From positions 938,406 through 1,002,405 of the forward strand of contig JAHLLG010000002.1 of the NCBI GenBank assembly GCA_020444275.1: a stretch of DNA of 64,000 bases, given 5' to 3'. The first letter of the stretch is position 1, and every line of letters starts with the position of its first letter. The stretch is from Bacteroidota bacterium (GTDB lineage: Bacteria; Bacteroidota; Bacteroidia; Bacteroidales; UBA12077). Shown here piece by piece: positions 1-64,000 of the stretch. The notes below the pieces were generated by a model that saw nothing but the letters and a program-made list of their open reading frames with translations, had not been told where the DNA came from and made no database searches. The position numbers were made by a program, and so were the translations under genes.

Positions 1-1127
1 TGGGAGATGTTAAATCTATTTTCCATCTCAATTAAGGCTTCAAACTGCTGCACTGAATAAAGCGAATCATAAACAGATAAATATCTTTTATAACTTTTAC
101 TGGCTGACTCAAAATCTCCAATATTTTCATAGAACTTAGCTGATGTTTTATAACTTATTAGAATATTAGATGAATATCCTAATTTTTTTGCTTGCTGAAT
201 AGCTTCCTGTAATTGCTCCTTTCCTTGTGCTCTTTTTCCTATTAAAGAATATATAAGTGCAATACCCAACTTATTCTGAATAATACCTTCCTTATGATTA
301 CCTTCCCTGTTATATTTTAACGACTCATAATAATTAGTAAGTGCCTTTTTATAGTCCCCTTTCTCAAATAATACATCAGCAATACCATTTAAAGAGAGGG
401 CGATATACATTTTATTATCGAGCTTTTTATGCAAAATTATTGATTCCTGAAAGTACCGACACGCTTTATCCAAATCATTTTTTTCAAAATAAGACACACC
501 AATTTCATAGTGAGCTGAAGCGATCCCAATACTATCTTCTATTTCTTTCCTTAAACTAATGGCTTGCTTAAAAAATTTAATGGACAAATCATATTTATGG
601 TCTTTTCTATATGCGAGACCTAAATTAATATAACTGTAAGCCAGCCCTCTTTTATTATTTAACTGCTGGAAATAATGCAAAGAATTTTTACCATATTTTA
701 GTGCCAATGGAATATTTCCAATTAAATAAAATGCGTCTCCGAGATTATTATAAGCATATCCTATTTGCAAGGTATCATTTACTCTATAGGCTGCTTCCAG
801 GGCATCATGATAATAAGGAATAGCTGCTTTAACATCCTTTATATAATGCATATAAACAACGCCAACATAGTTACAAACTTTTGCTTTTTGTTTATAATAA
901 CCTAAACTATCAGCCAGATTTATTGCCTTTATACCATATATAAGAGATGAATCCTTAGATCTTTCCCTTAAGTTCCAACAAAGATCACTAAGAGCTTCCA
1001 CTTTCTCTATATTATTATCTTCATTATGCTTTTTTGAAATTAAATGGACCTGACTTTTGGAATTACCGTTAATTGAATATATTAGAAATAATAAGGATAG
1101 AGCAATCTTAGAAATTATGTTAAGCAT
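1..1127 (-). CDS. TPR-repeat protein with signal peptide, probably the periplasmic part of a TPR sensor kinase/regulator; 3' end runs out of the window
   Basis: Not in the ORF track. Hand translation from ATG at 1127 gives MLNIISKIALSLLFLIYS...VEALSDLCWNLRERSKDSSLIYGIKAINLADSLGY. The same frame reads ...YDSLYSVQQFEALIEMENRFNIS at the window edge, typical of the TPR-to-TM linker of Bacteroidota TPR sensors. Confidence 0.75.
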   Translation of the reverse strand, partial: MLNIISKIALSLLFLIYSINGNSKSQVHLISKKHNEDNNIEKVEALSDLCWNLRERSKDSSLIYGIKAINLADSLGYYKQKAKVCNYVGVVYMHYIKDVKAAIPYYHDALEAAYRVNDTLQIGYAYNNLGDAFYLIGNIPLALKYGKNSLHYFQQLNNKRGLAYSYINLGLAYRKDHKYDLSIKFFKQAISLRKEIEDSIGIASAHYEIGVSYFEKNDLDKACRYFQESIILHKKLDNKMYIALSLNGIADVLFEKGDYKKALTNYYESLKYNREGNHKEGIIQNKLGIALIYSLIGKRAQGKEQLQEAIQQAKKLGYSSNILISYKTSAKFYENIGDFESASKSYKRYLSVYDSLYSVQQFEALIEMENRFNIS

Positions 1128-1204
1128 TATTTAATGTAATTGTTTCAAGTAAAGATAATAATAATTTTGTGCGCAGCAATTTATAGCTGGCAACCCTATT
1201 TATT

Positions 1205-1237
1205 AAAAAGGTTCATCATGATATTTGATGAACCTTT
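1205..1237 (-). terminator. Intrinsic terminator of the M28 peptidase gene
   Basis: AAAGGTTCATCA-N7-TGATGAACCTTT stem with an A-tract (U-tract on the minus strand). Confidence 0.75.
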
Positions 1238-1259
1238 ATAATATTTATTTTGGCCTTTT

Positions 1260-2900
1260 TTAGTCTTCACTGTTTAGTACATATCTTTTATAAATCCAAC
1301 TATCTTCGTTCCATTTAATTTCTTCCATCATATTGGTTATATAATAAATAGTAAGGAAATTATATTTTAACCCGATATGGAATGCTTCTTTAGAATAATC
1401 CTGATCCAAGTCATCGAATGGTGAATGGTAATATTCACTCATCCACTTTTCAATTTCTTTGTACGCATTGATTTTAGAATCAACAGCAGTATAACCATTG
1501 GCAACATTTAAAACCGGAATACCTTTTTGTAAAAATGATGCCTGATCGCTTCTAAACAGATAGTTGTTTTCTTCCTCCTTATTATCATCAACAATAAGGT
1601 TTAAATTTTCTGCTGTAAAATCAATGGCTTCAGATAGATTTGAGTGGGAATAACCCATTGGAATAATATCTTTTGTAGGAAATAAACCGGCAACCATATC
1701 AATATTAATATTGGCTACAATATTTTCAGTGCCCATATTATTGTAGGCAGCATAATATTTTGAGCCTAACAATCCTTTTTCTTCTGCAGTATAACAGATA
1801 AAAACAAGTGATCTTCTGGGTTGCAAAGAGGCCTTATTAAATGTTTCAGCAAAACTCAATAGTGAAGCCACTCCTGTAGCATTGTCCCACATCCCATTAT
1901 AAATTGAATCGCCTTTTACAGCTTTACCTATACCCACATGATCCATATGCGCACCAACCGTAACATACTCGTTTTTTAAAAGAGAATCTGTTCCTGGTAA
2001 AATTGCTACTACATTTTTACAACTATAATTTTCAATATTAACTTTATACTTACATGAAATTTCCGATCTAAGCGCTTGACTTACAAATTGCCCTTTCTTT
2101 GCTTTTCGAATGCTTGATGATAGATTTAAATCATTCTGTTTAAAAATATTCTTAATAAAATCTTTCTTGGCGAATGCTGCTACTCCCAAATTAAAATTGG
2201 CCATTGATCCATCCAGTGCACTATCAGCCAATGAAACTACCGGCCGACCCGTAAATCGATGAATTTGATTAAAAACCATATTTTGGAATAAACCTTTGTT
2301 AAAAAATATAATAATTCCTGACGCCCCCTGACTTATGGCATTACTCACTTTAACAAAAGGATCAAATGAATTGTAATCTTTTAACGATTTTGGAGCTCCA
2401 AGCATGGCAATTACAGTTTTACCCTTAACATCAAGCCCTTCGTAATCGTTTATATTTTTGTCTGGCATAATATTACCGAACCCTACGAATACTAATTGTT
2501 GTTTCTCTGCAACTTGAAGATTTTTTGGACTGGTAAGAATTGAAATATTATTAGCGTAACTACCATCAACAATATCAGTTCCTAAAACTGATTGAAATTC
2601 GATTGAAGATGTTATAACAGATCGCTTTTTAAATGGTACAGACTGAAAAAAGGTGTTGTTATCGCCATAAGGTTTACATCCTAATCTCTCAAATTCTTCA
2701 GCAACATGACTTGCAGCCTTATCATACCCTTCTGATCCTACATCGCGACCTTCGAGATTATCTCCTGCTAGGTATTCTAAATGATGTTGAAAATAATTAT
2801 AATCAATACCTTGAGTTATATCTACAATATGTTTTTGCGCTTTACCAACAAAAGCAATACATAAAACAAGCAATAATGTTATAAGCTTTAATTTATTCAT
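1260..2900 (-). CDS. Secreted M28-family zinc peptidase with PA domain
   Basis: Signal peptide (GKA-Q); GAHMDH, DNATG, TAEEKGLLGS, NIDM, RSDQ and YH motifs. Confidence 0.9.
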   Translation of the reverse strand: MNKLKLITLLLVLCIAFVGKAQKHIVDITQGIDYNYFQHHLEYLAGDNLEGRDVGSEGYDKAASHVAEEFERLGCKPYGDNNTFFQSVPFKKRSVITSSIEFQSVLGTDIVDGSYANNISILTSPKNLQVAEKQQLVFVGFGNIMPDKNINDYEGLDVKGKTVIAMLGAPKSLKDYNSFDPFVKVSNAISQGASGIIIFFNKGLFQNMVFNQIHRFTGRPVVSLADSALDGSMANFNLGVAAFAKKDFIKNIFKQNDLNLSSSIRKAKKGQFVSQALRSEISCKYKVNIENYSCKNVVAILPGTDSLLKNEYVTVGAHMDHVGIGKAVKGDSIYNGMWDNATGVASLLSFAETFNKASLQPRRSLVFICYTAEEKGLLGSKYYAAYNNMGTENIVANINIDMVAGLFPTKDIIPMGYSHSNLSEAIDFTAENLNLIVDDNKEEENNYLFRSDQASFLQKGIPVLNVANGYTAVDSKINAYKEIEKWMSEYYHSPFDDLDQDYSKEAFHIGLKYNFLTIYYITNMMEEIKWNEDSWIYKRYVLNSED

Positions 2901-3031
2901 TTTTATTTAAATTATAAGAGAATTAAATAATACACTTGTTTAGATTGTAATTACACATTATGGTTTAAAACTCATTATATTTTAGATATTGTCGAACAAG
3001 AAAGTTAACCATTAAGTTATAAGATAAACTA

Positions 3032-4117
3032 TTATCTTATCTGTTTTACCTGGTATAAGCTTGTTGATTTTCTTTTTCCTTTTAGTTTTATATCACCAAC
3101 CTCTTTACAGTTAAACTCTTTTGGGGCTTTAATGATCTGATAAAGATCACCTGAAATGAGAAAGTTCTGCTTATACTCATTACACATGGATTCAATTCTT
3201 GCAGCAGTATTTATGGTATCGCCATTATACGAAATATCTCTGCGTATTTGTCCTACTTGCAGTACCATTACTTTTCCGACATGCGCACCAGCTTTAAATT
3301 TTGGAATTAAATTATACTTTCGGTTATAATAGCGTGATCGTCTGTTTATAGTATGGGTAAAAGCATAAAATGCGTGCATAAAATTGTTATGTTTTAATCC
3401 TTTTTTAAGATTCCATGAGATAATAGCACCATCACCAAGATACTGGTATATTTCACCACCATAGTTATCTACCACAGCCAAATCGTTAAAAATATCCTGT
3501 ACCAGATGACTAAACTTTTTATGCTCCAGTTTTTCTGCAATTGTTGTTGACGATTTCATATCCAAAAACATAAAAATTCTTTCTTCTTCGCGGGGTTTAT
3601 TCATCATTCCTAATAGCCAGTTGCGAATATTTCCTTTTCCAACTTTCTTTATGGTACCTCGAATGAAGTTATTAAAAAAACCTGCCACATAGAAAAATCC
3701 TAAAAATCTAATGAAGTAAATATCCATATCAGGAAGTAACTTCAAAATTTCTTTATAATTCCATTCTGTATAGATTGTTAGTGGCGATCGGGCAGCAATT
3801 AAAATCAAGATAAAAGCAGAAGCAAGGTACAATACTGATCTTAAGAAGATCATTAATCGTATGGGGAAAAAACGCATTACCCGGTCATTAAAAATAAAAT
3901 CGATAAAAGAAAAAAGTAATGAAATGGCAATAGTTAAGAATAACAATACAACGTATATATTCTTAATTTCAAGCAAGTTAAAATGTACTTTGAATATTTG
4001 CTGCTCACCTGTAATAAAAGTATAGAAAAGTAAAGCAAGGTACCAATACACCAAATGAAAAAAGAGTGTGCGGTTAAATTTATTGATACGAATAGTGAGT
4101 TTATCGGCTGATATCAT
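3032..4117 (-). CDS. Membrane-anchored class III adenylate/guanylate cyclase-domain protein
   Basis: About 4 N-terminal TM helices; FLDMKSST, YQYLGDG and GDTINTAARIES motifs. Start moved from 4147 to ATG 4117 because 4147 lies inside a terminator hairpin and upstream of a TATCTTTG -7 box. Confidence 0.85.
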   Translation of the reverse strand: MISADKLTIRINKFNRTLFFHLVYWYLALLFYTFITGEQQIFKVHFNLLEIKNIYVVLLFLTIAISLLFSFIDFIFNDRVMRFFPIRLMIFLRSVLYLASAFILILIAARSPLTIYTEWNYKEILKLLPDMDIYFIRFLGFFYVAGFFNNFIRGTIKKVGKGNIRNWLLGMMNKPREEERIFMFLDMKSSTTIAEKLEHKKFSHLVQDIFNDLAVVDNYGGEIYQYLGDGAIISWNLKKGLKHNNFMHAFYAFTHTINRRSRYYNRKYNLIPKFKAGAHVGKVMVLQVGQIRRDISYNGDTINTAARIESMCNEYKQNFLISGDLYQIIKAPKEFNCKEVGDIKLKGKRKSTSLYQVKQIR

Positions 4118-4129
4118 AGCAGCAAAGAT

Positions 4130-4158
4130 AAAAAAAGCTGTCATCAAAAATGACAGCT
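4130..4158 (-). terminator. Intrinsic terminator of 4184..4579, abutting the cyclase promoter (-7 box TATCTTTG at 4123..4130)
   Basis: AGCTGTCAT-N5-ATGACAGCT followed by T7 on the minus strand. Confidence 0.75.
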
Positions 4159-4183
4159 ACGCACATAAATATAATCTTAACTC

Positions 4184-4579
4184 TTATCCTTCTGCTCTTA
4201 TATATTTTGCAGTTTTTACCAGTAAAATTATTCCCAAAATAAACGAAGCAAGGTATATAACCAGTGTAATTATAGCTGATATAATAATTAGCGTCAAGCC
4301 ATTTTGATACATATTGATCCTATCGCTAACTAAAAAAGCAATTAGAGCAATAGTTATTGGATTACATTTTACGATTGCCCAAATACCAACAAAATAGTTC
4401 CATCTGACTAAACTTGGTTTCATGGCTTTATATGCTCCATACCATGTAATTACTCCCAAAACAACTGTTATGTAATTATGTGTCAAAAAGAGTAGTAAAA
4501 AAATCTCAAGTACTCCTACGATTAGAAAGAATAAATCAAGGTGATAAATACTTTTTAGCTTGGCGTTCTGATCAGACAT
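4184..4579 (-). CDS. Hypothetical membrane protein (about 4 TM)
   Basis: Hydrophobic 131-aa ORF with its own terminator. Confidence 0.7.
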   Translation of the reverse strand: MSDQNAKLKSIYHLDLFFLIVGVLEIFLLLFLTHNYITVVLGVITWYGAYKAMKPSLVRWNYFVGIWAIVKCNPITIALIAFLVSDRINMYQNGLTLIIISAIITLVIYLASFILGIILLVKTAKYIRAEG

Positions 4580-4689
4580 AATGAAAGGTTTATTGGTTTT
4601 TTATATAAAAATAAAGAAATTGTTTATAAATACCAATAAATCAATAAATTAACTCTAATAGTTTTAAATTTACACCCACTTGGCTACAT

Positions 4690-4714
4690 AAAAAAATCCG
4701 GCAAACGCCGGATT
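4690..4714 (-). terminator. Intrinsic terminator of ettA
   Basis: AATCCGGC-AAAC-GCCGGATT plus A7 tract just after the stop codon. Confidence 0.8.
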
Positions 4715-4717
4715 AAT

Positions 4718-6403
4718 CTATTTTGTAAGTTTCTTATATTTAAATCGTTTGGGAGAATCGGTTCCTAATCTCTTTTTGCGATTTTCTTCATATTCAGAAA
4801 AAGAACCTTCGAAGAAATGAACATGGCCTTCGCCCTCGTAAGCTAGTATATGTGTTGCAATGCGATCTAAGAACCAACGATCGTGACTAATAACCACAGC
4901 ACAACCTGCAAAATTCTCTAAACCTTCTTCAAGGGCACGTAAGGTATTAACATCAATATCGTTTGTAGGCTCATCGAGCAATAGAACATTTCCCTCTGCT
5001 TTTAAAGCCAATGCCAAATGTAAACGATTTCGTTCACCGCCTGAAAGTACTCCACATTTCTTCTCCTGATCTGATCCGCTAAAGTTAAATCGTGAAACAT
5101 AAGCGCGTGCATTCATGGTGCGATTTCCGAGTTGGATATTTTCCAAGCCGTCAGAAATTACCTGATACACAGTTTTCTCAGGATCAATGGCCTGATGTGT
5201 TTGATCTACATAACTTATTTTAACGGTTTCTCCTATTTCCATGGTACCTTTATCGGGTTGCTCCTGATCCATTATCATTCTAAACAAGGTTGTTTTACCT
5301 GCTCCATTTGGACCAATAACACCAACTATCCCGGCCGGTGGTAAGGTAAAGTTTAAATCACTGATTAAAACACGATCATCATATGCCTTGGTTAGACCTT
5401 CTGCATTTATAACCTTATCGCCTAATCGTGGGCCATTTGGAATATAGATTTCCAATTTTTCTTCTTTCTGCTTTACATCTTCGTTCATCATTTTATCGTA
5501 AGCAGATAAACGAGCTTTTGATTTAGCATGACGTGCTTTTGGTGCCATTCTTACCCAATCCAACTCACGTTCAAGTGTTTTTCTTCTCTTAGAAGCCACT
5601 TTCTCTTCCATCTGTAAACGCTTCGACTTCTGTTCCAACCACGAAGTATAATTACCTTTCCATGGAATACCTTCACCACGATCCAGTTCTAAAATCCAAC
5701 CAGCAACATTATCTAAGAAATACCTATCGTGCGTTATACAAATTACAGTTCCTTTATACTGCTTAAGATGCTGCTCTAGCCATAACATACTTTCAGCATC
5801 CAGGTGGTTTGTTGGCTCATCAAGCAATAATACATCAGGTTCTTGTAATAATAACCGGCATAATGCTACACGTCTTCTTTCTCCGCCCGACAATTCCTTA
5901 ATTGGCTGATCATCCGGAGGACATTGTAAAGCATCCATCGCTCGATTCAATTTGGTATCAATATTCCAGGCATCTAACTGGTCAATTTGTTCTTGCAGGC
6001 GTGCCTGTTCTGCCATGAGCTTGTCCATAGCATCAGGGTCCTCATAAATCTCAGGAAGTTCAAACTTCTTGTTCACCTCTTCATATTTCTGAAGAACATC
6101 ACTTACCTCCTGAACGCCTTCCATTACAACTTGCTTAACATTTTTGCTTTCATCCAGTTCAGGTTCCTGTTCTAATAATCCAACGGTATAGCCCGGAGCA
6201 AATACAACCTCACCATTGTAGTTTTTATCTTTTCCAGCAATAATCCTTAACAAGGTTGATTTACCACTACCATTTAAACCTATAATACCAATCTTAGCTC
6301 CAAGAAAAAATGATAAGCTTATATCTTTTATTACCGTTTTATTCGGCGGATAAGTTTTACTTACCCTGCTCATTGAAAAAATAATCTGTTTATCGTCTGA
6401 CAT
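4718..6403 (-). CDS. ettA: Energy-dependent translational throttle protein EttA (ABC-F)
   Basis: Two ABC domains (GLNGSGKST/LSGGE/LDEPTNHLD and GPNGAGKTT/LSGGE/DEPTND), no TM segments, EttA-typical linker ELDWVRMAPKARHAKSKARL. Confidence 0.95.
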   Translation of the reverse strand: MSDDKQIIFSMSRVSKTYPPNKTVIKDISLSFFLGAKIGIIGLNGSGKSTLLRIIAGKDKNYNGEVVFAPGYTVGLLEQEPELDESKNVKQVVMEGVQEVSDVLQKYEEVNKKFELPEIYEDPDAMDKLMAEQARLQEQIDQLDAWNIDTKLNRAMDALQCPPDDQPIKELSGGERRRVALCRLLLQEPDVLLLDEPTNHLDAESMLWLEQHLKQYKGTVICITHDRYFLDNVAGWILELDRGEGIPWKGNYTSWLEQKSKRLQMEEKVASKRRKTLERELDWVRMAPKARHAKSKARLSAYDKMMNEDVKQKEEKLEIYIPNGPRLGDKVINAEGLTKAYDDRVLISDLNFTLPPAGIVGVIGPNGAGKTTLFRMIMDQEQPDKGTMEIGETVKISYVDQTHQAIDPEKTVYQVISDGLENIQLGNRTMNARAYVSRFNFSGSDQEKKCGVLSGGERNRLHLALALKAEGNVLLLDEPTNDIDVNTLRALEEGLENFAGCAVVISHDRWFLDRIATHILAYEGEGHVHFFEGSFSEYEENRKKRLGTDSPKRFKYKKLTK

Positions 6404-6533
6404 ATATTTAAATTAAATTTTATAGCTGAACAAAATTAGTAAAAGATTAACTCATTTGCATTTTATAAGAAAGAGAAATAACTTTATTATGTGCAATATT
6501 CGAATTACGTCTAACTATTTTTTTTACTTTAAT

Positions 6534-6559
6534 TGTAACTATTTAACGAGTGAAGCGTC
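6534..6559 (+). promoter_or_regulatory. Putative ECF sigma promoter for the M1 peptidase
   Basis: TGTAAC-N16-CGTC, 27 nt upstream of the ATG. Confidence 0.45.
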
Positions 6560-6586
6560 ATTTTAAAGAAAATTAAATTAACCAAT

Positions 6587-9583
6587 ATGAAAAAAATTAA
6601 CACTTTAATTATTATTCTTCTGTTTTGTAATTATTTAGCAGTTGCTCAAAACTATTTCCAGCAAGAAGTGAATTACACTATTCAGGTTAAACTGGATGAT
6701 AAAACCCATGAACTAAGTGCTTTTGAAGAAATTGAATACATCAATAATTCACCAAACACCCTAAATTTCATATACTTTCATTTATGGCCCAATGCGTACA
6801 AGAATAATTCCACCGCATTAGCTAAACAAAAGCAACAGTATACTTATTATGATATTGAAAAATACTCTCATATGAAGGGTTATATTGATTCGTTAGATTT
6901 TAAAATCAATGGAGAACCAGCAAAATGGGAACTGGATGAAAATCATATTGATATTTGTAAGCTTTACTTAAATAAACCGTTAAAGCCTAATGAGAAAATA
7001 ACCATTACTACACCTTTTCATGTAAAAATACCATCAAGTAGAATCTCCAGGTTAGGTCATCATAAACAATCTTACCAGATTACTCAATGGTACCCTAAGC
7101 CAGCTGTTTACGACAGCAAAGGATGGCATCAAATGCCTTATCTCAACACAGGTGAATTCTACTCAGAGTTTGGTTCATTCGATGTTTCAATAACACTACC
7201 AAAAAATTATGTTGTTGGTGCAACCGGTGACTTACAAAATAAGGAAGAAATTGAATGGTTAAATCAACTTGCCGAAAAAACAGCAGGAATTAAGGACTTT
7301 GACAAAACGGACCATTCTTTTCCCGAATCATCCACTGAACTAAAAACACTACAATATACACAGAAAAACGTGCACGATTTTGCCTGGTTTGCAGATAAAA
7401 GATATCACGTATTAAAAGGTGAAAGAGAGATGCCGAATACGAAAAAAACGGTGACATGTTGGGCTATGTTCTTGAATAAGGAAGCTGATCTATGGCAACG
7501 ATCTATTGAATACATTGGTGATGCACTTTACTATTATTCTTTATGGTATGGTGATTATCCTTATAATCAATGCACAGCTGTACACTCTTCAATTAGTGCA
7601 GGTTCTGGTATGGAATATCCGAACATTACAGTAATTGGCGATTCTAGAAAACCTATGTTACTCGAAATGGTAATTATGCACGAAGTTGGACACAACTGGT
7701 TTTATGGCATCCTTGGTTTTAATGAAAGAGAACATCCCTGGTTAGACGAAGGAATAAATAGTTTCAGCGAGGCCAGGTATATGAAAGAAAAATATAATGG
7801 CGAAGATAAACTTTATAAGTTAGGTTTAAGCGAAAAACAAGCCAAGTTTCTTCACCTGGACAATCTTTCATATCATACTTTTCCTTATTTTTCTTATTTA
7901 ATAACAGCACGTTTTAACATTGATCAGCCGGCATCTTTAGCTTCAGAAGAATATACTGCAAGTAATTATGGACAAATAATTTATCATAAAACTTCATGTG
8001 TTTTTACTTACCTGCACAATTACCTGGGTGAGGAAACTTTTAATCACATTATGCAGGATTTTTATGAGGAATGGAAATTTAAACATCCTTATCCCGAAGA
8101 TATCAGGGCTGCATTTGAAAGTGCTACCAATAAGGATTTAGACTGGATTTTTGATGATTTATTGCAAACAACTAAAAAACTGGATTATAAAATAACTAAA
8201 CTTGAGGATAACAAGGTTACCATAGCCAATAAAGGAATGATTAATGCACCTTGCCCAATATCGGGAATTAAAGATAATCAGGTTGTATTTACTCAATGGC
8301 ACGATGGTTTTAACGATAAAAAAAGTTTTGAAATCCCTTCGGGTCAATCATACGACTGCATTGCAATAGATGCTCAGGAATCTATGCCCGAAATATATCG
8401 CGGAAATAATTATATCAAAACGAAAGGTTTGCTCAAAAAAGTAGAACCACTGCAAGTTCAATTTTATGGTATTGCTGAAAACCCAAAACGGACAACACTC
8501 AATTTATCTCCTGCAATGGGATACAATTTGTATAATGAGTATATGTTGGGACTTGTATTTTATAATTCGTTCATTCCACGAAATAAATTTGAATATCAGA
8601 TAGCTCCCATGTACGGATTTGGAAATAAAAATCTTTCCGGATCGGCAAGAATAGCCTATCATATTTTACCTTACGAATCTTTATTTAGAGAGGTTACTTT
8701 GGAATTATCAGGTAAACGTTTTGCTTTTTCGCATGCTTCTGATGATAACTTCCATAAGCTAAAAGCTGACATCGGATTTGACTTTAAAAAAAGTGATCCT
8801 TTGAATACGTATCGGCATTCTGTACATTTAAATTATATTATTGCTGATGATATGAATGATATTTTTACGGAAGTAAATCCAGAGCTGGAATCTTTTATCA
8901 ATCTAAATTACAAGTACAACAATTCGAGATTATCCAGTCCGCACTCAATCAAGGTTGGAGCTCAATATCACAAAGATTTTACTAAATTAAACGGTGAATT
9001 TAACTATAAATACAAATATCATCGCCAAAAGGCAATTGACATTAGACTTTTTGCCGGAACTTTTATTACCAAAAGTGATGATTACTCACCATTATATAAT
9101 TTTAATTTAAGTGGTGCATCAGGTATAAATGATTATACTTATGATGATATGTATTTTGGACGATTTGAAGATCCTGCAGGAGAACAGTTCTTTTCAAAAC
9201 AATATTACATAAATGATGGAGGTTTTACCACTTATGCACCGCAATTTACAACTCCTGAATGGTTGTTGGCTTTAAATGTTTCCGCAGCAATACCCGGATT
9301 GCCAAGAATTCTTAATTTTCATGTATATGGAAATATTGCAACATATGGTTCATGTGACAGCTATTTAGCTTACGATAATTCAGATAAGTTAAGCTGGGAA
9401 GCCGGTGTTCAGTATAGGATTGGTGGTAATACCATTATTATTTCATTACCTGTTGTAATGTCGAAACAGTTGAATGATTTTACAAGCGAGGTTCATAGCA
9501 ATGTTGCCGAAAGAATACGGTTTAGCTTTAATATCGACAATCTAAATCCTTTTAAGACATTTGAAAGCCAAATGGTTCAATAA
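6587..9583 (+). CDS. Secreted M1-family aminopeptidase with a long aromatic-rich C-terminal extension
   Basis: Signal peptide (AVA-Q); GMEYP, HEVGHNWF and downstream WLDEG gluzincin motifs. Confidence 0.88.
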   Translation: MKKINTLIIILLFCNYLAVAQNYFQQEVNYTIQVKLDDKTHELSAFEEIEYINNSPNTLNFIYFHLWPNAYKNNSTALAKQKQQYTYYDIEKYSHMKGYIDSLDFKINGEPAKWELDENHIDICKLYLNKPLKPNEKITITTPFHVKIPSSRISRLGHHKQSYQITQWYPKPAVYDSKGWHQMPYLNTGEFYSEFGSFDVSITLPKNYVVGATGDLQNKEEIEWLNQLAEKTAGIKDFDKTDHSFPESSTELKTLQYTQKNVHDFAWFADKRYHVLKGEREMPNTKKTVTCWAMFLNKEADLWQRSIEYIGDALYYYSLWYGDYPYNQCTAVHSSISAGSGMEYPNITVIGDSRKPMLLEMVIMHEVGHNWFYGILGFNEREHPWLDEGINSFSEARYMKEKYNGEDKLYKLGLSEKQAKFLHLDNLSYHTFPYFSYLITARFNIDQPASLASEEYTASNYGQIIYHKTSCVFTYLHNYLGEETFNHIMQDFYEEWKFKHPYPEDIRAAFESATNKDLDWIFDDLLQTTKKLDYKITKLEDNKVTIANKGMINAPCPISGIKDNQVVFTQWHDGFNDKKSFEIPSGQSYDCIAIDAQESMPEIYRGNNYIKTKGLLKKVEPLQVQFYGIAENPKRTTLNLSPAMGYNLYNEYMLGLVFYNSFIPRNKFEYQIAPMYGFGNKNLSGSARIAYHILPYESLFREVTLELSGKRFAFSHASDDNFHKLKADIGFDFKKSDPLNTYRHSVHLNYIIADDMNDIFTEVNPELESFINLNYKYNNSRLSSPHSIKVGAQYHKDFTKLNGEFNYKYKYHRQKAIDIRLFAGTFITKSDDYSPLYNFNLSGASGINDYTYDDMYFGRFEDPAGEQFFSKQYYINDGGFTTYAPQFTTPEWLLALNVSAAIPGLPRILNFHVYGNIATYGSCDSYLAYDNSDKLSWEAGVQYRIGGNTIIISLPVVMSKQLNDFTSEVHSNVAERIRFSFNIDNLNPFKTFESQMVQ

Positions 9584-9594
9584 TACAAGAATAC

Positions 9595-9638
9595 TAAAAA
9601 AGATACCCGGTTGTTAAAAAACCGGGTTTTCTTTTTTT
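9595..9638. terminator. Bidirectional terminator between convergent genes
   Basis: ACCCGGTT-N7-AACCGGGT flanked by A- and T-tracts. Confidence 0.75.
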
Positions 9639-9650
9639 ATGTCAACCGTT

Positions 9651-11471
9651 TTAAGTTCTTTCGATTGTAAAACTCAGATCCAAATCTACTAATGTCTCAT
9701 TCTGTGGCCTGGATGTTTTTATATCCCAACCTCTCTCTTTATAATAATTTGTGAGATTGGTATAAAAAGCTTTTTTATCAACTATAGCTCCTTTATGATC
9801 GCCAAACGTAAACTTGTTTTCGAAAAACTTAGGCGGTATAGTATCATCATCTCGTGTAAAGCCTTCGCGATAATTAAACATTTTTTCTAATGTAAATATT
9901 CTGGCGCCTGCCCGGTCTACATCTTCATCAGTCCACTCTAAACCGGTTATTGCACTTAAAAAATTGGCATAACTAATTTCATTGCGATACCAGCCACTGG
10001 CAAAATTACAGGCCGCTAACGAATCTCTTAATGCAGCTTGATTTTGTCCGGAAGTATTACCACCATTCATATGACAAGCTCCACGGTTACTTGTTGCATA
10101 ACAAATACTCCAGTAATCAGAATGAACCGGAACATTCCATGCGGCGAGCTCATGACCTTTTACATGTATTGCAAACTTATTGGTATCCTGCCCCAACTCC
10201 TGAGCCATGTATTTTACACCACGGCAAGCCAAATCACCAATATCTTCCCTGTTACATATTTTGTGTATCATTTGCAGTGCAGCATCAACATTACCCCATG
10301 TTAGTTCAATGTTTCCAAGATATTTACTATCAATAATTCCCTTTTCATATGCTTCCATTAAAAAACCAATGGTATTACCAATAGAAATAATATCAACACC
10401 ATAATCGTCGGCAACAGCAATAAGTTTTTGTAGGCCTGCCAAATCAGAAATCATTAAATTGGCTCCAAGCATTGTTCCTGTTTCATATTCAGGACCATCA
10501 TGAACCATAACACTGTAGGAACCTTTTGCAATCCCGGATTTTTTACAAGCCAATGCACATGAGAAACAAGCGAAATCACGCTTCCACACTTTTTCCCTGT
10601 TAGCAGCTGCACCAATTTCCTTTATTTCTCCATAGGTTCCTTCACTGTAATTTTTTACAGCCTGTGTACCATTTTTACTTGACGTGGTTAAAACATTTGC
10701 TGTTCCTCCATATCGCCACCATTCAACACCTTCTGTATTATTTTCCCTGAACGATTTTCTTACTTTTGATAAAAGATTCAAATATCGTTTATGATCTCCC
10801 AACTGAGGTGATTGTGTTCCTTTAATGGCAATAGCTTTTAGATTTTTAGAACCCATAACGCAACCAGTACCACCACGACCGGCAGCACGTGCTGCAGTAT
10901 TTAAAATTGAAGCCATAGGCACTAAATTTTCAGCAGCAGGACCAATGTAACACGATTCAAATTTTCGGTCACCTAATTCATCAATCAAAGCATTGTCGAA
11001 CTCTTCGGTTTCCATTCCCCAGAATTTGGTTGCATCAACAATCTCTACTTTATCATCGATAATTTTTATGTATACAGGCTTTGAAGCTTTGCCAGTAACA
11101 CAAATTCCGTCGTATCCTGCAAATTTTATTTCGGGTCCGAAAAAACCTCCCATATTAGAATAACTCACCGTTGAACCATGCTCATACTTTGGATTAACAG
11201 CAGAAGTTCGCGGTGATTTAGTTACAACACACGTTCGTGATGAGGATGGTATAGGTAATCCTGAGAATGGCCCCGGCATAAACAACAGTGCATTTTCAGG
11301 TGATAATGGATCAACTCCCGGTCCTGGAAGTTTATCCCAAAGAATTTTTGTTCCTAATCCCCGGCCACCTATAAACCGTTTAATATCTTCTTCCGGAATT
11401 TGCAATGTATTAATTTCTCCGGAAGATAAATTTATATCCAGTACTTTTCCATAATATCCTTTTACAGCCAT
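9651..11471 (-). CDS. Aldehyde:ferredoxin oxidoreductase (AOR/WOR family, bis-pterin W/Mo enzyme), catalytic subunit
   Basis: FIGGRGLG, KSPRT, AGRGGTGCVMGSKNLKAI, CFSCALAC, GPEYET, DDYGVD, RGACH and YYKERGW motifs. Confidence 0.93.
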   Translation of the reverse strand: MAVKGYYGKVLDINLSSGEINTLQIPEEDIKRFIGGRGLGTKILWDKLPGPGVDPLSPENALLFMPGPFSGLPIPSSSRTCVVTKSPRTSAVNPKYEHGSTVSYSNMGGFFGPEIKFAGYDGICVTGKASKPVYIKIIDDKVEIVDATKFWGMETEEFDNALIDELGDRKFESCYIGPAAENLVPMASILNTAARAAGRGGTGCVMGSKNLKAIAIKGTQSPQLGDHKRYLNLLSKVRKSFRENNTEGVEWWRYGGTANVLTTSSKNGTQAVKNYSEGTYGEIKEIGAAANREKVWKRDFACFSCALACKKSGIAKGSYSVMVHDGPEYETGTMLGANLMISDLAGLQKLIAVADDYGVDIISIGNTIGFLMEAYEKGIIDSKYLGNIELTWGNVDAALQMIHKICNREDIGDLACRGVKYMAQELGQDTNKFAIHVKGHELAAWNVPVHSDYWSICYATSNRGACHMNGGNTSGQNQAALRDSLAACNFASGWYRNEISYANFLSAITGLEWTDEDVDRAGARIFTLEKMFNYREGFTRDDDTIPPKFFENKFTFGDHKGAIVDKKAFYTNLTNYYKERGWDIKTSRPQNETLVDLDLSFTIERT

Positions 11472-11477
11472 ACCTTA

Positions 11478-12149
11478 TCAAACTTTTATATTATACAATT
11501 GTTCAATTAACTGCTGAGCAATTCTCTCAGGAGCTAAGTTTTCATAACTACGATTGGCAGGCATTTCAATGTAACTTAATGCACCGAATGGGCAATTTTC
11601 CACACATTGAGGATTGCCGTCGCAAAGAGTACACATGCGTTCTGGCTTATGTGTTTCAGGATTAGGATGTATTACTCCACCTCGCAAATTTTCGCATGCC
11701 TGAGCACATTGCGTGCAACCAATACAGCGTTCCGTATCATTTTTAATAGTCATGTTTTCGTCACGGTAAATTGCTTTTCTTCCCGTAATTAAATCAGGTG
11801 CAATCGGGCATGCATTAATACACGGAGGATCTTCACATAAAGCACACGTAACCGGAACATCTACATCAGGATTAAAGTGATACACTTTAATATTTGAGTA
11901 ATGTGGATTGCCTAAACTGTTAACTCTTTCACCATTAATCTCAATTGGGTTATTATAAGCTGAACAAGCTGTTTCGCACGTTCTGCAACCTGCACATTTT
12001 GAAAAATCAACACTAATGGCTTTTATAATTCTGTTTTCTTTATCTTGAATTATTCTAAAACCAAAGGTTCCCAGCAAGATTAAGCCACCTCCTCCAAATG
12101 CCATATCTTGCAAAAAATGTCGTCGTGAGTATTTTTTCGAATTACGCAT
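11478..12149 (-). CDS. Multi-[4Fe-4S] electron-transfer subunit with twin-arginine signal
   Basis: SRRHFL followed by a hydrophobic stretch; CAGCRTCETAC, CALCEDPPC, CIGCTQCAQAC and CTLC...CP cluster motifs. Confidence 0.9.
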   Translation of the reverse strand: MRNSKKYSRRHFLQDMAFGGGGLILLGTFGFRIIQDKENRIIKAISVDFSKCAGCRTCETACSAYNNPIEINGERVNSLGNPHYSNIKVYHFNPDVDVPVTCALCEDPPCINACPIAPDLITGRKAIYRDENMTIKNDTERCIGCTQCAQACENLRGGVIHPNPETHKPERMCTLCDGNPQCVENCPFGALSYIEMPANRSYENLAPERIAQQLIEQLYNIKV

Positions 12150-12152
12150 AAC

Positions 12153-12494
12153 TTATCTTTTATTACCTGTTGTAAAGAAATACACGAAAATGGATCCTAA
12201 TACAACATATACTGCGAAATTATGATCCAATTTTGATTCTAAATTTAAAAATGCATGATAACCTGTTACCAGAATCAGTAACAACGAAGAAAGAACTGTT
12301 AAGCTGTCCTTTCGCAGAAATCCTCCAACAAATAAAAGTATAGAAAACACTACATAAATTGCTGAAACATAAAACATCACACTCTGAAAATTGAATGCAG
12401 AAAAAGATTTCCAGTAGGTTAACAATACAAATAGAACAATAGCAAATCGCATGATCCAATTTGCCAGCGGAAATAATCTTTTAGATGGTCTCAT
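12153..12494 (-). CDS. Small 4-TM membrane protein, first gene of the AOR operon
   Basis: Hydrophobic ORF ending 3 nt before the Fe-S gene. Confidence 0.75.
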   Translation of the reverse strand: MRPSKRLFPLANWIMRFAIVLFVLLTYWKSFSAFNFQSVMFYVSAIYVVFSILLFVGGFLRKDSLTVLSSLLLILVTGYHAFLNLESKLDHNFAVYVVLGSIFVYFFTTGNKR

Positions 12495-12532
12495 AGGTCT
12501 ATATATTAAATTAAAATAGGATTAGCTTATTC

Positions 12533-12560
12533 TTCGATATGCAAACGTATACATATGGAA
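12533..12560. promoter_or_regulatory. ModE-like operator palindrome overlapping the -7 box (TACGTTTG on the minus strand, 12542..12549) of the AOR operon
   Basis: TTCGATATGCA-N6-TACATATGGAA resembles the ModE consensus ATCGNTATATA-N6-TATATANCGAT. Confidence 0.5.
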
Positions 12561-12653
12561 TTCAGCATAATAAGATACTAAATCTCTATTTTAAGACCTA
12601 ATCATTTTTGAGAAGTTTAAAAATGGAAATTAATATAGAATGATTCCAAACCG

Positions 12654-12688
12654 TTTTCGGTATCAGGTTTCAGATTCAAGATTTCAGA
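12654..12688. repeat. Degenerate heptamer tandem repeat (TTTCAGA-like) downstream of batE
   Basis: TTTTCGG TATCAGG TTTCAGA TTCAAGA TTTCAGA. Confidence 0.55.
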
Positions 12689-12763
12689 TCTAACTCTTTT
12701 GAGTTGCTGAGCTCGCTGTGCTCGGTTCAGTTTACAGGTTTTACATACTACGTCAATCAACAT

Positions 12764-13519
12764 TTAGATTGTTTCTATATCTTCAGCTCTTAACCATCCT
12801 TTGCTTCCATCACTCAGTTTAATCTGATTCCAATTAGAAATTTTATCATCAATCCAGACTTTAGTACCTTCGTGAATAACAAATAGGTCGGTTCCACTTG
12901 CATCGGGAGAACTCTTTACCGTTACCGACGGGCTCATTACTATGGCAGTATTTTCAGATAATATTTTTTGCTTTTGCTGATAGGAGAATATGAAGGAAAC
13001 TAATGATCCAATGAACAATACAAAACCTAACCAAAACGCTACTCTTTTAACTCCCAGACCTCTCGTGTATAAATAAATAGCTAGAAATACCAGCATTGCA
13101 ATAAACATTAAAATACTTAAGATCGCCCAGGTATTCGAACAAAAAATATTACGAATGCTTCTTATCCATCCCGTTATAAAAAACACAGGAAGTACTTCTA
13201 TTTTATCTACAACAAACCGGTTAGCAAGCTCAATATTATACTTAATATCTTCATCGTTAGGATCTAATTCCAATGCCTTTTCATAGTTTAAGATCGCCCT
13301 TGATATTACATTCTGCTTGTAATATGCATTTCCCAAGTTGTAATACAATTCAGATGATTCGTATCCCAAATCAATAATCTTTTGATAGGTTTCTGTTGCT
13401 TCCTGATAGTTCCCATCAACATATAATTGATTGGCTTGCGTAAGTAGGCTATCCTGCTCCTGAGCACTTAAGCTTAGAACAGCAAATATCGAAATTATAA
13501 AACTTGTAACTTTCTTCAT
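12764..13519 (-). CDS. batE: BatE (TPR + TM + SH3-like domain)
   Basis: TPR LYYNLGNAYY, two TM segments, C-terminal IHEGTKV...GW; last gene of the bat operon. Confidence 0.9.
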   Translation of the reverse strand: MKKVTSFIISIFAVLSLSAQEQDSLLTQANQLYVDGNYQEATETYQKIIDLGYESSELYYNLGNAYYKQNVISRAILNYEKALELDPNDEDIKYNIELANRFVVDKIEVLPVFFITGWIRSIRNIFCSNTWAILSILMFIAMLVFLAIYLYTRGLGVKRVAFWLGFVLFIGSLVSFIFSYQQKQKILSENTAIVMSPSVTVKSSPDASGTDLFVIHEGTKVWIDDKISNWNQIKLSDGSKGWLRAEDIETI

Positions 13520-13532
13520 TTTAAACCTCCCA

Positions 13533-15344
13533 CTATTTCAGCTTTTGCTGTAACTTACTAATAATCTTTATCGCATCAGAATATAACGTATCCATTTTAG
13601 TTTCTTCAGTAACCGGAGCATAACGAGCATATTCGCATCGGTCTATAATACTTAATACCTGATCAATAGAATCATTATCAACACTTTTATTCTGCATCTC
13701 TTCTCTGGCTTTATCCTTCGATAAGTTGGCAACCGCAATTCCTAACTTATCACTAATATATCCCCAAAGTGCTTTAACCAATTCTTCGTAAAATGCTTCG
13801 CGCTGAACTTGCTTCATAAAGGCAGAAGCTTTCTTTAACCTTTTACGGGCAAATTTATTCGCTTTCTTATTCTTCACAAGCATTACATTTGCGTTTTCTT
13901 TTATCTTTTTCTTTCGTAATAAAAAGATAATTATAAATACAATTATGCTTGCCAGATAAGAAAACCAGAATGGCTTTGTTCCAAACAAGAACTGTCTGGA
14001 TTTTTTTAATTCAATATCTTTATTCTTAATGAATCGAATATCTTTCCCCAGAAATTTTAAATCTTCTTTGGTAAATGCTGTAGAGACTGTTACCGTGGTA
14101 TCGCCTTCTGATTTTGCAACACTGATATTAAACGGACCTGCTTTTTGAGTTTCGTATTGGTTGGTTTCCGTGTTAAAGTAACTAAAACTAAATCGCGGTA
14201 TGGTAAAATCGCCTGCATGACGCGGTATAATAAGATATTCAAAAGTTTTATTACCAATGGCGCCTCCTTCTGTATATTTAATATTATCGCTCACCTTAGG
14301 GTCATACACCTCAAAATCTGCCGGAAATTCAATATTTAAAGGGTTAATATATTTTAAATTACCATTCCCTGAAATTTTTACTTTCAGATTTATGGCATCA
14401 TTCGTATTTACATTGTTCTTATCAATCGATGCTTCCATTTTTATACGGCCAACAGCACCGGAGAAATTAAATGGCTTATTTTCGGGTAAATCCTGAACAT
14501 GGATGGTAGCCGAATTACTAAAAACCTTTCTTCCTTCAGTTTCAACAGTTCCGAAAAAGTCATCAAACATGCTTCGAGATCTTCTGCTACCAGGCTTTTG
14601 ATAATACACATCCATTTCAAAAGGCTCTATTTTCAGCTCGCCAGTTTTCTGAGGATATAATACATATTTACCCAATACTCCGGTTAAATATACTTTATCG
14701 TCAACTCGTTCTCTGTTTAAACTGGTTAGTGGTGGCACTTCCAGTTTCTCGGTAATAAATCCTTGAAATGAAGGTAATTTAATGTTCGCTAACTGCGTAA
14801 CATTTAATCTTGAAAAAAGCTTAAAGGTTATAACCAAGTGTTCCTCGCGATGCACTTTTGTTTTAGAAACATATGCCTTAATATATAAATCAGAGTCAGG
14901 AATATCCGATTTCTGTCCTGAATTATCCGGATCTTTAGTAATTGCTGTTGTAGTTGCTTGTCGGTCAGAACCCTTTATAACTTCGATGTTTATATCGTTC
15001 GATTTATATGTTTTGCCATCAACTACTACCTGAGCAGGTGGAATTTTAAAGTCTCCTTCTTTATTTGCCTGCACTACATAGGTATATCTCAATTCAAAAT
15101 TTTGTGTTACCTGTCCATTAACAATGCTCACATTGCTCGATTGCGAAGTGCTTGGTCCCGCAAGTATAGAAAAACCATCAATAGCAGGTGCTGAAAAATT
15201 ACTCGCCTTAGCATTTATCGAATATATTAACCTAAATTGTTGTCCAAGCTCAACAACTTCGGGTGCTGAGGCCGTAAATTTTACGTCTTGTGCAAATGCA
15301 CAGTTAGCAAAAAGTATAAATAATATAAAATACCAACGTCTCAT
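13533..15344 (-). CDS. batD: BatD aerotolerance-operon protein
   Basis: Signal peptide, repeated BatD beta domains (GPSTSQSS, FSGAVG, GNGNL), TM segment, C-terminal CEYARYAP. Confidence 0.92.
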   Translation of the reverse strand: MRRWYFILFILFANCAFAQDVKFTASAPEVVELGQQFRLIYSINAKASNFSAPAIDGFSILAGPSTSQSSNVSIVNGQVTQNFELRYTYVVQANKEGDFKIPPAQVVVDGKTYKSNDINIEVIKGSDRQATTTAITKDPDNSGQKSDIPDSDLYIKAYVSKTKVHREEHLVITFKLFSRLNVTQLANIKLPSFQGFITEKLEVPPLTSLNRERVDDKVYLTGVLGKYVLYPQKTGELKIEPFEMDVYYQKPGSRRSRSMFDDFFGTVETEGRKVFSNSATIHVQDLPENKPFNFSGAVGRIKMEASIDKNNVNTNDAINLKVKISGNGNLKYINPLNIEFPADFEVYDPKVSDNIKYTEGGAIGNKTFEYLIIPRHAGDFTIPRFSFSYFNTETNQYETQKAGPFNISVAKSEGDTTVTVSTAFTKEDLKFLGKDIRFIKNKDIELKKSRQFLFGTKPFWFSYLASIIVFIIIFLLRKKKIKENANVMLVKNKKANKFARKRLKKASAFMKQVQREAFYEELVKALWGYISDKLGIAVANLSKDKAREEMQNKSVDNDSIDQVLSIIDRCEYARYAPVTEETKMDTLYSDAIKIISKLQQKLK

Positions 15345-15379
15345 CTATTTCCTTTTTTCTGTTCAATTCGGTTTTAAAG

Positions 15380-16132
15380 TTACCACTCTTTTTCAACTTT
15401 AACTTTTGCTGCGGCAGCCTTCTGTTCCTTAACTTTCTGTTGTGTCTTTTTCTCGTCGTTAGCTAAAGCCTGCAAAATACGCTCAGCATCTTCTTTTGAT
15501 ATTTGTTGTTGTTGCTGCTGCTGTTGCTGCTTATCCTGATTTTGGTCTTGTTTATCCTGCTGATTCTTATTTTGTTGATCTTCTTTTTTATCCTGCTGAT
15601 CTTTATTTTGATCCTGGTTTTGTTTATCCTTGTTTTGATCTTTATTGTCTTTGTTCTGATCTTTGTTTTGATCCTGATTCTGTTGCTGCTGTTGCTGCTG
15701 ATCAAGTTTTTTCTGCGCGTAAACTAAATTGTATTTCGTATCCATATCGTTCGGATTATTGCGCAACGCATTTTTATAAGCTTCGATGCTCTCTTTATAC
15801 TTTTTATTTTTTAGGTACGAATTTCCAAGGTTATGGTATATTTTCGCCTTTTCGTCTTTACTTAGTTCATAATCGGTTAAATTATTAAACTCACTTGCAG
15901 CATCGTCATATTTTTCTTGTTTATATAAAGCATCTCCAATATTGAAAAGAGGTTTATGCGTTTTCTTTTCATCCAAGTCCATTGCCTTTCGGTATAAGAC
16001 CTCGGAATTCTCGTAATCCTGTTTTTCAAACTCTTTGTTCCCTTGACGAATGTATTTACGCTCCTTCTGAGCAAAACCATTCATTGCTAACAGAAGCACT
16101 ATATTGATCAATATTATCCTACTCCACATCAT
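15380..16132 (-). CDS. batC: BatC (TPR protein with Q/D/K/N-rich tail)
   Basis: TPR YHNLGN, YKNALRNNP, poly-Q tract, C-terminal EKEW. Confidence 0.9.
   Translation of the reverse strand: MMWSRIILINIVLLLAMNGFAQKERKYIRQGNKEFEKQDYENSEVLYRKAMDLDEKKTHKPLFNIGDALYKQEKYDDAASEFNNLTDYELSKDEKAKIYHNLGNSYLKNKKYKESIEAYKNALRNNPNDMDTKYNLVYAQKKLDQQQQQQQNQDQNKDQNKDNKDQNKDKQNQDQNKDQQDKKEDQQNKNQQDKQDQNQDKQQQQQQQQQISKEDAERILQALANDEKKTQQKVKEQKAAAAKVKVEKEW
15503..15703 (-). repeat. Low-complexity coding repeat in batC (poly-Q and DQNK-like 12-nt units)
   Basis: CAG/CAA runs and GATCAAAA(C/T)AAA units. Confidence 0.85.
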
Positions 16133-16134
16133 AA

Positions 16135-17172
16135 TTACGCGTTAATTTTAAAAATATTAAAATTATCTGACCATTTTCCTTTGCGTTCCAAAACAAAAAT
16201 ATCTAACAGAATAAAAAACAGAGCAACACCTAATAAATACTGAAAGCGATGTTCAAAATCAGTATAGATTTTCTCTTCCATCTCCTTTTTCTCCATTTCA
16301 TTTATTCGGTTGAAGAGTCTGTTCAAACCTGTTTGTGAATTATTTGCCCGCACAAATTCACCTCCACCTACTGATGCAATTTCAGTTAACAGGTTTTGAT
16401 CAAGCTTACTTATTACCGTATTTCCATCTCTATCTTTTTGAAATTCTGTTTGTCCGTATCCTCGTCGCAACGGGATTGGAGCTCCCTGCTGACTACCCAT
16501 TCCTATGGTATGTACAGTAATTCCTTTTTCATTGGCCAGTTTTGCAGCTTTGATAGCATCATCTTCGTGGTTTTCGCCATCGGTAATAATTATTAGTGCC
16601 TTATCCATTTCCGATTCGGGTGTAAATGAATTCATGGCCAGATCGATTGCTGTTCCTATTGCGGTTCCCTGTTTTGAAACAATTTCCGTGTTGATTGTTG
16701 AAAGAAACATTTTAGCTGCCGAAAAATCAGATGTTACCGGTACCTGAATATACGAATCGCCGGCGAAAACAATCAAACCAATGCGATCGTTCTCCATGTT
16801 ATCAATTAACTTAGAAATGGCCTGCTTTGCTCTTTCCAACCTGTTAGGTTTAATATCCTGTGCTAACATACTATTTGAAACATCCAGTGCGATTATAATT
16901 TCGGCTCCTTTGCGCTTAACCTTTTCCAGTTTTGAACCAAACTGTGGATCGGCTAAAGCAAAAACAATGAATACAATAGCAATAGAAAGAAAAATAAACT
17001 TTAATACCGGCCGACTTTTAGAAACATACGGCATTAATTGTTCAATAACACTTAACTCACCAAATTTGAGCAGTGCTTTCTTTTTGGCATACTGACCTAA
17101 TGCAAATAGTACAATCAATACTGGCACTAATAGCAGCAAATACAAATATTCCGGATTCCCAAATCTAAACAT
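16135..17172 (-). CDS. batB: BatB VWA-domain protein
   Basis: N-terminal TM; DVSNSM MIDAS, PNRLERAK and TDGENH motifs. Confidence 0.92.
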   Translation of the reverse strand: MFRFGNPEYLYLLLLVPVLIVLFALGQYAKKKALLKFGELSVIEQLMPYVSKSRPVLKFIFLSIAIVFIVFALADPQFGSKLEKVKRKGAEIIIALDVSNSMLAQDIKPNRLERAKQAISKLIDNMENDRIGLIVFAGDSYIQVPVTSDFSAAKMFLSTINTEIVSKQGTAIGTAIDLAMNSFTPESEMDKALIIITDGENHEDDAIKAAKLANEKGITVHTIGMGSQQGAPIPLRRGYGQTEFQKDRDGNTVISKLDQNLLTEIASVGGGEFVRANNSQTGLNRLFNRINEMEKKEMEEKIYTDFEHRFQYLLGVALFFILLDIFVLERKGKWSDNFNIFKINA

Positions 17173-17173
17173 A

Positions 17174-17215
17174 CTTTCTATTTCAAATTTTAGATTTCAG
17201 ATTTCAAATTTCGAT
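17174..17215. repeat. Heptamer tandem repeat (TTTCARA) between batA and batB
   Basis: CTTTCTA TTTCAAA TTTTAGA TTTCAGA TTTCAAA TTTCGAT. Confidence 0.7.
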
Positions 17216-17239
17216 AATGAAATAATAAACCTGAAATAG

Positions 17240-18232
17240 TTACGGTATTTGTCTTAATAATGTATTTCTTAATATTATATCTGTTAGTAATAAAAGTCCA
17301 GCTATTAACACAAAGATGAAAAACTCCTCGTCTTTCTGGCTAAACTCTTTTACTTCTATTTTTGATTTTTCCAACTGATCTATTTGCTCATAAATCTGCC
17401 TTAATTTTTCGTTATCGGTAGCTCTGAAATACTCACCTCCTGTATCGTCTGCAATCTGCTGCAGTGTTTCTTCATCGATTTCAACAGGTACATTTCTTAG
17501 TTGCGTTCCAAATGGTGTTTGGAAAGGATACGGAGCTGTTCCCTGTGTACCTACACCAATTGTGTAAACTCTAATTCCAAAGGTTTGTGCCAGTTCGGCT
17601 GCAGTAGCCGGAGCGATAGCACCCTGGTTATTTACACCATCGGTTAATAAAATAACGACTTTACTTTTAGCATCACTATCTTTTAATCGGTTAACCGATG
17701 TTGCCAGTCCCATTCCGATGGCAGTTCCATCTTCAATCATTCCGCTTTTAATATCTCTAAAAAGATTTATAAGTACTGAATGGTCTGTTGTTAAAGGACA
17801 TTGCGTAAAACTTTCTCCACTAAAAACAACCAAACCAATCCGGTCGTTCCTTCGTCCTGCAATGAATTGAATTGCCAAATCTTTTGCAGCTTCAAGCCTG
17901 TCGGGCTCAAAATCGCGCGCTAACATACTACTTGATACATCAAGAGCTAAAACAATATCAATTCCTTCCGATTCCTGATTTTTCCAACTTAATGTTGACT
18001 GAGGTCTAGCAATGGCTATAATTATCAACGCAATAGCAATTACCTTAAAACCAAAAACAACATGGCGTAAGATGTGTTTATACGTTATATGATCTTTACC
18101 TATACCTTTTATGGTAGATACCTGAATGCTTGCATGTGTTTTCTTAAATTTTAGTACATACCAGACTACTACCGGTACTATTAAAAGTAACAGATATAAA
18201 AGATTCGGATTTGCAAATGTTATATTACTCAT
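17240..18232 (-). CDS. batA: BatA VWA-domain protein
   Basis: IARPQ, DVSSSM, FTQCPLTTDH, GTAIG and LTDGVNN motifs. Confidence 0.93.
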   Translation of the reverse strand: MSNITFANPNLLYLLLLIVPVVVWYVLKFKKTHASIQVSTIKGIGKDHITYKHILRHVVFGFKVIAIALIIIAIARPQSTLSWKNQESEGIDIVLALDVSSSMLARDFEPDRLEAAKDLAIQFIAGRRNDRIGLVVFSGESFTQCPLTTDHSVLINLFRDIKSGMIEDGTAIGMGLATSVNRLKDSDAKSKVVILLTDGVNNQGAIAPATAAELAQTFGIRVYTIGVGTQGTAPYPFQTPFGTQLRNVPVEIDEETLQQIADDTGGEYFRATDNEKLRQIYEQIDQLEKSKIEVKEFSQKDEEFFIFVLIAGLLLLTDIILRNTLLRQIP

Positions 18233-18253
18233 AACTCAATATCAACTAATAAT

Positions 18254-19264
18254 TTAGGATTTATTTTCCTCTTTAATTGCTTTCGATTCCGTCTTTGTTT
18301 GCTTATCAGATTCTGTTTTAGAATCATCAGGATTTTCTTCGATAATTAATTTCGTTTTATCAACAAATTTGTAAGCATCCATCATGCATTTCTCATGCTG
18401 ATCGGCAACCGGCTTATATTTTGCAAATTTTACCAGATCAGAAAGATGAAATATCTCTTTTAGTGTTTCAAATGATTCATCATCATTAAAATCTGAAACT
18501 TGTAATGATTGCAAGATTTCCTCACTTGTGCGTTCCAGCGTTCTTATGGCATACCTGTTCCACAAATACATTCTAAGAATATCCGTAAGAACCGTATAGT
18601 AATCTTTAATTTTATCTTGTTGCCATAACTTATCGTTTTTCAGTTTATCCAAATCTCGGTATGCAATAATATGTGCAGGTTCTCTCGGTTTAAACCTTTT
18701 AATTATGGGCTCTTTTCTTTTAATTTTTCTGATCACATAAATAACAATAAATATCACCAAAGCTAGTAGCAATCCTCCACCTGCCCAAGGGTAAACCTCT
18801 GCAAAACTAAGTGGAGCCTCATACGGCATTTTAATATCTTTTATAGCCTTTGTGGTATCAACCGGTAAGGCATTTACTTTAAAGATTAGCGTATCGGTGC
18901 GCAGTGTGTCACTATAATATAAGAATGGAATTGGCGGTAGTGCATAATATCCCGAATCAAAAACAGAAATGGTAACATTCTTTTTGATAATGTACTCACC
19001 AGATTCCAGTAGTGTTGTATCATTAGTTGTTTGATCAATAATCTCAATTTCAGAATCAAAGTTTTTTTCAAAATTTGGAATGCCCACAAATTCCTTAAGA
19101 GGTTGTTTAACTTGTAGTTCTACTCCAACCTGATCACCAATTAAAAATTGATTTGTATCTAGTTTAGCGTTAACAGTAACATTCTGTGCTTTTAATTGGA
19201 GTACTGTTAAAACAACTAGCAACAGTAGAACTAAATACTTATATGTTATTTTAATTTTGCTCAT
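18254..19264 (-). CDS. Conserved bat-operon membrane-anchored protein
   Basis: Signal peptide, Ig-like N-terminus, TM segment, DLVKFAKY motif; usual position upstream of batA. Confidence 0.8.
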   Translation of the reverse strand: MSKIKITYKYLVLLLLVVLTVLQLKAQNVTVNAKLDTNQFLIGDQVGVELQVKQPLKEFVGIPNFEKNFDSEIEIIDQTTNDTTLLESGEYIIKKNVTISVFDSGYYALPPIPFLYYSDTLRTDTLIFKVNALPVDTTKAIKDIKMPYEAPLSFAEVYPWAGGGLLLALVIFIVIYVIRKIKRKEPIIKRFKPREPAHIIAYRDLDKLKNDKLWQQDKIKDYYTVLTDILRMYLWNRYAIRTLERTSEEILQSLQVSDFNDDESFETLKEIFHLSDLVKFAKYKPVADQHEKCMMDAYKFVDKTKLIIEENPDDSKTESDKQTKTESKAIKEENKS

Positions 19265-19281
19265 AAACTACTTTCGTTCAA

Positions 19282-20166
19282 TTAACGCTTCTTAAATAAG
19301 TTCATTAAAGGTTTTACATAATCCTGGTCAGTAGCAATAGAAACAAAATCTACACCTGCCTTAACCAGAGTTTCGTTTACCGCTGCTTCCATTTTATTAT
19401 ACCAGTTTGCATAATTTCTTCGCAACGTGTTACTTGTTGTATCAACCCAGGCATATTCACCGGTTTCGGCATCCTTCATTCTCACTATACCTACAGAAGG
19501 AATTTCTTTTTCGCGTTTATCATATATTTTAAGTCCAATAACATCATGTTTTCTGTTAGCAATACGAATTGCTTCATCAAAACGTGGAGAGCCATTCTCG
19601 TCATCAATAAAGTCAGAAATTACAAAGGCAGTACTCCTTTTCTTTATAGCGTTAGTTAAATAACGCAATGCTTCAGAAATATTTGTTTCATTATTTTCCG
19701 GGGTAAACTCAATGAGCTCACGAATAATTCTTAATATATGTGATCTGCCTTTTTTAGGAGGTATAAATTTTTCTACCTTATCGCTAAATAAAATAACGCC
19801 GATTTTATCATTGTTATGAATTGCTGAAAACGATAAAACAGCTGAAATTTCAGTGATAAGGTTTTTCTTTAACTGTGTTTGTGTTCCAAAAACACGTGAA
19901 TTACTCACATCAACAAGCAACATCACAGTAAGCTCACGCTCTTCTTCAAATATTTTAATATATGGATGATTAAAACGAGCAGTTACGTTCCAGTCTATAT
20001 TTCTGATATCATCGCCATACTGATATTCACGCACTTCACTAAAAGCCATACCTCGGCCTTTAAATGCACTATGGTACTCACCGGCAAATATATTCTTGGA
20101 TAAGCCCCTTGTTTTAATCTCAATCTTACGTACTTTCTTAAGTAGTTCTGAAGCTTCCACACGCAA
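19282..20166 (-). CDS. DUF58 (VWA-like) MoxR-associated protein
   Basis: FKGRGMAFSEVREYQYGDDIRNIDWNVTAR, DVSNS and ISDF motifs. Confidence 0.93.
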   Translation of the reverse strand: MRVEASELLKKVRKIEIKTRGLSKNIFAGEYHSAFKGRGMAFSEVREYQYGDDIRNIDWNVTARFNHPYIKIFEEERELTVMLLVDVSNSRVFGTQTQLKKNLITEISAVLSFSAIHNNDKIGVILFSDKVEKFIPPKKGRSHILRIIRELIEFTPENNETNISEALRYLTNAIKKRSTAFVISDFIDDENGSPRFDEAIRIANRKHDVIGLKIYDKREKEIPSVGIVRMKDAETGEYAWVDTTSNTLRRNYANWYNKMEAAVNETLVKAGVDFVSIATDQDYVKPLMNLFKKR

Positions 20167-20185
20167 CGGTTTTAGTGGTTATACA

Positions 20186-20599
20186 TCAGTTATCTTCGAG
20201 CTTCTTCGTAATAATTGAAAAATACCATTCTTCTTTTTTAATTCTAATCACAAAATTATTTTTACCTGAAACATAATCGTACCAGGTTAAATTTTCTTTA
20301 TACTCGTACGTTTGATTTAACGAATCGATCATATTTTTTAACATGCTGTAATCGCACATTAAAATATGATACTTACAATATCCGTTTTCATCTAAAACAA
20401 ATAAGTACGTTCGGTAACCATCGAAATCTTCAAACTTGATGAAATTACTTTTACCCATAACTTCCTTCGAAAAATAGAAGTCTTTATGGTTTTCTTTCAT
20501 CTCCTTTTTAATTTCTAATTTGTGTTTACCTACATAACTTTGTGAATGAACGCTTAAGCTCGAAACTACAATAAACAGAAGTACAATTATTTTTTTCAT
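20186..20599 (-). CDS. Hypothetical secreted protein between moxR and the DUF58 gene
   Basis: Signal peptide (VHS-Q); tight operon spacing on both sides. Confidence 0.7.
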   Translation of the reverse strand: MKKIIVLLFIVVSSLSVHSQSYVGKHKLEIKKEMKENHKDFYFSKEVMGKSNFIKFEDFDGYRTYLFVLDENGYCKYHILMCDYSMLKNMIDSLNQTYEYKENLTWYDYVSGKNNFVIRIKKEEWYFSIITKKLEDN

Positions 20600-20617
20600 G
20601 ATGAGATTATGTAACTT

Positions 20618-21613
20618 TTATGGAACTTCGATCGTGTTCAGAATTTCCGTAATAATATCTTCACTTGTTACATTCTCTGCTTCGGCTTCGTATGATAATC
20701 CTATTCGATGACGCAATACATCGTGACTAACAGCACGAACATCTTCAGGAATTACATACCCTCTTCGTTTTATAAAAGCATAAGCTTTTGATGCCATTGC
20801 CAGATTAATACTAGCACGAGGAGATCCTCCATAGTTAATCATTGCAGAAAACTTATCCAAACCATATTTTTCAGGAAATCTGGTTGCAAAAACGATGTCT
20901 AAAATGTATCGTTCAATTTTTTCATCGATATATACATCTTTAACCACATTACGAGCATCAATAATGTTCTGTGGTTTTAAAATCGTATTTGCTTTTGGAA
21001 ATTCTTTGGCAATATTCTCACGAACAATAAGCTTTTCTTCTTCTAACTTAGGGTAGTCAACCACAACTTTTAACATAAAACGGTCGACCTGTGCCTCAGG
21101 TAACGGATAGGTACCTTCTTGTTCGATTGGGTTTTGCGTTGCCATAACTAAGAACGGTTTTGGCAGTTGATATGTTTGTTCCCCAATGGTTACCTGGCGC
21201 TCCTGCATTGCTTCTAGCAAAGCACTTTGAACTTTTGCAGGTGAACGGTTAATCTCATCAGCCAATACGAAGTTAGAAAAAACGGGCCCCTTTTTAACAT
21301 GAAACTCCTCTTTCTTCTGGCTATAAATCATTGTACCAATTAAATCGGCAGGCAATAAATCGGGAGTAAACTGAATTCGACTAAAGTCTGCATCAACTAC
21401 GCTTGCCAACGTATTAATTGCTAACGTTTTTGCCAACCCAGGAACACCTTCTAATAAGATATGTCCATCGGATAACAAACCAATTAAGAGAGAATCGACA
21501 AGGTGTTTTTGACCAACTATTACCTTGCCCATTTCCATTTTAATCATATCAACAAATGAACTCTCCTTCTCTATTCGGTCATTCAGTTCTTTTACATCAA
21601 CTGTTTCGTTCAT
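20618..21613 (-). CDS. moxR: MoxR-family AAA+ ATPase
   Basis: GVPGLAKT, RIQFTPDLLPAD, DEINR and ATQNPIEQEGTYPLPEAQVDRF motifs. Confidence 0.95.
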   Translation of the reverse strand: MNETVDVKELNDRIEKESSFVDMIKMEMGKVIVGQKHLVDSLLIGLLSDGHILLEGVPGLAKTLAINTLASVVDADFSRIQFTPDLLPADLIGTMIYSQKKEEFHVKKGPVFSNFVLADEINRSPAKVQSALLEAMQERQVTIGEQTYQLPKPFLVMATQNPIEQEGTYPLPEAQVDRFMLKVVVDYPKLEEEKLIVRENIAKEFPKANTILKPQNIIDARNVVKDVYIDEKIERYILDIVFATRFPEKYGLDKFSAMINYGGSPRASINLAMASKAYAFIKRRGYVIPEDVRAVSHDVLRHRIGLSYEAEAENVTSEDIITEILNTIEVP

Positions 21614-21833
21614 AGTTTAATAATTTTTGAAAAGATACATAAAAATTTTTGTTTTAAAAAAAGTAATAATTCTACTTCTGTCATTGTAAAATCATGGCAA
21701 TATTAAGGTATTTTATTGTTAAAAAATGTTAAAGGATTTTAAGAAAGACTAATGATAAGATCCTTTTGAATATGAGATTATATAATTATTTTAGCTTACT
21801 TATTTTTAACTGTGAAATTGTTAAATTTGAAAT

Positions 21834-22592
21834 GTGAAAAACAGGTATTTTATTCAATTAAGTTACAAAGGAACCCAATATCATGGATGGCAATTACAGC
21901 CTAATGCCATTACCGTGCAGGAAGTCCTAACCAAATCGTTATCAACAATTTTAAGAGAAACCATTGAAGTAACAGGGGCAGGAAGAACGGATACCGGAGT
22001 TCATGCTAGTTTTTTTATAGCACACTTTGATTCACAAAGTAAAGACTTACACGTTGATAAGAAAATTATATTTAAATTGAATAGCTTTTTACCACAAGAC
22101 ATTGCTATACAAAAAATCTTAAAAGTTAAAAATGAATCTCATGCTCGTTTTGATGCAAAAAGCAGAACATACCATTATTATATTCATCAACAAAAAGATC
22201 CTTTTTTAACTGAATCATCCTACTACTTCCCTCATAAGCTAGATGTAGAACTAATGAATAAGGCCTGTGAGCTTCTTTATCAGTTTACCGATTTTACAAG
22301 TTTTAGTAAACTTCACACCGATGTTAAAACGAACAATTGCGTTATTAAAAATGCTCTTTGGAAACAAGATCAACATAAATTGATTTTTGAAATAATCGCT
22401 GATCGTTTTTTACGGAATATGGTACGTGCCATTGTAGGAACTTTAATTGATGTTGGGAAAAATAAGATTTCTCTAAATGATTTTATTGAAATTATTGAAA
22501 GTAAGGACCGCTCAGCTGCCGGAGTTTCAGCTCCAGCACATGGACTATTCCTGTCTAATATAGAATATGACCCGAAAATCTTTAGTTCATAA
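21834..22592 (+). CDS. truA: tRNA pseudouridine(38-40) synthase
   Basis: YHGWQ, GAGRTDTGVHA, FLRNMVR and APAHGLFL motifs. Confidence 0.96.
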   Translation: MKNRYFIQLSYKGTQYHGWQLQPNAITVQEVLTKSLSTILRETIEVTGAGRTDTGVHASFFIAHFDSQSKDLHVDKKIIFKLNSFLPQDIAIQKILKVKNESHARFDAKSRTYHYYIHQQKDPFLTESSYYFPHKLDVELMNKACELLYQFTDFTSFSKLHTDVKTNNCVIKNALWKQDQHKLIFEIIADRFLRNMVRAIVGTLIDVGKNKISLNDFIEIIESKDRSAAGVSAPAHGLFLSNIEYDPKIFSS

Positions 22593-22686
22593 AAATTTGA
22601 TATCTAGAAACAGTTTAATGCCATATCTTAATAAAATTTATAATATTTTAAACTAACTAAAAATTAATTATTATCTTAGCCAGAGG

Positions 22687-22724
22687 TATTCATGAATGTT
22701 ATCAGTTCCCAATATTTATGAATA
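22687..22724 (+). promoter_or_regulatory. 14-bp RNA hairpin in the putative 5' leader of the GAF gene
   Basis: TATTCATGAATGTT-N10-AATATTTATGAATA pairs fully on the + strand with two G-U pairs. Confidence 0.4.
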
Positions 22725-22815
22725 ATACAGACAAATTTTAACAAGACTAATTCAAAAAAAAACATGAATTAAAAAGGTTAGAATATCTTTTATTTAATAA
22801 CTCAATTATTTAAAT

Positions 22816-24582
22816 ATGAATTTCAAATTTACGGTAGCTAAAAAGTTAATATTAGGCTTTGGAATTGTAACCATCGCTATTCTTATCAATATATTTCTTA
22901 TTGATAAAACATTAAAAGAGAGCATCGAAGTAAATGAAAACATATCAACAATATATGTGCCTTCGGCAGATTTAATTGGAGAGCTGTCCGATTTAATCGT
23001 AAGTTCAAAAATGCTTATTAAAAATTGGGTATATATAGAAAAGCAGCCTAACACACCCGATAAGCAAAAATTAATTGATCTTCATCGTACCAAGTTACCG
23101 AACATTCATGATAGAATTCTAAAAATTTATGATAACTGGTCGGCGGAAGAGCAAAAGGCGTATGAAGAAATATATGTAACGATAACTGACACGCTTTTCC
23201 CAATGCATCAGGACGTTATGAATAAATTGAGCACGTTGGAAAGTTATGATGATTTCTTTTTATTAATGACTGATATTTACACTAAAGTAGAAGAAGGTGG
23301 TGATATTATTGTTTTAAGCAATAAAGTAATTGATGATCTTAATAATCTTGTGGCTATTCAGGAAAGTAAAGTAGATCAAGCAAGACAAGAAATGGAAGAT
23401 TCCTTTGTTAATCTAGAGAATTTCATTTTTGTAGCAGGGATTATTTTAGTTGTAATTTCGATCATAATAGCTCTATTTCTTGCACAACTATTAATAAAAC
23501 CAATTCGAAAAATTAAGGATATCCTGATTATGATGGGCAAAGGAGTTATGCCAAATAAACAGATTAAAGAGCGTAACGACGAAATTGGTGAGATGGCAGC
23601 TGCTTTAAATGCTTTAATACGGGGATTAAAAGAAACTACAGACTTCTCAATAGAAATTGGAAAAGGCAACTTCGATAGTCCATTTGTTCCATTAAGCGAA
23701 GATGATGATTTAGGTAACGCCCTTCTTGAAATGAGAACAAATCTTAAACGTGCAACAGAAGAAGAAGCACGAAGGAAGAAAGAAGATGATCAGAGAAATT
23801 GGGCAACGCAAGGTATTGCAAAATTTGGTGATATCTTAAGACAAAATAATGACAATCTTGAGAAACTATCTTATGATGTAATAAGTAATTTAGTAAAATA
23901 TTGCGATGCCAACCAGGGTGGACTTTTTATTGTAAATGACGATGATGAGAACAATAAGTATATCGAGATGGCTTCAGCGTATGCTTTTAATAGAAAAAAG
24001 TTCCTTGAAAAGAAGATTGATATGGGCGTTGGATTAGTAGGAAGAGCTGTTCAGGAGGCCGAAACCATATATATTACTGATGTTCCTAACGATTATATAA
24101 ACATCAACTCAGGATTAGGTGATGAGAATCCGAAGAGTATTCTGATTGTTCCACTGGTTGTTAACGATCAGGTATATGGTGTAATAGAAATGGCATCGTT
24201 TAAAGAATTCGAAAAATACCAAATAGAGTTTGTTGAAAAAATTGGAGAAAATATTGCATCAACACTATCTTCGGTAAAAGTAAATATAAGAACTGCTGAG
24301 TTATTAGAAAGAACCAAACAGCAAGCAGAAGAGATGCGTGCACAGGAAGAAGAGATGCGACAGAATATGGAAGAGTTGCAAGCTACACAAGAAGAATCGG
24401 CACGACGAGAAGCAGAGCTTGAAAGAAAACTTGAAGAATATGAACGATTGAAAAAACAACAAGAACAGTTCATCAAAAAAATGGATGGTAAATTAACTGG
24501 CGGACTGGTTTCAGCGCTTGATGATGAAGAAGATGAGGATACAAATACAAACGATCAAGAAGAAGACGAAACAAAAAAATAA
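22816..24582 (+). CDS. Membrane sensor: TM - helical periplasmic domain - TM - HAMP - GAF - coiled coil, with no catalytic output domain
   Basis: MCP-like N-terminus (KKLILGFG), RNDEIGEM and DDLGNAL HAMP motifs, GAF (GVGLVG, SILIVPL, YGVIEMAS), QAEEMRAQEEEMRQNMEELQATQEE coil and acidic tail. Confidence 0.85.
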   Translation: MNFKFTVAKKLILGFGIVTIAILINIFLIDKTLKESIEVNENISTIYVPSADLIGELSDLIVSSKMLIKNWVYIEKQPNTPDKQKLIDLHRTKLPNIHDRILKIYDNWSAEEQKAYEEIYVTITDTLFPMHQDVMNKLSTLESYDDFFLLMTDIYTKVEEGGDIIVLSNKVIDDLNNLVAIQESKVDQARQEMEDSFVNLENFIFVAGIILVVISIIIALFLAQLLIKPIRKIKDILIMMGKGVMPNKQIKERNDEIGEMAAALNALIRGLKETTDFSIEIGKGNFDSPFVPLSEDDDLGNALLEMRTNLKRATEEEARRKKEDDQRNWATQGIAKFGDILRQNNDNLEKLSYDVISNLVKYCDANQGGLFIVNDDDENNKYIEMASAYAFNRKKFLEKKIDMGVGLVGRAVQEAETIYITDVPNDYININSGLGDENPKSILIVPLVVNDQVYGVIEMASFKEFEKYQIEFVEKIGENIASTLSSVKVNIRTAELLERTKQQAEEMRAQEEEMRQNMEELQATQEESARREAELERKLEEYERLKKQQEQFIKKMDGKLTGGLVSALDDEEDEDTNTNDQEEDETKK

Positions 24583-24597
24583 TATTGTAACCCATTT

Positions 24598-24632
24598 AAA
24601 AAGGAGCTTATTCTAAATAAGCTCTTTTTTTT
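24598..24632. terminator. Bidirectional terminator overlapping the stop of 24613..24951
   Basis: GAGCTTAT-N5-ATAAGCTC flanked by A- and T-tracts. Confidence 0.7.
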
Positions 24633-24951
24633 GGTCTATTTTGTCAATCAAATTATTCAGTATTTGATTAATTTCCGATAACTCAACTTTAATATGCTTA
24701 CAGTTAATACCCAAAATTGCAGAATTACTAATTATAAAATCAACCTTTTCCCTATTAATTAGTTGATTTACTTTATCAAGGATATTCGAATCGCGTAATT
24801 CTCTGCTTTTTATTTTACCTGCTAACTGATAACTTCTATTGCTTACATTGTACATTAAATAATATAAAGCCGCTTCGAAACTGTTTTCTGAAATAGTTAA
24901 TCCATCGTCGGTTGGAATAAGAACTTTTATCTCAAATCCTTTATCAGCCAT
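24613..24951 (-). CDS. Small protein, divergent NifB/NifX (FeMo-cofactor-binding-like) family
   Basis: KVLIPTDDGLTISENSFEAALYYLMY resembles the family N-terminus; start overlaps the patB stop. Confidence 0.55.
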   Translation of the reverse strand: MADKGFEIKVLIPTDDGLTISENSFEAALYYLMYNVSNRSYQLAGKIKSRELRDSNILDKVNQLINREKVDFIISNSAILGINCKHIKVELSEINQILNNLIDKIDQKKELI

Positions 24952-26122
24952 TGTTTAACTTTTTAATTGCATTTTCTAATTGAATTAGCGCATCTAAAAT
25001 GATTTGCTTCGGACAGGCAACATTCATTCTCATAAATCCTTCACCTCCGGTTCCAAACATTCTACCATCGTTAAAACCCAAGCCTGCATCTTCAATCATG
25101 AAATCCTTCAAGTCTTTTCCTTTTAGGTCGAGTTCAGAACAATCTAACCAAACTAAATAAGTTCCTTCGGGGCGCAGCATTTTTATTTTAGGAATTTTTT
25201 CTTCAAGATACTTTTCCAAAAAATCCAGATTTTCCGATAAATAATCAAGCAACTGATCAAGCCATTCTGAACCATAGGTATAGGCTGCTTCTGAAGCTAC
25301 AGTGCCAAACACATTTCCATTGCCAATATGAACTGTATCCAACACCTTATCAAATTTTTCCTTAAGCTCTTTGTTTGAGGTTATTACAGAGGAGGTTGCC
25401 AACGCAGCCATATTAAATGTTTTACTCGGAGCAACAAACGATACGGTATAATTTGCAATAGCTTGTGATATTGATGCCATAGGAGTATACTTGTGTTCTT
25501 TAAAAACCAGGTCGCCATGAATTTCGTCCGCCATAATTAAAACGTTATTTTCAACACACATTTCTCCCAAACGTTTCAATTCATCTTTTGTCCACACTGA
25601 ACCACCCGGGTTATGTGGATTTGAAAGAAGAATCATTTTAGCATCTTTTAGTTTTTCCTCTAAATCTTTGAAATCAATCTCATATCGTTTTCCTTTTAGT
25701 TTTAAAGGATTTTCAACTAATTCGCGATTATTATTTGTTACTGCCGAGAAGAATGGAAAATATACAGGCGGTTGTACAATTATTTTATCACCAGGACTTG
25801 TATATGCCATAACAGCCATATTCAGCGCCGGAACAATGCCAGGACTAAATGAAATCCAATCTTTTTCAATTCCCCAGCCGTGCCTGTTTTTTAGCCAATT
25901 TATTATGGATATGTAGTATGAATCCGGACGAATACTATAACCAAATATCTCATGGCTTGCTCGCTCTTTAATTGCATTAATAATAAAATCGGGTGTTTTA
26001 AAATCCATGTCGGCAACCCACATTGGAATTACTTCTTTGCTTTTAAAAAGTTTGCTTCGTAAATCGTATTTTACTGATGCCGTATTTTCCCGATTAATTA
26101 TTTCGTCAAAATTGTATTTCAT
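24944..26122 (-). CDS. patB: PatB/MalY-family PLP-dependent C-S lyase
   Basis: PMWVADMDF, NPHNP, DEIH, APSKTFN and PEGTYLVWLD motifs. Confidence 0.92.
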   Translation of the reverse strand: MKYNFDEIINRENTASVKYDLRSKLFKSKEVIPMWVADMDFKTPDFIINAIKERASHEIFGYSIRPDSYYISIINWLKNRHGWGIEKDWISFSPGIVPALNMAVMAYTSPGDKIIVQPPVYFPFFSAVTNNNRELVENPLKLKGKRYEIDFKDLEEKLKDAKMILLSNPHNPGGSVWTKDELKRLGEMCVENNVLIMADEIHGDLVFKEHKYTPMASISQAIANYTVSFVAPSKTFNMAALATSSVITSNKELKEKFDKVLDTVHIGNGNVFGTVASEAAYTYGSEWLDQLLDYLSENLDFLEKYLEEKIPKIKMLRPEGTYLVWLDCSELDLKGKDLKDFMIEDAGLGFNDGRMFGTGGEGFMRMNVACPKQIILDALIQLENAIKKLNNG

Positions 26123-26177
26123 GAAATATACTATTAGATACTGATTTTTAGTTGTTTGTTACTAAATTAATTTACAA

Positions 26178-26810
26178 TTACTCTGAGTACCCAACCGTTT
26201 GGCTATAGATCACTTTTTGGTTTTCTTTTAACTGCAGAGCTTCTCTTATCTCTTGTTTATCAATCCATGCTCTAAATACAGTTATCAAACCTTCCGAAGC
26301 ACAATATAAATAAACGTTCTGACCAATGAATCCGCAATGTGTTGCAGCAGTTACCATTTTGGTCTGATCATCACCTTTTCCTAACTTATTAAAATCTGAA
26401 ACATATATTAAATTAACGGCAGCTTTCTTAACAAATGCCTGCTTTCCTGACACTTTTCTTAAATCTTGATCATTGATTTGTTTCAATGTATGTGTTTCAG
26501 GTATATATAAAAAGACTCCATCTTTAGACGTTAGATAAATTTCAATATCCTGTTTATTTCGTGATGTTGGTGTTGTATGTTTATTATCTTCCGGTCTGTT
26601 AATACCATAAGCCGCCCAAAGTAAGTCTGATAATTGTTGTTCGGTTAAATCCTTATCAATAAAGTCACGATTAGATTGTCGCTCGTTTAAAGCTTGCATG
26701 AGCGGTTTCCCGCCAGTTTTATCAGGAGTCGGCAGGTCGATTACATTTTGAGCTATTAACTGATTCGAAAAAAACAATAACACAACTAGTGATAATTTAA
26801 CTTTTTTCAT
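26178..26810 (-). CDS. Exported SagB/ThcOx-like nitroreductase-family protein
   Basis: Signal peptide; ALNERQSNRDF, LLWAAYGINR and GQNVYLYCASEGL motifs. Confidence 0.85.
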   Translation of the reverse strand: MKKVKLSLVVLLFFSNQLIAQNVIDLPTPDKTGGKPLMQALNERQSNRDFIDKDLTEQQLSDLLWAAYGINRPEDNKHTTPTSRNKQDIEIYLTSKDGVFLYIPETHTLKQINDQDLRKVSGKQAFVKKAAVNLIYVSDFNKLGKGDDQTKMVTAATHCGFIGQNVYLYCASEGLITVFRAWIDKQEIREALQLKENQKVIYSQTVGYSE

Positions 26811-26816
26811 AACACT

Positions 26817-27206
26817 CTATTTTTGATTTAATTTGTCCATAAACTTTTTAGAATTAATGATATATCGGGTATGCGTTCCCTCTCCGATTTTTCCTTCTTC
26901 ATCCGTTGCAACTACATTAAAAACTAGCTTCTTACCATCAACTTCAAGCAGGGTTGCAGTGCACTCAACTTTCATTCCAACCGGTGTGGGTTTTAAATGC
27001 TTCACATTAACTTCAAACCCAACTGTGTTATGATCATCACCCAGGTATGGTAAAACCGTTTTTAAAGCTGCATTTTCCATTAAAGCAATCATTGCAGGTG
27101 TAGCAAAAACTTCAACCAATCCCGAACCATATTCTGCTGCAGTATCTTTTCGCTCAACGACTTGTTTTGCAGTATAAGTTATTCCTTCTTTTAAATTGAA
27201 CTCCAT
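26817..27206 (-). CDS. FlK-like hotdog-fold thioesterase
   Basis: GSGLVEVFATPAMIALME, HLKPTPVG and GTHTR motifs; likely start MEFNLK at 27206. Confidence 0.88.
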   Translation of the reverse strand: MEFNLKEGITYTAKQVVERKDTAAEYGSGLVEVFATPAMIALMENAALKTVLPYLGDDHNTVGFEVNVKHLKPTPVGMKVECTATLLEVDGKKLVFNVVATDEEGKIGEGTHTRYIINSKKFMDKLNQK

Positions 27207-27260
27207 ATTTCCATTTTTTAAATCGACTTTAAAGTTACCAAAACTATTCAATTATAAATG

Positions 27261-27295
27261 AAAAAAGGACATCGAAATCTTAATCAATGTCCTTT
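27261..27295 (-). terminator. Terminator of fprA
   Basis: AAAGGACAT...ATGTCCTTT stem plus A6 tract. Confidence 0.6.
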
Positions 27296-27316
27296 AATAA
27301 TATTCCATTTCATGTT

Positions 27317-28510
27317 TTATTCTTTTAGTTTTTTAGCCATTGCTTTGGCAATTACTTCGCAACGCTCAAAGGATTCATTTCCTGGAATTCCTTTAGTATC
27401 AATAGGATCATTTACCAAATCCCATTCCATTTTTTCATTGAATTTATACAATGCTTTTGCTCCTCCTCCGTTCCAACTGTAAGAACCGAATAATCCTAAG
27501 AATCGATTCTTTAATCCGATATGTTCCAGATTGCGTGTTAAATACTCCATGGTGGGTAACATACCAGAATTATATGCGCAACTTCCCAAAATTACTCCTT
27601 TATATCGCCAGATTTCATTAATCAGATATGACAAGTGTGTTTTAGAAGCATCGTAAACACGAATCTTTTTAATTCCTTCTTCGGATAACTTACGCGCTAT
27701 ATAATCGGCTAATTTAGCTGTATTTCCATACATCGATCCGTAAATAATCACAACGCCATTTTCAGCTTCGAACCTGCTCCATTTGTCATATAACGACAGC
27801 ACTTTATTTACATCTTTTCTCCAGATCGGGCCGTGTGTTGCACAAATGTATTTTACATCAACACCATCGAGTTTCTTAAAGGCTTTTTGAACCATATTGC
27901 TGTACTTACCAACAATGTTAGAAAAATAACGGCGCATATCTTCTTCGTAATAGTCTTCAAACTCTATTTCATCATCGAAAATTCCTCCGTCTAAAGTACC
28001 AAAACTACCAAAAGCATCGCCTGAAAAAAGAACCTTCTCGGTTAAATCATACGTCATCATGGTTTCTGGCCAGTGCACCCAGGGTGTCATAACAAATTTT
28101 AACTTGTGAAATCCTAAATCCAGCTCATCGCCATCTTCAACCTGATACTGCTTTTCTTTATATCCAAAATAAGAATCGACGATTTTAAATGTTTTCAGAT
28201 TTCCTACCAATTTAATCTCAGGGTATTTTTCAACAATCGTTTTAATTGCTCCTGAATGATCAGGCTCCATGTGGTTTATAATCAGATAATCGATAGGTTT
28301 GCCATTAATTAATTCTTCTATCTTTTCAAGATAATCATCAGATGATCCATACTCTAAGGTATCAACCAATGCAATTTTCTCATCAACAATTAAATAGGAA
28401 TTATACGATACACCATTAGGAATTGGCCACATATTTTCGAATAGATTGGTTCTTCTGTCGTTTGCTCCTAACCAGTGTATTTTATCGGTAACTTTAACTG
28501 TATTATGCAT
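27317..28510 (-). CDS. fprA: Flavodiiron protein (O2/NO reductase)
   Basis: HMEPDH, HWPE, SGDAFG metallo-beta-lactamase ligands plus flavodoxin SMYGNT. Confidence 0.94.
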   Translation of the reverse strand: MHNTVKVTDKIHWLGANDRRTNLFENMWPIPNGVSYNSYLIVDEKIALVDTLEYGSSDDYLEKIEELINGKPIDYLIINHMEPDHSGAIKTIVEKYPEIKLVGNLKTFKIVDSYFGYKEKQYQVEDGDELDLGFHKLKFVMTPWVHWPETMMTYDLTEKVLFSGDAFGSFGTLDGGIFDDEIEFEDYYEEDMRRYFSNIVGKYSNMVQKAFKKLDGVDVKYICATHGPIWRKDVNKVLSLYDKWSRFEAENGVVIIYGSMYGNTAKLADYIARKLSEEGIKKIRVYDASKTHLSYLINEIWRYKGVILGSCAYNSGMLPTMEYLTRNLEHIGLKNRFLGLFGSYSWNGGGAKALYKFNEKMEWDLVNDPIDTKGIPGNESFERCEVIAKAMAKKLKE

Positions 28511-28654
28511 TATTAAAATATTTTAGATATGAATTACTTTTTTATGTTTTGCGCAAAAATAGTATAAAAAATGTGATTTTTAGAACAAAAATATATGATA
28601 AAGATTAGGTTGTTAAGGTATCCTGAAACGATCAGCTCAATCTTCAAAAACTAT

Positions 28655-29476
28655 TCAATCTGTTTTCTTTATCTCTGAGACAAGTGGAAATTTTAGGTTT
28701 TCAGCAGTATCAAGAGTGGCTTTAACAGAACCAATAAGTATTTTAGCCTCGACCAAAACAGGTATTCGGTTTAAATCATCGGTAACCCATACAAAAAGAT
28801 CTTCACCTCCCTTAAAAATAGTGCCTTCAACAAGTAAGGCTGAGAATTTGATGGTACGGAATTTTCTTTTATCGTGTGTTTTTATTACTTCCTTTCCCAG
28901 GTACCTTACATAAAGATCAAATATCTCATTATCAATAATCATTCGAACCGGAATGGTATCATTAATTTTATACTGATCGAAATCTAAGTTTCGTATTTTA
29001 TAAACACCAGACACTACATCGTAAATGCTTCCGCTCATTTGTAAAGTATCTTCAGAATAAGGATCATCTGAATTTTCAGTTTGGGTATATATTAAACTAT
29101 CGGTGTAACTGAAAGTGAATTTATTATGCACTTTGTATCCGCCTTCATATGTGTCTCTTTCAAAAAAGTATGGTGCTAAATTATCTTTGCGTGCAAACGT
29201 CTGAAAATAATCTCTCACTTTAAATAACCAATCGTATGAAGGAATACTTGTTCCGTAACTAGTGAAGTGATATGCATCCACGCCATTATACGTTGTATCG
29301 TTTACATTGAACATTACCTTGCCAGCATTGAGCCAAATAAATCCTAAATTGTAAACTGCATCATAAGTAATTTTTTCGCCATCTTGAAATACCGGATATT
29401 GTTTTACGATCTGTTGAGATTTGGCATGTATGCCAAGAAATAAAAATAGAAATAATGCTATGATATTTTTTCTCAT
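28655..29476 (-). CDS. DUF3108-family exported protein
   Basis: FQDGEKITY, WLFKVRD and WVTDDLNRIPV motifs; likely start MRKNII at 29476. Confidence 0.8.
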   Translation of the reverse strand: MRKNIIALFLFLFLGIHAKSQQIVKQYPVFQDGEKITYDAVYNLGFIWLNAGKVMFNVNDTTYNGVDAYHFTSYGTSIPSYDWLFKVRDYFQTFARKDNLAPYFFERDTYEGGYKVHNKFTFSYTDSLIYTQTENSDDPYSEDTLQMSGSIYDVVSGVYKIRNLDFDQYKINDTIPVRMIIDNEIFDLYVRYLGKEVIKTHDKRKFRTIKFSALLVEGTIFKGGEDLFVWVTDDLNRIPVLVEAKILIGSVKATLDTAENLKFPLVSEIKKTD

Positions 29477-29483
29477 ATTAAGC

Positions 29484-30161
29484 TTAGTATCCCCAGATAC
29501 CATAATTAGAGCGATACGGATTTATACCTGAATTATAAAATGGAGAAGTTCTGTTATATGAAGGATTTAACCCATTTGAATATCTATATTCTATATTAAA
29601 TTGTACTTTATCGTTAACTTTATATCCCACTCCTACCGAAACAGTTTTAAAATCATTGTTATAAACATCAGCGCGATAGTCATTAAAAACAGATTGGTTT
29701 TCCATATATGCACCATCGCCCCAAACAGCCCACTTATCGTTTAGCTGATAATATGCACTTCCGGTTATCCCGTAATTCGACACGTTTGAATTGTATGAAT
29801 ATCCCGGTTCGTTGCCATAAAAAGCTTCCAGTCCATTTATATTGTTTTGCATTACAATACCGGTAACCGAAAAGTTAAGTTTTGAGTTTACCTGATAATC
29901 AATGGTAGGTGCTATGTAAGAATTCATCATTGACATTTCGCTGCCAAAACTTGTGTAGCCTGTACCCATTACAACAGTATATGTTAATTTTTCGTGCTGT
30001 TGCATTAAGGTTTGCTTTTTTTCTTGTTCTTGTTCGTTGTTATTACCCAGAACTGTTGAATCTAATGGCTTGTAGTATTTTGGCATTAAAGGGAATACTT
30101 GCGCAAAACTTGAAAAGCTCAATGCTATTACAAAGAATATGGATACTAAAAATGTTTTCAT
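29484..30161 (-). CDS. Hypothetical exported protein, possibly a small outer-membrane beta-barrel
   Basis: Signal peptide; amphipathic strands such as VSVGVGYKV and QFNIEYRY. Confidence 0.65.
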   Translation of the reverse strand: MKTFLVSIFFVIALSFSSFAQVFPLMPKYYKPLDSTVLGNNNEQEQEKKQTLMQQHEKLTYTVVMGTGYTSFGSEMSMMNSYIAPTIDYQVNSKLNFSVTGIVMQNNINGLEAFYGNEPGYSYNSNVSNYGITGSAYYQLNDKWAVWGDGAYMENQSVFNDYRADVYNNDFKTVSVGVGYKVNDKVQFNIEYRYSNGLNPSYNRTSPFYNSGINPYRSNYGIWGY

Positions 30162-30232
30162 AACGCAATTCTTTTACTCCTTTTAACGAACGATAATCGA
30201 TTTTTGTTTATTGTTATACAAATTTAATAAAA

Positions 30233-30296
30233 TAGTTAACTGGTAAAAGAGTAATTTAGTAAATTAGTAAATTGGTGACCTGGAAAATTGGTATGA
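30233..30296. repeat. Degenerate octamer tandem repeat (TRGTAAAT-like), 8 units
   Basis: TAGTTAAC TGGTAAAA GAGTAATT TAGTAAAT TAGTAAAT TGGTGACC TGGAAAAT TGGTATGA. Confidence 0.6.
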
Positions 30297-30341
30297 CTTG
30301 TTATTTTAACTATTTTGAATATTTGCCAGTTTACATTTTCA

Positions 30342-32576
30342 CTAATTATCATCTGAATCTACTCGTGTAACCTTTAAAATTCCTTTCTCCTTTCTAAGTA
30401 TCGACATAAGCATTTCTAAATGTTTTACACTATCAATAAGTAGCTTTAGTTTCCCTTCAAACATTCCTTCATTAGAATCCATCGTAATAGATCTCATTCG
30501 CACCTTTAAATCTTTCGAAATAACATCTGTAATTTTATTCAACATCCCAATTTCATCTACTCCAACCACTTTAATTATTGCCTGAAATGATTGATTTGCT
30601 GCACTCTTTGTCCATTGAGCCTTTATTATTCGATAGTTATATCTATCAACCAACTGACGGGCATTAGGACAATTGGTTCTGTGTATTTTTATCCCCTCAC
30701 TTACCGTTACAAAACCAAAGATAGAATCTCCAAATATTGGGTTACAGCATTTTGCAAGTTTGTAATCCACATTTTCAATATTATCATCAATAATTAAGTA
30801 ATCTGATTTATAATCCTCTTTTGGCTTTTCTTCAATTTCCTGCTCTACTATATTCTCCTGATTAACAACTTCATCCTTGTTAGTTTCAGTAAGCAAATCT
30901 TTAATTGTCGCAACATCAATTTTTTCAGTGGCAATAGCATAATACAAATCTACTGGAGCTTTCAGTTTAAAGTGCTTAACAATTTTATCAATCAGTGCAT
31001 CTTCAAACTTTATTTTCCAATTTTTTAACCTGCGTTTTAGTAGCTCTTTCCCCTCTTCTGCCTCTTTAAACTTTTCCTCACGCAGCGTTGATTTGATCTT
31101 GGTTTTTGCCTTAGATGTAACTACAAAGTTTAACCAATCGGTTTTAGGTTTCTGTGTTTTGGATGTTACAATACTTACCTGATCGCCATTTTGCAACGGT
31201 TGCTTTATGGTTACATTTTTATGATTAATCATTGCACCAACGCACTGATTACCTACATCAGAGTGAATATCGTATGCAAAATCGAGTACTGTAGCACCAG
31301 CTGGGAGTTTCTTTAAATCGCCCGTAGGTGTAAATACAAATACCTCTTTATTGTAAAGATTTAGTTTTAGATCATCGATAGTTTCTCCATTGGCAACTCC
31401 ATTACTTTCAATTACATCACGTACTTTCTGCATCCAGGTATCGATACCTTTTTCTGCTTTTACACCTTTATATCTCCAATGGGCAGCATAACCTTTCTCG
31501 GCCACTTCATCCATACGTTGAGTTCGAATCTGCACTTCCACCCACTTATTTTCAGGACCAACAACTGTAGTGTGTAACGATTCATATCCATTTGATTTTG
31601 GAATGGATATCCAATCGCGTAAACGCTTTGGATTGGGTTGATAAAAATCTGTTACCATGGAATATACTCTCCAGCAATCGGCTTTTTCTTTGGATGGTTT
31701 TGAATTTAAGATGATACGAATAGCAAAAATGTCATACACCTCTTCGAATCCGACATTCTGCTTTTTCATTTTTTGCCAAATAGAATAGACAGATTTTGGA
31801 CGACCTTTTATTTCGTAATCAAAACCTTCTTCGTTCAGCACCTTTATGATCGGAGCCGTAAATTTTTTAATAAATCGTTCACGTTTAGCGGTTGTAGCTT
31901 CAAGCTTTTTTATAATCTCTTTATATTTATCCTTTTCGGTATATTTCATCGACAGATTTTCCAACTCCGACTTAATGTTGTAAAGTCCTAATCGATGTGC
32001 TAAAGGAGCATATAATGAAAATGTTTCCAAAGAAGTTTTGATCTGGTATTCTTCCGGATAGTAATTTAAACCACGCATGTGATTTAGTAAAATGGCCAGC
32101 TTTATTAAAATTACACGAACATCTTCGGCCAATGTCAAAAGCATTTGGCGGAAATTTTCAGCCTGACTGGCAGAAGTTTTAGTATTTAATTCTTCAATTT
32201 TTACCAATCCATCAACCATTGTTGCAATAGTCTTATCAAATTCCTTTTCTACCTCAATAATAGTTATCTTTTTATCAATCACTGCATGATATAATAAGGA
32301 AGCAACAACAGATCTGGTTCCTAAACCTATTTGGGTTACAACAACAATAGCAACCTCAAGAGTATCAATAATTTCAGGCTCACCAGACGGAGATCTTTTT
32401 ACTTCTGATGCATCTAATGCCACATCAAAGGCTTTTCGTATAAGCTCTAATTCCTTCTTTTTGGTAAAATCTTCAGATAATTGTAATAACTCACGATATT
32501 TCTCAATGATCTTTTTTCGCTCACGATCAGTGATTCTTCCTTCTGTTTTTTGATCGAAATTTATTTTAGGTAACAT
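30342..32576 (-). CDS. relA: Long RelA/SpoT homolog with degenerate hydrolase domain
   Basis: YAPLAHRLG, GRPKS, NGYESLHT, EVQIRT and AAHWRYK motifs, plus TGS, ZFD (KCCNP) and ACT domains; HD motifs are altered. Confidence 0.9.
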   Translation of the reverse strand: MLPKINFDQKTEGRITDRERKKIIEKYRELLQLSEDFTKKKELELIRKAFDVALDASEVKRSPSGEPEIIDTLEVAIVVVTQIGLGTRSVVASLLYHAVIDKKITIIEVEKEFDKTIATMVDGLVKIEELNTKTSASQAENFRQMLLTLAEDVRVILIKLAILLNHMRGLNYYPEEYQIKTSLETFSLYAPLAHRLGLYNIKSELENLSMKYTEKDKYKEIIKKLEATTAKRERFIKKFTAPIIKVLNEEGFDYEIKGRPKSVYSIWQKMKKQNVGFEEVYDIFAIRIILNSKPSKEKADCWRVYSMVTDFYQPNPKRLRDWISIPKSNGYESLHTTVVGPENKWVEVQIRTQRMDEVAEKGYAAHWRYKGVKAEKGIDTWMQKVRDVIESNGVANGETIDDLKLNLYNKEVFVFTPTGDLKKLPAGATVLDFAYDIHSDVGNQCVGAMINHKNVTIKQPLQNGDQVSIVTSKTQKPKTDWLNFVVTSKAKTKIKSTLREEKFKEAEEGKELLKRRLKNWKIKFEDALIDKIVKHFKLKAPVDLYYAIATEKIDVATIKDLLTETNKDEVVNQENIVEQEIEEKPKEDYKSDYLIIDDNIENVDYKLAKCCNPIFGDSIFGFVTVSEGIKIHRTNCPNARQLVDRYNYRIIKAQWTKSAANQSFQAIIKVVGVDEIGMLNKITDVISKDLKVRMRSITMDSNEGMFEGKLKLLIDSVKHLEMLMSILRKEKGILKVTRVDSDDN

Positions 32577-32578
32577 TA

Positions 32579-33364
32579 TTACAATATTTTAAATTCATCG
32601 GCATCGAGAAATACCGGAAATTTATCTCTAAACCTGTTTAGTTCATTTAATGATAACTCAGCACTTATGATCTCATCTTCATAATCCTTTGCCTTTTGTA
32701 TAATTTGTCCTTTAGGATCAATAATCACAGTATCGCCGGAATAACTAATTCCTGTTCCATCTTTTCCAATACGATTAACCCCTACTACATAAGCCTGATT
32801 TTCAATTGCACGGGCTTTTAATAATGTATTCCACACCTCTCTCCTGCTTTCGGGCCAACTGGCTATATAGATTAACAAATCATAATCGTTTTGGTTCCTA
32901 CTCCAAACCGGGAAACGCAAATCGTAGCATATTAGAGGACAAATTCGCCATTCATTATGTTTAAAAATGACTTTCTTTTCTCCTTTAGTAAAATCGATGT
33001 GTTCCCTTTCCATGCGGAACAGATGTCCTTTATCGTATGTATAATATTTCTCATCGGGAAACATGGTAATGCAACGATTATAAAAGTTTTCATTTTCTTT
33101 AACAATAATGCTGCCAAGTATAATTTTATTGATCTCTTTTGCCTGGTTTTTCATCCACTGAAATGATTTTCCTGACATTTCTTCTGCCAGTTGCTTTGAG
33201 TTCATTGAAAAACCGGTGGTAAACATTTCCGGAAGAATTACCATTTCTGATTCCCGGGGTAATTGCTTAAACTTATCTTCAAAATGTTTCAAATTCTGAT
33301 CAATTTTTTCCCAGGCCAAATTGGTCTGTATACAAGAAATATGAACGTTTTGTGACATAATCAT
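32579..33364 (-). CDS. Nitrilase-family omega-amidase (YafV-like)
   Basis: LPEMF, YDKGHLF, ICYDLRFP and ARAIENQ motifs. The track's TTG start at 33382 overlaps a TATCTTTG -7 box, so ATG 33364 or 33358 is more likely. Confidence 0.9.
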   Translation of the reverse strand: MIMSQNVHISCIQTNLAWEKIDQNLKHFEDKFKQLPRESEMVILPEMFTTGFSMNSKQLAEEMSGKSFQWMKNQAKEINKIILGSIIVKENENFYNRCITMFPDEKYYTYDKGHLFRMEREHIDFTKGEKKVIFKHNEWRICPLICYDLRFPVWSRNQNDYDLLIYIASWPESRREVWNTLLKARAIENQAYVVGVNRIGKDGTGISYSGDTVIIDPKGQIIQKAKDYEDEIISAELSLNELNRFRDKFPVFLDADEFKIL

Positions 33365-33386
33365 TCGATTTTTATTTACCAAAGAT

Positions 33387-33418
33387 AAAAGAAAAGCTTC
33401 AAAACAATTTGAAGCTTT
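33387..33418 (-). terminator. Terminator of the phosphate acyltransferase gene
   Basis: AAAGCTTCAAA-ACAA-TTTGAAGCTTT. Confidence 0.7.
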
Positions 33419-33448
33419 CTCTTAATTTATGTTAATTCTTTTGCGCTT

Positions 33449-34357
33449 CTAGGCCATTAAACAAGATAAGGCTACACAGTAAAATTTTGATTTTTGACTC
33501 TCGCTTCGTGACATAACAACAACAGGTTTTATGGTTCCCTGGATGAGTCCTGCTAATTCGCCGCCACCGAATAACATTAATCCTTTGTAGAAACTATTTG
33601 CCGATTCCAATGATGGAAATATTAATGCATCAGCCTCGCCGTTAATAGGAGTTGGTACGCCTTTTATTTTTACACTCTCTTTATCGCAAGCTAAAAAAAC
33701 ATCTAAAGGACCATCAATAGTACAATTTGGGATTTGTCCCCGATCAACCATCTTACAAATCTGCGTATAGTCTGTACTATAATGAAAACTATCATTCACT
33801 TTTTCTGAAGCACCAATTAATGCTATTTTTGGATTTTCAATTCCAAATCTCCTGGTCATATTTATGGTATAATTCACCATAGCTATTTTTTGATTTAAAT
33901 CAGGATAAGGCAATACTGCGGTATCTGAAACGAATAGCAACTTATCGTACTTAGGAAGTTCAAGCGCACAAACATAACTCATAACCGCCTTGGGAGGTAG
34001 TAATCCCTTTTCTTTATCAAGTACAGCTTTAAGAAACTTATCGGTACCAATTAAACCTTTCATAAGCACATCCGCTTCATCCTGCCGAACCATGCGAACG
34101 GCTTCTTTCGCTGCATTTAGTTGATCAGGTACATCCACAATTTTATAATCTTCGGCTTTAGCGCTAGCCGCAGCTAAAACATCTCTGATTTTAGATTTAT
34201 TTCCAATAAGTATTGGTGTTGCAAATCCTTTTTCTCTGGCCTCAATTAAGGCACTAATTGTGTTTTCATCTTCGGCTACGGCAACAGCAATTCGTTTATT
34301 TAATCCAGTTTGGATTAAATGCTGAACCATCTGATCCAACGAGGTTATCATACTCAT
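33449..34357 (-). CDS. ptb: Phosphate butyryl/acyltransferase
   Basis: LMKGLIGT, SDTAV, DGPLD and VVVMSRSE motifs. Confidence 0.82.
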   Translation of the reverse strand: MSMITSLDQMVQHLIQTGLNKRIAVAVAEDENTISALIEAREKGFATPILIGNKSKIRDVLAAASAKAEDYKIVDVPDQLNAAKEAVRMVRQDEADVLMKGLIGTDKFLKAVLDKEKGLLPPKAVMSYVCALELPKYDKLLFVSDTAVLPYPDLNQKIAMVNYTINMTRRFGIENPKIALIGASEKVNDSFHYSTDYTQICKMVDRGQIPNCTIDGPLDVFLACDKESVKIKGVPTPINGEADALIFPSLESANSFYKGLMLFGGGELAGLIQGTIKPVVVMSRSESQKSKFYCVALSCLMA

Positions 34358-34621
34358 AGATTATGAATTTGGTTAATAAATTTTGTCTAAGCTAGTGTTT
34401 TACAGCTAATTTACAAAATAATTTTTATTACAGATTAGAAGGAATTTAATATATCATACCATTTAAAATTCATTAACATTTCAGAACACTAATGTTTTAT
34501 TAAGTGTTAATCTGAAAGTTATCGTGTAAAATAAATCCAGTTATATTTTTATTTAAGTTTTAAATAAAAAAGTAGCAATTCGTTTAAAACAATTCTAATA
34601 AAACTATAAGTTATTATATTA

Positions 34622-35038
34622 TTAACCAGCAATTTTAGGTACAAATAGCTCGCTTAATTTTAAACCTCCAACCTGGGCAAAAATAATGTATAACAAAACA
34701 AAAGATATATCGATGATTCCTGTAAAAGCAAAGGTATTAGGAAAATCAGCAACAAAAACCATTGATACATAGAGCTGAATCACATAAAATATTCGACCAA
34801 AAACAAGGCAGCCAACATTGAAGACATATCGTTTTATATTAAAAGCTGAAAGAAACTGCAAGTAAGCGAAACAAAGAAAAAATGATCCCAGAAAAATTGC
34901 ATAAAAAGGCTCTATATCGGGATTATCTATTTTACGACCTGTACCAATCACAAATAAATATTGTATTGCTGCAATTGTATCCCATATACCACTTACAAAA
35001 AATGTAATTGCTAATGGTTTTAATGATTTTCTTTTCAC
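34622..35038 (-). CDS. Hypothetical 4-TM membrane protein
   Basis: Hydrophobic ORF in the TetR operon. Confidence 0.7.
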   Translation of the reverse strand: MKRKSLKPLAITFFVSGIWDTIAAIQYLFVIGTGRKIDNPDIEPFYAIFLGSFFLCFAYLQFLSAFNIKRYVFNVGCLVFGRIFYVIQLYVSMVFVADFPNTFAFTGIIDISFVLLYIIFAQVGGLKLSELFVPKIAG

Positions 35039-35050
35039 TTTCTTAAACTT

Positions 35051-35620
35051 TTATAATCGTGAGCCTAGTTTTTGAGCTTTTTTTATCTCTTTAGCTTTAA
35101 TTGATTTAAGTTTTTTAGTACCTGGTTTACTTAATGTACCTTTTACTTTATAACCTCCATAATTTAATACTTCCCTAACAGATCTTAATGCACCTCTGCT
35201 TTCTGGCAAAATAAAATTAAACGGATAAGGTGTTGTGCATGCAGTTACAATAACCGCCTTTTTACCTTTCTGCTTAGGTGTAGGAATCCCATTTTTACTT
35301 TCACCCATAAAAACAGGTACATTTCTTTCCAAAAGCATTTTAAGTTGTGCACTCATATTCCCCCAATATGTTGGAGTTCCTATGATTAATCTATCAGCTT
35401 TATCAATTTTTCGTCCCACTATGTGCGCATCATCTTCCTTCAACACACATGTATTAGTCTGCCTGCATTTCATACATCCTATGCAAGGTTTCATAGTTAA
35501 ATCAAAAACATCAATCCATTCAAGCTGGGATTTATTTTTCAATCCGTCTGATACAAACTTTAATAAAGTTGCAATTGTTCCTGTTTTCTTAGGACTACCA
35601 TTTATTATTAATGTTTTCAT
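35051..35620 (-). CDS. Iron-sulfur flavoprotein / NADPH-dependent FMN reductase family
   Basis: INGSPKKTG, CIGCMKC...C and GTPTYWG motifs. Confidence 0.88.
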   Translation of the reverse strand: MKTLIINGSPKKTGTIATLLKFVSDGLKNKSQLEWIDVFDLTMKPCIGCMKCRQTNTCVLKEDDAHIVGRKIDKADRLIIGTPTYWGNMSAQLKMLLERNVPVFMGESKNGIPTPKQKGKKAVIVTACTTPYPFNFILPESRGALRSVREVLNYGGYKVKGTLSKPGTKKLKSIKAKEIKKAQKLGSRL

Positions 35621-35635
35621 TATACCTGTTTTAAT

Positions 35636-36256
35636 TTATTCAAAATAAGAATTTATAATTTGTTTTATAGCATTTTCAATTTTTTGCCAACCTTTTTCAG
35701 AATTTAACTCAACTCCATTAAACATATCAACTGTTTTCGACCTTAATACCAAATAATATATTCCTGACACCAGCAGAGCCATTATCGCATCCGTTTCACC
35801 ATTGGTTAAGTCCATCTTTGTCTTTAATTTACTACTTAACTCATATCCTTTTTCTTCACGTTCTTTTGCAATAGCAATTGTTAGTTCGTTTTTTTCCATC
35901 ATCTCCCACAACATTAACTCTTGAAGTTCTCTATCCTTTCTTAATTCTCTTAATTGAGTTATTAGTATTTCTACAATTAGGCTTTTTAACTCGCTTTTTT
36001 GAACCTTTTCAATCTCATCGTGCAGTCTGTTTGATATGTTTATATAAAAATCTTTTTGCTTAGCAAATGCTTTAAGCAGGCCATTAAGACCACCGAAATA
36101 ACGATATATTAAAACCTTATCAAGATTAGCTTCTTTAGCAATAGCGTTAATACCTATGCCCTTAAAGCCTTCTCTGAAAATAATATTTCCGACAGCTTCA
36201 ATTAATTTTTGTTTGGATAATTCTTTATTTCTTTGAGTAGATGTGTCTTTTTTCAT
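35636..36256 (-). CDS. TetR/AcrR-family regulator
   Basis: GINAIAKEANLDKVLIYRYFGG helix-turn-helix. Confidence 0.93.
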   Translation of the reverse strand: MKKDTSTQRNKELSKQKLIEAVGNIIFREGFKGIGINAIAKEANLDKVLIYRYFGGLNGLLKAFAKQKDFYINISNRLHDEIEKVQKSELKSLIVEILITQLRELRKDRELQELMLWEMMEKNELTIAIAKEREEKGYELSSKLKTKMDLTNGETDAIMALLVSGIYYLVLRSKTVDMFNGVELNSEKGWQKIENAIKQIINSYFE

Positions 36257-36270
36257 ATTCTATAATACTA

Positions 36271-36312
36271 TGTCTCCATATGGTGACAAATATATGTCAC
36301 TTTTGGGTGACT
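36271..36312. promoter_or_regulatory. Two tandem TetR operator palindromes flanking the -7 box (TATATTTG, minus strand)
   Basis: TGTCTCCATATGGTGACA (36271..36288) and TGTCACTTTTGGGTGACT (36295..36312). Confidence 0.7.
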
Positions 36313-36516
36313 TGCAAATTATTCTAAATATTTTTACGTTTTTATGAGAAAGATACCTACTAATGAACTTTAGTAGTCGTTATTATTTGATCTGATGTTC
36401 CAGCTGCAATAATGGGTACATAAAAAATATAATACCTACCGCAAGACGAATTTGTTTATGTTTTAGCTATATTCAGAATGAATTTGAGTTAATTATTTTT
36501 TCTTAGAAAATCTTAA

Positions 36517-37272
36517 CTACTGATTCATCCAGGATTTAAATTTTGGAGAACGCTCTATACTAACTATAGTTTCTAGTTCATCATCGACCGGCGGATTCAA
36601 ATTAAGTTTAACCCGTCCACGTGAATAAGCAATCATTTCCGAAATAGCTTGCATATTAACCATATATTTTCTATTGATTCGAAAGAACTGATCTGGATCA
36701 AGAATATCGTCTAAAGCATCCAAAGTGAAATCAATATCATAAGATGCATTTTTGAATGTTTTTATATATACACTTTTTTCCATTGCGTAAAAATATGCAA
36801 TATCGGCGGTTTCAATTTTTTTTAGCTTATCGCCAACCTGAATTAAAAACCGCTTTTTGTAATCAATACTTTTTCCCTGAATTCCTGCCAAAAGGCTTTC
36901 AAAATCGATACTTAGAGCTGCTTTTAAACTATTAAACTTTTCGAGACTATCCTCAAGCTCATCTTTTCTAATTGGTTTTAGTAAATAGGATATACTATTT
37001 AAATCAAAGGCTTTAATAGCATATTGATCATAGGCTGTTGTAAATATTATGGGCGTTTTAATGGTTAGCTGATCGAAAATTGAAAAGCTTATTCCATCTG
37101 ATAGCTGAATATCCAAAAAAATTAAATCGCATGAATTATTGCTGAACCATTTTACGGAATCTTCAACCGAACCAAGTTTTGCAATTACCTGGATATCTTT
37201 ATCCAGTTCTTGTATCATTTTCTCTAAACGCTGAGCTGCAAATTTTTCATCTTCGATAATAACTGCCTTCAT
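36517..37272 (-). CDS. LytTR-family response regulator
   Basis: IEDE, FLDIQL, TTAYD, YLLKP receiver motifs and FFRINR LytTR motif. Confidence 0.94.
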   Translation of the reverse strand: MKAVIIEDEKFAAQRLEKMIQELDKDIQVIAKLGSVEDSVKWFSNNSCDLIFLDIQLSDGISFSIFDQLTIKTPIIFTTAYDQYAIKAFDLNSISYLLKPIRKDELEDSLEKFNSLKAALSIDFESLLAGIQGKSIDYKKRFLIQVGDKLKKIETADIAYFYAMEKSVYIKTFKNASYDIDFTLDALDDILDPDQFFRINRKYMVNMQAISEMIAYSRGRVKLNLNPPVDDELETIVSIERSPKFKSWMNQ

Positions 37273-37273
37273 A

Positions 37274-38341
37274 TTACTCTATTTCTATTAAAGGTAATTT
37301 AACAACATAATGTTTGGCTTCAACAATAAATTCTGGCAATTGATTATGTATCATTGTGTATCTTTTTTTTAAATTCTCTTGTCCTATACCAGATGAGTAA
37401 GTGGATGATATTTTAGCCTGAATATTGTTTTTAATATATAATGATTTTTCAAAATGGTAAATTTCAATCCTTAATGGTTTCGATTCGTTAATTACATTAT
37501 GTTTAATTGCATTTTCCAGTACAATTTGTAAGGATAAAGGTGGTAAATATAATTCAAGTAAATTTGCCGGAAGACTAACATCTAATGATAAATCGTTACC
37601 ATATCGGATCTGTTGTAAAAAGAAATACGACCGTACAAAACGAAGTTCATCCTTTAATGTAACTAATTTTTTATCAATTGTTTCCAGCACATATCGGTAA
37701 ATCATCGAGAACTCATCGATAAATTCCTGAGCTTTAGATATATCATTTTCAATTAACCCGGATAGTACATTTAAACTATTAAACATAAAATGTGGGTTAA
37801 TTTGATTCTTTAATACTTCAAAACGGATTTGCGACAACTCATTTTCGAGAATTTCTGCTTTAGATTTTGATTCCTTGTTTTCGTGAAAAAATATTTGTGC
37901 CTCTAAAGCTATCATTAAAATAATATTAACAACCGAAAAAATTAACGCATTTGTTATTAAAACAGAATATAATCCTTCTACATATGGATCAACAGCATGG
38001 GCAAAAAGTGTTATTATTATTGAAACTATAACAGCAAAAATAACTGTTAAGAAAAACTGTAATAGTATTCGTTTAAATGCACTTCTGTTCCATGAGAAAG
38101 ATTTATTTAAGACATAAATTATAAACAAATTTGGATAAGCAATCATAAATCCAGCTATAGTTGTAAGAACACTGCTATACACGAGCCTGGAAATAAAATT
38201 GCTGAAATCGGGTACATTGTAATAGCCGCTAAAGTGGTTATATGTAATAATAATGACCTGTATAATTACTGCAAAAACAGCCAGTAATTTTAGTAATTTA
38301 AAAAATGGGAAAAGTTGATTTAGTTTTTTCAAAAGCTTCAT
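37274..38341 (-). CDS. LytS-type membrane sensor histidine kinase
   Basis: 4 TM segments; LKNQINPHFMFNSLN, ENAIKHN and GIGQENL motifs. Confidence 0.93.
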   Translation of the reverse strand: MKLLKKLNQLFPFFKLLKLLAVFAVIIQVIIITYNHFSGYYNVPDFSNFISRLVYSSVLTTIAGFMIAYPNLFIIYVLNKSFSWNRSAFKRILLQFFLTVIFAVIVSIIITLFAHAVDPYVEGLYSVLITNALIFSVVNIILMIALEAQIFFHENKESKSKAEILENELSQIRFEVLKNQINPHFMFNSLNVLSGLIENDISKAQEFIDEFSMIYRYVLETIDKKLVTLKDELRFVRSYFFLQQIRYGNDLSLDVSLPANLLELYLPPLSLQIVLENAIKHNVINESKPLRIEIYHFEKSLYIKNNIQAKISSTYSSGIGQENLKKRYTMIHNQLPEFIVEAKHYVVKLPLIEIE

Positions 38342-38388
38342 TTTGGTCGTAATAAAGATATAAATTAAACATGAGTTAATAAAACATT

Positions 38389-38414
38389 AAAAGGGTTGGT
38401 TACTTTCCAACCCT
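38389..38414 (-). terminator. Terminator of 38429..39067
   Basis: AGGGTTGG-N7-CCAACCCT plus A-tract. Confidence 0.65.
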
Positions 38415-38428
38415 GACTTTGGCACCAG

Positions 38429-39067
38429 TTAAAATATTCCCCACTTAATCGATATACCTGCTGAATAATCTCTTAAAAAGTATTCGTCTTCTCCCTTCAT
38501 TTCTACGGGTGAAGTTAATCGATAACCAGCCTGTGCACCTAACCACCAGTTTTTATAAACTCGTACCTGAAATTCTACCCCTAATTCATTGACAGCAAAA
38601 TCGTCCATATCAACAATTTCTTCATACCATTCTTTTGATTCAGTATAATCTTTATCATACTCAAAAAAAGTTATACCGCTTCCACCCAGCCATGAGATAC
38701 TTAATTTCCCCCAATCGTTTAATGGAAATAATCTCTCAACGAATAAACCTGCATATCCAGCCTGCAATCTATATGTTCCATCGTCAACCAATTCACTTAG
38801 CTCTTTGTCATAATCCAAAGCATTACCTCCTACTCCAATTGTCCATTTTTGGTTAAAAACAACGCCTATTCTTGCTCCTAACCAATAAGCATCTTCACCT
38901 TTTAAAGGCGAATAGGTTCCTGATAATCCCACATACGTTCCAATGGTATGGGTTCTCTTTTTTCCTTCATATGTCCAAATGTAGTTTCTATTTTGAGCTT
39001 CCTGTGCTTTACTGTAAACACTTAATAAAAATAAAATTGTGCTTAATATTATTACTCTTGTTTTCAT
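38429..39067 (-). CDS. Putative outer-membrane beta-barrel protein
   Basis: Signal peptide, Gly/aromatic-rich strands, C-terminal ISIKWGIF. Confidence 0.75.
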   Translation of the reverse strand: MKTRVIILSTILFLLSVYSKAQEAQNRNYIWTYEGKKRTHTIGTYVGLSGTYSPLKGEDAYWLGARIGVVFNQKWTIGVGGNALDYDKELSELVDDGTYRLQAGYAGLFVERLFPLNDWGKLSISWLGGSGITFFEYDKDYTESKEWYEEIVDMDDFAVNELGVEFQVRVYKNWWLGAQAGYRLTSPVEMKGEDEYFLRDYSAGISIKWGIF

Positions 39068-39132
39068 AATCCTAAAATTTAAAAGGTTTTAGATTAATTT
39101 GTTGAAACAAAAGTATGGCGTGCAACTACCAT

Positions 39133-39164
39133 AAAAAAAGAAAACACGACGAGCGTGTTTTCTT
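39133..39164 (-). terminator. Terminator of the DUF4197 gene
   Basis: Perfect 11-bp stem AAGAAAACACG-N5-CGTGTTTTCTT plus A-tract. Confidence 0.75.
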
Positions 39165-39178
39165 AGCAAATGAATGTG
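39149..39178 (-). promoter_or_regulatory. Putative LytTR binding site upstream of the TACTTTTG -7 box (39108..39115)
   Basis: Minus-strand imperfect direct repeat CACATTCAT-N12-CACGCTCGT, the 9-12-9 geometry typical of LytTR sites. Confidence 0.5.
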
Positions 39179-39205
39179 ATTTAATATGGGATTATTGTGA
39201 TCTGT

Positions 39206-39928
39206 TTATCCAAATACTTTCTTTAGCAAATCTGTTACTCTTGCAGCAGGATCTTTTCTAATCTGTTTTTCTTCCTTAGCAATCTGCACAAATAATCCAT
39301 CAATCGCTTTGTTGGTCACATAATCATCCAGATCAGGATTAACATCTTTCACAAATGGTAGTTTATTATAATAGGTAAAGACAGAATTCCAGTGCTTTGT
39401 AGCTCCGACCTTATCTAAAGACTTTTTGATAATTGGTTTAAACTTTTCAACCAATTGAGTTCGTGTATGATTTTCAAGATATACTGTTGCTGCATTCTCT
39501 TCTCCATTTAAAATATTCATCACATCTCGTAAGGTTAAATCTTTTATTGCTGTAACAAAAATATCTTTTGCTTCACTTGCAGCATCTTCTGCAGCGTGAT
39601 TCATAGATTCAATCGCATCATCGACCATTTTATCCTGTCCCAACATCCGAAGTTTATCCTCCACTTGTTTCGCTTCATCAGGCATTGGAATTTTTATTTC
39701 AGGATCTTTAAAATACCCATCTACTTTTGAAACACGATCTACACCCTTTTCAATTCCAATAGTAAGTGCTTCTTTTAACCCTCTGGCAACCTCTTGTTCG
39801 GTTAATTCTGATGTTTTATCATCATCTAAAACATCGTCTGCTGCCTTTTTAATGTTTTTCCAAATTTGAGCTTGCGATTGCCCAACCACAAACATTGCAA
39901 CTACCAATAATCCAATATATTTTTTCAT
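39206..39928 (-). CDS. DUF4197-family exported protein
   Basis: GLKEAL, MNHAAEDA, AIDGLF and IRKDPAARVTDLLKKVFG motifs. Confidence 0.9.
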   Translation of the reverse strand: MKKYIGLLVVAMFVVGQSQAQIWKNIKKAADDVLDDDKTSELTEQEVARGLKEALTIGIEKGVDRVSKVDGYFKDPEIKIPMPDEAKQVEDKLRMLGQDKMVDDAIESMNHAAEDAASEAKDIFVTAIKDLTLRDVMNILNGEENAATVYLENHTRTQLVEKFKPIIKKSLDKVGATKHWNSVFTYYNKLPFVKDVNPDLDDYVTNKAIDGLFVQIAKEEKQIRKDPAARVTDLLKKVFG

Positions 39929-39942
39929 ATTATTTGTTTTAA

Positions 39943-40764
39943 TTACATAACCCTGATACCCTGCTCACTTAGACTATCTTTTAAATACGTATATTTTAGA
40001 TTATAGAAATCTAATAACTCCTTATTGCCTAAGTTTTCAAAATACGATTTACTTATTCGATAAAAATTAACTTTATCTTGCCAATAAATTTGATATTCTT
40101 TTAATATATCATTATTAGAATTAAAAATATTTTCTGCCTCTTCCATTCTATTAAAATCAATATAACATTCTAATAGATCATTATTTACACCAAAAACTCT
40201 CTTGTTTTGATTTATTGACACAAAAAACTTTTTATTTAAATTCAAATAATAGATACATGAATCTAATTTATGTTCCTGTTTATATATTAAGCCTAAATTA
40301 CGATATGATACAGCTTCACCTGCTTTAAAACCTTTGGATTTAAATAGAAAGATTGCCTTTTTTATATTTGATTTAGCTTCTCTAAATAACCCTAAATCAC
40401 TTTGGATTAAACCAAGGTATTTTATTATATTGGCCTCAGCCAAAGTATCTTGCTCAAGATTCCACAAATTGATTGATTTAACAGCAAAATCCTGTGCTTG
40501 TTGGGGATTATTCAGTTTTTCATAATAGGCAAAACAAATATTTTGAAAGCAAAGTGCTACATTACGATTATCATTAAACTGTTTATAGATTTGAGCTGCA
40601 CTATCATTGTATGCAATACATTTAACCGGATTTGAATCATAATATGTGTAACCCAAATTTTTTAAAGAATCAGCTGAAACTATAGTCTTCTGATGAGCAG
40701 CTTCTGCTTTACCCGAAAATATTAAAATCATTAAAATGATAAAATTAAATGAGCGTTCCTTCAT
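39943..40764 (-). CDS. Exported TPR-repeat protein
   Basis: Signal peptide; TPR-like KYLGLI and YRNLGLIY; no output domain. Confidence 0.7.
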   Translation of the reverse strand: MKERSFNFIILMILIFSGKAEAAHQKTIVSADSLKNLGYTYYDSNPVKCIAYNDSAAQIYKQFNDNRNVALCFQNICFAYYEKLNNPQQAQDFAVKSINLWNLEQDTLAEANIIKYLGLIQSDLGLFREAKSNIKKAIFLFKSKGFKAGEAVSYRNLGLIYKQEHKLDSCIYYLNLNKKFFVSINQNKRVFGVNNDLLECYIDFNRMEEAENIFNSNNDILKEYQIYWQDKVNFYRISKSYFENLGNKELLDFYNLKYTYLKDSLSEQGIRVM

Positions 40765-41250
40765 TTATTCACCTTCTTTGTAATTATCCACCTCACCTAG
40801 TCTGATCCATTTACCATCTTCTCGTTCGTATAAGGTAATCCAGGCATAGGTATAATCCATCTTGTTAACAGAATCATTTTCTAATTGTTGCTCACCTACT
40901 AAACGAACCTGCACTATGGTCCAGCCTAATGATCCATCATCTGAAACTTTTACCATCGGTTCGCGCAGATCATCATATCTTTCGAATTCTGTGCTGTTTA
41001 AATAATGGGTAAACATGCTATGAATTTCCTCTTTTGTAGGATGAAGAAATTCACCATCATGAACCTGAAAATAGTCTTCTGAAATATCGCGTACAAAGAA
41101 CTCTACATTTTTATTTAAGTGAGCATCTAATGTTTCCTGATGTAAATCGAGAAGTTCCTGTTCAAGTTTTTTCTTATCTAATTTTTGTTGACATGCGAAA
41201 GAAAACAGGCTAATTAAGCCAATTGTAATCAAAAATTTTATTTTATACAT
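40765..41250 (-). CDS. NTF2/SnoaL-like (DUF4440-type) lipoprotein
   Basis: FAC lipobox; VSDDGSLGW and YEREDGKWI motifs. Confidence 0.75.
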   Translation of the reverse strand: MYKIKFLITIGLISLFSFACQQKLDKKKLEQELLDLHQETLDAHLNKNVEFFVRDISEDYFQVHDGEFLHPTKEEIHSMFTHYLNSTEFERYDDLREPMVKVSDDGSLGWTIVQVRLVGEQQLENDSVNKMDYTYAWITLYEREDGKWIRLGEVDNYKEGE

Positions 41251-41260
41251 ATTTCGTATT

Positions 41261-41566
41261 TTATCTGTTTCTTCTTCTTTTCTTACCTTCGGCTCCTTTA
41301 CTACCTAAAATTCCCCAACCACCGCTTCCAAGAATAAATCCGAAAGCATACCAGGCTCCATTATTATTTTGCGCATAAACAGTAACATCATCGCGAAACA
41401 ACATCGCAATTAAATCAAAAGGTGCAATTATTCCATGCCATAATCCACCCCAGAAACCATAGGAGTGTCCGGTTAAGCATTCGTCAACAATTTCTTTGTT
41501 TGCACATGATGTTATTAACACAACAACCAATAAACTTACGATTAAATATAGATGCTTCCTTTTCAT
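41261..41566 (-). CDS. Small hypothetical membrane lipoprotein
   Basis: ITSC lipobox; GFWGGLWHG and NNGAWYAFGF segments; basic tail. Confidence 0.75.
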   Translation of the reverse strand: MKRKHLYLIVSLLVVVLITSCANKEIVDECLTGHSYGFWGGLWHGIIAPFDLIAMLFRDDVTVYAQNNNGAWYAFGFILGSGGWGILGSKGAEGKKRRRNR

Positions 41567-41630
41567 TTCTTTTATTATTTAACAAACAATAAATACAAGT
41601 TTTAAAATTATATCGACTTTAACAAATGAA

Positions 41631-42389
41631 TTATTTTGTGCATTTAAAAATCATCTCACGATTTCCATCTCCCAATCGGTATCTATTTACAATATCTTGG
41701 CCTAATTGTTTTCGATAATCAACTGTTTCAACTGTAAACCCTGGCTTAGCCAAACGTTCTTCAAAATCTGTACCATGTAAGCGGTATAAATCAAATTCAC
41801 CATAATGCTTTAATCTTTCCTCAGGTGATTTTATGGAATGGTTTTCATACGTTTTTTCCAACTCTTTATTAATTAAGGTCATTATTAAAGCGTAACCATT
41901 TTTTGAAAGAACCCGATATAATTCTTGAATTGCCTTTCGCTCGTCAGGGATGTGCCCTAATACATGAGAGCAAATAACTAAATCGAAATAATTGTCGGGA
42001 TAAGGAATTTGAGTAATATCGATAACATGCGAGGCATAAGCAGGATCAATGTCGCCATCAATATACTCTATATTTAAGCTATGTAACTTTTGATATAAAC
42101 AGTTTTCTGGTGCCACATGAAGCACTTTAAGATTTTTAGTAAATATGTCGGTCTCTTTCTCTAAATAAAAAAGTAATAGTCGGTTTCTTTCCAATGAATC
42201 GCAACGTGGGCATCTAACATTTTTTCGTCTCACATTCCCTTTATCCAGAAATTTGCGAAATGATTTGCCACAACAATTACATGTGTAGTTTTCACCATAA
42301 TACACTGGAGATATGGCTTTTTGAACACTCAACCTCAGGTGTATTCTTTGTTTTTCAGGAATAATTTTTTTGTATAGCAATTTTATCAT
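41631..42389 (-). CDS. Class I SAM-dependent methyltransferase with N-terminal zinc ribbon
   Basis: CNCC...CPRC, LHVAPE, FDLVICSHVL and ELYRVL motifs. Confidence 0.88.
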   Translation of the reverse strand: MIKLLYKKIIPEKQRIHLRLSVQKAISPVYYGENYTCNCCGKSFRKFLDKGNVRRKNVRCPRCDSLERNRLLLFYLEKETDIFTKNLKVLHVAPENCLYQKLHSLNIEYIDGDIDPAYASHVIDITQIPYPDNYFDLVICSHVLGHIPDERKAIQELYRVLSKNGYALIMTLINKELEKTYENHSIKSPEERLKHYGEFDLYRLHGTDFEERLAKPGFTVETVDYRKQLGQDIVNRYRLGDGNREMIFKCTK

Positions 42390-43381
42390 TTTCTCTTAAC
42401 CTTATTTTTTCCCAGAAACGATTTCATAATAAAATAGACATACTGATGCCGAATAATACTTCTTGCAATTTTTAACGATTTCTCCATAGGAATTCGATGC
42501 ATATGAAATCTGCTTATATCCTCTTTCAAACCAGATATGCCGAAAGACAATTTACAGTTCTCCTGTTTATGTAACCAAGATAAAAGTTCTGCATTCACTC
42601 TTTCGTCGCCAAAGGGAAACGAAAAATATCTTTCCTGTATATTAAATCTTTCCTCTAAATCATTAAAGCTTTTAACGATTTGGTCTTGCTGCTGTTTGCT
42701 TTTAATATGTTTAAAAAAAGGATGATCCAAACTGTGCGATCCAATTGCAAATCCTTGCTTTATCAAATCCTTTATTTCATTGGATGATAAATAAGGTTTA
42801 TTATTTTTAAGGTATTCTTTAAAATCTAATCCTATTATTTTTGCAATATCCTCAATTTTTTGAATGTCTTTATAGGTCATTGACAGAAGCACTTTTTCCA
42901 GATGATTATTATCGATAAATGACACGCTTAGTATTTTACCCAGTTCATCTAGTAATGTTTTATTCTGAATGCTATTTAACTCTTTAACTATCAAGCCAAT
43001 TTTATATCGATAAAACAGATCTTTATTATCAATAAAGTTATTATTCACAAAAACAGTAGCTGGTATTCCTTTTCTCTTCAGTATTGGAGCAACTATTGAA
43101 TAAAATTCTTTTAAACCATCATCGAAGCTGATATGAAAAACCGGTTTACGAATAAATTTGCCTTTCTGAACTATTTCGTATAATTGATTAATAGAAACCG
43201 GCTCATAAAATCTGCTAAAAAAATCCAGGTCTCGTTCAAAAGTTTTCACATCCCGAACTGCATATAAATTACCAATAAAATGTAATGGTGTGTTAGATAC
43301 CGTATGATAAAAAGGTAAAATTATTTTTCTGTTTGTTATATGTATTAATCGTTTTATCAAAATTTGAATGCTTTTCTGCAT
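42386..43381 (-). CDS. Polysaccharide deacetylase (NodB/CE4-like)
   Basis: PFYH, SFDDG, GSHSLDH and FSFPFG motifs. Confidence 0.88.
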   Translation of the reverse strand: MQKSIQILIKRLIHITNRKIILPFYHTVSNTPLHFIGNLYAVRDVKTFERDLDFFSRFYEPVSINQLYEIVQKGKFIRKPVFHISFDDGLKEFYSIVAPILKRKGIPATVFVNNNFIDNKDLFYRYKIGLIVKELNSIQNKTLLDELGKILSVSFIDNNHLEKVLLSMTYKDIQKIEDIAKIIGLDFKEYLKNNKPYLSSNEIKDLIKQGFAIGSHSLDHPFFKHIKSKQQQDQIVKSFNDLEERFNIQERYFSFPFGDERVNAELLSWLHKQENCKLSFGISGLKEDISRFHMHRIPMEKSLKIARSIIRHQYVYFIMKSFLGKNKVKRK

Positions 43382-43382
43382 T

Positions 43383-43416
43383 AAAAAATGTCATACTTCA
43401 TTTTTAGTATGACATT
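43383..43416 (-). terminator. Terminator hairpin after 43440..44597
   Basis: AATGTCATACT-N8-AGTATGACATT plus A-tract. Confidence 0.7.
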
Positions 43417-43439
43417 CCATTTTATATATAAAAGTAACT

Positions 43440-44597
43440 CTATCTTTCTAAGGTTTTATAATAATCGTCTAAAATCCTGGTCATCATAGGAAGGTAAAAT
43501 TGCCAGTAAAACTTATCCGTATTATTGTAATTATCTCTTGAAAATATAGAAATTAAATTATGGTATCCTTCAAAAAAGGCCGTTTTATTAGGTATATCAT
43601 TTTCTGCAAAGTCGCCACCAAAATAGTAAAATTTATAATCTTTTGTATGTTCTATTACAGCAGGAAATACAGGTTTTAAATTATATTTTCGCATTATAGA
43701 ATCGCCTTTTGCATTTACGTGGATAGTAAAATTCGCAAGTATATCGTCTTTGTTTTCAGCAAAAGTAATATCGAACCATTGTGGATAATATGTATACTCT
43801 GGAACACCAAATCTTTCCATCATACTTTGTGATGCATTTATTACAGGTATTTCCTCTGTTAAATGTGTTTCCAGTTCTAGCACTGTAATTGTTCCAAATT
43901 TATGAACCAAAACAATACCGGCCTTTTTAAATGGCCACTTGTGATTATTTTGTTCCATATATAAGTTTACTATCCATTGTGGAAAATTTTTACCTTTGGC
44001 CGTATCAAGACTTGAAAAATATTTTCCTGTCCAGCCACTCCAGTTTAAATCAAATAGTGTTTCAACCTTTTCACGAATTAATCCATTTGTTGGAGCGTTG
44101 TATAGGTTAAATTCAGTAATGATAAGCTTTTTACGTTCTTTCATCTCCTTTAAAAGCAAGTAATCATTTTGGTTAAGTCCTCCATACACTTTCTGCGTAT
44201 GCTTAACATCTTCTGTACCCCGCTTATACCATTCGTTATAATATACACCATAGGTGTCGGCATAATACAGCATATCATAATCTGTGGCAATATCATCGAT
44301 TTCATGAATTCGCACACTTCTGAAGTCGAATTCTTGCGATTTGCTATGAATTGGAAAAAAACCATAATAATCCTGATCTATATCGTATAAATCTCCATTG
44401 GGTTTAACGTATCTATTATGGTTTAGAATCCAGTTAAATGATTTGTGCTCAGTTCTTTCTAAAGTTGGCACCGTTTTATCTAAAATATATACTTGAATAG
44501 GTTTTTCATCTTTTAGATACCACGACAACCAGCTACCAAGAAGTATTATTAGTAATGCACCAACAATAATTATCGGAATAAGGATCTTTTTATTCAT
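43440..44597 (-). CDS. Conserved hypothetical membrane-anchored protein
   Basis: N-terminal TM; ILDKTVP, YYADTYGVY, WSGWTGKYF and YYFGGDF blocks; function not recognised. Confidence 0.7.
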   Translation of the reverse strand: MNKKILIPIIIVGALLIILLGSWLSWYLKDEKPIQVYILDKTVPTLERTEHKSFNWILNHNRYVKPNGDLYDIDQDYYGFFPIHSKSQEFDFRSVRIHEIDDIATDYDMLYYADTYGVYYNEWYKRGTEDVKHTQKVYGGLNQNDYLLLKEMKERKKLIITEFNLYNAPTNGLIREKVETLFDLNWSGWTGKYFSSLDTAKGKNFPQWIVNLYMEQNNHKWPFKKAGIVLVHKFGTITVLELETHLTEEIPVINASQSMMERFGVPEYTYYPQWFDITFAENKDDILANFTIHVNAKGDSIMRKYNLKPVFPAVIEHTKDYKFYYFGGDFAENDIPNKTAFFEGYHNLISIFSRDNYNNTDKFYWQFYLPMMTRILDDYYKTLER

Positions 44598-44715
44598 CTT
44601 TCTTTAAGCAATTTAGGGTTCGTTTTTTCGATTAACGAACTCTAAATATACAAATTTTATGGTAATTACTAAAGATGTTGATGCGTTTTGATCTTGTACA
44701 GCAATTTACAATTGA

Positions 44716-46725
44716 TCAATTATTAATTAATTCAAAAGCCTCCTGAACTGATCCCACAGGTTTTTGACAAACGTTATTCTGACAAACATAGATTGTGGGT
44801 TTAACAGTTGCATAACGGTTTTCAAGCAATGGTAGCTTGTCTGATTTTCCACCTGCTAATAATATGTTAGGCAAATATTTAGAAGAAAACTTTTCTCTAA
44901 TTTTATGCACGTGCTTACCTAAAATACACACCTCGTATGGCTTATAAATAAACTGAATCATCAAATCAAACCAGTTTCCAAAAAATGCTGGACTTTTTAG
45001 CATTTTCCCTTTAACATTTATAAGCATCTGCTCTGCTTTTTGAATATAATCCTTATTAATGAAAAAGTGCCCGAGTTTAAATAAATTCTGTGCCATTACC
45101 GAATTCGATGAAGGAATTACATTATCATTGATCTCAACTGATTTAGCTATTAACTGTTCCTCCTTAGATGATGTATAATAGAACATGGAAGAATTTGAAT
45201 CATAAAAATGTTCTATTACAAAATCGCTCATATTCTTAGCTAAATCAATATACTTTTCATTAAATGTGGCCTGGTAAAGTTCAATTAAAGCATCAATAAA
45301 CAACGCATAATCATCGAGAAAGGCATGAATAGTAGCTTTCCCATTTTTATAATTACGATATAAGCTAAAATCCTTTTGTATCAGATTCTTTTCAATAAAA
45401 TCGAAATTATGTTCAGCTATTTCCAAATACTTTGTATCATGCAACGCACTATAAGCTTTTACATAAGCTTTAAGCATTAAGGCATTCCACGATGTTAAGA
45501 TTTTATCATCTAATGAAGGTTTTACTCTTTGTTCTCGAAAATCAAATAGTGTCTTCTTTGAATCTTCAGTTATCGAATGTAACTGATCAATTGAAATGTT
45601 ATATTGATCTGCCAGTTCTTTCTTGTTCTTAGAAATCGTCAGAATATTCTTTCCTTCCCAATTCCCTTTTTCTGAAATACCATATAACTCCGTGAAGATT
45701 TCTGAATGCTCTTGTAACAAATGATCGACTTCTTCTTTCTGCCATACATAAAATTTCCCTTCTTCACCATCACTATCTGCATCGTATGAGGAGTAAAAAC
45801 CACCTTCCGGCGACAGCATATCTCGTTCTACAAAACCAAGTGTTTCCTGTATCACATTTTTATAATCCTGATTCTGATCTAACTTGTATGCATCAGCATA
45901 TAGACTTACCAGTTGAGCATTATCGTACAACATTTTTTCGAAATGTGGCACTAACCATTGCTTATCGACACTGTAACGCGCAAATCCTCCTCCCAAATGA
46001 TCATAAATACCACCTTCAGCCATTTTCTGTAGTGAAAGCTTTACATGCTTTATCACATCTTTATCTCCTGTATGATAATAATACCTTAGTAAAGGTAAAT
46101 AACTAACCGGTAAAGGAAACTTTGGTGCTCCCCAGGTTCCACCATTAGTATGATCAAAATTCTTACGCAATTGTATCACTGAATTTATTACATTTTCAAA
46201 AGAAAAATCAGAATCTTCTTTGATCGGAATTATTTCATTTATCTGACTTATTCCCTTTTTCAAATCATCAGCGGCGCTATTAAACTTTTCGGGTGTTGTT
46301 TTATAACTCATTACCAAATTTTCCAATACATATTTCCACTGATCGGGCTTAAAATAAGTGCCTCCGTAAACAGGTGATCCGTCGGGTAATGCAAAGCAAT
46401 TTAATGGCCATCCGCCATTTCCGGTTATTATTTGAACGGCGTTCATGTATATCATGTCAATATCAGGTCGTTCTTCTCTATCAACCTTAATACTTACATA
46501 ATTTTCATTCATTATTTTAGCAATCTCTTCATTTTCGAACGATTCTTCTTCCATAACATGACACCAGTGACATGCAGAATAACCAATACTTATAAGCAAA
46601 AGTTTATTTTCCTTTTTTGCTTTATTTAATGCTTCTTCACCCCATGGATACCAGTTTACCGGATTTTTAGCATGTTGTAACAGATACGGACTGGTTTCGT
46701 GTATTAAATGATTTGTATTTTTCAT
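44716..46725 (-). CDS. Thioredoxin-domain protein, YyaL/SSP411 family
   Basis: [20 protein letters not shown] and [12 protein letters not shown] motifs. Confidence 0.93.
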
Positions 46726-46782
46726 TGTTATGCTGAAATAAGTTTATTTCCATAACAAGTAACATTGAGATATGTTTACAAT

Positions 46783-48123
46783 CTAGTACTTTATCAGCAT
46801 TTCTACAGTATGCTGTTTAAGGTAAGTGCGGATTATTTGCTGTACGTCTCTATTATCAGGATAAACTTTTATGGCATCCGAAAGATTTTCTATATCGTTT
46901 CCAATGCAATCTGCATCGATATAACCAAATCCTATGAATTTACCATGCTCTATTTTAACTACAGATTTTTCATTGTCATTTCTACCAGTATCGACAATAA
47001 AAAAGTTTTGCCAGTTATATGAAAGTTCATCTAACATTTGCTGTACTCTTGTATTATATTTTTCGGGCTGCTCCTTCTGAATGCAAGCTCCCATACAATG
47101 ATTTATCTGATAGTAAAAACACGCTCCGGCCGATTCATATAAACCACACAATTTTTGGCAAAGCTGATACTTTTCTGAAAGAACATACATCCTTTCACGA
47201 GCTTCTTTTGCCGAATTAAACGCTACAACCGGAGTTTCTTTCTTAACATCGTCTACTTTAAAACATATATATCCGTGTGAATCGGTATATGGAAATATTC
47301 CATAATGATTTATAGCACGCCGTTGTCTTTTATTGTATTTAGGTTTCTGTGTTTTAATTTCATCCGATTCTAATAAAAGAGCAACCAATTCGCTACCGGT
47401 TAATTCATACGAAACATCGTGTATTTCATCAATCATTCTTAGTGCCCGATCCGATTTCTCGTTACTGAAGTGTGAAAACACACGGGTTCTTATATTTTTG
47501 CTTTTCCCAATATAAATGATCTCACCATTATGATCATGAAAATAATAGACTCCCGGTTCATCAGGCAGATTTTTAATAATATCGGCACTAATATTATAAA
47601 ACATGCTTGAATTTATGCCACCAAGCGATGGACTAATTTCCAGCAAATGCTCAAACAGTTTTACTGTTGCCAATGCATCACCAGCAGCTCTGTGTCTTCC
47701 GTCTAATGGTATTCCTAATGAACTGCAAAGTTTTCCTAAACTATACGATTTATGATTAGGAATAATCCGTCTGCTTAACTTAACAGTACATAATCGGTCT
47801 CTTTTAAACGTATATCCTAAACTTTTAAATTCGTTTCGAATAAAGTTATAATCGAACGAAGCATTGTGAGCAACAATCGACTTTCCCTCTGTAAGAATCA
47901 CAATATCTTTTGCAATTTCCCAAAATTTTGGAGCATCCTGCACCATATCATTGTTTATACCTGTTAAGCGAGTTATGTTGAACGGAATAGTCTGTTCCGG
48001 ATTAACCAGTGTTGAATATTCCTCGACAATCTCTTTACCATTATGAATAAAGATTGCGATTTCAATGATTTTATCTCGTACAGGGCTTAAACCAGTAGTT
48101 TCAATATCCAGAATTGCATACAT
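46783..48123 (-). CDS. DEDDh 3'-5' exonuclease (DnaQ-like) fused to a GIY-YIG (UvrC-like) nuclease
   Basis: DIETTG, HNASFD, HRAAGDA and GVYYF...IYIGKS motifs. Start moved to ATG 48123 because the track start at 48192 lies inside a terminator. Confidence 0.9.
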   Translation of the reverse strand: MYAILDIETTGLSPVRDKIIEIAIFIHNGKEIVEEYSTLVNPEQTIPFNITRLTGINNDMVQDAPKFWEIAKDIVILTEGKSIVAHNASFDYNFIRNEFKSLGYTFKRDRLCTVKLSRRIIPNHKSYSLGKLCSSLGIPLDGRHRAAGDALATVKLFEHLLEISPSLGGINSSMFYNISADIIKNLPDEPGVYYFHDHNGEIIYIGKSKNIRTRVFSHFSNEKSDRALRMIDEIHDVSYELTGSELVALLLESDEIKTQKPKYNKRQRRAINHYGIFPYTDSHGYICFKVDDVKKETPVVAFNSAKEARERMYVLSEKYQLCQKLCGLYESAGACFYYQINHCMGACIQKEQPEKYNTRVQQMLDELSYNWQNFFIVDTGRNDNEKSVVKIEHGKFIGFGYIDADCIGNDIENLSDAIKVYPDNRDVQQIIRTYLKQHTVEMLIKY

Positions 48124-48178
48124 AGTACAAAAATGCAAATAATAGATCACATTCGGTATATCGATTATAAAAATAGAT

Positions 48179-48207
48179 AAAAAAACCTGCACGATAATGC
48201 AGGTTTT
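48179..48207 (-). terminator. Terminator of the DHOD-like gene
   Basis: AAAACCTGCA-N6-TGCAGGTTTT plus A-tract. Confidence 0.75.
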
Positions 48208-48228
48208 GTAGTTATTGTAAAGTAAATT

Positions 48229-49227
48229 TTATACGACTAATCCTTTTCCCGAGAAATACTTCATAAACTGCATTCGCTCATAAGCTGCCGGATTCTGTGC
48301 TTTATCCTGACTCATTTTTCCTCTAAAATCATCCAATGTTTTATACCCTTTTTCATCCATCCAAATGGACACTTCACTTAACATATTCTTGATTATTCCT
48401 TTTCCGTTTTTGTAAAAAGCCGATGCAATTTCTACCACATTAGCTCCAGCCAATATCTGTTTAATAATAGCTGCACCATCGTGAATACCTGTTGAAGCCG
48501 CCAGATCACATCCTACACGATTATGCATAATACCAATCCATCGCAATGGCGTAGCCAATTCAGCTGGTGTACTAGTTACATTGGTCGAGAGTAGCTCCAG
48601 TTTATCAATATCGATATCGGGACTATAAAAGCGGTTAAATAACACCAAACCATCAATACCTGAGTTTGATAAATTCTGAATAAACTTGCCCAAGTTGGAA
48701 GAGTAGTAACTAATCTTTAACGAAACAGGTATTTTAACAATCTTTTTAACCTTCTCTACTATCTCAAAATATACCTTTTCATTTTCTTTATCAGACTTTT
48801 CCAAATCAGATGGCATAATAAAAACGTTAAGTTCCAGCGCATCCGCACCAGCGTCTTGTAATGTTTCGGCATAATATGGCCACTTTTCAGAAGTCATACA
48901 ATTTATACTTGCAATAATAGGAATATCAACGGCTTTTTTAGACTCTCTGATTAATCGCAAATAATTTGTTAACGAATCATCTTCAGCATAATTATCATAA
49001 TAATCCAATGTTTCCGGATACAGAGAAGTTTCCATATTCATCACATCCATATCTTTTTCAAGTTCTCTGCGAATTTCTTCTTCGAATATTGATTTTAAAA
49101 CAATTGCCCCTGCACCATTCTCCGCAAATTCCTTAATATCTTCAACTGAATTTGTTAACCCGGAACTTGCAGCAATAACAGGATTTTTGAGCTTTAGTCC
49201 CATGTAACTTGTACTTAAGTTTGCCAT
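48229..49227 (-). CDS. Dihydroorotate dehydrogenase-like flavoprotein
   Basis: LKNPVIAASS, LKSIFEEEI, LFNRFYSPD and YERMQFM motifs; lacks the SCPN catalytic Cys. Confidence 0.85.
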   Translation of the reverse strand: MANLSTSYMGLKLKNPVIAASSGLTNSVEDIKEFAENGAGAIVLKSIFEEEIRRELEKDMDVMNMETSLYPETLDYYDNYAEDDSLTNYLRLIRESKKAVDIPIIASINCMTSEKWPYYAETLQDAGADALELNVFIMPSDLEKSDKENEKVYFEIVEKVKKIVKIPVSLKISYYSSNLGKFIQNLSNSGIDGLVLFNRFYSPDIDIDKLELLSTNVTSTPAELATPLRWIGIMHNRVGCDLAASTGIHDGAAIIKQILAGANVVEIASAFYKNGKGIIKNMLSEVSIWMDEKGYKTLDDFRGKMSQDKAQNPAAYERMQFMKYFSGKGLVV

Positions 49228-49446
49228 AATTTTTATGTTTTTAGTTTTTGAAATATAAAGTTATTATGAATTAATGCTAATGTCAATGTTTTATACTTTG
49301 ATTGTACTGTTTGTTAGTTAACAGTACCCGCCAAAAAATGTTCATCACCATAATTAATTAAATAGTAGAGTGGTTTTATACATTAATCAAAATAACGTGC
49401 TATTATCTATTGATTAATTTGCACTTAATTAAAAATATCAGGAATT

Positions 49447-51963
49447 TTGATTTATGAACGGATGCTTAATGAAAAGGTAATGAAATCAAAGAAACAACTA
49501 AAAGCAGAAATTGAAAAATTACATGATGAAATTGCCTCATTGAAAAATCAATCAGTAAATAAACCTATTCTGGATACCAACTTGAATAGCCACGACTTAT
49601 TTTACTCTATTTTCGAAGAAGCGGGAATTGGAATGGCTATAATTAATAAAGATGCCAATATTGTAAGATTTAATAAAAGTTTTAAAAGTTTATTTGATTA
49701 TTCCAATAATGAATTACTGGCAAAAACATACTTTGATTTAATTCCTGACAATAAAATAGATAAAGCTCATCAGTTTATAGAATCAATGTTTAGCGCCAAA
49801 CTAAATAAATATGAAGCAGAACAACCCTATATAAAAAGTGATGGAACCATAATTTGGTTAAAACTGACAGCATCGCTCATAAAAAATTCGGATGGTGAGC
49901 CTGAGTATATCTTAGGTATGGGAGAAGATGTTACGGAATTAAAAAAGGCGGAAATAATTAAAGATGCTGTATATAATATCTCTAATGCTGTTAGCAATAG
50001 TTACAATTTATCTGAACTAATTGAATCTATTAAAGATAATCTTTCTAAAATAATAGATTCAGAGCACTTTTTTATAGCCATTTATAATGAAATAGAAGAT
50101 AGTTTAAGCATACCCTATCTAGCTGAAAATAAAGAAAATTTTAAAACATTTACAGCTAAAAATACCTTGCCAGGTTATGTAATACAAGAAAAGAAATCTC
50201 TATTCTTAAATCAACAAGAAATATCTAATTTACAAGAGAATAAAAAGATAGATATCCAGGGAGAAGTATGTAAACAATGGTTAGGAATTCCACTAATCAA
50301 CCAGGAAAAATGTGTTGGAGTTTTAAGCGTAAAAAGCTTTGAATCAGAAACTGCATTCAGTTATAACGATTTGACCATTCTGGAAATTCTATCGAATCAG
50401 ATTAGTGATGCTATTCAAAAAATACGCACAGAAGAAGCATTAAAAGTGGAAAGGGCTTATTTTAAAGAGTTATTTGATAACAGTCCTGAAGCGATAGCTA
50501 TTGTTGACAATTCGAGTAAAATTATCAATATTAATAATGAGTTTACTGAGCTCTTTGGATATTCTAAAAACGAGGCAATTAATCAATCCATTGAAGATTT
50601 AATTTCTACACCTGCTTATAAAGATGAGGCTCATAATCTAACTACTGAAATTGCTGTACGTAAAAAAACGGTTAAAATTGATACCAAGCGTCGTAAGAAG
50701 GATGGATCAATGGTAGAAGTCTCGCTTTGGGGAACTCCTATAATTCTTGACAAGGGGCAAATTGCTGTATATGCTATATTCCGAGACATTACAGAACGTA
50801 TTGAAGCTAAAAAAAAGCTGGAAGAGGCTAAAGATAAAGCAGAGGAATCAGATCGATTAAAAACCTCATTCCTAACCAACATGTCGCATGAAATACGCAC
50901 CCCGATGAATGCTATTGTCGGATTCTCGGAGTTAATTGCAGAACCCACTACCGATCAGGAATCTCGTAAAGAATTCGCTGAACAGATTTACAACAGTAGT
51001 AAAATGTTGCTAAAATTAATCGACGATATTATTGATATTTCACAACTGGATTCTGCAAACCTGGAATTAAACATCAAGAAGACCAATCTTTCCAAGTTAC
51101 TTTCTGATATTTTCACTAAATTTTCAAAAGAAAAAATTAAGGAAAATAAAGATAATATTGAGCTTCTTTTGCATAATCCTTTTGGCGATTTAACAACTTA
51201 CATTGAAACCGATGAGTTTAGATTTAAGCAAATATTTTACAATCTGATAAACAATGCATTAAAATACACGGAGCAAGGTTTTATTGAGTTTGGATTTGAT
51301 GTAAACCACAACGACGAACCAATTTTTTATGTCAGAGATACCGGTATAGGAATACCTGCTGATAAAATAAATAGTATTTTTCAACATTTTACGAAAATTG
51401 AAGATAGAAGAAAATTGTATAGAGGAACAGGAATAGGGTTAACCATAACAAAAAAATTGGTTAGCTTGCTGGGAGGAGAAATATGGGTTGAATCAAATCT
51501 TGGTATTGGATCGATATTTTATTTTACTATAAGCGAAAAAGTTTCCTTTGTTAAACTTAAGAATTCTTCTTTGGATAATAAAATATATAATTGGGCAGGT
51601 AAAAAGATTTTAGTAGCCGAAGATGACGATACAAATTATCAGGTGATTAAAGCTTCATTATCTCGAACACACGCAAATTTAGTGAGAGTGCATAATGGTG
51701 AAAAAGCTGTAGACGAATGCTTATCTAATGCGTTTGATCTAATTATTATGGATATTAAAATGCCTAATCTGGATGGCATTGAAGCAACTAAGAAAATAAG
51801 ATTTAAAAACCGGAATATTCCTATTATAGCACAAACTGCATTCTTTCTTAAAAATGAAAGAGACACGTGTATTGATGCCGGATGTAACGATTATATTCCG
51901 AAGCCTGTAAACTCTCGTAAATTGCTTGAAACCATTAACAAATACTTTATTAACGGGAACTAA
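49447..51963 (+). CDS. Cytoplasmic PAS-GAF-PAS hybrid histidine kinase/response regulator
   Basis: PAS/PAC and GAF domains; MSHEIRTPMN, NALKYT, DTGIGI, GTGIGL and receiver MDIKMP. True start may be ATG 49461 or 49480-region. Confidence 0.92.
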   Translation: MIYERMLNEKVMKSKKQLKAEIEKLHDEIASLKNQSVNKPILDTNLNSHDLFYSIFEEAGIGMAIINKDANIVRFNKSFKSLFDYSNNELLAKTYFDLIPDNKIDKAHQFIESMFSAKLNKYEAEQPYIKSDGTIIWLKLTASLIKNSDGEPEYILGMGEDVTELKKAEIIKDAVYNISNAVSNSYNLSELIESIKDNLSKIIDSEHFFIAIYNEIEDSLSIPYLAENKENFKTFTAKNTLPGYVIQEKKSLFLNQQEISNLQENKKIDIQGEVCKQWLGIPLINQEKCVGVLSVKSFESETAFSYNDLTILEILSNQISDAIQKIRTEEALKVERAYFKELFDNSPEAIAIVDNSSKIININNEFTELFGYSKNEAINQSIEDLISTPAYKDEAHNLTTEIAVRKKTVKIDTKRRKKDGSMVEVSLWGTPIILDKGQIAVYAIFRDITERIEAKKKLEEAKDKAEESDRLKTSFLTNMSHEIRTPMNAIVGFSELIAEPTTDQESRKEFAEQIYNSSKMLLKLIDDIIDISQLDSANLELNIKKTNLSKLLSDIFTKFSKEKIKENKDNIELLLHNPFGDLTTYIETDEFRFKQIFYNLINNALKYTEQGFIEFGFDVNHNDEPIFYVRDTGIGIPADKINSIFQHFTKIEDRRKLYRGTGIGLTITKKLVSLLGGEIWVESNLGIGSIFYFTISEKVSFVKLKNSSLDNKIYNWAGKKILVAEDDDTNYQVIKASLSRTHANLVRVHNGEKAVDECLSNAFDLIIMDIKMPNLDGIEATKKIRFKNRNIPIIAQTAFFLKNERDTCIDAGCNDYIPKPVNSRKLLETINKYFINGN

Positions 51964-53779
51964 AATCGTTCATTAAATATTGCAAATAAGCTTTCCCTTT
52001 TATTAAATCATCTTCTGTTTTACCTTCCTGGTACAAAATTCTATTTCCTACATTATCATAAATTACTTTTGAAGAATCAGTTATAAAAGAAAAGCCATCA
52101 TTGAAAACATAAAAGGCAAATTCGTTCGACTCTTCAGATAAGATGTTTTTACTAAATGCATAATCGTTATAATTAAAACCCAGTTGAGAAAGAACAGTAG
52201 CAGGAATATCAATTTGCGAGCCAATTCGGTTAACAACCTGAACTGAATCATTTAATACACCACCAAGCCATAACATAGGTATTTCAAATTTTTCCAACTC
52301 ATGATTTTGCGAGTTTCCCGGACGAGCGCTTCCATGATCAGCAATCAAAATAAATAAAGTATTATTCCAAATTTCTGTGGCTTTTATCTTTCTGAAAAAG
52401 TCTCCAAGACAACTATCAGTATAAGCAACTGAATTTAAGTATTTTGAATCAAGATCTGTTCCATCAAAAGCTGAGTGCATTGGCACCTCATATGGATCGT
52501 GACTACTTAACGTAAAAGCTGTTTTTAAATAAGGCTGGTTATCTTTTAGAAGATCCTCGTATAAATAGTTAAACAGATATTCATCGTGCACTCCCCATTT
52601 TGAATTGTTTAGTTCTTTATCAAAATTATCAACCGTAATGAGGTGATCAACTCCTGCATTTAAGAAGTAAGAACGCATATTTGCAAAATCAATATCGCCA
52701 CCATAATAAAAATAGGTTTCATATCCATGTTTACTAAACGACTTATAAACGGATGGCAATGATTCTGTTTTTGTTGGAGTTTTAATTATCGATGTAGTGG
52801 GTTGCCCCGGATAACCACTTAGTACCGATAAAATACCTTTATCGCTTCTACTTGCATTGGCGTAAAGGTTTTTGAACACAATACCTTCATTCATAAGATT
52901 GCTTAAGTTAGGAGCTGCATTCCATCGGCCTCCTAATTCAGGAATAACTTTCGACGAAAAGCTTTCCAATAATATAATTACTACATTGGGATTATCAGAA
53001 GAAATAAGATCAAAAGCATTACCACCTCTCCTATTTAGCTCATGAACAATTTCTTCGGCTTTTCTATCGCTCATAAAACTGTATGACTTTTCATGATTTT
53101 TTCTGTAAAAAACAGAATTCATCACATTCCAAACCACATTTACTGCTGCATGATTAGCAAATTTGTTTTCACTAAAATATACCATTCCAGTATTCATAGG
53201 TGCAATACCTACACTACCACGGATTGGTAAAATCATACTTCCGGTAAGTAATAATAAAAATAGCGGTGCAGTTATTCTGCCTTTTTCAATTTTAAGAACC
53301 TGTGGTTTTATTTTTCTGTTGTATGTGCAAATGCCCAACAATACCAGTGCAACAATAAACAACACTAATGCTATTTCGAGCCATAATGCAGTAGATGCCA
53401 TAGCTTCTTTAGGTTGAGTTATATAAAGCAGAGGAGTTGCATCCATTCTAAAACCCCAGTTCTTGTATAATTCCATATCAACAACAACAATAACTGAAGA
53501 AACAACTAATACAAATATGGTAAAAGGTTTTATGATTTTATTTATCCATTTACCATTGGTTATGCTTGTTAATGTTAATATTAATCCTACTGCAGCCATT
53601 ATGTATCCTGTTGTAGAAAGATCCATCCTTAAGCCGTTAACAAAAACAAGAATAGTTTCTTTAAAACTTAACTGAAGCGAAAAGCTGTTCTCATAAATTA
53701 AAAAAAAGAAGCGAGCCAGAATAAAATATACAATCCAAAAAATGGCATATCGGAAAAAAAAACGCAGTCGTTGTTTCAT
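51950..53779 (-). CDS. LTA synthase / sulfatase-like membrane phosphotransferase
   Basis: N-terminal TM segments; LESF, RSDKG, SSHDPY and ADHG motifs. Confidence 0.88.
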   Translation of the reverse strand: MKQRLRFFFRYAIFWIVYFILARFFFLIYENSFSLQLSFKETILVFVNGLRMDLSTTGYIMAAVGLILTLTSITNGKWINKIIKPFTIFVLVVSSVIVVVDMELYKNWGFRMDATPLLYITQPKEAMASTALWLEIALVLFIVALVLLGICTYNRKIKPQVLKIEKGRITAPLFLLLLTGSMILPIRGSVGIAPMNTGMVYFSENKFANHAAVNVVWNVMNSVFYRKNHEKSYSFMSDRKAEEIVHELNRRGGNAFDLISSDNPNVVIILLESFSSKVIPELGGRWNAAPNLSNLMNEGIVFKNLYANASRSDKGILSVLSGYPGQPTTSIIKTPTKTESLPSVYKSFSKHGYETYFYYGGDIDFANMRSYFLNAGVDHLITVDNFDKELNNSKWGVHDEYLFNYLYEDLLKDNQPYLKTAFTLSSHDPYEVPMHSAFDGTDLDSKYLNSVAYTDSCLGDFFRKIKATEIWNNTLFILIADHGSARPGNSQNHELEKFEIPMLWLGGVLNDSVQVVNRIGSQIDIPATVLSQLGFNYNDYAFSKNILSEESNEFAFYVFNDGFSFITDSSKVIYDNVGNRILYQEGKTEDDLIKGKAYLQYLMNDFSSR

Positions 53780-53853
53780 ATGTTATTAAAAGTTTATGCA
53801 AAAATAAAATTATTGTTATTTTAGTTACATCTTTTAACAAATTTTAATTTATT

Positions 53854-54834
53854 ATGAAAAAATATATATCGTTAGCTGTTTTAATCATATTTATGGTTTT
53901 TCTTATAATTAGCTGTAAACAGATTGATCAGGAAACAAAGAAACCAGATTATGTAATAGTAATTCATGGAGGAGCAGGAAATGCCAGCAACCAGGATATT
54001 AATAAAGAAGAGCAACAAGAATATAAAGAGAAGTTATCCGAAGCATTAACCATTGGCGAAAACATTCTTAAAGAAGGTGGAACCAGTATTGAAGCTATTG
54101 AAAAAACCATAAACTATCTAGAAGATTGCCCAATGTTTAATGCTGGCAAAGGTGCTGTTTTTACACATGATGGTAAAAATGAGTTAGATGCTTCCATAAT
54201 GAACGGAGCTGATTTAAATGCAGGTGCAGTTGCGAGTGTTGGTGATATTAAAAATCCAATATCAGCTGCTATAAAAGTAATGAATAACTCAGAGCATGTT
54301 TTACTTTCTGGTCATGGTGCATCAGAGTTTGCCAAGGAGCAAAACATAGAAATTGTAGATTCTTCATATTTCTTTACTGAAAAAAGATGGGAAAGCTTAC
54401 AGCACGTTCTTAAATCGAAAAAACACGGCACAGTAGGATGCGTAGTTCTTGACAAATATGGTAATCTTGCTGCCGGAACATCGACCGGTGGAAGAACAAA
54501 TAAAAAATATGGGCGTATTGGAGATTCACCAATTATTGGAGCCGGCACATATGCTAATAATAATACATGCGCCATTTCTGCAACAGGACACGGTGAATAT
54601 TTTATTCGTTATGCAGTAGCACACGATATTTCGGCACTTATGGAGTATAAAGACATGAGCCTTGCTGAAGCTTCTGAACTGGTAATTAATAAAAAATTAG
54701 TAGAAGCCGGAGGTTTAGGTGGTATTATTGGTGTCGACAAAAATGGAAATATTGCAACGACATTCAATACTAACATGATGTTTAGAGCCTATGCGAAATC
54801 GACAGGTGAAAGAAAAATTGCAATATTTAAATAA
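53854..54834 (+). CDS. iaaA: Isoaspartyl peptidase/L-asparaginase (Ntn hydrolase), lipoprotein
   Basis: IHGGAG, HG|TVG nucleophile, TSTGG, GRIGDSP and TGHGE motifs; ISC lipobox. Confidence 0.9.
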   Translation: MKKYISLAVLIIFMVFLIISCKQIDQETKKPDYVIVIHGGAGNASNQDINKEEQQEYKEKLSEALTIGENILKEGGTSIEAIEKTINYLEDCPMFNAGKGAVFTHDGKNELDASIMNGADLNAGAVASVGDIKNPISAAIKVMNNSEHVLLSGHGASEFAKEQNIEIVDSSYFFTEKRWESLQHVLKSKKHGTVGCVVLDKYGNLAAGTSTGGRTNKKYGRIGDSPIIGAGTYANNNTCAISATGHGEYFIRYAVAHDISALMEYKDMSLAEASELVINKKLVEAGGLGGIIGVDKNGNIATTFNTNMMFRAYAKSTGERKIAIFK

Positions 54835-54996
54835 TCTGTTAAACGGGTAAACAGAATTATTAACAATATATAGTGGATTATTTCTTACTAATAATTCATT
54901 ATATCTAATAGAAATATTATAAATTTGGAACTAATCGTTTTTTAAAACAAAAAGTAATTATTACTGGCAAAGTTATACTGAACCAATTTTTAACAC

Positions 54997-56088
54997 ATGA
55001 CGAACGAAGACTCTAATGCCTTTTTTGAATCGGGAATAAAAAGCTTTTTTAAAAACTCTCTTCAATTTAATCTTAAGTACTACAAATCTATTCCTTTTAT
55101 AATTTATAGTATTTATAATCAGTACAAAGCATATTTAAAACGAAAAGAAATGCTAAAGCAAGGAATAAATATACCTCCGGTTATGGCATTAAGTATTACC
55201 GATAAATGTAACCTGAATTGCAAAGGTTGTTACCTAAAATCACAGAAGAGAACTCAGAAAGCTCCAATAACCGATCAGGAGATTGAAAAATATCTTAAGG
55301 AATCGAAGGAATTGGGTGTAAGTATTATCCTGTTGTTAGGTGGTGAACCTTTAATGAAAGATGTGTTTAAACTAACCAAAAATCATAAGAATATGATCTT
55401 TAGTATGTTTACTAATTCTACATTAATTGATGATAGTATGGTAAAGAAACTAAAGAAAAACAAACATATTATACCTATCTTAAGTATGGAAGGAACCGAT
55501 ACTAACCAGCGCAGAGGTTCGGGAATACTGGAAAGTATCGAAAACGTTTCCAAAAAACTTAATCGTGAAAAACTACTATTTGGAATATCATTAACAGTAA
55601 CACGGCAAAATTTTGACGAAGTATGTAGTGAAGAATTTGTAAACAAACACAAGAGAGCCGGTAGCATGTTCTTTTCGTATTTTAGGTATATTCCTATTGA
55701 TACCAGCACAATGGACATGGTACTTACAGAAGAACAAGAAAAACGTTTTGAAGAATTCACATGCTCTTTTAGAGAAAAATATAAAACATTAATTTTGTCG
55801 CCTGCTATAGAAAAAAAATATGGAGGTTGTTTAGGAGCCGGTAAGGGAGTTGCACATATAAACTATGATGGTTCTTTGGAAGTATGCCCATTTGCTCCTT
55901 TTTCAGATGTATCGGTTCGAAACATGTCAATTCGGGAAGCCTTGCAGTCCAGTTTATTTATGAATTTAAGAAAGCATCATAAAAAAATGATCGATAACGG
56001 ATTAAGCATGTGCACTCTTTGGAAAGATGAGAAATGGGATTATGCCATTAAAAATAACGATTTTAGTGTAGTTGATAATACTTATTAA
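54997..56088 (+). CDS. Radical SAM protein with SPASM/twitch-type C-terminal domain
   Basis: CNLNCKGC, GGEP, FTN and GGCLGAG...HINYDGSLEVCPF...C motifs. Confidence 0.9.
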   Translation: MTNEDSNAFFESGIKSFFKNSLQFNLKYYKSIPFIIYSIYNQYKAYLKRKEMLKQGINIPPVMALSITDKCNLNCKGCYLKSQKRTQKAPITDQEIEKYLKESKELGVSIILLLGGEPLMKDVFKLTKNHKNMIFSMFTNSTLIDDSMVKKLKKNKHIIPILSMEGTDTNQRRGSGILESIENVSKKLNREKLLFGISLTVTRQNFDEVCSEEFVNKHKRAGSMFFSYFRYIPIDTSTMDMVLTEEQEKRFEEFTCSFREKYKTLILSPAIEKKYGGCLGAGKGVAHINYDGSLEVCPFAPFSDVSVRNMSIREALQSSLFMNLRKHHKKMIDNGLSMCTLWKDEKWDYAIKNNDFSVVDNTY

Positions 56089-56202
56089 GTAAGACGTTCG
56101 TTTATAACTACCAAATATTCATCCGGTATCTATTAATTTTTGAAATCTTCAAATCATAGAGATCATAACTATAATCCATTTGAAATTTGAATTACACGAT
56201 GT

Positions 56203-56601
56203 ATGAAAAAAGATCACGTACCTCAAAATAAAAATAACCTGCATAAAGGAACCTACAAAACAGTAGTTTATGCTGTTGATGATAATGGAGAATATGTTAA
56301 GGTAAAAACATCAGGTTGGGAACCTGAAGATATTGCGCATGAACAAGCGTGGGAACAAATTAATAAGAGAATTGAAGATACAAAAAAGCAGATACTACAG
56401 GGAGAATTAAGTCCATTAGCTTATTATATGGAAAAATCCATTATGACACCAAAAAGACTTGCTGCAATGGCCGAACTACCCGTACGAAAAGTTAAACGAC
56501 ATCTAAAACCTAAAAGATTTAGAAAGCTAAAAGAAAAATATCTTACCATTTATGCCCAGGTTTTTGATATCACTGTAGAAGACTTAACTAATTTCAAATA
56601 G
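56203..56601 (+). CDS. Conserved small protein of the type seen next to BtrH-like/ABC genes in flexirubin/dialkylresorcinol clusters
   Basis: MKKxxVPQ, YAVDDNGEY, SGWEPE, SPLAYYM and VKRHLKP blocks; family recognised from memory. Confidence 0.7.
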   Translation: MKKDHVPQNKNNLHKGTYKTVVYAVDDNGEYVKVKTSGWEPEDIAHEQAWEQINKRIEDTKKQILQGELSPLAYYMEKSIMTPKRLAAMAELPVRKVKRHLKPKRFRKLKEKYLTIYAQVFDITVEDLTNFK

Positions 56602-56608
56602 TACTATT

Positions 56609-57541
56609 TTGAGCCGGAGAAAACGCAAAATCGAAGAAATCTTACGTTACCTTGAAAGAATTCCTGAATCTCAGTTTGATTATTCAAAAAATGAAAACAT
56701 CAGGTTTTTTCGAAACATATTCAATTTAAAAGCATTTTTTTACTGGAAAAAAAAGCATTTGCCTTTAATTGATACTGAGCGCTTAACGGAATTAACTGAT
56801 TTTGGAAACGAAAAATATTCTGAGGAACTTCACCATAGTATGATCAAAGTGGAACGCGGACTAATTCCCGGTTTTATAACCCCTCTGGTTAATGAGATTT
56901 CCAAATACATCCTGAAACAAAATTCCAATTTACTTATTGCAGATATTGGTTCAGGGTCGTCAGAAGCTACTCGTCAGGTTTTACAAAAGATTTTAAAAAA
57001 ACGAAACGATATTAAACTAACCATTATTGCCTTTGACCAATCCAAAGCATCACATACCATTGCTAAATCAAACATCTCCTCTCTATCTTCTTCTCCGCAA
57101 ATAATTGAAAAAGAAAATTTAACGCAGGATGAACTGCTTAAAATTAGAGAAACATCAACCAGTAAAATAACAGTAATTTTTGCCAGCAACGACATTTTCA
57201 ATCTTACCTGCGATTTTGATAAAACAACATTCGACATCTCGTATCACTCGTTTTTTAAACATCACCTGAATAAAACGCAGAAAGAAAAAATTGATCATAT
57301 ACTGCAAGAAAAATCGAAGATAGTATTTGAATACGATGGCTTCTATAATATTTCCGGTATGACAGTACAGGCTTTATATAGTTGGAAAGATCCCGTTTTA
57401 TTAAATGGAGCAGTTTTTTCTAATTTGTTATATCCTAAAAAGAGCGATTTAGAAAAAAATAAACAAAACGGTAAATTAAAATTCTATAAATTTGGTAACT
57501 TCTTTACATATCGAGGGACCTATTTAAAAACGTATAGCTAA
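56609..57541 (+). CDS. Divergent class I SAM-dependent methyltransferase-like protein (TTG start)
   Basis: IADIGSGS motif I, IAFDQS motif II, FDISYHSFFKHHL. Confidence 0.65.
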   Translation: MSRRKRKIEEILRYLERIPESQFDYSKNENIRFFRNIFNLKAFFYWKKKHLPLIDTERLTELTDFGNEKYSEELHHSMIKVERGLIPGFITPLVNEISKYILKQNSNLLIADIGSGSSEATRQVLQKILKKRNDIKLTIIAFDQSKASHTIAKSNISSLSSSPQIIEKENLTQDELLKIRETSTSKITVIFASNDIFNLTCDFDKTTFDISYHSFFKHHLNKTQKEKIDHILQEKSKIVFEYDGFYNISGMTVQALYSWKDPVLLNGAVFSNLLYPKKSDLEKNKQNGKLKFYKFGNFFTYRGTYLKTYS

Positions 57542-57543
57542 AC

Positions 57544-58539
57544 ATGGAACAGAAGGTAATTATAGATTTTCCGCACAAACAGTTATCGCATTGCGAAAAT
57601 GGAGCTATTTGTAACTTATTAAACTTTAACAATTTTGATATAAGTGAACCGCTGATTTTTGGTATAGGTTCAGGAATATTTTTTGCCTATATGCCTTTTG
57701 TTAAGAATTATGATATCCCACTTACATCCTATAGAATAATGCCTGGACAGATCTACAAAAATGCAACCAAGCGATTAAATGTAAAGATGTTTAAACGGAC
57801 CTATAAGGACAAGCAAAAAGCTATGGATGAGTTGGATCAGATGCTTGAAAAGGGACAACCTGTCGGGTTACTAACTAATCTCTATTATCTACCTTTCTTC
57901 CCAAAATCATATCGTTTTCATTATAACGCGCATAATACAATTATTTATGGAAAAGATGGAAATAATTACCTGGTAAGCGATCCTGTACTCGAAGATAAGG
58001 CAACCATTTCGTATGATGATTTACTAAAAGCCAGATTTGCTAAAGGAATTATAAGTGTTAAAGGTGATATATACTACCCTCTGTCAGTACCTGAAAATCT
58101 CGATATTAGTAAATCTATAAAGCAGGGAATGCAAGCTACTAAAAAGTTAATGATCAAAAATCCTATACCTTATCATGGCATTACAGGTATAAAATTATTA
58201 GCTAAACGAATTCGAAAAGAAAAAGATAACACCGAGTTTATAAAAGCATTTTTAGGTAATATAATACGTATACAAGAAGAAGCAGGAACAGGAGGTGCGG
58301 GATTCCGATACATGTATGCAGCGTTTTTGCAGGAAGCTGCCAAAATATTACAACAAGATCAACTCTATAAAACCTCTGAAAAGCTAACTCAGGTGGGCGA
58401 TTCATGGAGAGAATTTGGTTTAAATGCAGGTAGAATTCTTAAAGGTAGAAGTGCTGATCAGAATGGAACATTCAATACCATAAATGATATTTTACTCGAC
58501 ATAGCAGATCAAGAAAAACAGATATTTCAATCTTTTTAG
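57544..58539 (+). CDS. BtrH N-terminal-domain (papain/C39-like) putative acyltransferase/peptidase
   Basis: HCENG catalytic Cys, SEPLIFGIGSG, FHYNAHN His, VSDPV and QEEAGTGGAGFRYMYAAFLQEA motifs. Confidence 0.85.
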   Translation: MEQKVIIDFPHKQLSHCENGAICNLLNFNNFDISEPLIFGIGSGIFFAYMPFVKNYDIPLTSYRIMPGQIYKNATKRLNVKMFKRTYKDKQKAMDELDQMLEKGQPVGLLTNLYYLPFFPKSYRFHYNAHNTIIYGKDGNNYLVSDPVLEDKATISYDDLLKARFAKGIISVKGDIYYPLSVPENLDISKSIKQGMQATKKLMIKNPIPYHGITGIKLLAKRIRKEKDNTEFIKAFLGNIIRIQEEAGTGGAGFRYMYAAFLQEAAKILQQDQLYKTSEKLTQVGDSWREFGLNAGRILKGRSADQNGTFNTINDILLDIADQEKQIFQSF

Positions 58540-58552
58540 AATTTTGAAGTTC

Positions 58553-59314
58553 ATGCAAAAGCACGAATCGAACACAGTTATTCAAGTCAACAACTTGAAT
58601 AAAAAATATAAAAACTCTTTAGAGTTTGCTGTCAATAACCTTTCCTTTACCGTACAAAAAGGAGAAATTTTTGGTTTATTAGGTCCAAACGGAGCAGGAA
58701 AAACCACTACAATAAATATAATTACCGGAACCTTAAAACCCACCTCAGGTCAGGTAAACATTGCAAACCAGAGCATTAAACGTAATTTTAACACTCTGAA
58801 ACAAAAAATAGGAGTTGTTCCTCAGCAAATTGCTCTTTATCCTACATTAAACGTTTACAACAACTTACTGATTTTTGGAAATCTGTACGGAATAAAAAAA
58901 CAAATTCTTAATAACAATATAAGAAAATACCTTAAAATCTTTGGCCTGGAACATAAGGTTAAAGCAAAAGTGAAACACTTATCAGCCGGAATGCAAAGAA
59001 GATTGAATATTATTGCCGGTCTTCTGCATAATCCCGAAATTTTAATACTGGATGAACCTACTGCAGGAATCGATGTGCAATCTAAGCAGTTTATAATTAA
59101 TAATTTAATTCAATTAAACAAAGCTGGAACAACAATATTATATACATCGCACTATATGGAAGAAGCAGAAAAATTTTGTTCACATATAGCCATTATTGAT
59201 AATGGTAATATTATAATACAAAATAAACCACAAAACTTAATTTCTCAGTATCCTGATTGCACTAACCTTGAGGATGTTTTCATCCATATTACCGGTAAAC
59301 AGTTAAGAGAATGA
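58553..59314 (+). CDS. ABC exporter ATP-binding subunit
   Basis: GPNGAGKTT, LSAGMQRR, LDEPTAGID and SHYMEE motifs; likely ATG at 58553. Confidence 0.93.
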   Translation: MQKHESNTVIQVNNLNKKYKNSLEFAVNNLSFTVQKGEIFGLLGPNGAGKTTTINIITGTLKPTSGQVNIANQSIKRNFNTLKQKIGVVPQQIALYPTLNVYNNLLIFGNLYGIKKQILNNNIRKYLKIFGLEHKVKAKVKHLSAGMQRRLNIIAGLLHNPEILILDEPTAGIDVQSKQFIINNLIQLNKAGTTILYTSHYMEEAEKFCSHIAIIDNGNIIIQNKPQNLISQYPDCTNLEDVFIHITGKQLRE

Positions 59315-60564
59315 ATATAAAAAAACTATTAATTCTTATATACAAAGATTTTCTCGTTTTATTAAATGATAGAGCGGGTTTAGGTTATATGTTTGTGCTG
59401 CCTGTGTTTCTGGTATTTATAATGGTTGTTATTCAAGATTCATCCTTCAAAGCGGTTAATGATTTCAATATTAACATTGTGATACAGAACAGCGATAAAG
59501 ATACCTTAGGTAATACGATTGTCAGAGAATTAAAGGAATCAGGTTATTTCACAATTAAGTTAGACACACAAAATAATAGATCAGAAATTGAAAATCTGGT
59601 TGCTAAAGGCGAATATAAAATTGGGATTATCATACCCGATAGTTCTACATATAAACTCAAAAAGGAAATTCTTAAAAATGTAAGCAAGGCTTTTTCATCG
59701 GGTAAATCACAAAAAACAAAACAGTCCGATTCTACCCGAATAGAAATATTCTTCGATCCGGTAACCCGGACCTCCTATAAGCGAATGATCTTGAGCATGC
59801 TGGAATCACACAATCAAAAGGTTAAAAACCAGCTTCTAATGGAACAAATCAACAGAAGAGTACCCTTTATAAAATCAGATATTGAAGTACGCGATATTAT
59901 AAGTTATAAAGAAAGTTATGCTTCCGTTGAAGATTCAAAGATTATCCCCAACTCAGTACAACATAATGTTCCGGCCTGGACGCTCTTTGCCATGTTTTTT
60001 ATTGTTATGTCGCTGGCAGGAAATATGATCAAAGAGAAAGATGACGGTAGTTTTGTTCGTTTAGTTTATGCTCCTTTCCCATTACATTATTATCTGTTAG
60101 CTAAACTGATTACGTACATGATTATCGGATTAATTCAATTCATTTTAATGATTTTAATGGGAATGTATATATTACCCTTATTCGATTTTCCCGCTTTAGA
60201 CATTAGCAATAAATTTCTATCACTGTTTATTATTGGACTTTTTGCCTCGCTTGCAGCTGTAGGATTTGGAATCCTTGTTGGATCGTTCGCTAAAACATAT
60301 CAACAATCGACAACACTGGGATCAATTGTTGTGGTAATTTTTGCTGCCATAGGAGGCGTGTGGGTTCCTGTATTTGCAATGCCTGCCTTTATGAGAACAA
60401 TTAGTATTATTTCTCCTTTAAACTGGGGCGTAAAAGCTTTTCATAATACACTGGTTAGAGATTTATCGTATACTGAAAGTATGACCGAAATAACATTACT
60501 AGCATTATTTTTTATCTTGTGTATGATAATATCTGCATTACGATTTAATATCAGGGATAATTAA
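59311..60564 (+). CDS. ABC-2 type exporter permease
   Basis: N-terminal TM, periplasmic loop, PNSVQHNVPAW, five further TM segments, SPLNWG; ATGA overlap with the ATPase gene. Confidence 0.92.
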   Translation: MNIKKLLILIYKDFLVLLNDRAGLGYMFVLPVFLVFIMVVIQDSSFKAVNDFNINIVIQNSDKDTLGNTIVRELKESGYFTIKLDTQNNRSEIENLVAKGEYKIGIIIPDSSTYKLKKEILKNVSKAFSSGKSQKTKQSDSTRIEIFFDPVTRTSYKRMILSMLESHNQKVKNQLLMEQINRRVPFIKSDIEVRDIISYKESYASVEDSKIIPNSVQHNVPAWTLFAMFFIVMSLAGNMIKEKDDGSFVRLVYAPFPLHYYLLAKLITYMIIGLIQFILMILMGMYILPLFDFPALDISNKFLSLFIIGLFASLAAVGFGILVGSFAKTYQQSTTLGSIVVVIFAAIGGVWVPVFAMPAFMRTISIISPLNWGVKAFHNTLVRDLSYTESMTEITLLALFFILCMIISALRFNIRDN

Positions 60565-60623
60565 CTCATATTCAACAAAAAATATTTTGCATAATTCAAA
60601 TAAAAAATACAATTTTGAATAAC

Positions 60624-60664
60624 CGACAAGAGAGAAAGTAAACCTTTCTCTTTTTTTGATGTCG
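60624..60664 (+). terminator. Terminator-like hairpin with outer helix; either the ABC operon terminator or a leader element of the S8 gene
   Basis: CGACA..AGAGAAAG-TAAAC-CTTTCTCT-T-tract..TGTCG. Confidence 0.6.
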
Positions 60665-60691
60665 AATCAGTAAATTAAAACGTAATAAAAC

Positions 60692-62284
60692 ATGAAAAAG
60701 ACACTTTTATTGTCCTCAGCCTTGCTAATATCCTTTATAACACTAGCTCAGAATGAAGCTAAAAAGGATTCAACACAACAAAAAGAAGATATTTATCTTA
60801 ACTGGTACAACAAATCACCTATTGATGACGAAATATTTGGTGCTGAAGTAGATAAAGCTTATCAAGAATTACTACAAGACAAAAAATCATCTACTGTAAT
60901 TGTTGCTGTCATTGATGGAGGTATTGACATAACGCACGAAGATCTGAAGAATAACATCTGGGTAAATACCGATGAAATAGCGGATAATGGTATCGATGAT
61001 GATAACAATGGTTATACCGACGATATCCATGGATGGAATTTCTTAGGTAATGCAGATGGTGAAAACATCTCTAATGAAACACTTGAAATTACCAGAATCT
61101 ATAGAAGATATAAGGATAAAGATGATTTAACAAAAGAAGAAAAGAAACTTTATAAAGATGCCAAAAAACTCTATAAAAAAGAGTTAAGAATGGTAAATAT
61201 GCAGAAAAAAGGTTTCGAAAAATTTAAGGACAAATACAACACAACCTATTCGAATATTACAGAAGCATTAGGTAAAGACACTCTTACTATTCAGGATCTT
61301 GATAGTTTAAAAGAAATAAACAAGAAACTGAAAAAGGATATTAAATTCCAGTATCGCTTTGTTAAATACGGTTTTTCATCTGCCATTTTTGATAAAATGG
61401 ATGATATGGTAAATGAGAGATTAGACTACCACCTAAACCTTGATTTTAATCCACGAGAAATAATTGGTGATGATGTATCAAGTCTGTCATCTGCAAATGG
61501 AAATAACAATGTGTATGGACCAGAAGCTTTCCACGGAACGTTTGTTTCAGGAATAATAGCTGCAGAGCGTGATAATGAAATCGGAATCAATGGAATTGCA
61601 AGCGATGTTCAGATCATGGCTTTAAAAGTAGTCCCTAATGGTGACGAGCGAGATAAGGACGTTGCCAAAGCAATTCGTTATGCTGTAGATAATGGTGCCA
61701 AAGTAATTAACATGAGTTTTGGCAAACAATTATCTCCTTATAAAAAGCTGGTTGATGAAGCAATTCTTTATGCCGAAGAGAATGGCGTATTACTGGTACA
61801 TGCTGCTGGTAACGATGGTTTTAATATTGATAAGGTAAAACAATACCCAACCAAGAATGTTAGCGAAACAAAGCAGATCAGTTCGTGGATTACCGTAGGT
61901 GCTTCATCAATGAGTAATACAAAAGGATTTGCTGCCAGCTTTACAAATTATGGTAAAGAAATGGTTGATATTTTTGCACCGGGTGTAAGAGTAAAATCCT
62001 TAACTCCGGAAAGCAAATACGAAGTTGCTGACGGAACTAGTTTTTCGGCTCCGGTTGTTTCAGGTGTTGCTGCACTTGTATTATCATATTATCCTGAACT
62101 ATCAGCTAATGAGCTAAAAGATATTCTTTTAAAATCTGTAAATAATTATGCAACGTTAGAGGTAAATAAACCGGGTGATTATTCTAAGCGAAAAAAGACT
62201 GTTCTATTTGGCGATCTTTCTAAAACTGAAGGAATTGTAAGTGCTTATAAGGCATTAAAACTCGCTGAAGAATTTAGTAAATAA
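60692..62284 (+). CDS. Secreted S8 (subtilisin-family) serine protease
   Basis: Signal peptide; VIDGG (Asp), FHGT (His), AAGN and GTSFSAP (Ser) motifs. Confidence 0.94.
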   Translation: MKKTLLLSSALLISFITLAQNEAKKDSTQQKEDIYLNWYNKSPIDDEIFGAEVDKAYQELLQDKKSSTVIVAVIDGGIDITHEDLKNNIWVNTDEIADNGIDDDNNGYTDDIHGWNFLGNADGENISNETLEITRIYRRYKDKDDLTKEEKKLYKDAKKLYKKELRMVNMQKKGFEKFKDKYNTTYSNITEALGKDTLTIQDLDSLKEINKKLKKDIKFQYRFVKYGFSSAIFDKMDDMVNERLDYHLNLDFNPREIIGDDVSSLSSANGNNNVYGPEAFHGTFVSGIIAAERDNEIGINGIASDVQIMALKVVPNGDERDKDVAKAIRYAVDNGAKVINMSFGKQLSPYKKLVDEAILYAEENGVLLVHAAGNDGFNIDKVKQYPTKNVSETKQISSWITVGASSMSNTKGFAASFTNYGKEMVDIFAPGVRVKSLTPESKYEVADGTSFSAPVVSGVAALVLSYYPELSANELKDILLKSVNNYATLEVNKPGDYSKRKKTVLFGDLSKTEGIVSAYKALKLAEEFSK

Positions 62285-62306
62285 AATATTTCAATATAAA
62301 TGTAAC

Positions 62307-62335
62307 AAGCACCTGTTAAGTCAGGTGCTTTTTTT
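62307..62335 (+). terminator. Terminator of the S8 protease gene
   Basis: AAGCACCTG-N6-CAGGTGCTT plus T-tract. Confidence 0.82.
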
Positions 62336-62371
62336 ATGGTATTCAATAAATAAAACAATATTTTAACAATT

Positions 62372-62932
62372 ATGAGTAAACGAGAACAGATACTAACTAC
62401 CACACTTAATTTAGTTGCTGAAATTGGTTTTCATGCCACATCTATTCCGCTAATAATTAAAAGGTCGGGAGCAGCAGCCGGAACAATATATTATTATTTC
62501 AAGAATAAGGAAGAGTTAATTGACACCTTATATTCAGAGCTTAGAAAAGAGATGGCACATGCCATTATACAAAACATTGATGCTGATATAACCTATAAAG
62601 AAAAGTTTATACTCATTTGGAAAAACTTATTTGCTTTTTATATTCAAAATCCTAAAAAATTTGAATTTCTTGAAGATTACGCCAACTCACCGTTCATAAA
62701 AAAAGAGATTAAGGCAATTAATCGAAGGCATTATCAATCGGCTATCAATTTTTTCGAATCAGGCATTAAGCTCGGAATCCTGAGAGAACTACCACTTGAT
62801 TTAATGATCAACACCGTTTTTGGAAATGTAGCTACCCTTTCCAGGATGGTTATTATGGAAGAAATTGATTTAACAGATCAGATACTTCACGATTGCATGC
62901 AATCAAGCTGGGATGCAATAAAAATTAACTAA
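62372..62932 (+). CDS. TetR/AcrR-family regulator
   Basis: GFHATS...AAGTIYYYFKNKEEL helix-turn-helix. Confidence 0.93.
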   Translation: MSKREQILTTTLNLVAEIGFHATSIPLIIKRSGAAAGTIYYYFKNKEELIDTLYSELRKEMAHAIIQNIDADITYKEKFILIWKNLFAFYIQNPKKFEFLEDYANSPFIKKEIKAINRRHYQSAINFFESGIKLGILRELPLDLMINTVFGNVATLSRMVIMEEIDLTDQILHDCMQSSWDAIKIN

Positions 62933-62961
62933 AAAAACAGTCCGTTAGGACTGTATCTTTT
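62931..62961. terminator. Bidirectional terminator between tetR and rubredoxin
   Basis: ACAGTCC-GTTA-GGACTGT with flanking A/T tracts. Confidence 0.7.
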
Positions 62962-63115
62962 ATAAAGGTTCGTAATCTTTTTTGGTTACACCACATATCG
63001 GACATTTCCAATCATCAGGAATATCTTCGAATGGTGTTCCGGCAGCAATACCACCAGGTATGTCGCCTACTTCCGGGTCATAAATATGACCACATACTTT
63101 ACATTTATACTTCAT
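62960..63115 (-). CDS. Rubredoxin (51 aa, below the ORF-track cutoff)
   Basis: Hand translation: [51 protein letters not shown], with two CxxC motifs. Confidence 0.95.
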
Positions 63116-63126
63116 ACTATTTCATT

Positions 63127-64000
63127 TTATGGTTTTACTTTTCTAACAGAATCTATAATTGTACCATCTACCCATTTAATCACCGCAACCAGCTCATCGT
63201 CAAAGTTGGCTTTAGCCGGCTTTCCGCAGATTTTTTCAGCCTCATCTTTTAGTTCTTCTATAGTTTTTATAGGTAAGGTAGAATCTTTCAATGCTTCAAT
63301 TAAATCTTTTCGCTTAGGATTAATTGCAATACCCCGTTCTGTTACAATCACATCAATTAATTCTCCAGGTCCGCAAATGGTAGTAACTTCATCGAGTATT
63401 ACCGGAATTCGATCTCTGAACAATGGTATCGGTAATATAACTGTTTTAGAGAATAAACAATTTTGCCAACCTCCTATTCCATGCAGCAATAATCCATCGG
63501 AGTGTGTTACTACGTTTGCATTGAAATTAACATCCACCTCGGTAGCACCTAATATTACTACATCAACTAATCCGGCAAAGTTACCTTTCCCATGATAGTT
63601 ATAACTTGTAAACGGACTGGTCCAAACATGATTTGGATTATCAGCCATAGATTGTACACCTTTTAAGTCGAAAGTTTGTCCATCCAATATATATTCTATT
63701 AATCCTTCTTCGAGCATGCTAACCAAGTATTTATTACTACCACCACGGGCAAACCTGGCTTTGATTCCTTCCTTTCGCATAATTTTAGCAAAGTAGTCGC
63801 CAACAGCTAACGAAGTGCCACCCGCTCCTGACTGAAAAGAGAATCCATCGCGAATAATTCCGGCTTCCCAACACAATTGCGCTGTCATTTCGGCCAACAG
63901 CAATCGATCAGGGCTTTTTGTTATTTGGGTTGTACCGGAAACTATTTTTTCAGGAATTCCAACCTGATCAACCTGAACAGTATAATCTACATAATTTCCC
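63127..64000 (-). CDS. citF: Citrate lyase alpha subunit (citrate:acetyl-ACP transferase); 5' end outside the window
   Basis: Frame is open to the window edge (GNYVDYTVQVDQVGIPEKIVSGTTQ); FQSGAGG, LGATEVDVNFNANV and DVIVTERGIAINP motifs. Confidence 0.9.
   Translation of the reverse strand, partial: GNYVDYTVQVDQVGIPEKIVSGTTQITKSPDRLLLAEMTAQLCWEAGIIRDGFSFQSGAGGTSLAVGDYFAKIMRKEGIKARFARGGSNKYLVSMLEEGLIEYILDGQTFDLKGVQSMADNPNHVWTSPFTSYNYHGKGNFAGLVDVVILGATEVDVNFNANVVTHSDGLLLHGIGGWQNCLFSKTVILPIPLFRDRIPVILDEVTTICGPGELIDVIVTERGIAINPKRKDLIEALKDSTLPIKTIEELKDEAEKICGKPAKANFDDELVAVIKWVDGTIIDSVRKVKP

Follow-up and report, generated by a model that had tools for sequence, protein, structure and literature searches.

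Gene content of the locus

The locus described here lies in a window of 64,000 nt (the whole stretch of DNA that was analysed) and comprises six genes, all on the plus strand. A radical SAM gene (54997-56088, 363 aa) is followed by darG (56203-56601, 132 aa), a gene for a methyltransferase-fold protein (56609-57541, 310 aa, TTG start), darH (57544-58539, 331 aa), an ABC ATPase gene that ends at 59314 and has two candidate starts (58544 and 58553, the upstream one being a TTG) and an ABC-2 permease gene (59311-60564, taken from the ORF list). The intergenic spacings are 114, 7, 2, 13 and -4 nt, the value of 13 becoming 4 if the ATPase is read from its upstream TTG. Genes, orientation and gaps agree with an earlier note on this DNA, as does the absence from the ORF listing of any darA, darB, ACP or ketosynthase gene beside the block (48000-64000 examined); the combination of darA-darB, ACP and ketosynthases that defines a flexirubin or dialkylresorcinol locus was thus not found in this interval. 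All six frames are open, and catalytic and cluster-binding residues are retained. A scan for sigma-70 promoters was uninformative (48 sites versus 55.7 expected), and the 114 nt between the radical SAM gene and darG show no more folding than shuffled sequences (z +1.3). Neither codon use nor GC content points to a recent foreign origin, the codon use of the cassette falling inside the range of the genome (z -0.9 to +1.5).

Insertion into a host locus

The cassette sits between an asparaginase gene and an S8 protease gene. It is an insertion, as these two flanking genes are adjacent in four of five relatives and the terminator found downstream belongs to the host gene. This terminator-like hairpin with its T run (60628-60654, plus strand; z -3.9, with 2 of 200 shuffles folding as well) had been seen as closing the six-gene block. 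The hairpin is indeed present, but the same structure occurs about 20-25 nt past the asparaginase stop codon in all four empty-site relatives shown, which rules it out as a part of the cassette. By this comparison it is the ancestral terminator of the host locus, now located downstream of the cassette. An imperfect 17-bp direct repeat surrounds the block. Its left copy (54818..54834, plus strand), at the 3′ end of the host asparaginase gene, shows one mismatch to the empty-site sequence and is likely to mark the insertion junction. The right copy (60587..60603, plus strand) shows two mismatches, and its distance to the terminator equals that between the asparaginase 3′ end and the terminator in empty sites; 13 matches as good as this right copy are found over both strands of the 4.2-Mb genome.

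The radical SAM and methyltransferase-fold proteins

The product of the first gene is a radical SAM protein (PF04055, 53.8 bits, above cut-off) with a CNxxCxGC motif and three conserved C-terminal cysteines, C278, C297 and C339 (alignment A2). Its former label of radical SAM/SPASM enzyme stands for the first half, but the SPASM model PF13186 scores 16.5 bits against a Pfam cut-off of 21.5 bits; the three C-terminal cysteines are invariant in the alignment. The protein shares 26-32% identity with relatives of 445-466 aa that carry all six blocks described for membrane-spanning lipid synthases (Mss; alignment A2), and 33% over 301 aa with a 452-aa member of this group (P0144). In sequence it looks like a short relative of the family fitting the published description of Mss, a likeness judged from the text of that description and from the 445-466-aa relatives. 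With one of these relatives (445 aa) as query, a search for homologs gave 3776 clusters; among the 120 listed there is no named Mss such as Thermoanaerobacter ethanolicus WP_129545148.1 or Thermotoga maritima Tmari_0825 (PMC13159169). A PDB sequence search with the radical SAM protein gave distant radical SAM enzymes only.

For the 310-aa protein, no Pfam or NCBIfam family is above cut-off and a PDB sequence search gave nothing useful. Its structural model (pLDDT 93) displays a Rossmann-like, class I SAM-dependent methyltransferase fold, with the DxGxG motif and an acidic residue after strand 2 that characterize this class; DxGxG and a second motif, FKHH, are conserved (alignment A1). The best fold match is NovO (Z 16.8, rmsd 3.0, 203 aligned residues). 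It is tied with others, and therefore the fold does not give the substrate. The fold class includes non-methylating members, CmoA and RdmB both being among the structure matches. On its predicted fold, the protein is assigned as a SAM-methyltransferase of an unnamed family, which comprises 196 clusters at 50% identity.

DarG, DarH and the exporter

The earlier attribution of the small protein and the BtrH-like protein to the flexirubin block is supported by family models. The 132-aa protein belongs to the DarG family (NF053536, 148.9 bits versus a cut-off of 70 bits). It scores 156.6 bits against the 170-bit cut-off of the flexirubin DarG equivalog NF053545, and the DarG of the flexirubin cluster in the same genome is also below this cut-off (163.3 bits). 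Its predicted fold (pLDDT 79.7) consists of an N-terminal beta-hairpin, a long helix and a C-terminal XRE/Cro-like helix-turn-helix, for which the Foldseek matches are weak and do not reach E<=0.001. Given this XRE-repressor-like C-terminal fold, DarG may be a DNA-binding regulator. Duplication of darG together with darH in three genomes (G157, G380 and G217), gene for gene, favours the role of a DarH partner over that of a regulator; a further genome (G109) has two darH genes and one darG.

The 331-aa protein belongs to the DarH family (NF053550, 420.8 bits versus a cut-off of 300 bits), with BtrH_N and DUF4872 domains, and is a putative BtrH-related papain-fold acyltransferase. The BtrH family is described as papain-fold transacylases working with ACPs (PMC2922099). 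A Cys-His-Asp set (C17, H130 and D146) is retained by 97% or more of the 41 rows in the alignment, and membership of the fold family suggests that it is catalytic. The genome already holds two DarG-DarH pairs, and that of the window is the third, its DarH being 47% identical to the flexirubin-type paralog and 35% identical to the sulfotransferase-linked one. DarH proteins from methyltransferase loci, the loci through which these rows were picked, form a single clade (6 rows, 99/95) separate from the flexirubin-type and sulfotransferase-linked clades. A PDB sequence search with DarH gave nothing useful. Searches of the freely accessible literature found neither biochemical work on DarG or DarH nor a description of this cassette type.

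The ABC ATPase (PF00005) and the ABC-2 permease (PF12698) are, respectively, 51% and 39% identical to their paralogs in the flexirubin-type cluster of the genome. The exporter is an optional part, since both of its genes are missing at the same site in a related species. Downstream of the permease gene there is no ACP gene, either here or at two of the related loci (L046 and L047).

Recurrence of the cassette in other genomes

Comparison of neighbourhoods bears out the proposal that the acyl-transfer/export module has been re-paired with new tailoring enzymes. The order radical SAM-darG-methyltransferase recurs in four of five evaluable related loci and therefore constitutes a conserved unit, and since the radical SAM and methyltransferase genes co-occur with darG-darH elsewhere, the re-pairing is genuine. 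In all six loci at 43% identity or more, darG is directly upstream of the methyltransferase gene, and the gap before darG is 9, 11 or 35 nt in relatives versus 114 nt here. The order is maintained at 43-79% identity, and the closest radical SAM and methyltransferase matches have four contig sizes in common (4247, 19018, 8769 and 15850). At L046, no end of a radical SAM gene is present within the 213 nt that precede darG, and the only homolog of that genome (43%) lies among unrelated genes. Distant members of both tailoring families also occur in unrelated contexts.

At two loci (L047 and L065) a FabF gene is directly upstream of the cassette, and at L068 the cassette abuts darG3-darH3; direct adjacency to a ketosynthase module rests on L068 and two closely similar loci. 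In one genome (G434), the cassette closes a cluster of ~28 kb that includes darG3-darH3-ACP-sulfotransferase-B12 radical SAM genes. The radical SAM, methyltransferase, darH and other genes of this cluster carry frameshifts, which are likely sequencing errors or, less probably, decay. The cassette is rare and patchily distributed, having been found in three species-level genomes and in none of the 36 genomes of the genus, and its carriers are uncultured.

Other lipid and pigment genes of the genome

The search of the remaining genome for dar and flexirubin genes suggested in the earlier note finds both. A flexirubin-type cluster (C9:427-456 kb) includes a darGH and an ABC pair of its own, darA-darB lies apart from it at C9:846.3-848.4 kb (DarB at 614 bits versus a cut-off of 550 bits) and FlxA, FlxY, LolA2 and LolB2 are above cut-offs; DarA was assigned by 34% identity to a gene beside a DarB, with no match to a family model. 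In addition, C9 carries an undescribed ketosynthase/carrier-protein/sulfotransferase module (415.9-422.3 kb and 455.9-465.3 kb). The cluster ACPs of the genome are encoded by C9 ORFs that start or end at 452062, 443118, 457497 and 460629. A self-contained system is hence not supported: besides darA-darB and the flexirubin-type cluster, the genome has a ketosynthase/ACP module away from the cassette, and two other loci show the cassette joined to the ketosynthase module. The idea that a complete dar/flexirubin cluster elsewhere would make the module a split locus holds halfway. Split the locus is, yet a darGH and an ABC pair are already part of the flexirubin cluster, which rules out that this cluster lacks and needs the darGH of the window and leaves this copy unexplained.

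All three searchable cassette genomes (G000, G434 and G435) encode the FabH-like enzyme of this module as well as the sulfotransferase block. As evidence this co-occurrence is weak, because the module also turns up in genomes in which no cassette was found, 29 of 36 in the genus and 23 of 400 in the order.

Possible function of the cassette

With slightly better than even confidence, the inserted cassette is viewed as a detachable module for tailoring and acyl transfer that acts on chains bound to a carrier protein, which probably come from the ketosynthase/ACP/sulfotransferase genes located elsewhere. The FabH-like/FabF/hydratase/dehydrogenase module would build an acyl chain on ACP. By analogy with Mss, the radical SAM enzyme would activate an unreactive C-H of the hydrocarbon chain, leading to a C-C link or a desaturation, while the methyltransferase would cap a hydroxyl, amine or carboxyl or add a C-methyl. 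DarH, for which DarG would be the dedicated partner, would bind the chain in thioester linkage to its cysteine and hand it on to an acceptor. The product would exit through the ABC pair of the cassette or, where this is lost, through the paralogous exporter of the host, so that an envelope lipid or pigment would be made in a form specific to the strain.

An alternative, possible though rather unlikely, is that the cassette modifies the flexirubin-type pigment, with DarH as an alternative ligase joining the aryl-polyene to the DarA-DarB dialkylresorcinol and with the radical SAM protein and methyltransferase decorating the product. Consistent with this are the presence of darA-darB and of flexirubin genes above cut-offs, the greater proximity of the window DarH to its flexirubin-type than to its sulfotransferase-linked paralog, and the best, albeit tied, fold match of the methyltransferase to NovO, a phenolic-ring C-methyltransferase. 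However, the flexirubin cluster already comes with a darGH and an ABC pair, and flexirubin genes do not explain the cassette, since of the 36 genus genomes, all without it, 27 carry darB and 31 carry darH. Furthermore, darA-darB is adjacent to none of the seven cassette loci, and the cassette-bearing G434, a MAG of unknown completeness, shows no DarB-family match over cut-off.

It is unlikely that the cassette is self-sufficient, cross-linking or methylating housekeeping acyl-ACP or membrane lipids and exporting a small lipid signal or defence molecule. Such autonomy would fit an insertion remote from any synthase, and at one locus (L067) an ORF upstream is presumably transposase-like. In line with it, Mss alone, expressed in E. 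coli, acts on the ordinary fatty acids of the host according to PMC13159169. Against it stand the lack of an ACP gene after the permease here and at L046 and L047, the dispensable exporter and the ketosynthase module of all three searchable cassette genomes, otherwise seen in 23 of 400 order genomes.

That these are passenger genes assembled by chance and decaying, without joint function, is very improbable: the patchy distribution, the exporter lost in a relative, the radical SAM gene missing at L046 and the frameshifts of G434 point that way, but six open frames with their catalytic and cluster-binding residues, an order conserved at 43-79% identity and ordinary codon use argue against it. 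Finally, a ribosomal-peptide system, in which the 132-aa protein would be modified by the radical SAM protein and methyltransferase, cleaved by the papain-fold protein and ABC-exported, is barely credible and its precursor is rejected, since despite a gene order that mimics such clusters and SPASM and Peptidase_C39_2 matches, both weak and below cut-off, the only small ORF (listing of at least 60 aa) is a protein above the DarG cut-off with a predicted folded helix-turn-helix domain and homologs in ketosynthase clusters, and all named peptide-maturase models are far below their own cut-offs.

A bolder and quite doubtful reading is that the radical SAM enzyme, a short Mss-like protein recruited into a secondary-lipid pathway, couples two acyl chains at their tail ends, with a dedicated DarG-DarH pair loading or esterifying the coupled chain and the methyltransferase capping it. 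If true, the cassette would be a mobile add-on by which an envelope lipid or pigment of a Bacteroidales host becomes two-headed and spans the membrane. The three DarG-DarH pairs of this genome, diverged and each with different partner enzymes, provide a natural experiment on the role of the pair and on its choice of carrier protein and acceptor, and strains with the full cassette, without exporter or with an empty site offer ready comparisons. The cassette also gives a defined context to the unnamed methyltransferase family and to the short Mss-like radical SAM subfamily.

Comparison with known systems

The radical SAM protein matches Mss blocks I-III (CNxxCxGC; GGEP with L, F and N; S, R and glycines), the block III asparagine being at a position that varies between Asn and His in the aligned radical SAM proteins. 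It differs in length (363 versus 446 aa), in belonging to an acyltransferase cassette and in blocks IV-VI (W..P..Q-R; Asp-Phe and VEPC; three prolines), where the tryptophan and arginine of block IV, the Asp-Phe of block V, the proline of VEPC (LEVC here) and the prolines of block VI are missing, having been replaced. The 310-aa protein shares the SAM-binding fold of small-molecule class I methyltransferases (NovO, BpumL, TmtA, Coq5 and CmoA; Z 15-17 over ~200 residues) but only 8-16% identity with them, and has an extra N-terminal helical region. Butirosin BtrH is an ACP:aminoglycoside acyltransferase; DarH keeps its BtrH_N and DUF4872 architecture and Cys-His-Asp set, whereas it has no aminoglycoside genes nearby and is paired with DarG. 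In Azoarcus BH72, the block is darD-darE-darF-darI, and the names darG and darH designate other genes there, according to a table in PMC3949708. With the flexirubin/dialkylresorcinol block, the locus has in common a small protein, a BtrH-type acyltransferase, an ABC ATPase and a permease in the same order. It differs by the lack of an adjacent darA-darB, ACP or ketosynthase, by the methyltransferase gene between darG and darH, by the leading radical SAM gene and by a DarH of its own clade in the third pair of the genome. DarG and DarH are already known as named database families.

Gene content of the cassette

Six plus-strand genes at 54997–60564 of the window constitute a new DarG-DarH-ABC module variant that carries two uncharacterised enzymes. 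Their co-orientation and their gaps (114, 7, 2, 13 and −4 nt), claimed in the earlier note, are borne out by the ORF listing. In the family scans, the first gene product is above cut-off for radical SAM (PF04055), as previously called, but below cut-off for SPASM. The second belongs to the DarG family (148.9 versus 70 bits) and its predicted structure has a C-terminal XRE/Cro-like fold, resting on weak matches only. The fourth is DarH (420.8 versus 300 bits; BtrH_N and DUF4872), and the last two are an ABC ATPase and an ABC-2 permease. The third, a methyltransferase candidate of 310 aa, gives weak methyltransferase matches only and is confidently modelled with the fold of class I SAM methyltransferases (pLDDT 93); the best fold comparison has Z 16.8 and rmsd 3.0 over 203 residues, with the top rows tied. 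Its family comprises 196 clusters at 50% identity. A 250-aa database protein (P0012), possibly an assembly chimera, consists of an N-terminal histidine-phosphatase portion followed by a stretch 78% identical to the methyltransferase's C-terminal half. Elsewhere in the window are what we take to be an aldehyde-ferredoxin-oxidoreductase-like gene with its ferredoxin subunit (9651–12149) and a MoxR/VWA/TPR (Bat-like) operon (12764–21613).

Partner loci and possible role

The window lies on contig C9 (JAHLLG010000002.1) of a genome that is 98.9% complete. By the earlier note, a complete dar/flexirubin cluster elsewhere that explained the module as a split locus would speak against its proposal; darA-darB (C9:846345–848431; DarB 614 versus 550 bits) and a flexirubin-type cluster (C9:427–456 kb) are indeed present, ∼390 kb from each other, but both apart from the cassette, and the cluster has its own DarG, DarH, ATPase and permease, which are the paralogs of the cassette proteins (46, 47, 51 and 39%, respectively). 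It also encodes FlxA, FlxY, LolA2, LolB2, ketosynthases and ACPs, and a FlxJ-like methyltransferase is found apart from it at C7:905065–906129. Homologs of the latter precede darG3, of the sulfotransferase-linked darG3-darH3 pair, in genomes G434 and G435. Chitinophaga pinensis likewise has separate darAB and flx loci (PMC3992019).

Two further gene sets are located near the cluster. A divergent block (C9:455.9–465.3 kb), headed by a further DarG-like/DarH pair, contains two ACPs, a sulfotransferase, B12 radical SAM enzymes, AcpS and FabD; counting this pair and that of the flexirubin-type cluster, the genome thus has three, the cassette's being the third. A ketosynthase module (C9:415.9–422.3 kb) encodes a thioesterase, two enoyl-CoA hydratases, a PPTase-like protein, a FabH-like enzyme, 3-hydroxyacyl-CoA dehydrogenase and FabF. 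A previously undescribed Bacteroidales cluster (C9:415906–422332 plus 455910–467779 here, also L184 and L236–L245, in several families), interleaved with flexirubin-type clusters, combines FabH-like, FabF, hydratases, ACPs, a sulfotransferase, several B12 radical SAM enzymes and a TonB-receptor-like gene.

At two methyltransferase loci, L047 (the Draconibacterium MAG G434, with many frameshifts) and L065, the cassette directly follows the ketosynthase module, at its dehydrogenase–FabF end. The G434 copy is the last part of a ∼28-kb cluster that also holds the darG3-darH3-ACP-sulfotransferase-B12 radical SAM block, an ACP, AcpS, FabD, LolA and another ABC pair; in G435 (L046) these partner blocks are likewise present, but on contigs other than the cassette's. 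We lean, at somewhat better than even confidence, towards an add-on tailoring and acyl-transfer module: the ketosynthase/sulfotransferase system would supply ACP-bound chains, which the cassette would tailor and acyl-transfer.

Decoration of the flexirubin-type pigment would be possible though unlikely. The genome holds a complete-looking flexirubin-type gene set. In the DarH tree (41 rows, excluding the frameshifted G434 copy and order-level hits) the six sequences found at methyltransferase loci group in a single clade (99/95), separate from the flexirubin-type and sulfotransferase-linked clades. DarH residues C17, H130 and D146 are conserved in at least 97% of the aligned rows. Among five other genomes sampled around these clusters, darG and darH are duplicated together in three (G157, G380 and G217), each with two pairs within a single flexirubin-type cluster (L238, L240, L247); G109 (L246) differs in that a single darG accompanies two copies of darH. 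That the cassette would act by itself on housekeeping lipids, as its separate position in this genome might allow and its placement in L047 and L065 would not suggest, is rather improbable.

Distribution, insertion and conservation

The methyltransferase was found in none of 60 relatives, including 36 same-genus genomes. The radical SAM protein has matches in 6 of these 36 (best 31%) and in 32 of 400 order genomes (best 36%), and DarH in 31 and 74, respectively (full-length matches ≤49%, one partial at 51%). In contrast, darB is present in 27/36, and the FabH-like enzyme in 29/36 genus and 23/400 order genomes; all 24 FabH-positive genomes of the order sample, own included, are also DarH-positive (lists matched by eye).

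Pattern scans for the methyltransferase gave 19 loci in a species-level genome collection and 49 in metagenomes, some duplicates; darG or darH lies beside it in 7/68 (L046, L047, L065–L068, L108) and in none of the other 61. Of 19 records with a title, about 16 come from Patescibacteria or from bacteria without an assignment. On four such contigs (L053, L071, L087, L100), distant homologs stand in a recurring row that takes in about 6 kb before the match and 2 kb after it. Its genes, named by their sequences, are CoA-ligase-like, ThiF-like and nitroreductase-like (the last in some cases fused with the methyltransferase), then the methyltransferase and a membrane histidine kinase. It looks like a locus for small-molecule signal synthesis and sensing in reduced genomes.

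The flanking asparaginase and S8 protease genes are 84–88 nt apart in 4/5 close relatives and on different contigs in the fifth. The terminator-like hairpin thought to close the cassette exists (60628–60654) but is not part of it, being present just after the asparaginase stop in 4/4 empty sites. A degenerate copy of the last 17 bases of the asparaginase gene lies at 60587–60603 (2 mismatches to the empty site); a match this good occurs at just 13 positions when both strands of the genome are counted. Integration probably took place at the 3′ end of the asparaginase gene, ahead of its terminator, which could permit read-through transcription. Between the asparaginase and radical SAM genes is an AT-rich 15-pair hairpin without a T run (54867–54903), in a region that as a whole does not fold significantly (z −1.4). 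The six-gene block has no integrase gene, and its codon use is host-like.

The neighbourhood comparison and the co-occurrence of both enzymes with the darG block, on which the earlier note's proposal turned, came out in its favour: darG lies directly upstream of the methyltransferase in 6/6 loci with methyltransferase identity of at least 43%, and the radical SAM gene precedes darG in 4/5 loci with enough sequence (exception L046), the two being 9, 11 and 35 nt apart in L065–L067. Directly upstream of the radical SAM gene in metagenome locus L067 is a presumed transposase-like ORF (L067:3–632). In L046 and L047 darH is succeeded by the ABC pair, whereas in L068 a sulfotransferase-type darG-darH pair stands there instead. 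An independent-run contig (∼88–92% identical) has radical SAM-darG-methyltransferase-darH at the same site, reaching the protease side 66 bases after darH versus 2121, with the exporter genes absent. Radical SAM, DarG, methyltransferase and DarH thus make up the core, the exporter being optional. The cassette is real, conserved and rare, and decaying cargo, to which the missing exporter might point, is a very unlikely description of it. A peptide-modifying system is scarcely credible, and the radical SAM protein scores far below the cut-off of every named NCBIfam family.

Comparison with known systems

Searches outside the subscription literature found no paper combining BtrH, radical SAM, methyltransferase and Bacteroid, none with DUF4872, and descriptive mentions only of BtrH with flexirubin clusters. 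The radical SAM protein was set against the published description of membrane-spanning lipid synthases (Mss; PMC13159169) and is not classed as one. Unlike Mss as described, it is devoid of the tryptophan, the Asp-Phe, the VEPC proline and the block VI prolines; like them, it retains conserved blocks I–III, and three C-terminal cysteines are also retained. By analogy, it may act on a hydrocarbon chain in the manner of Mss.
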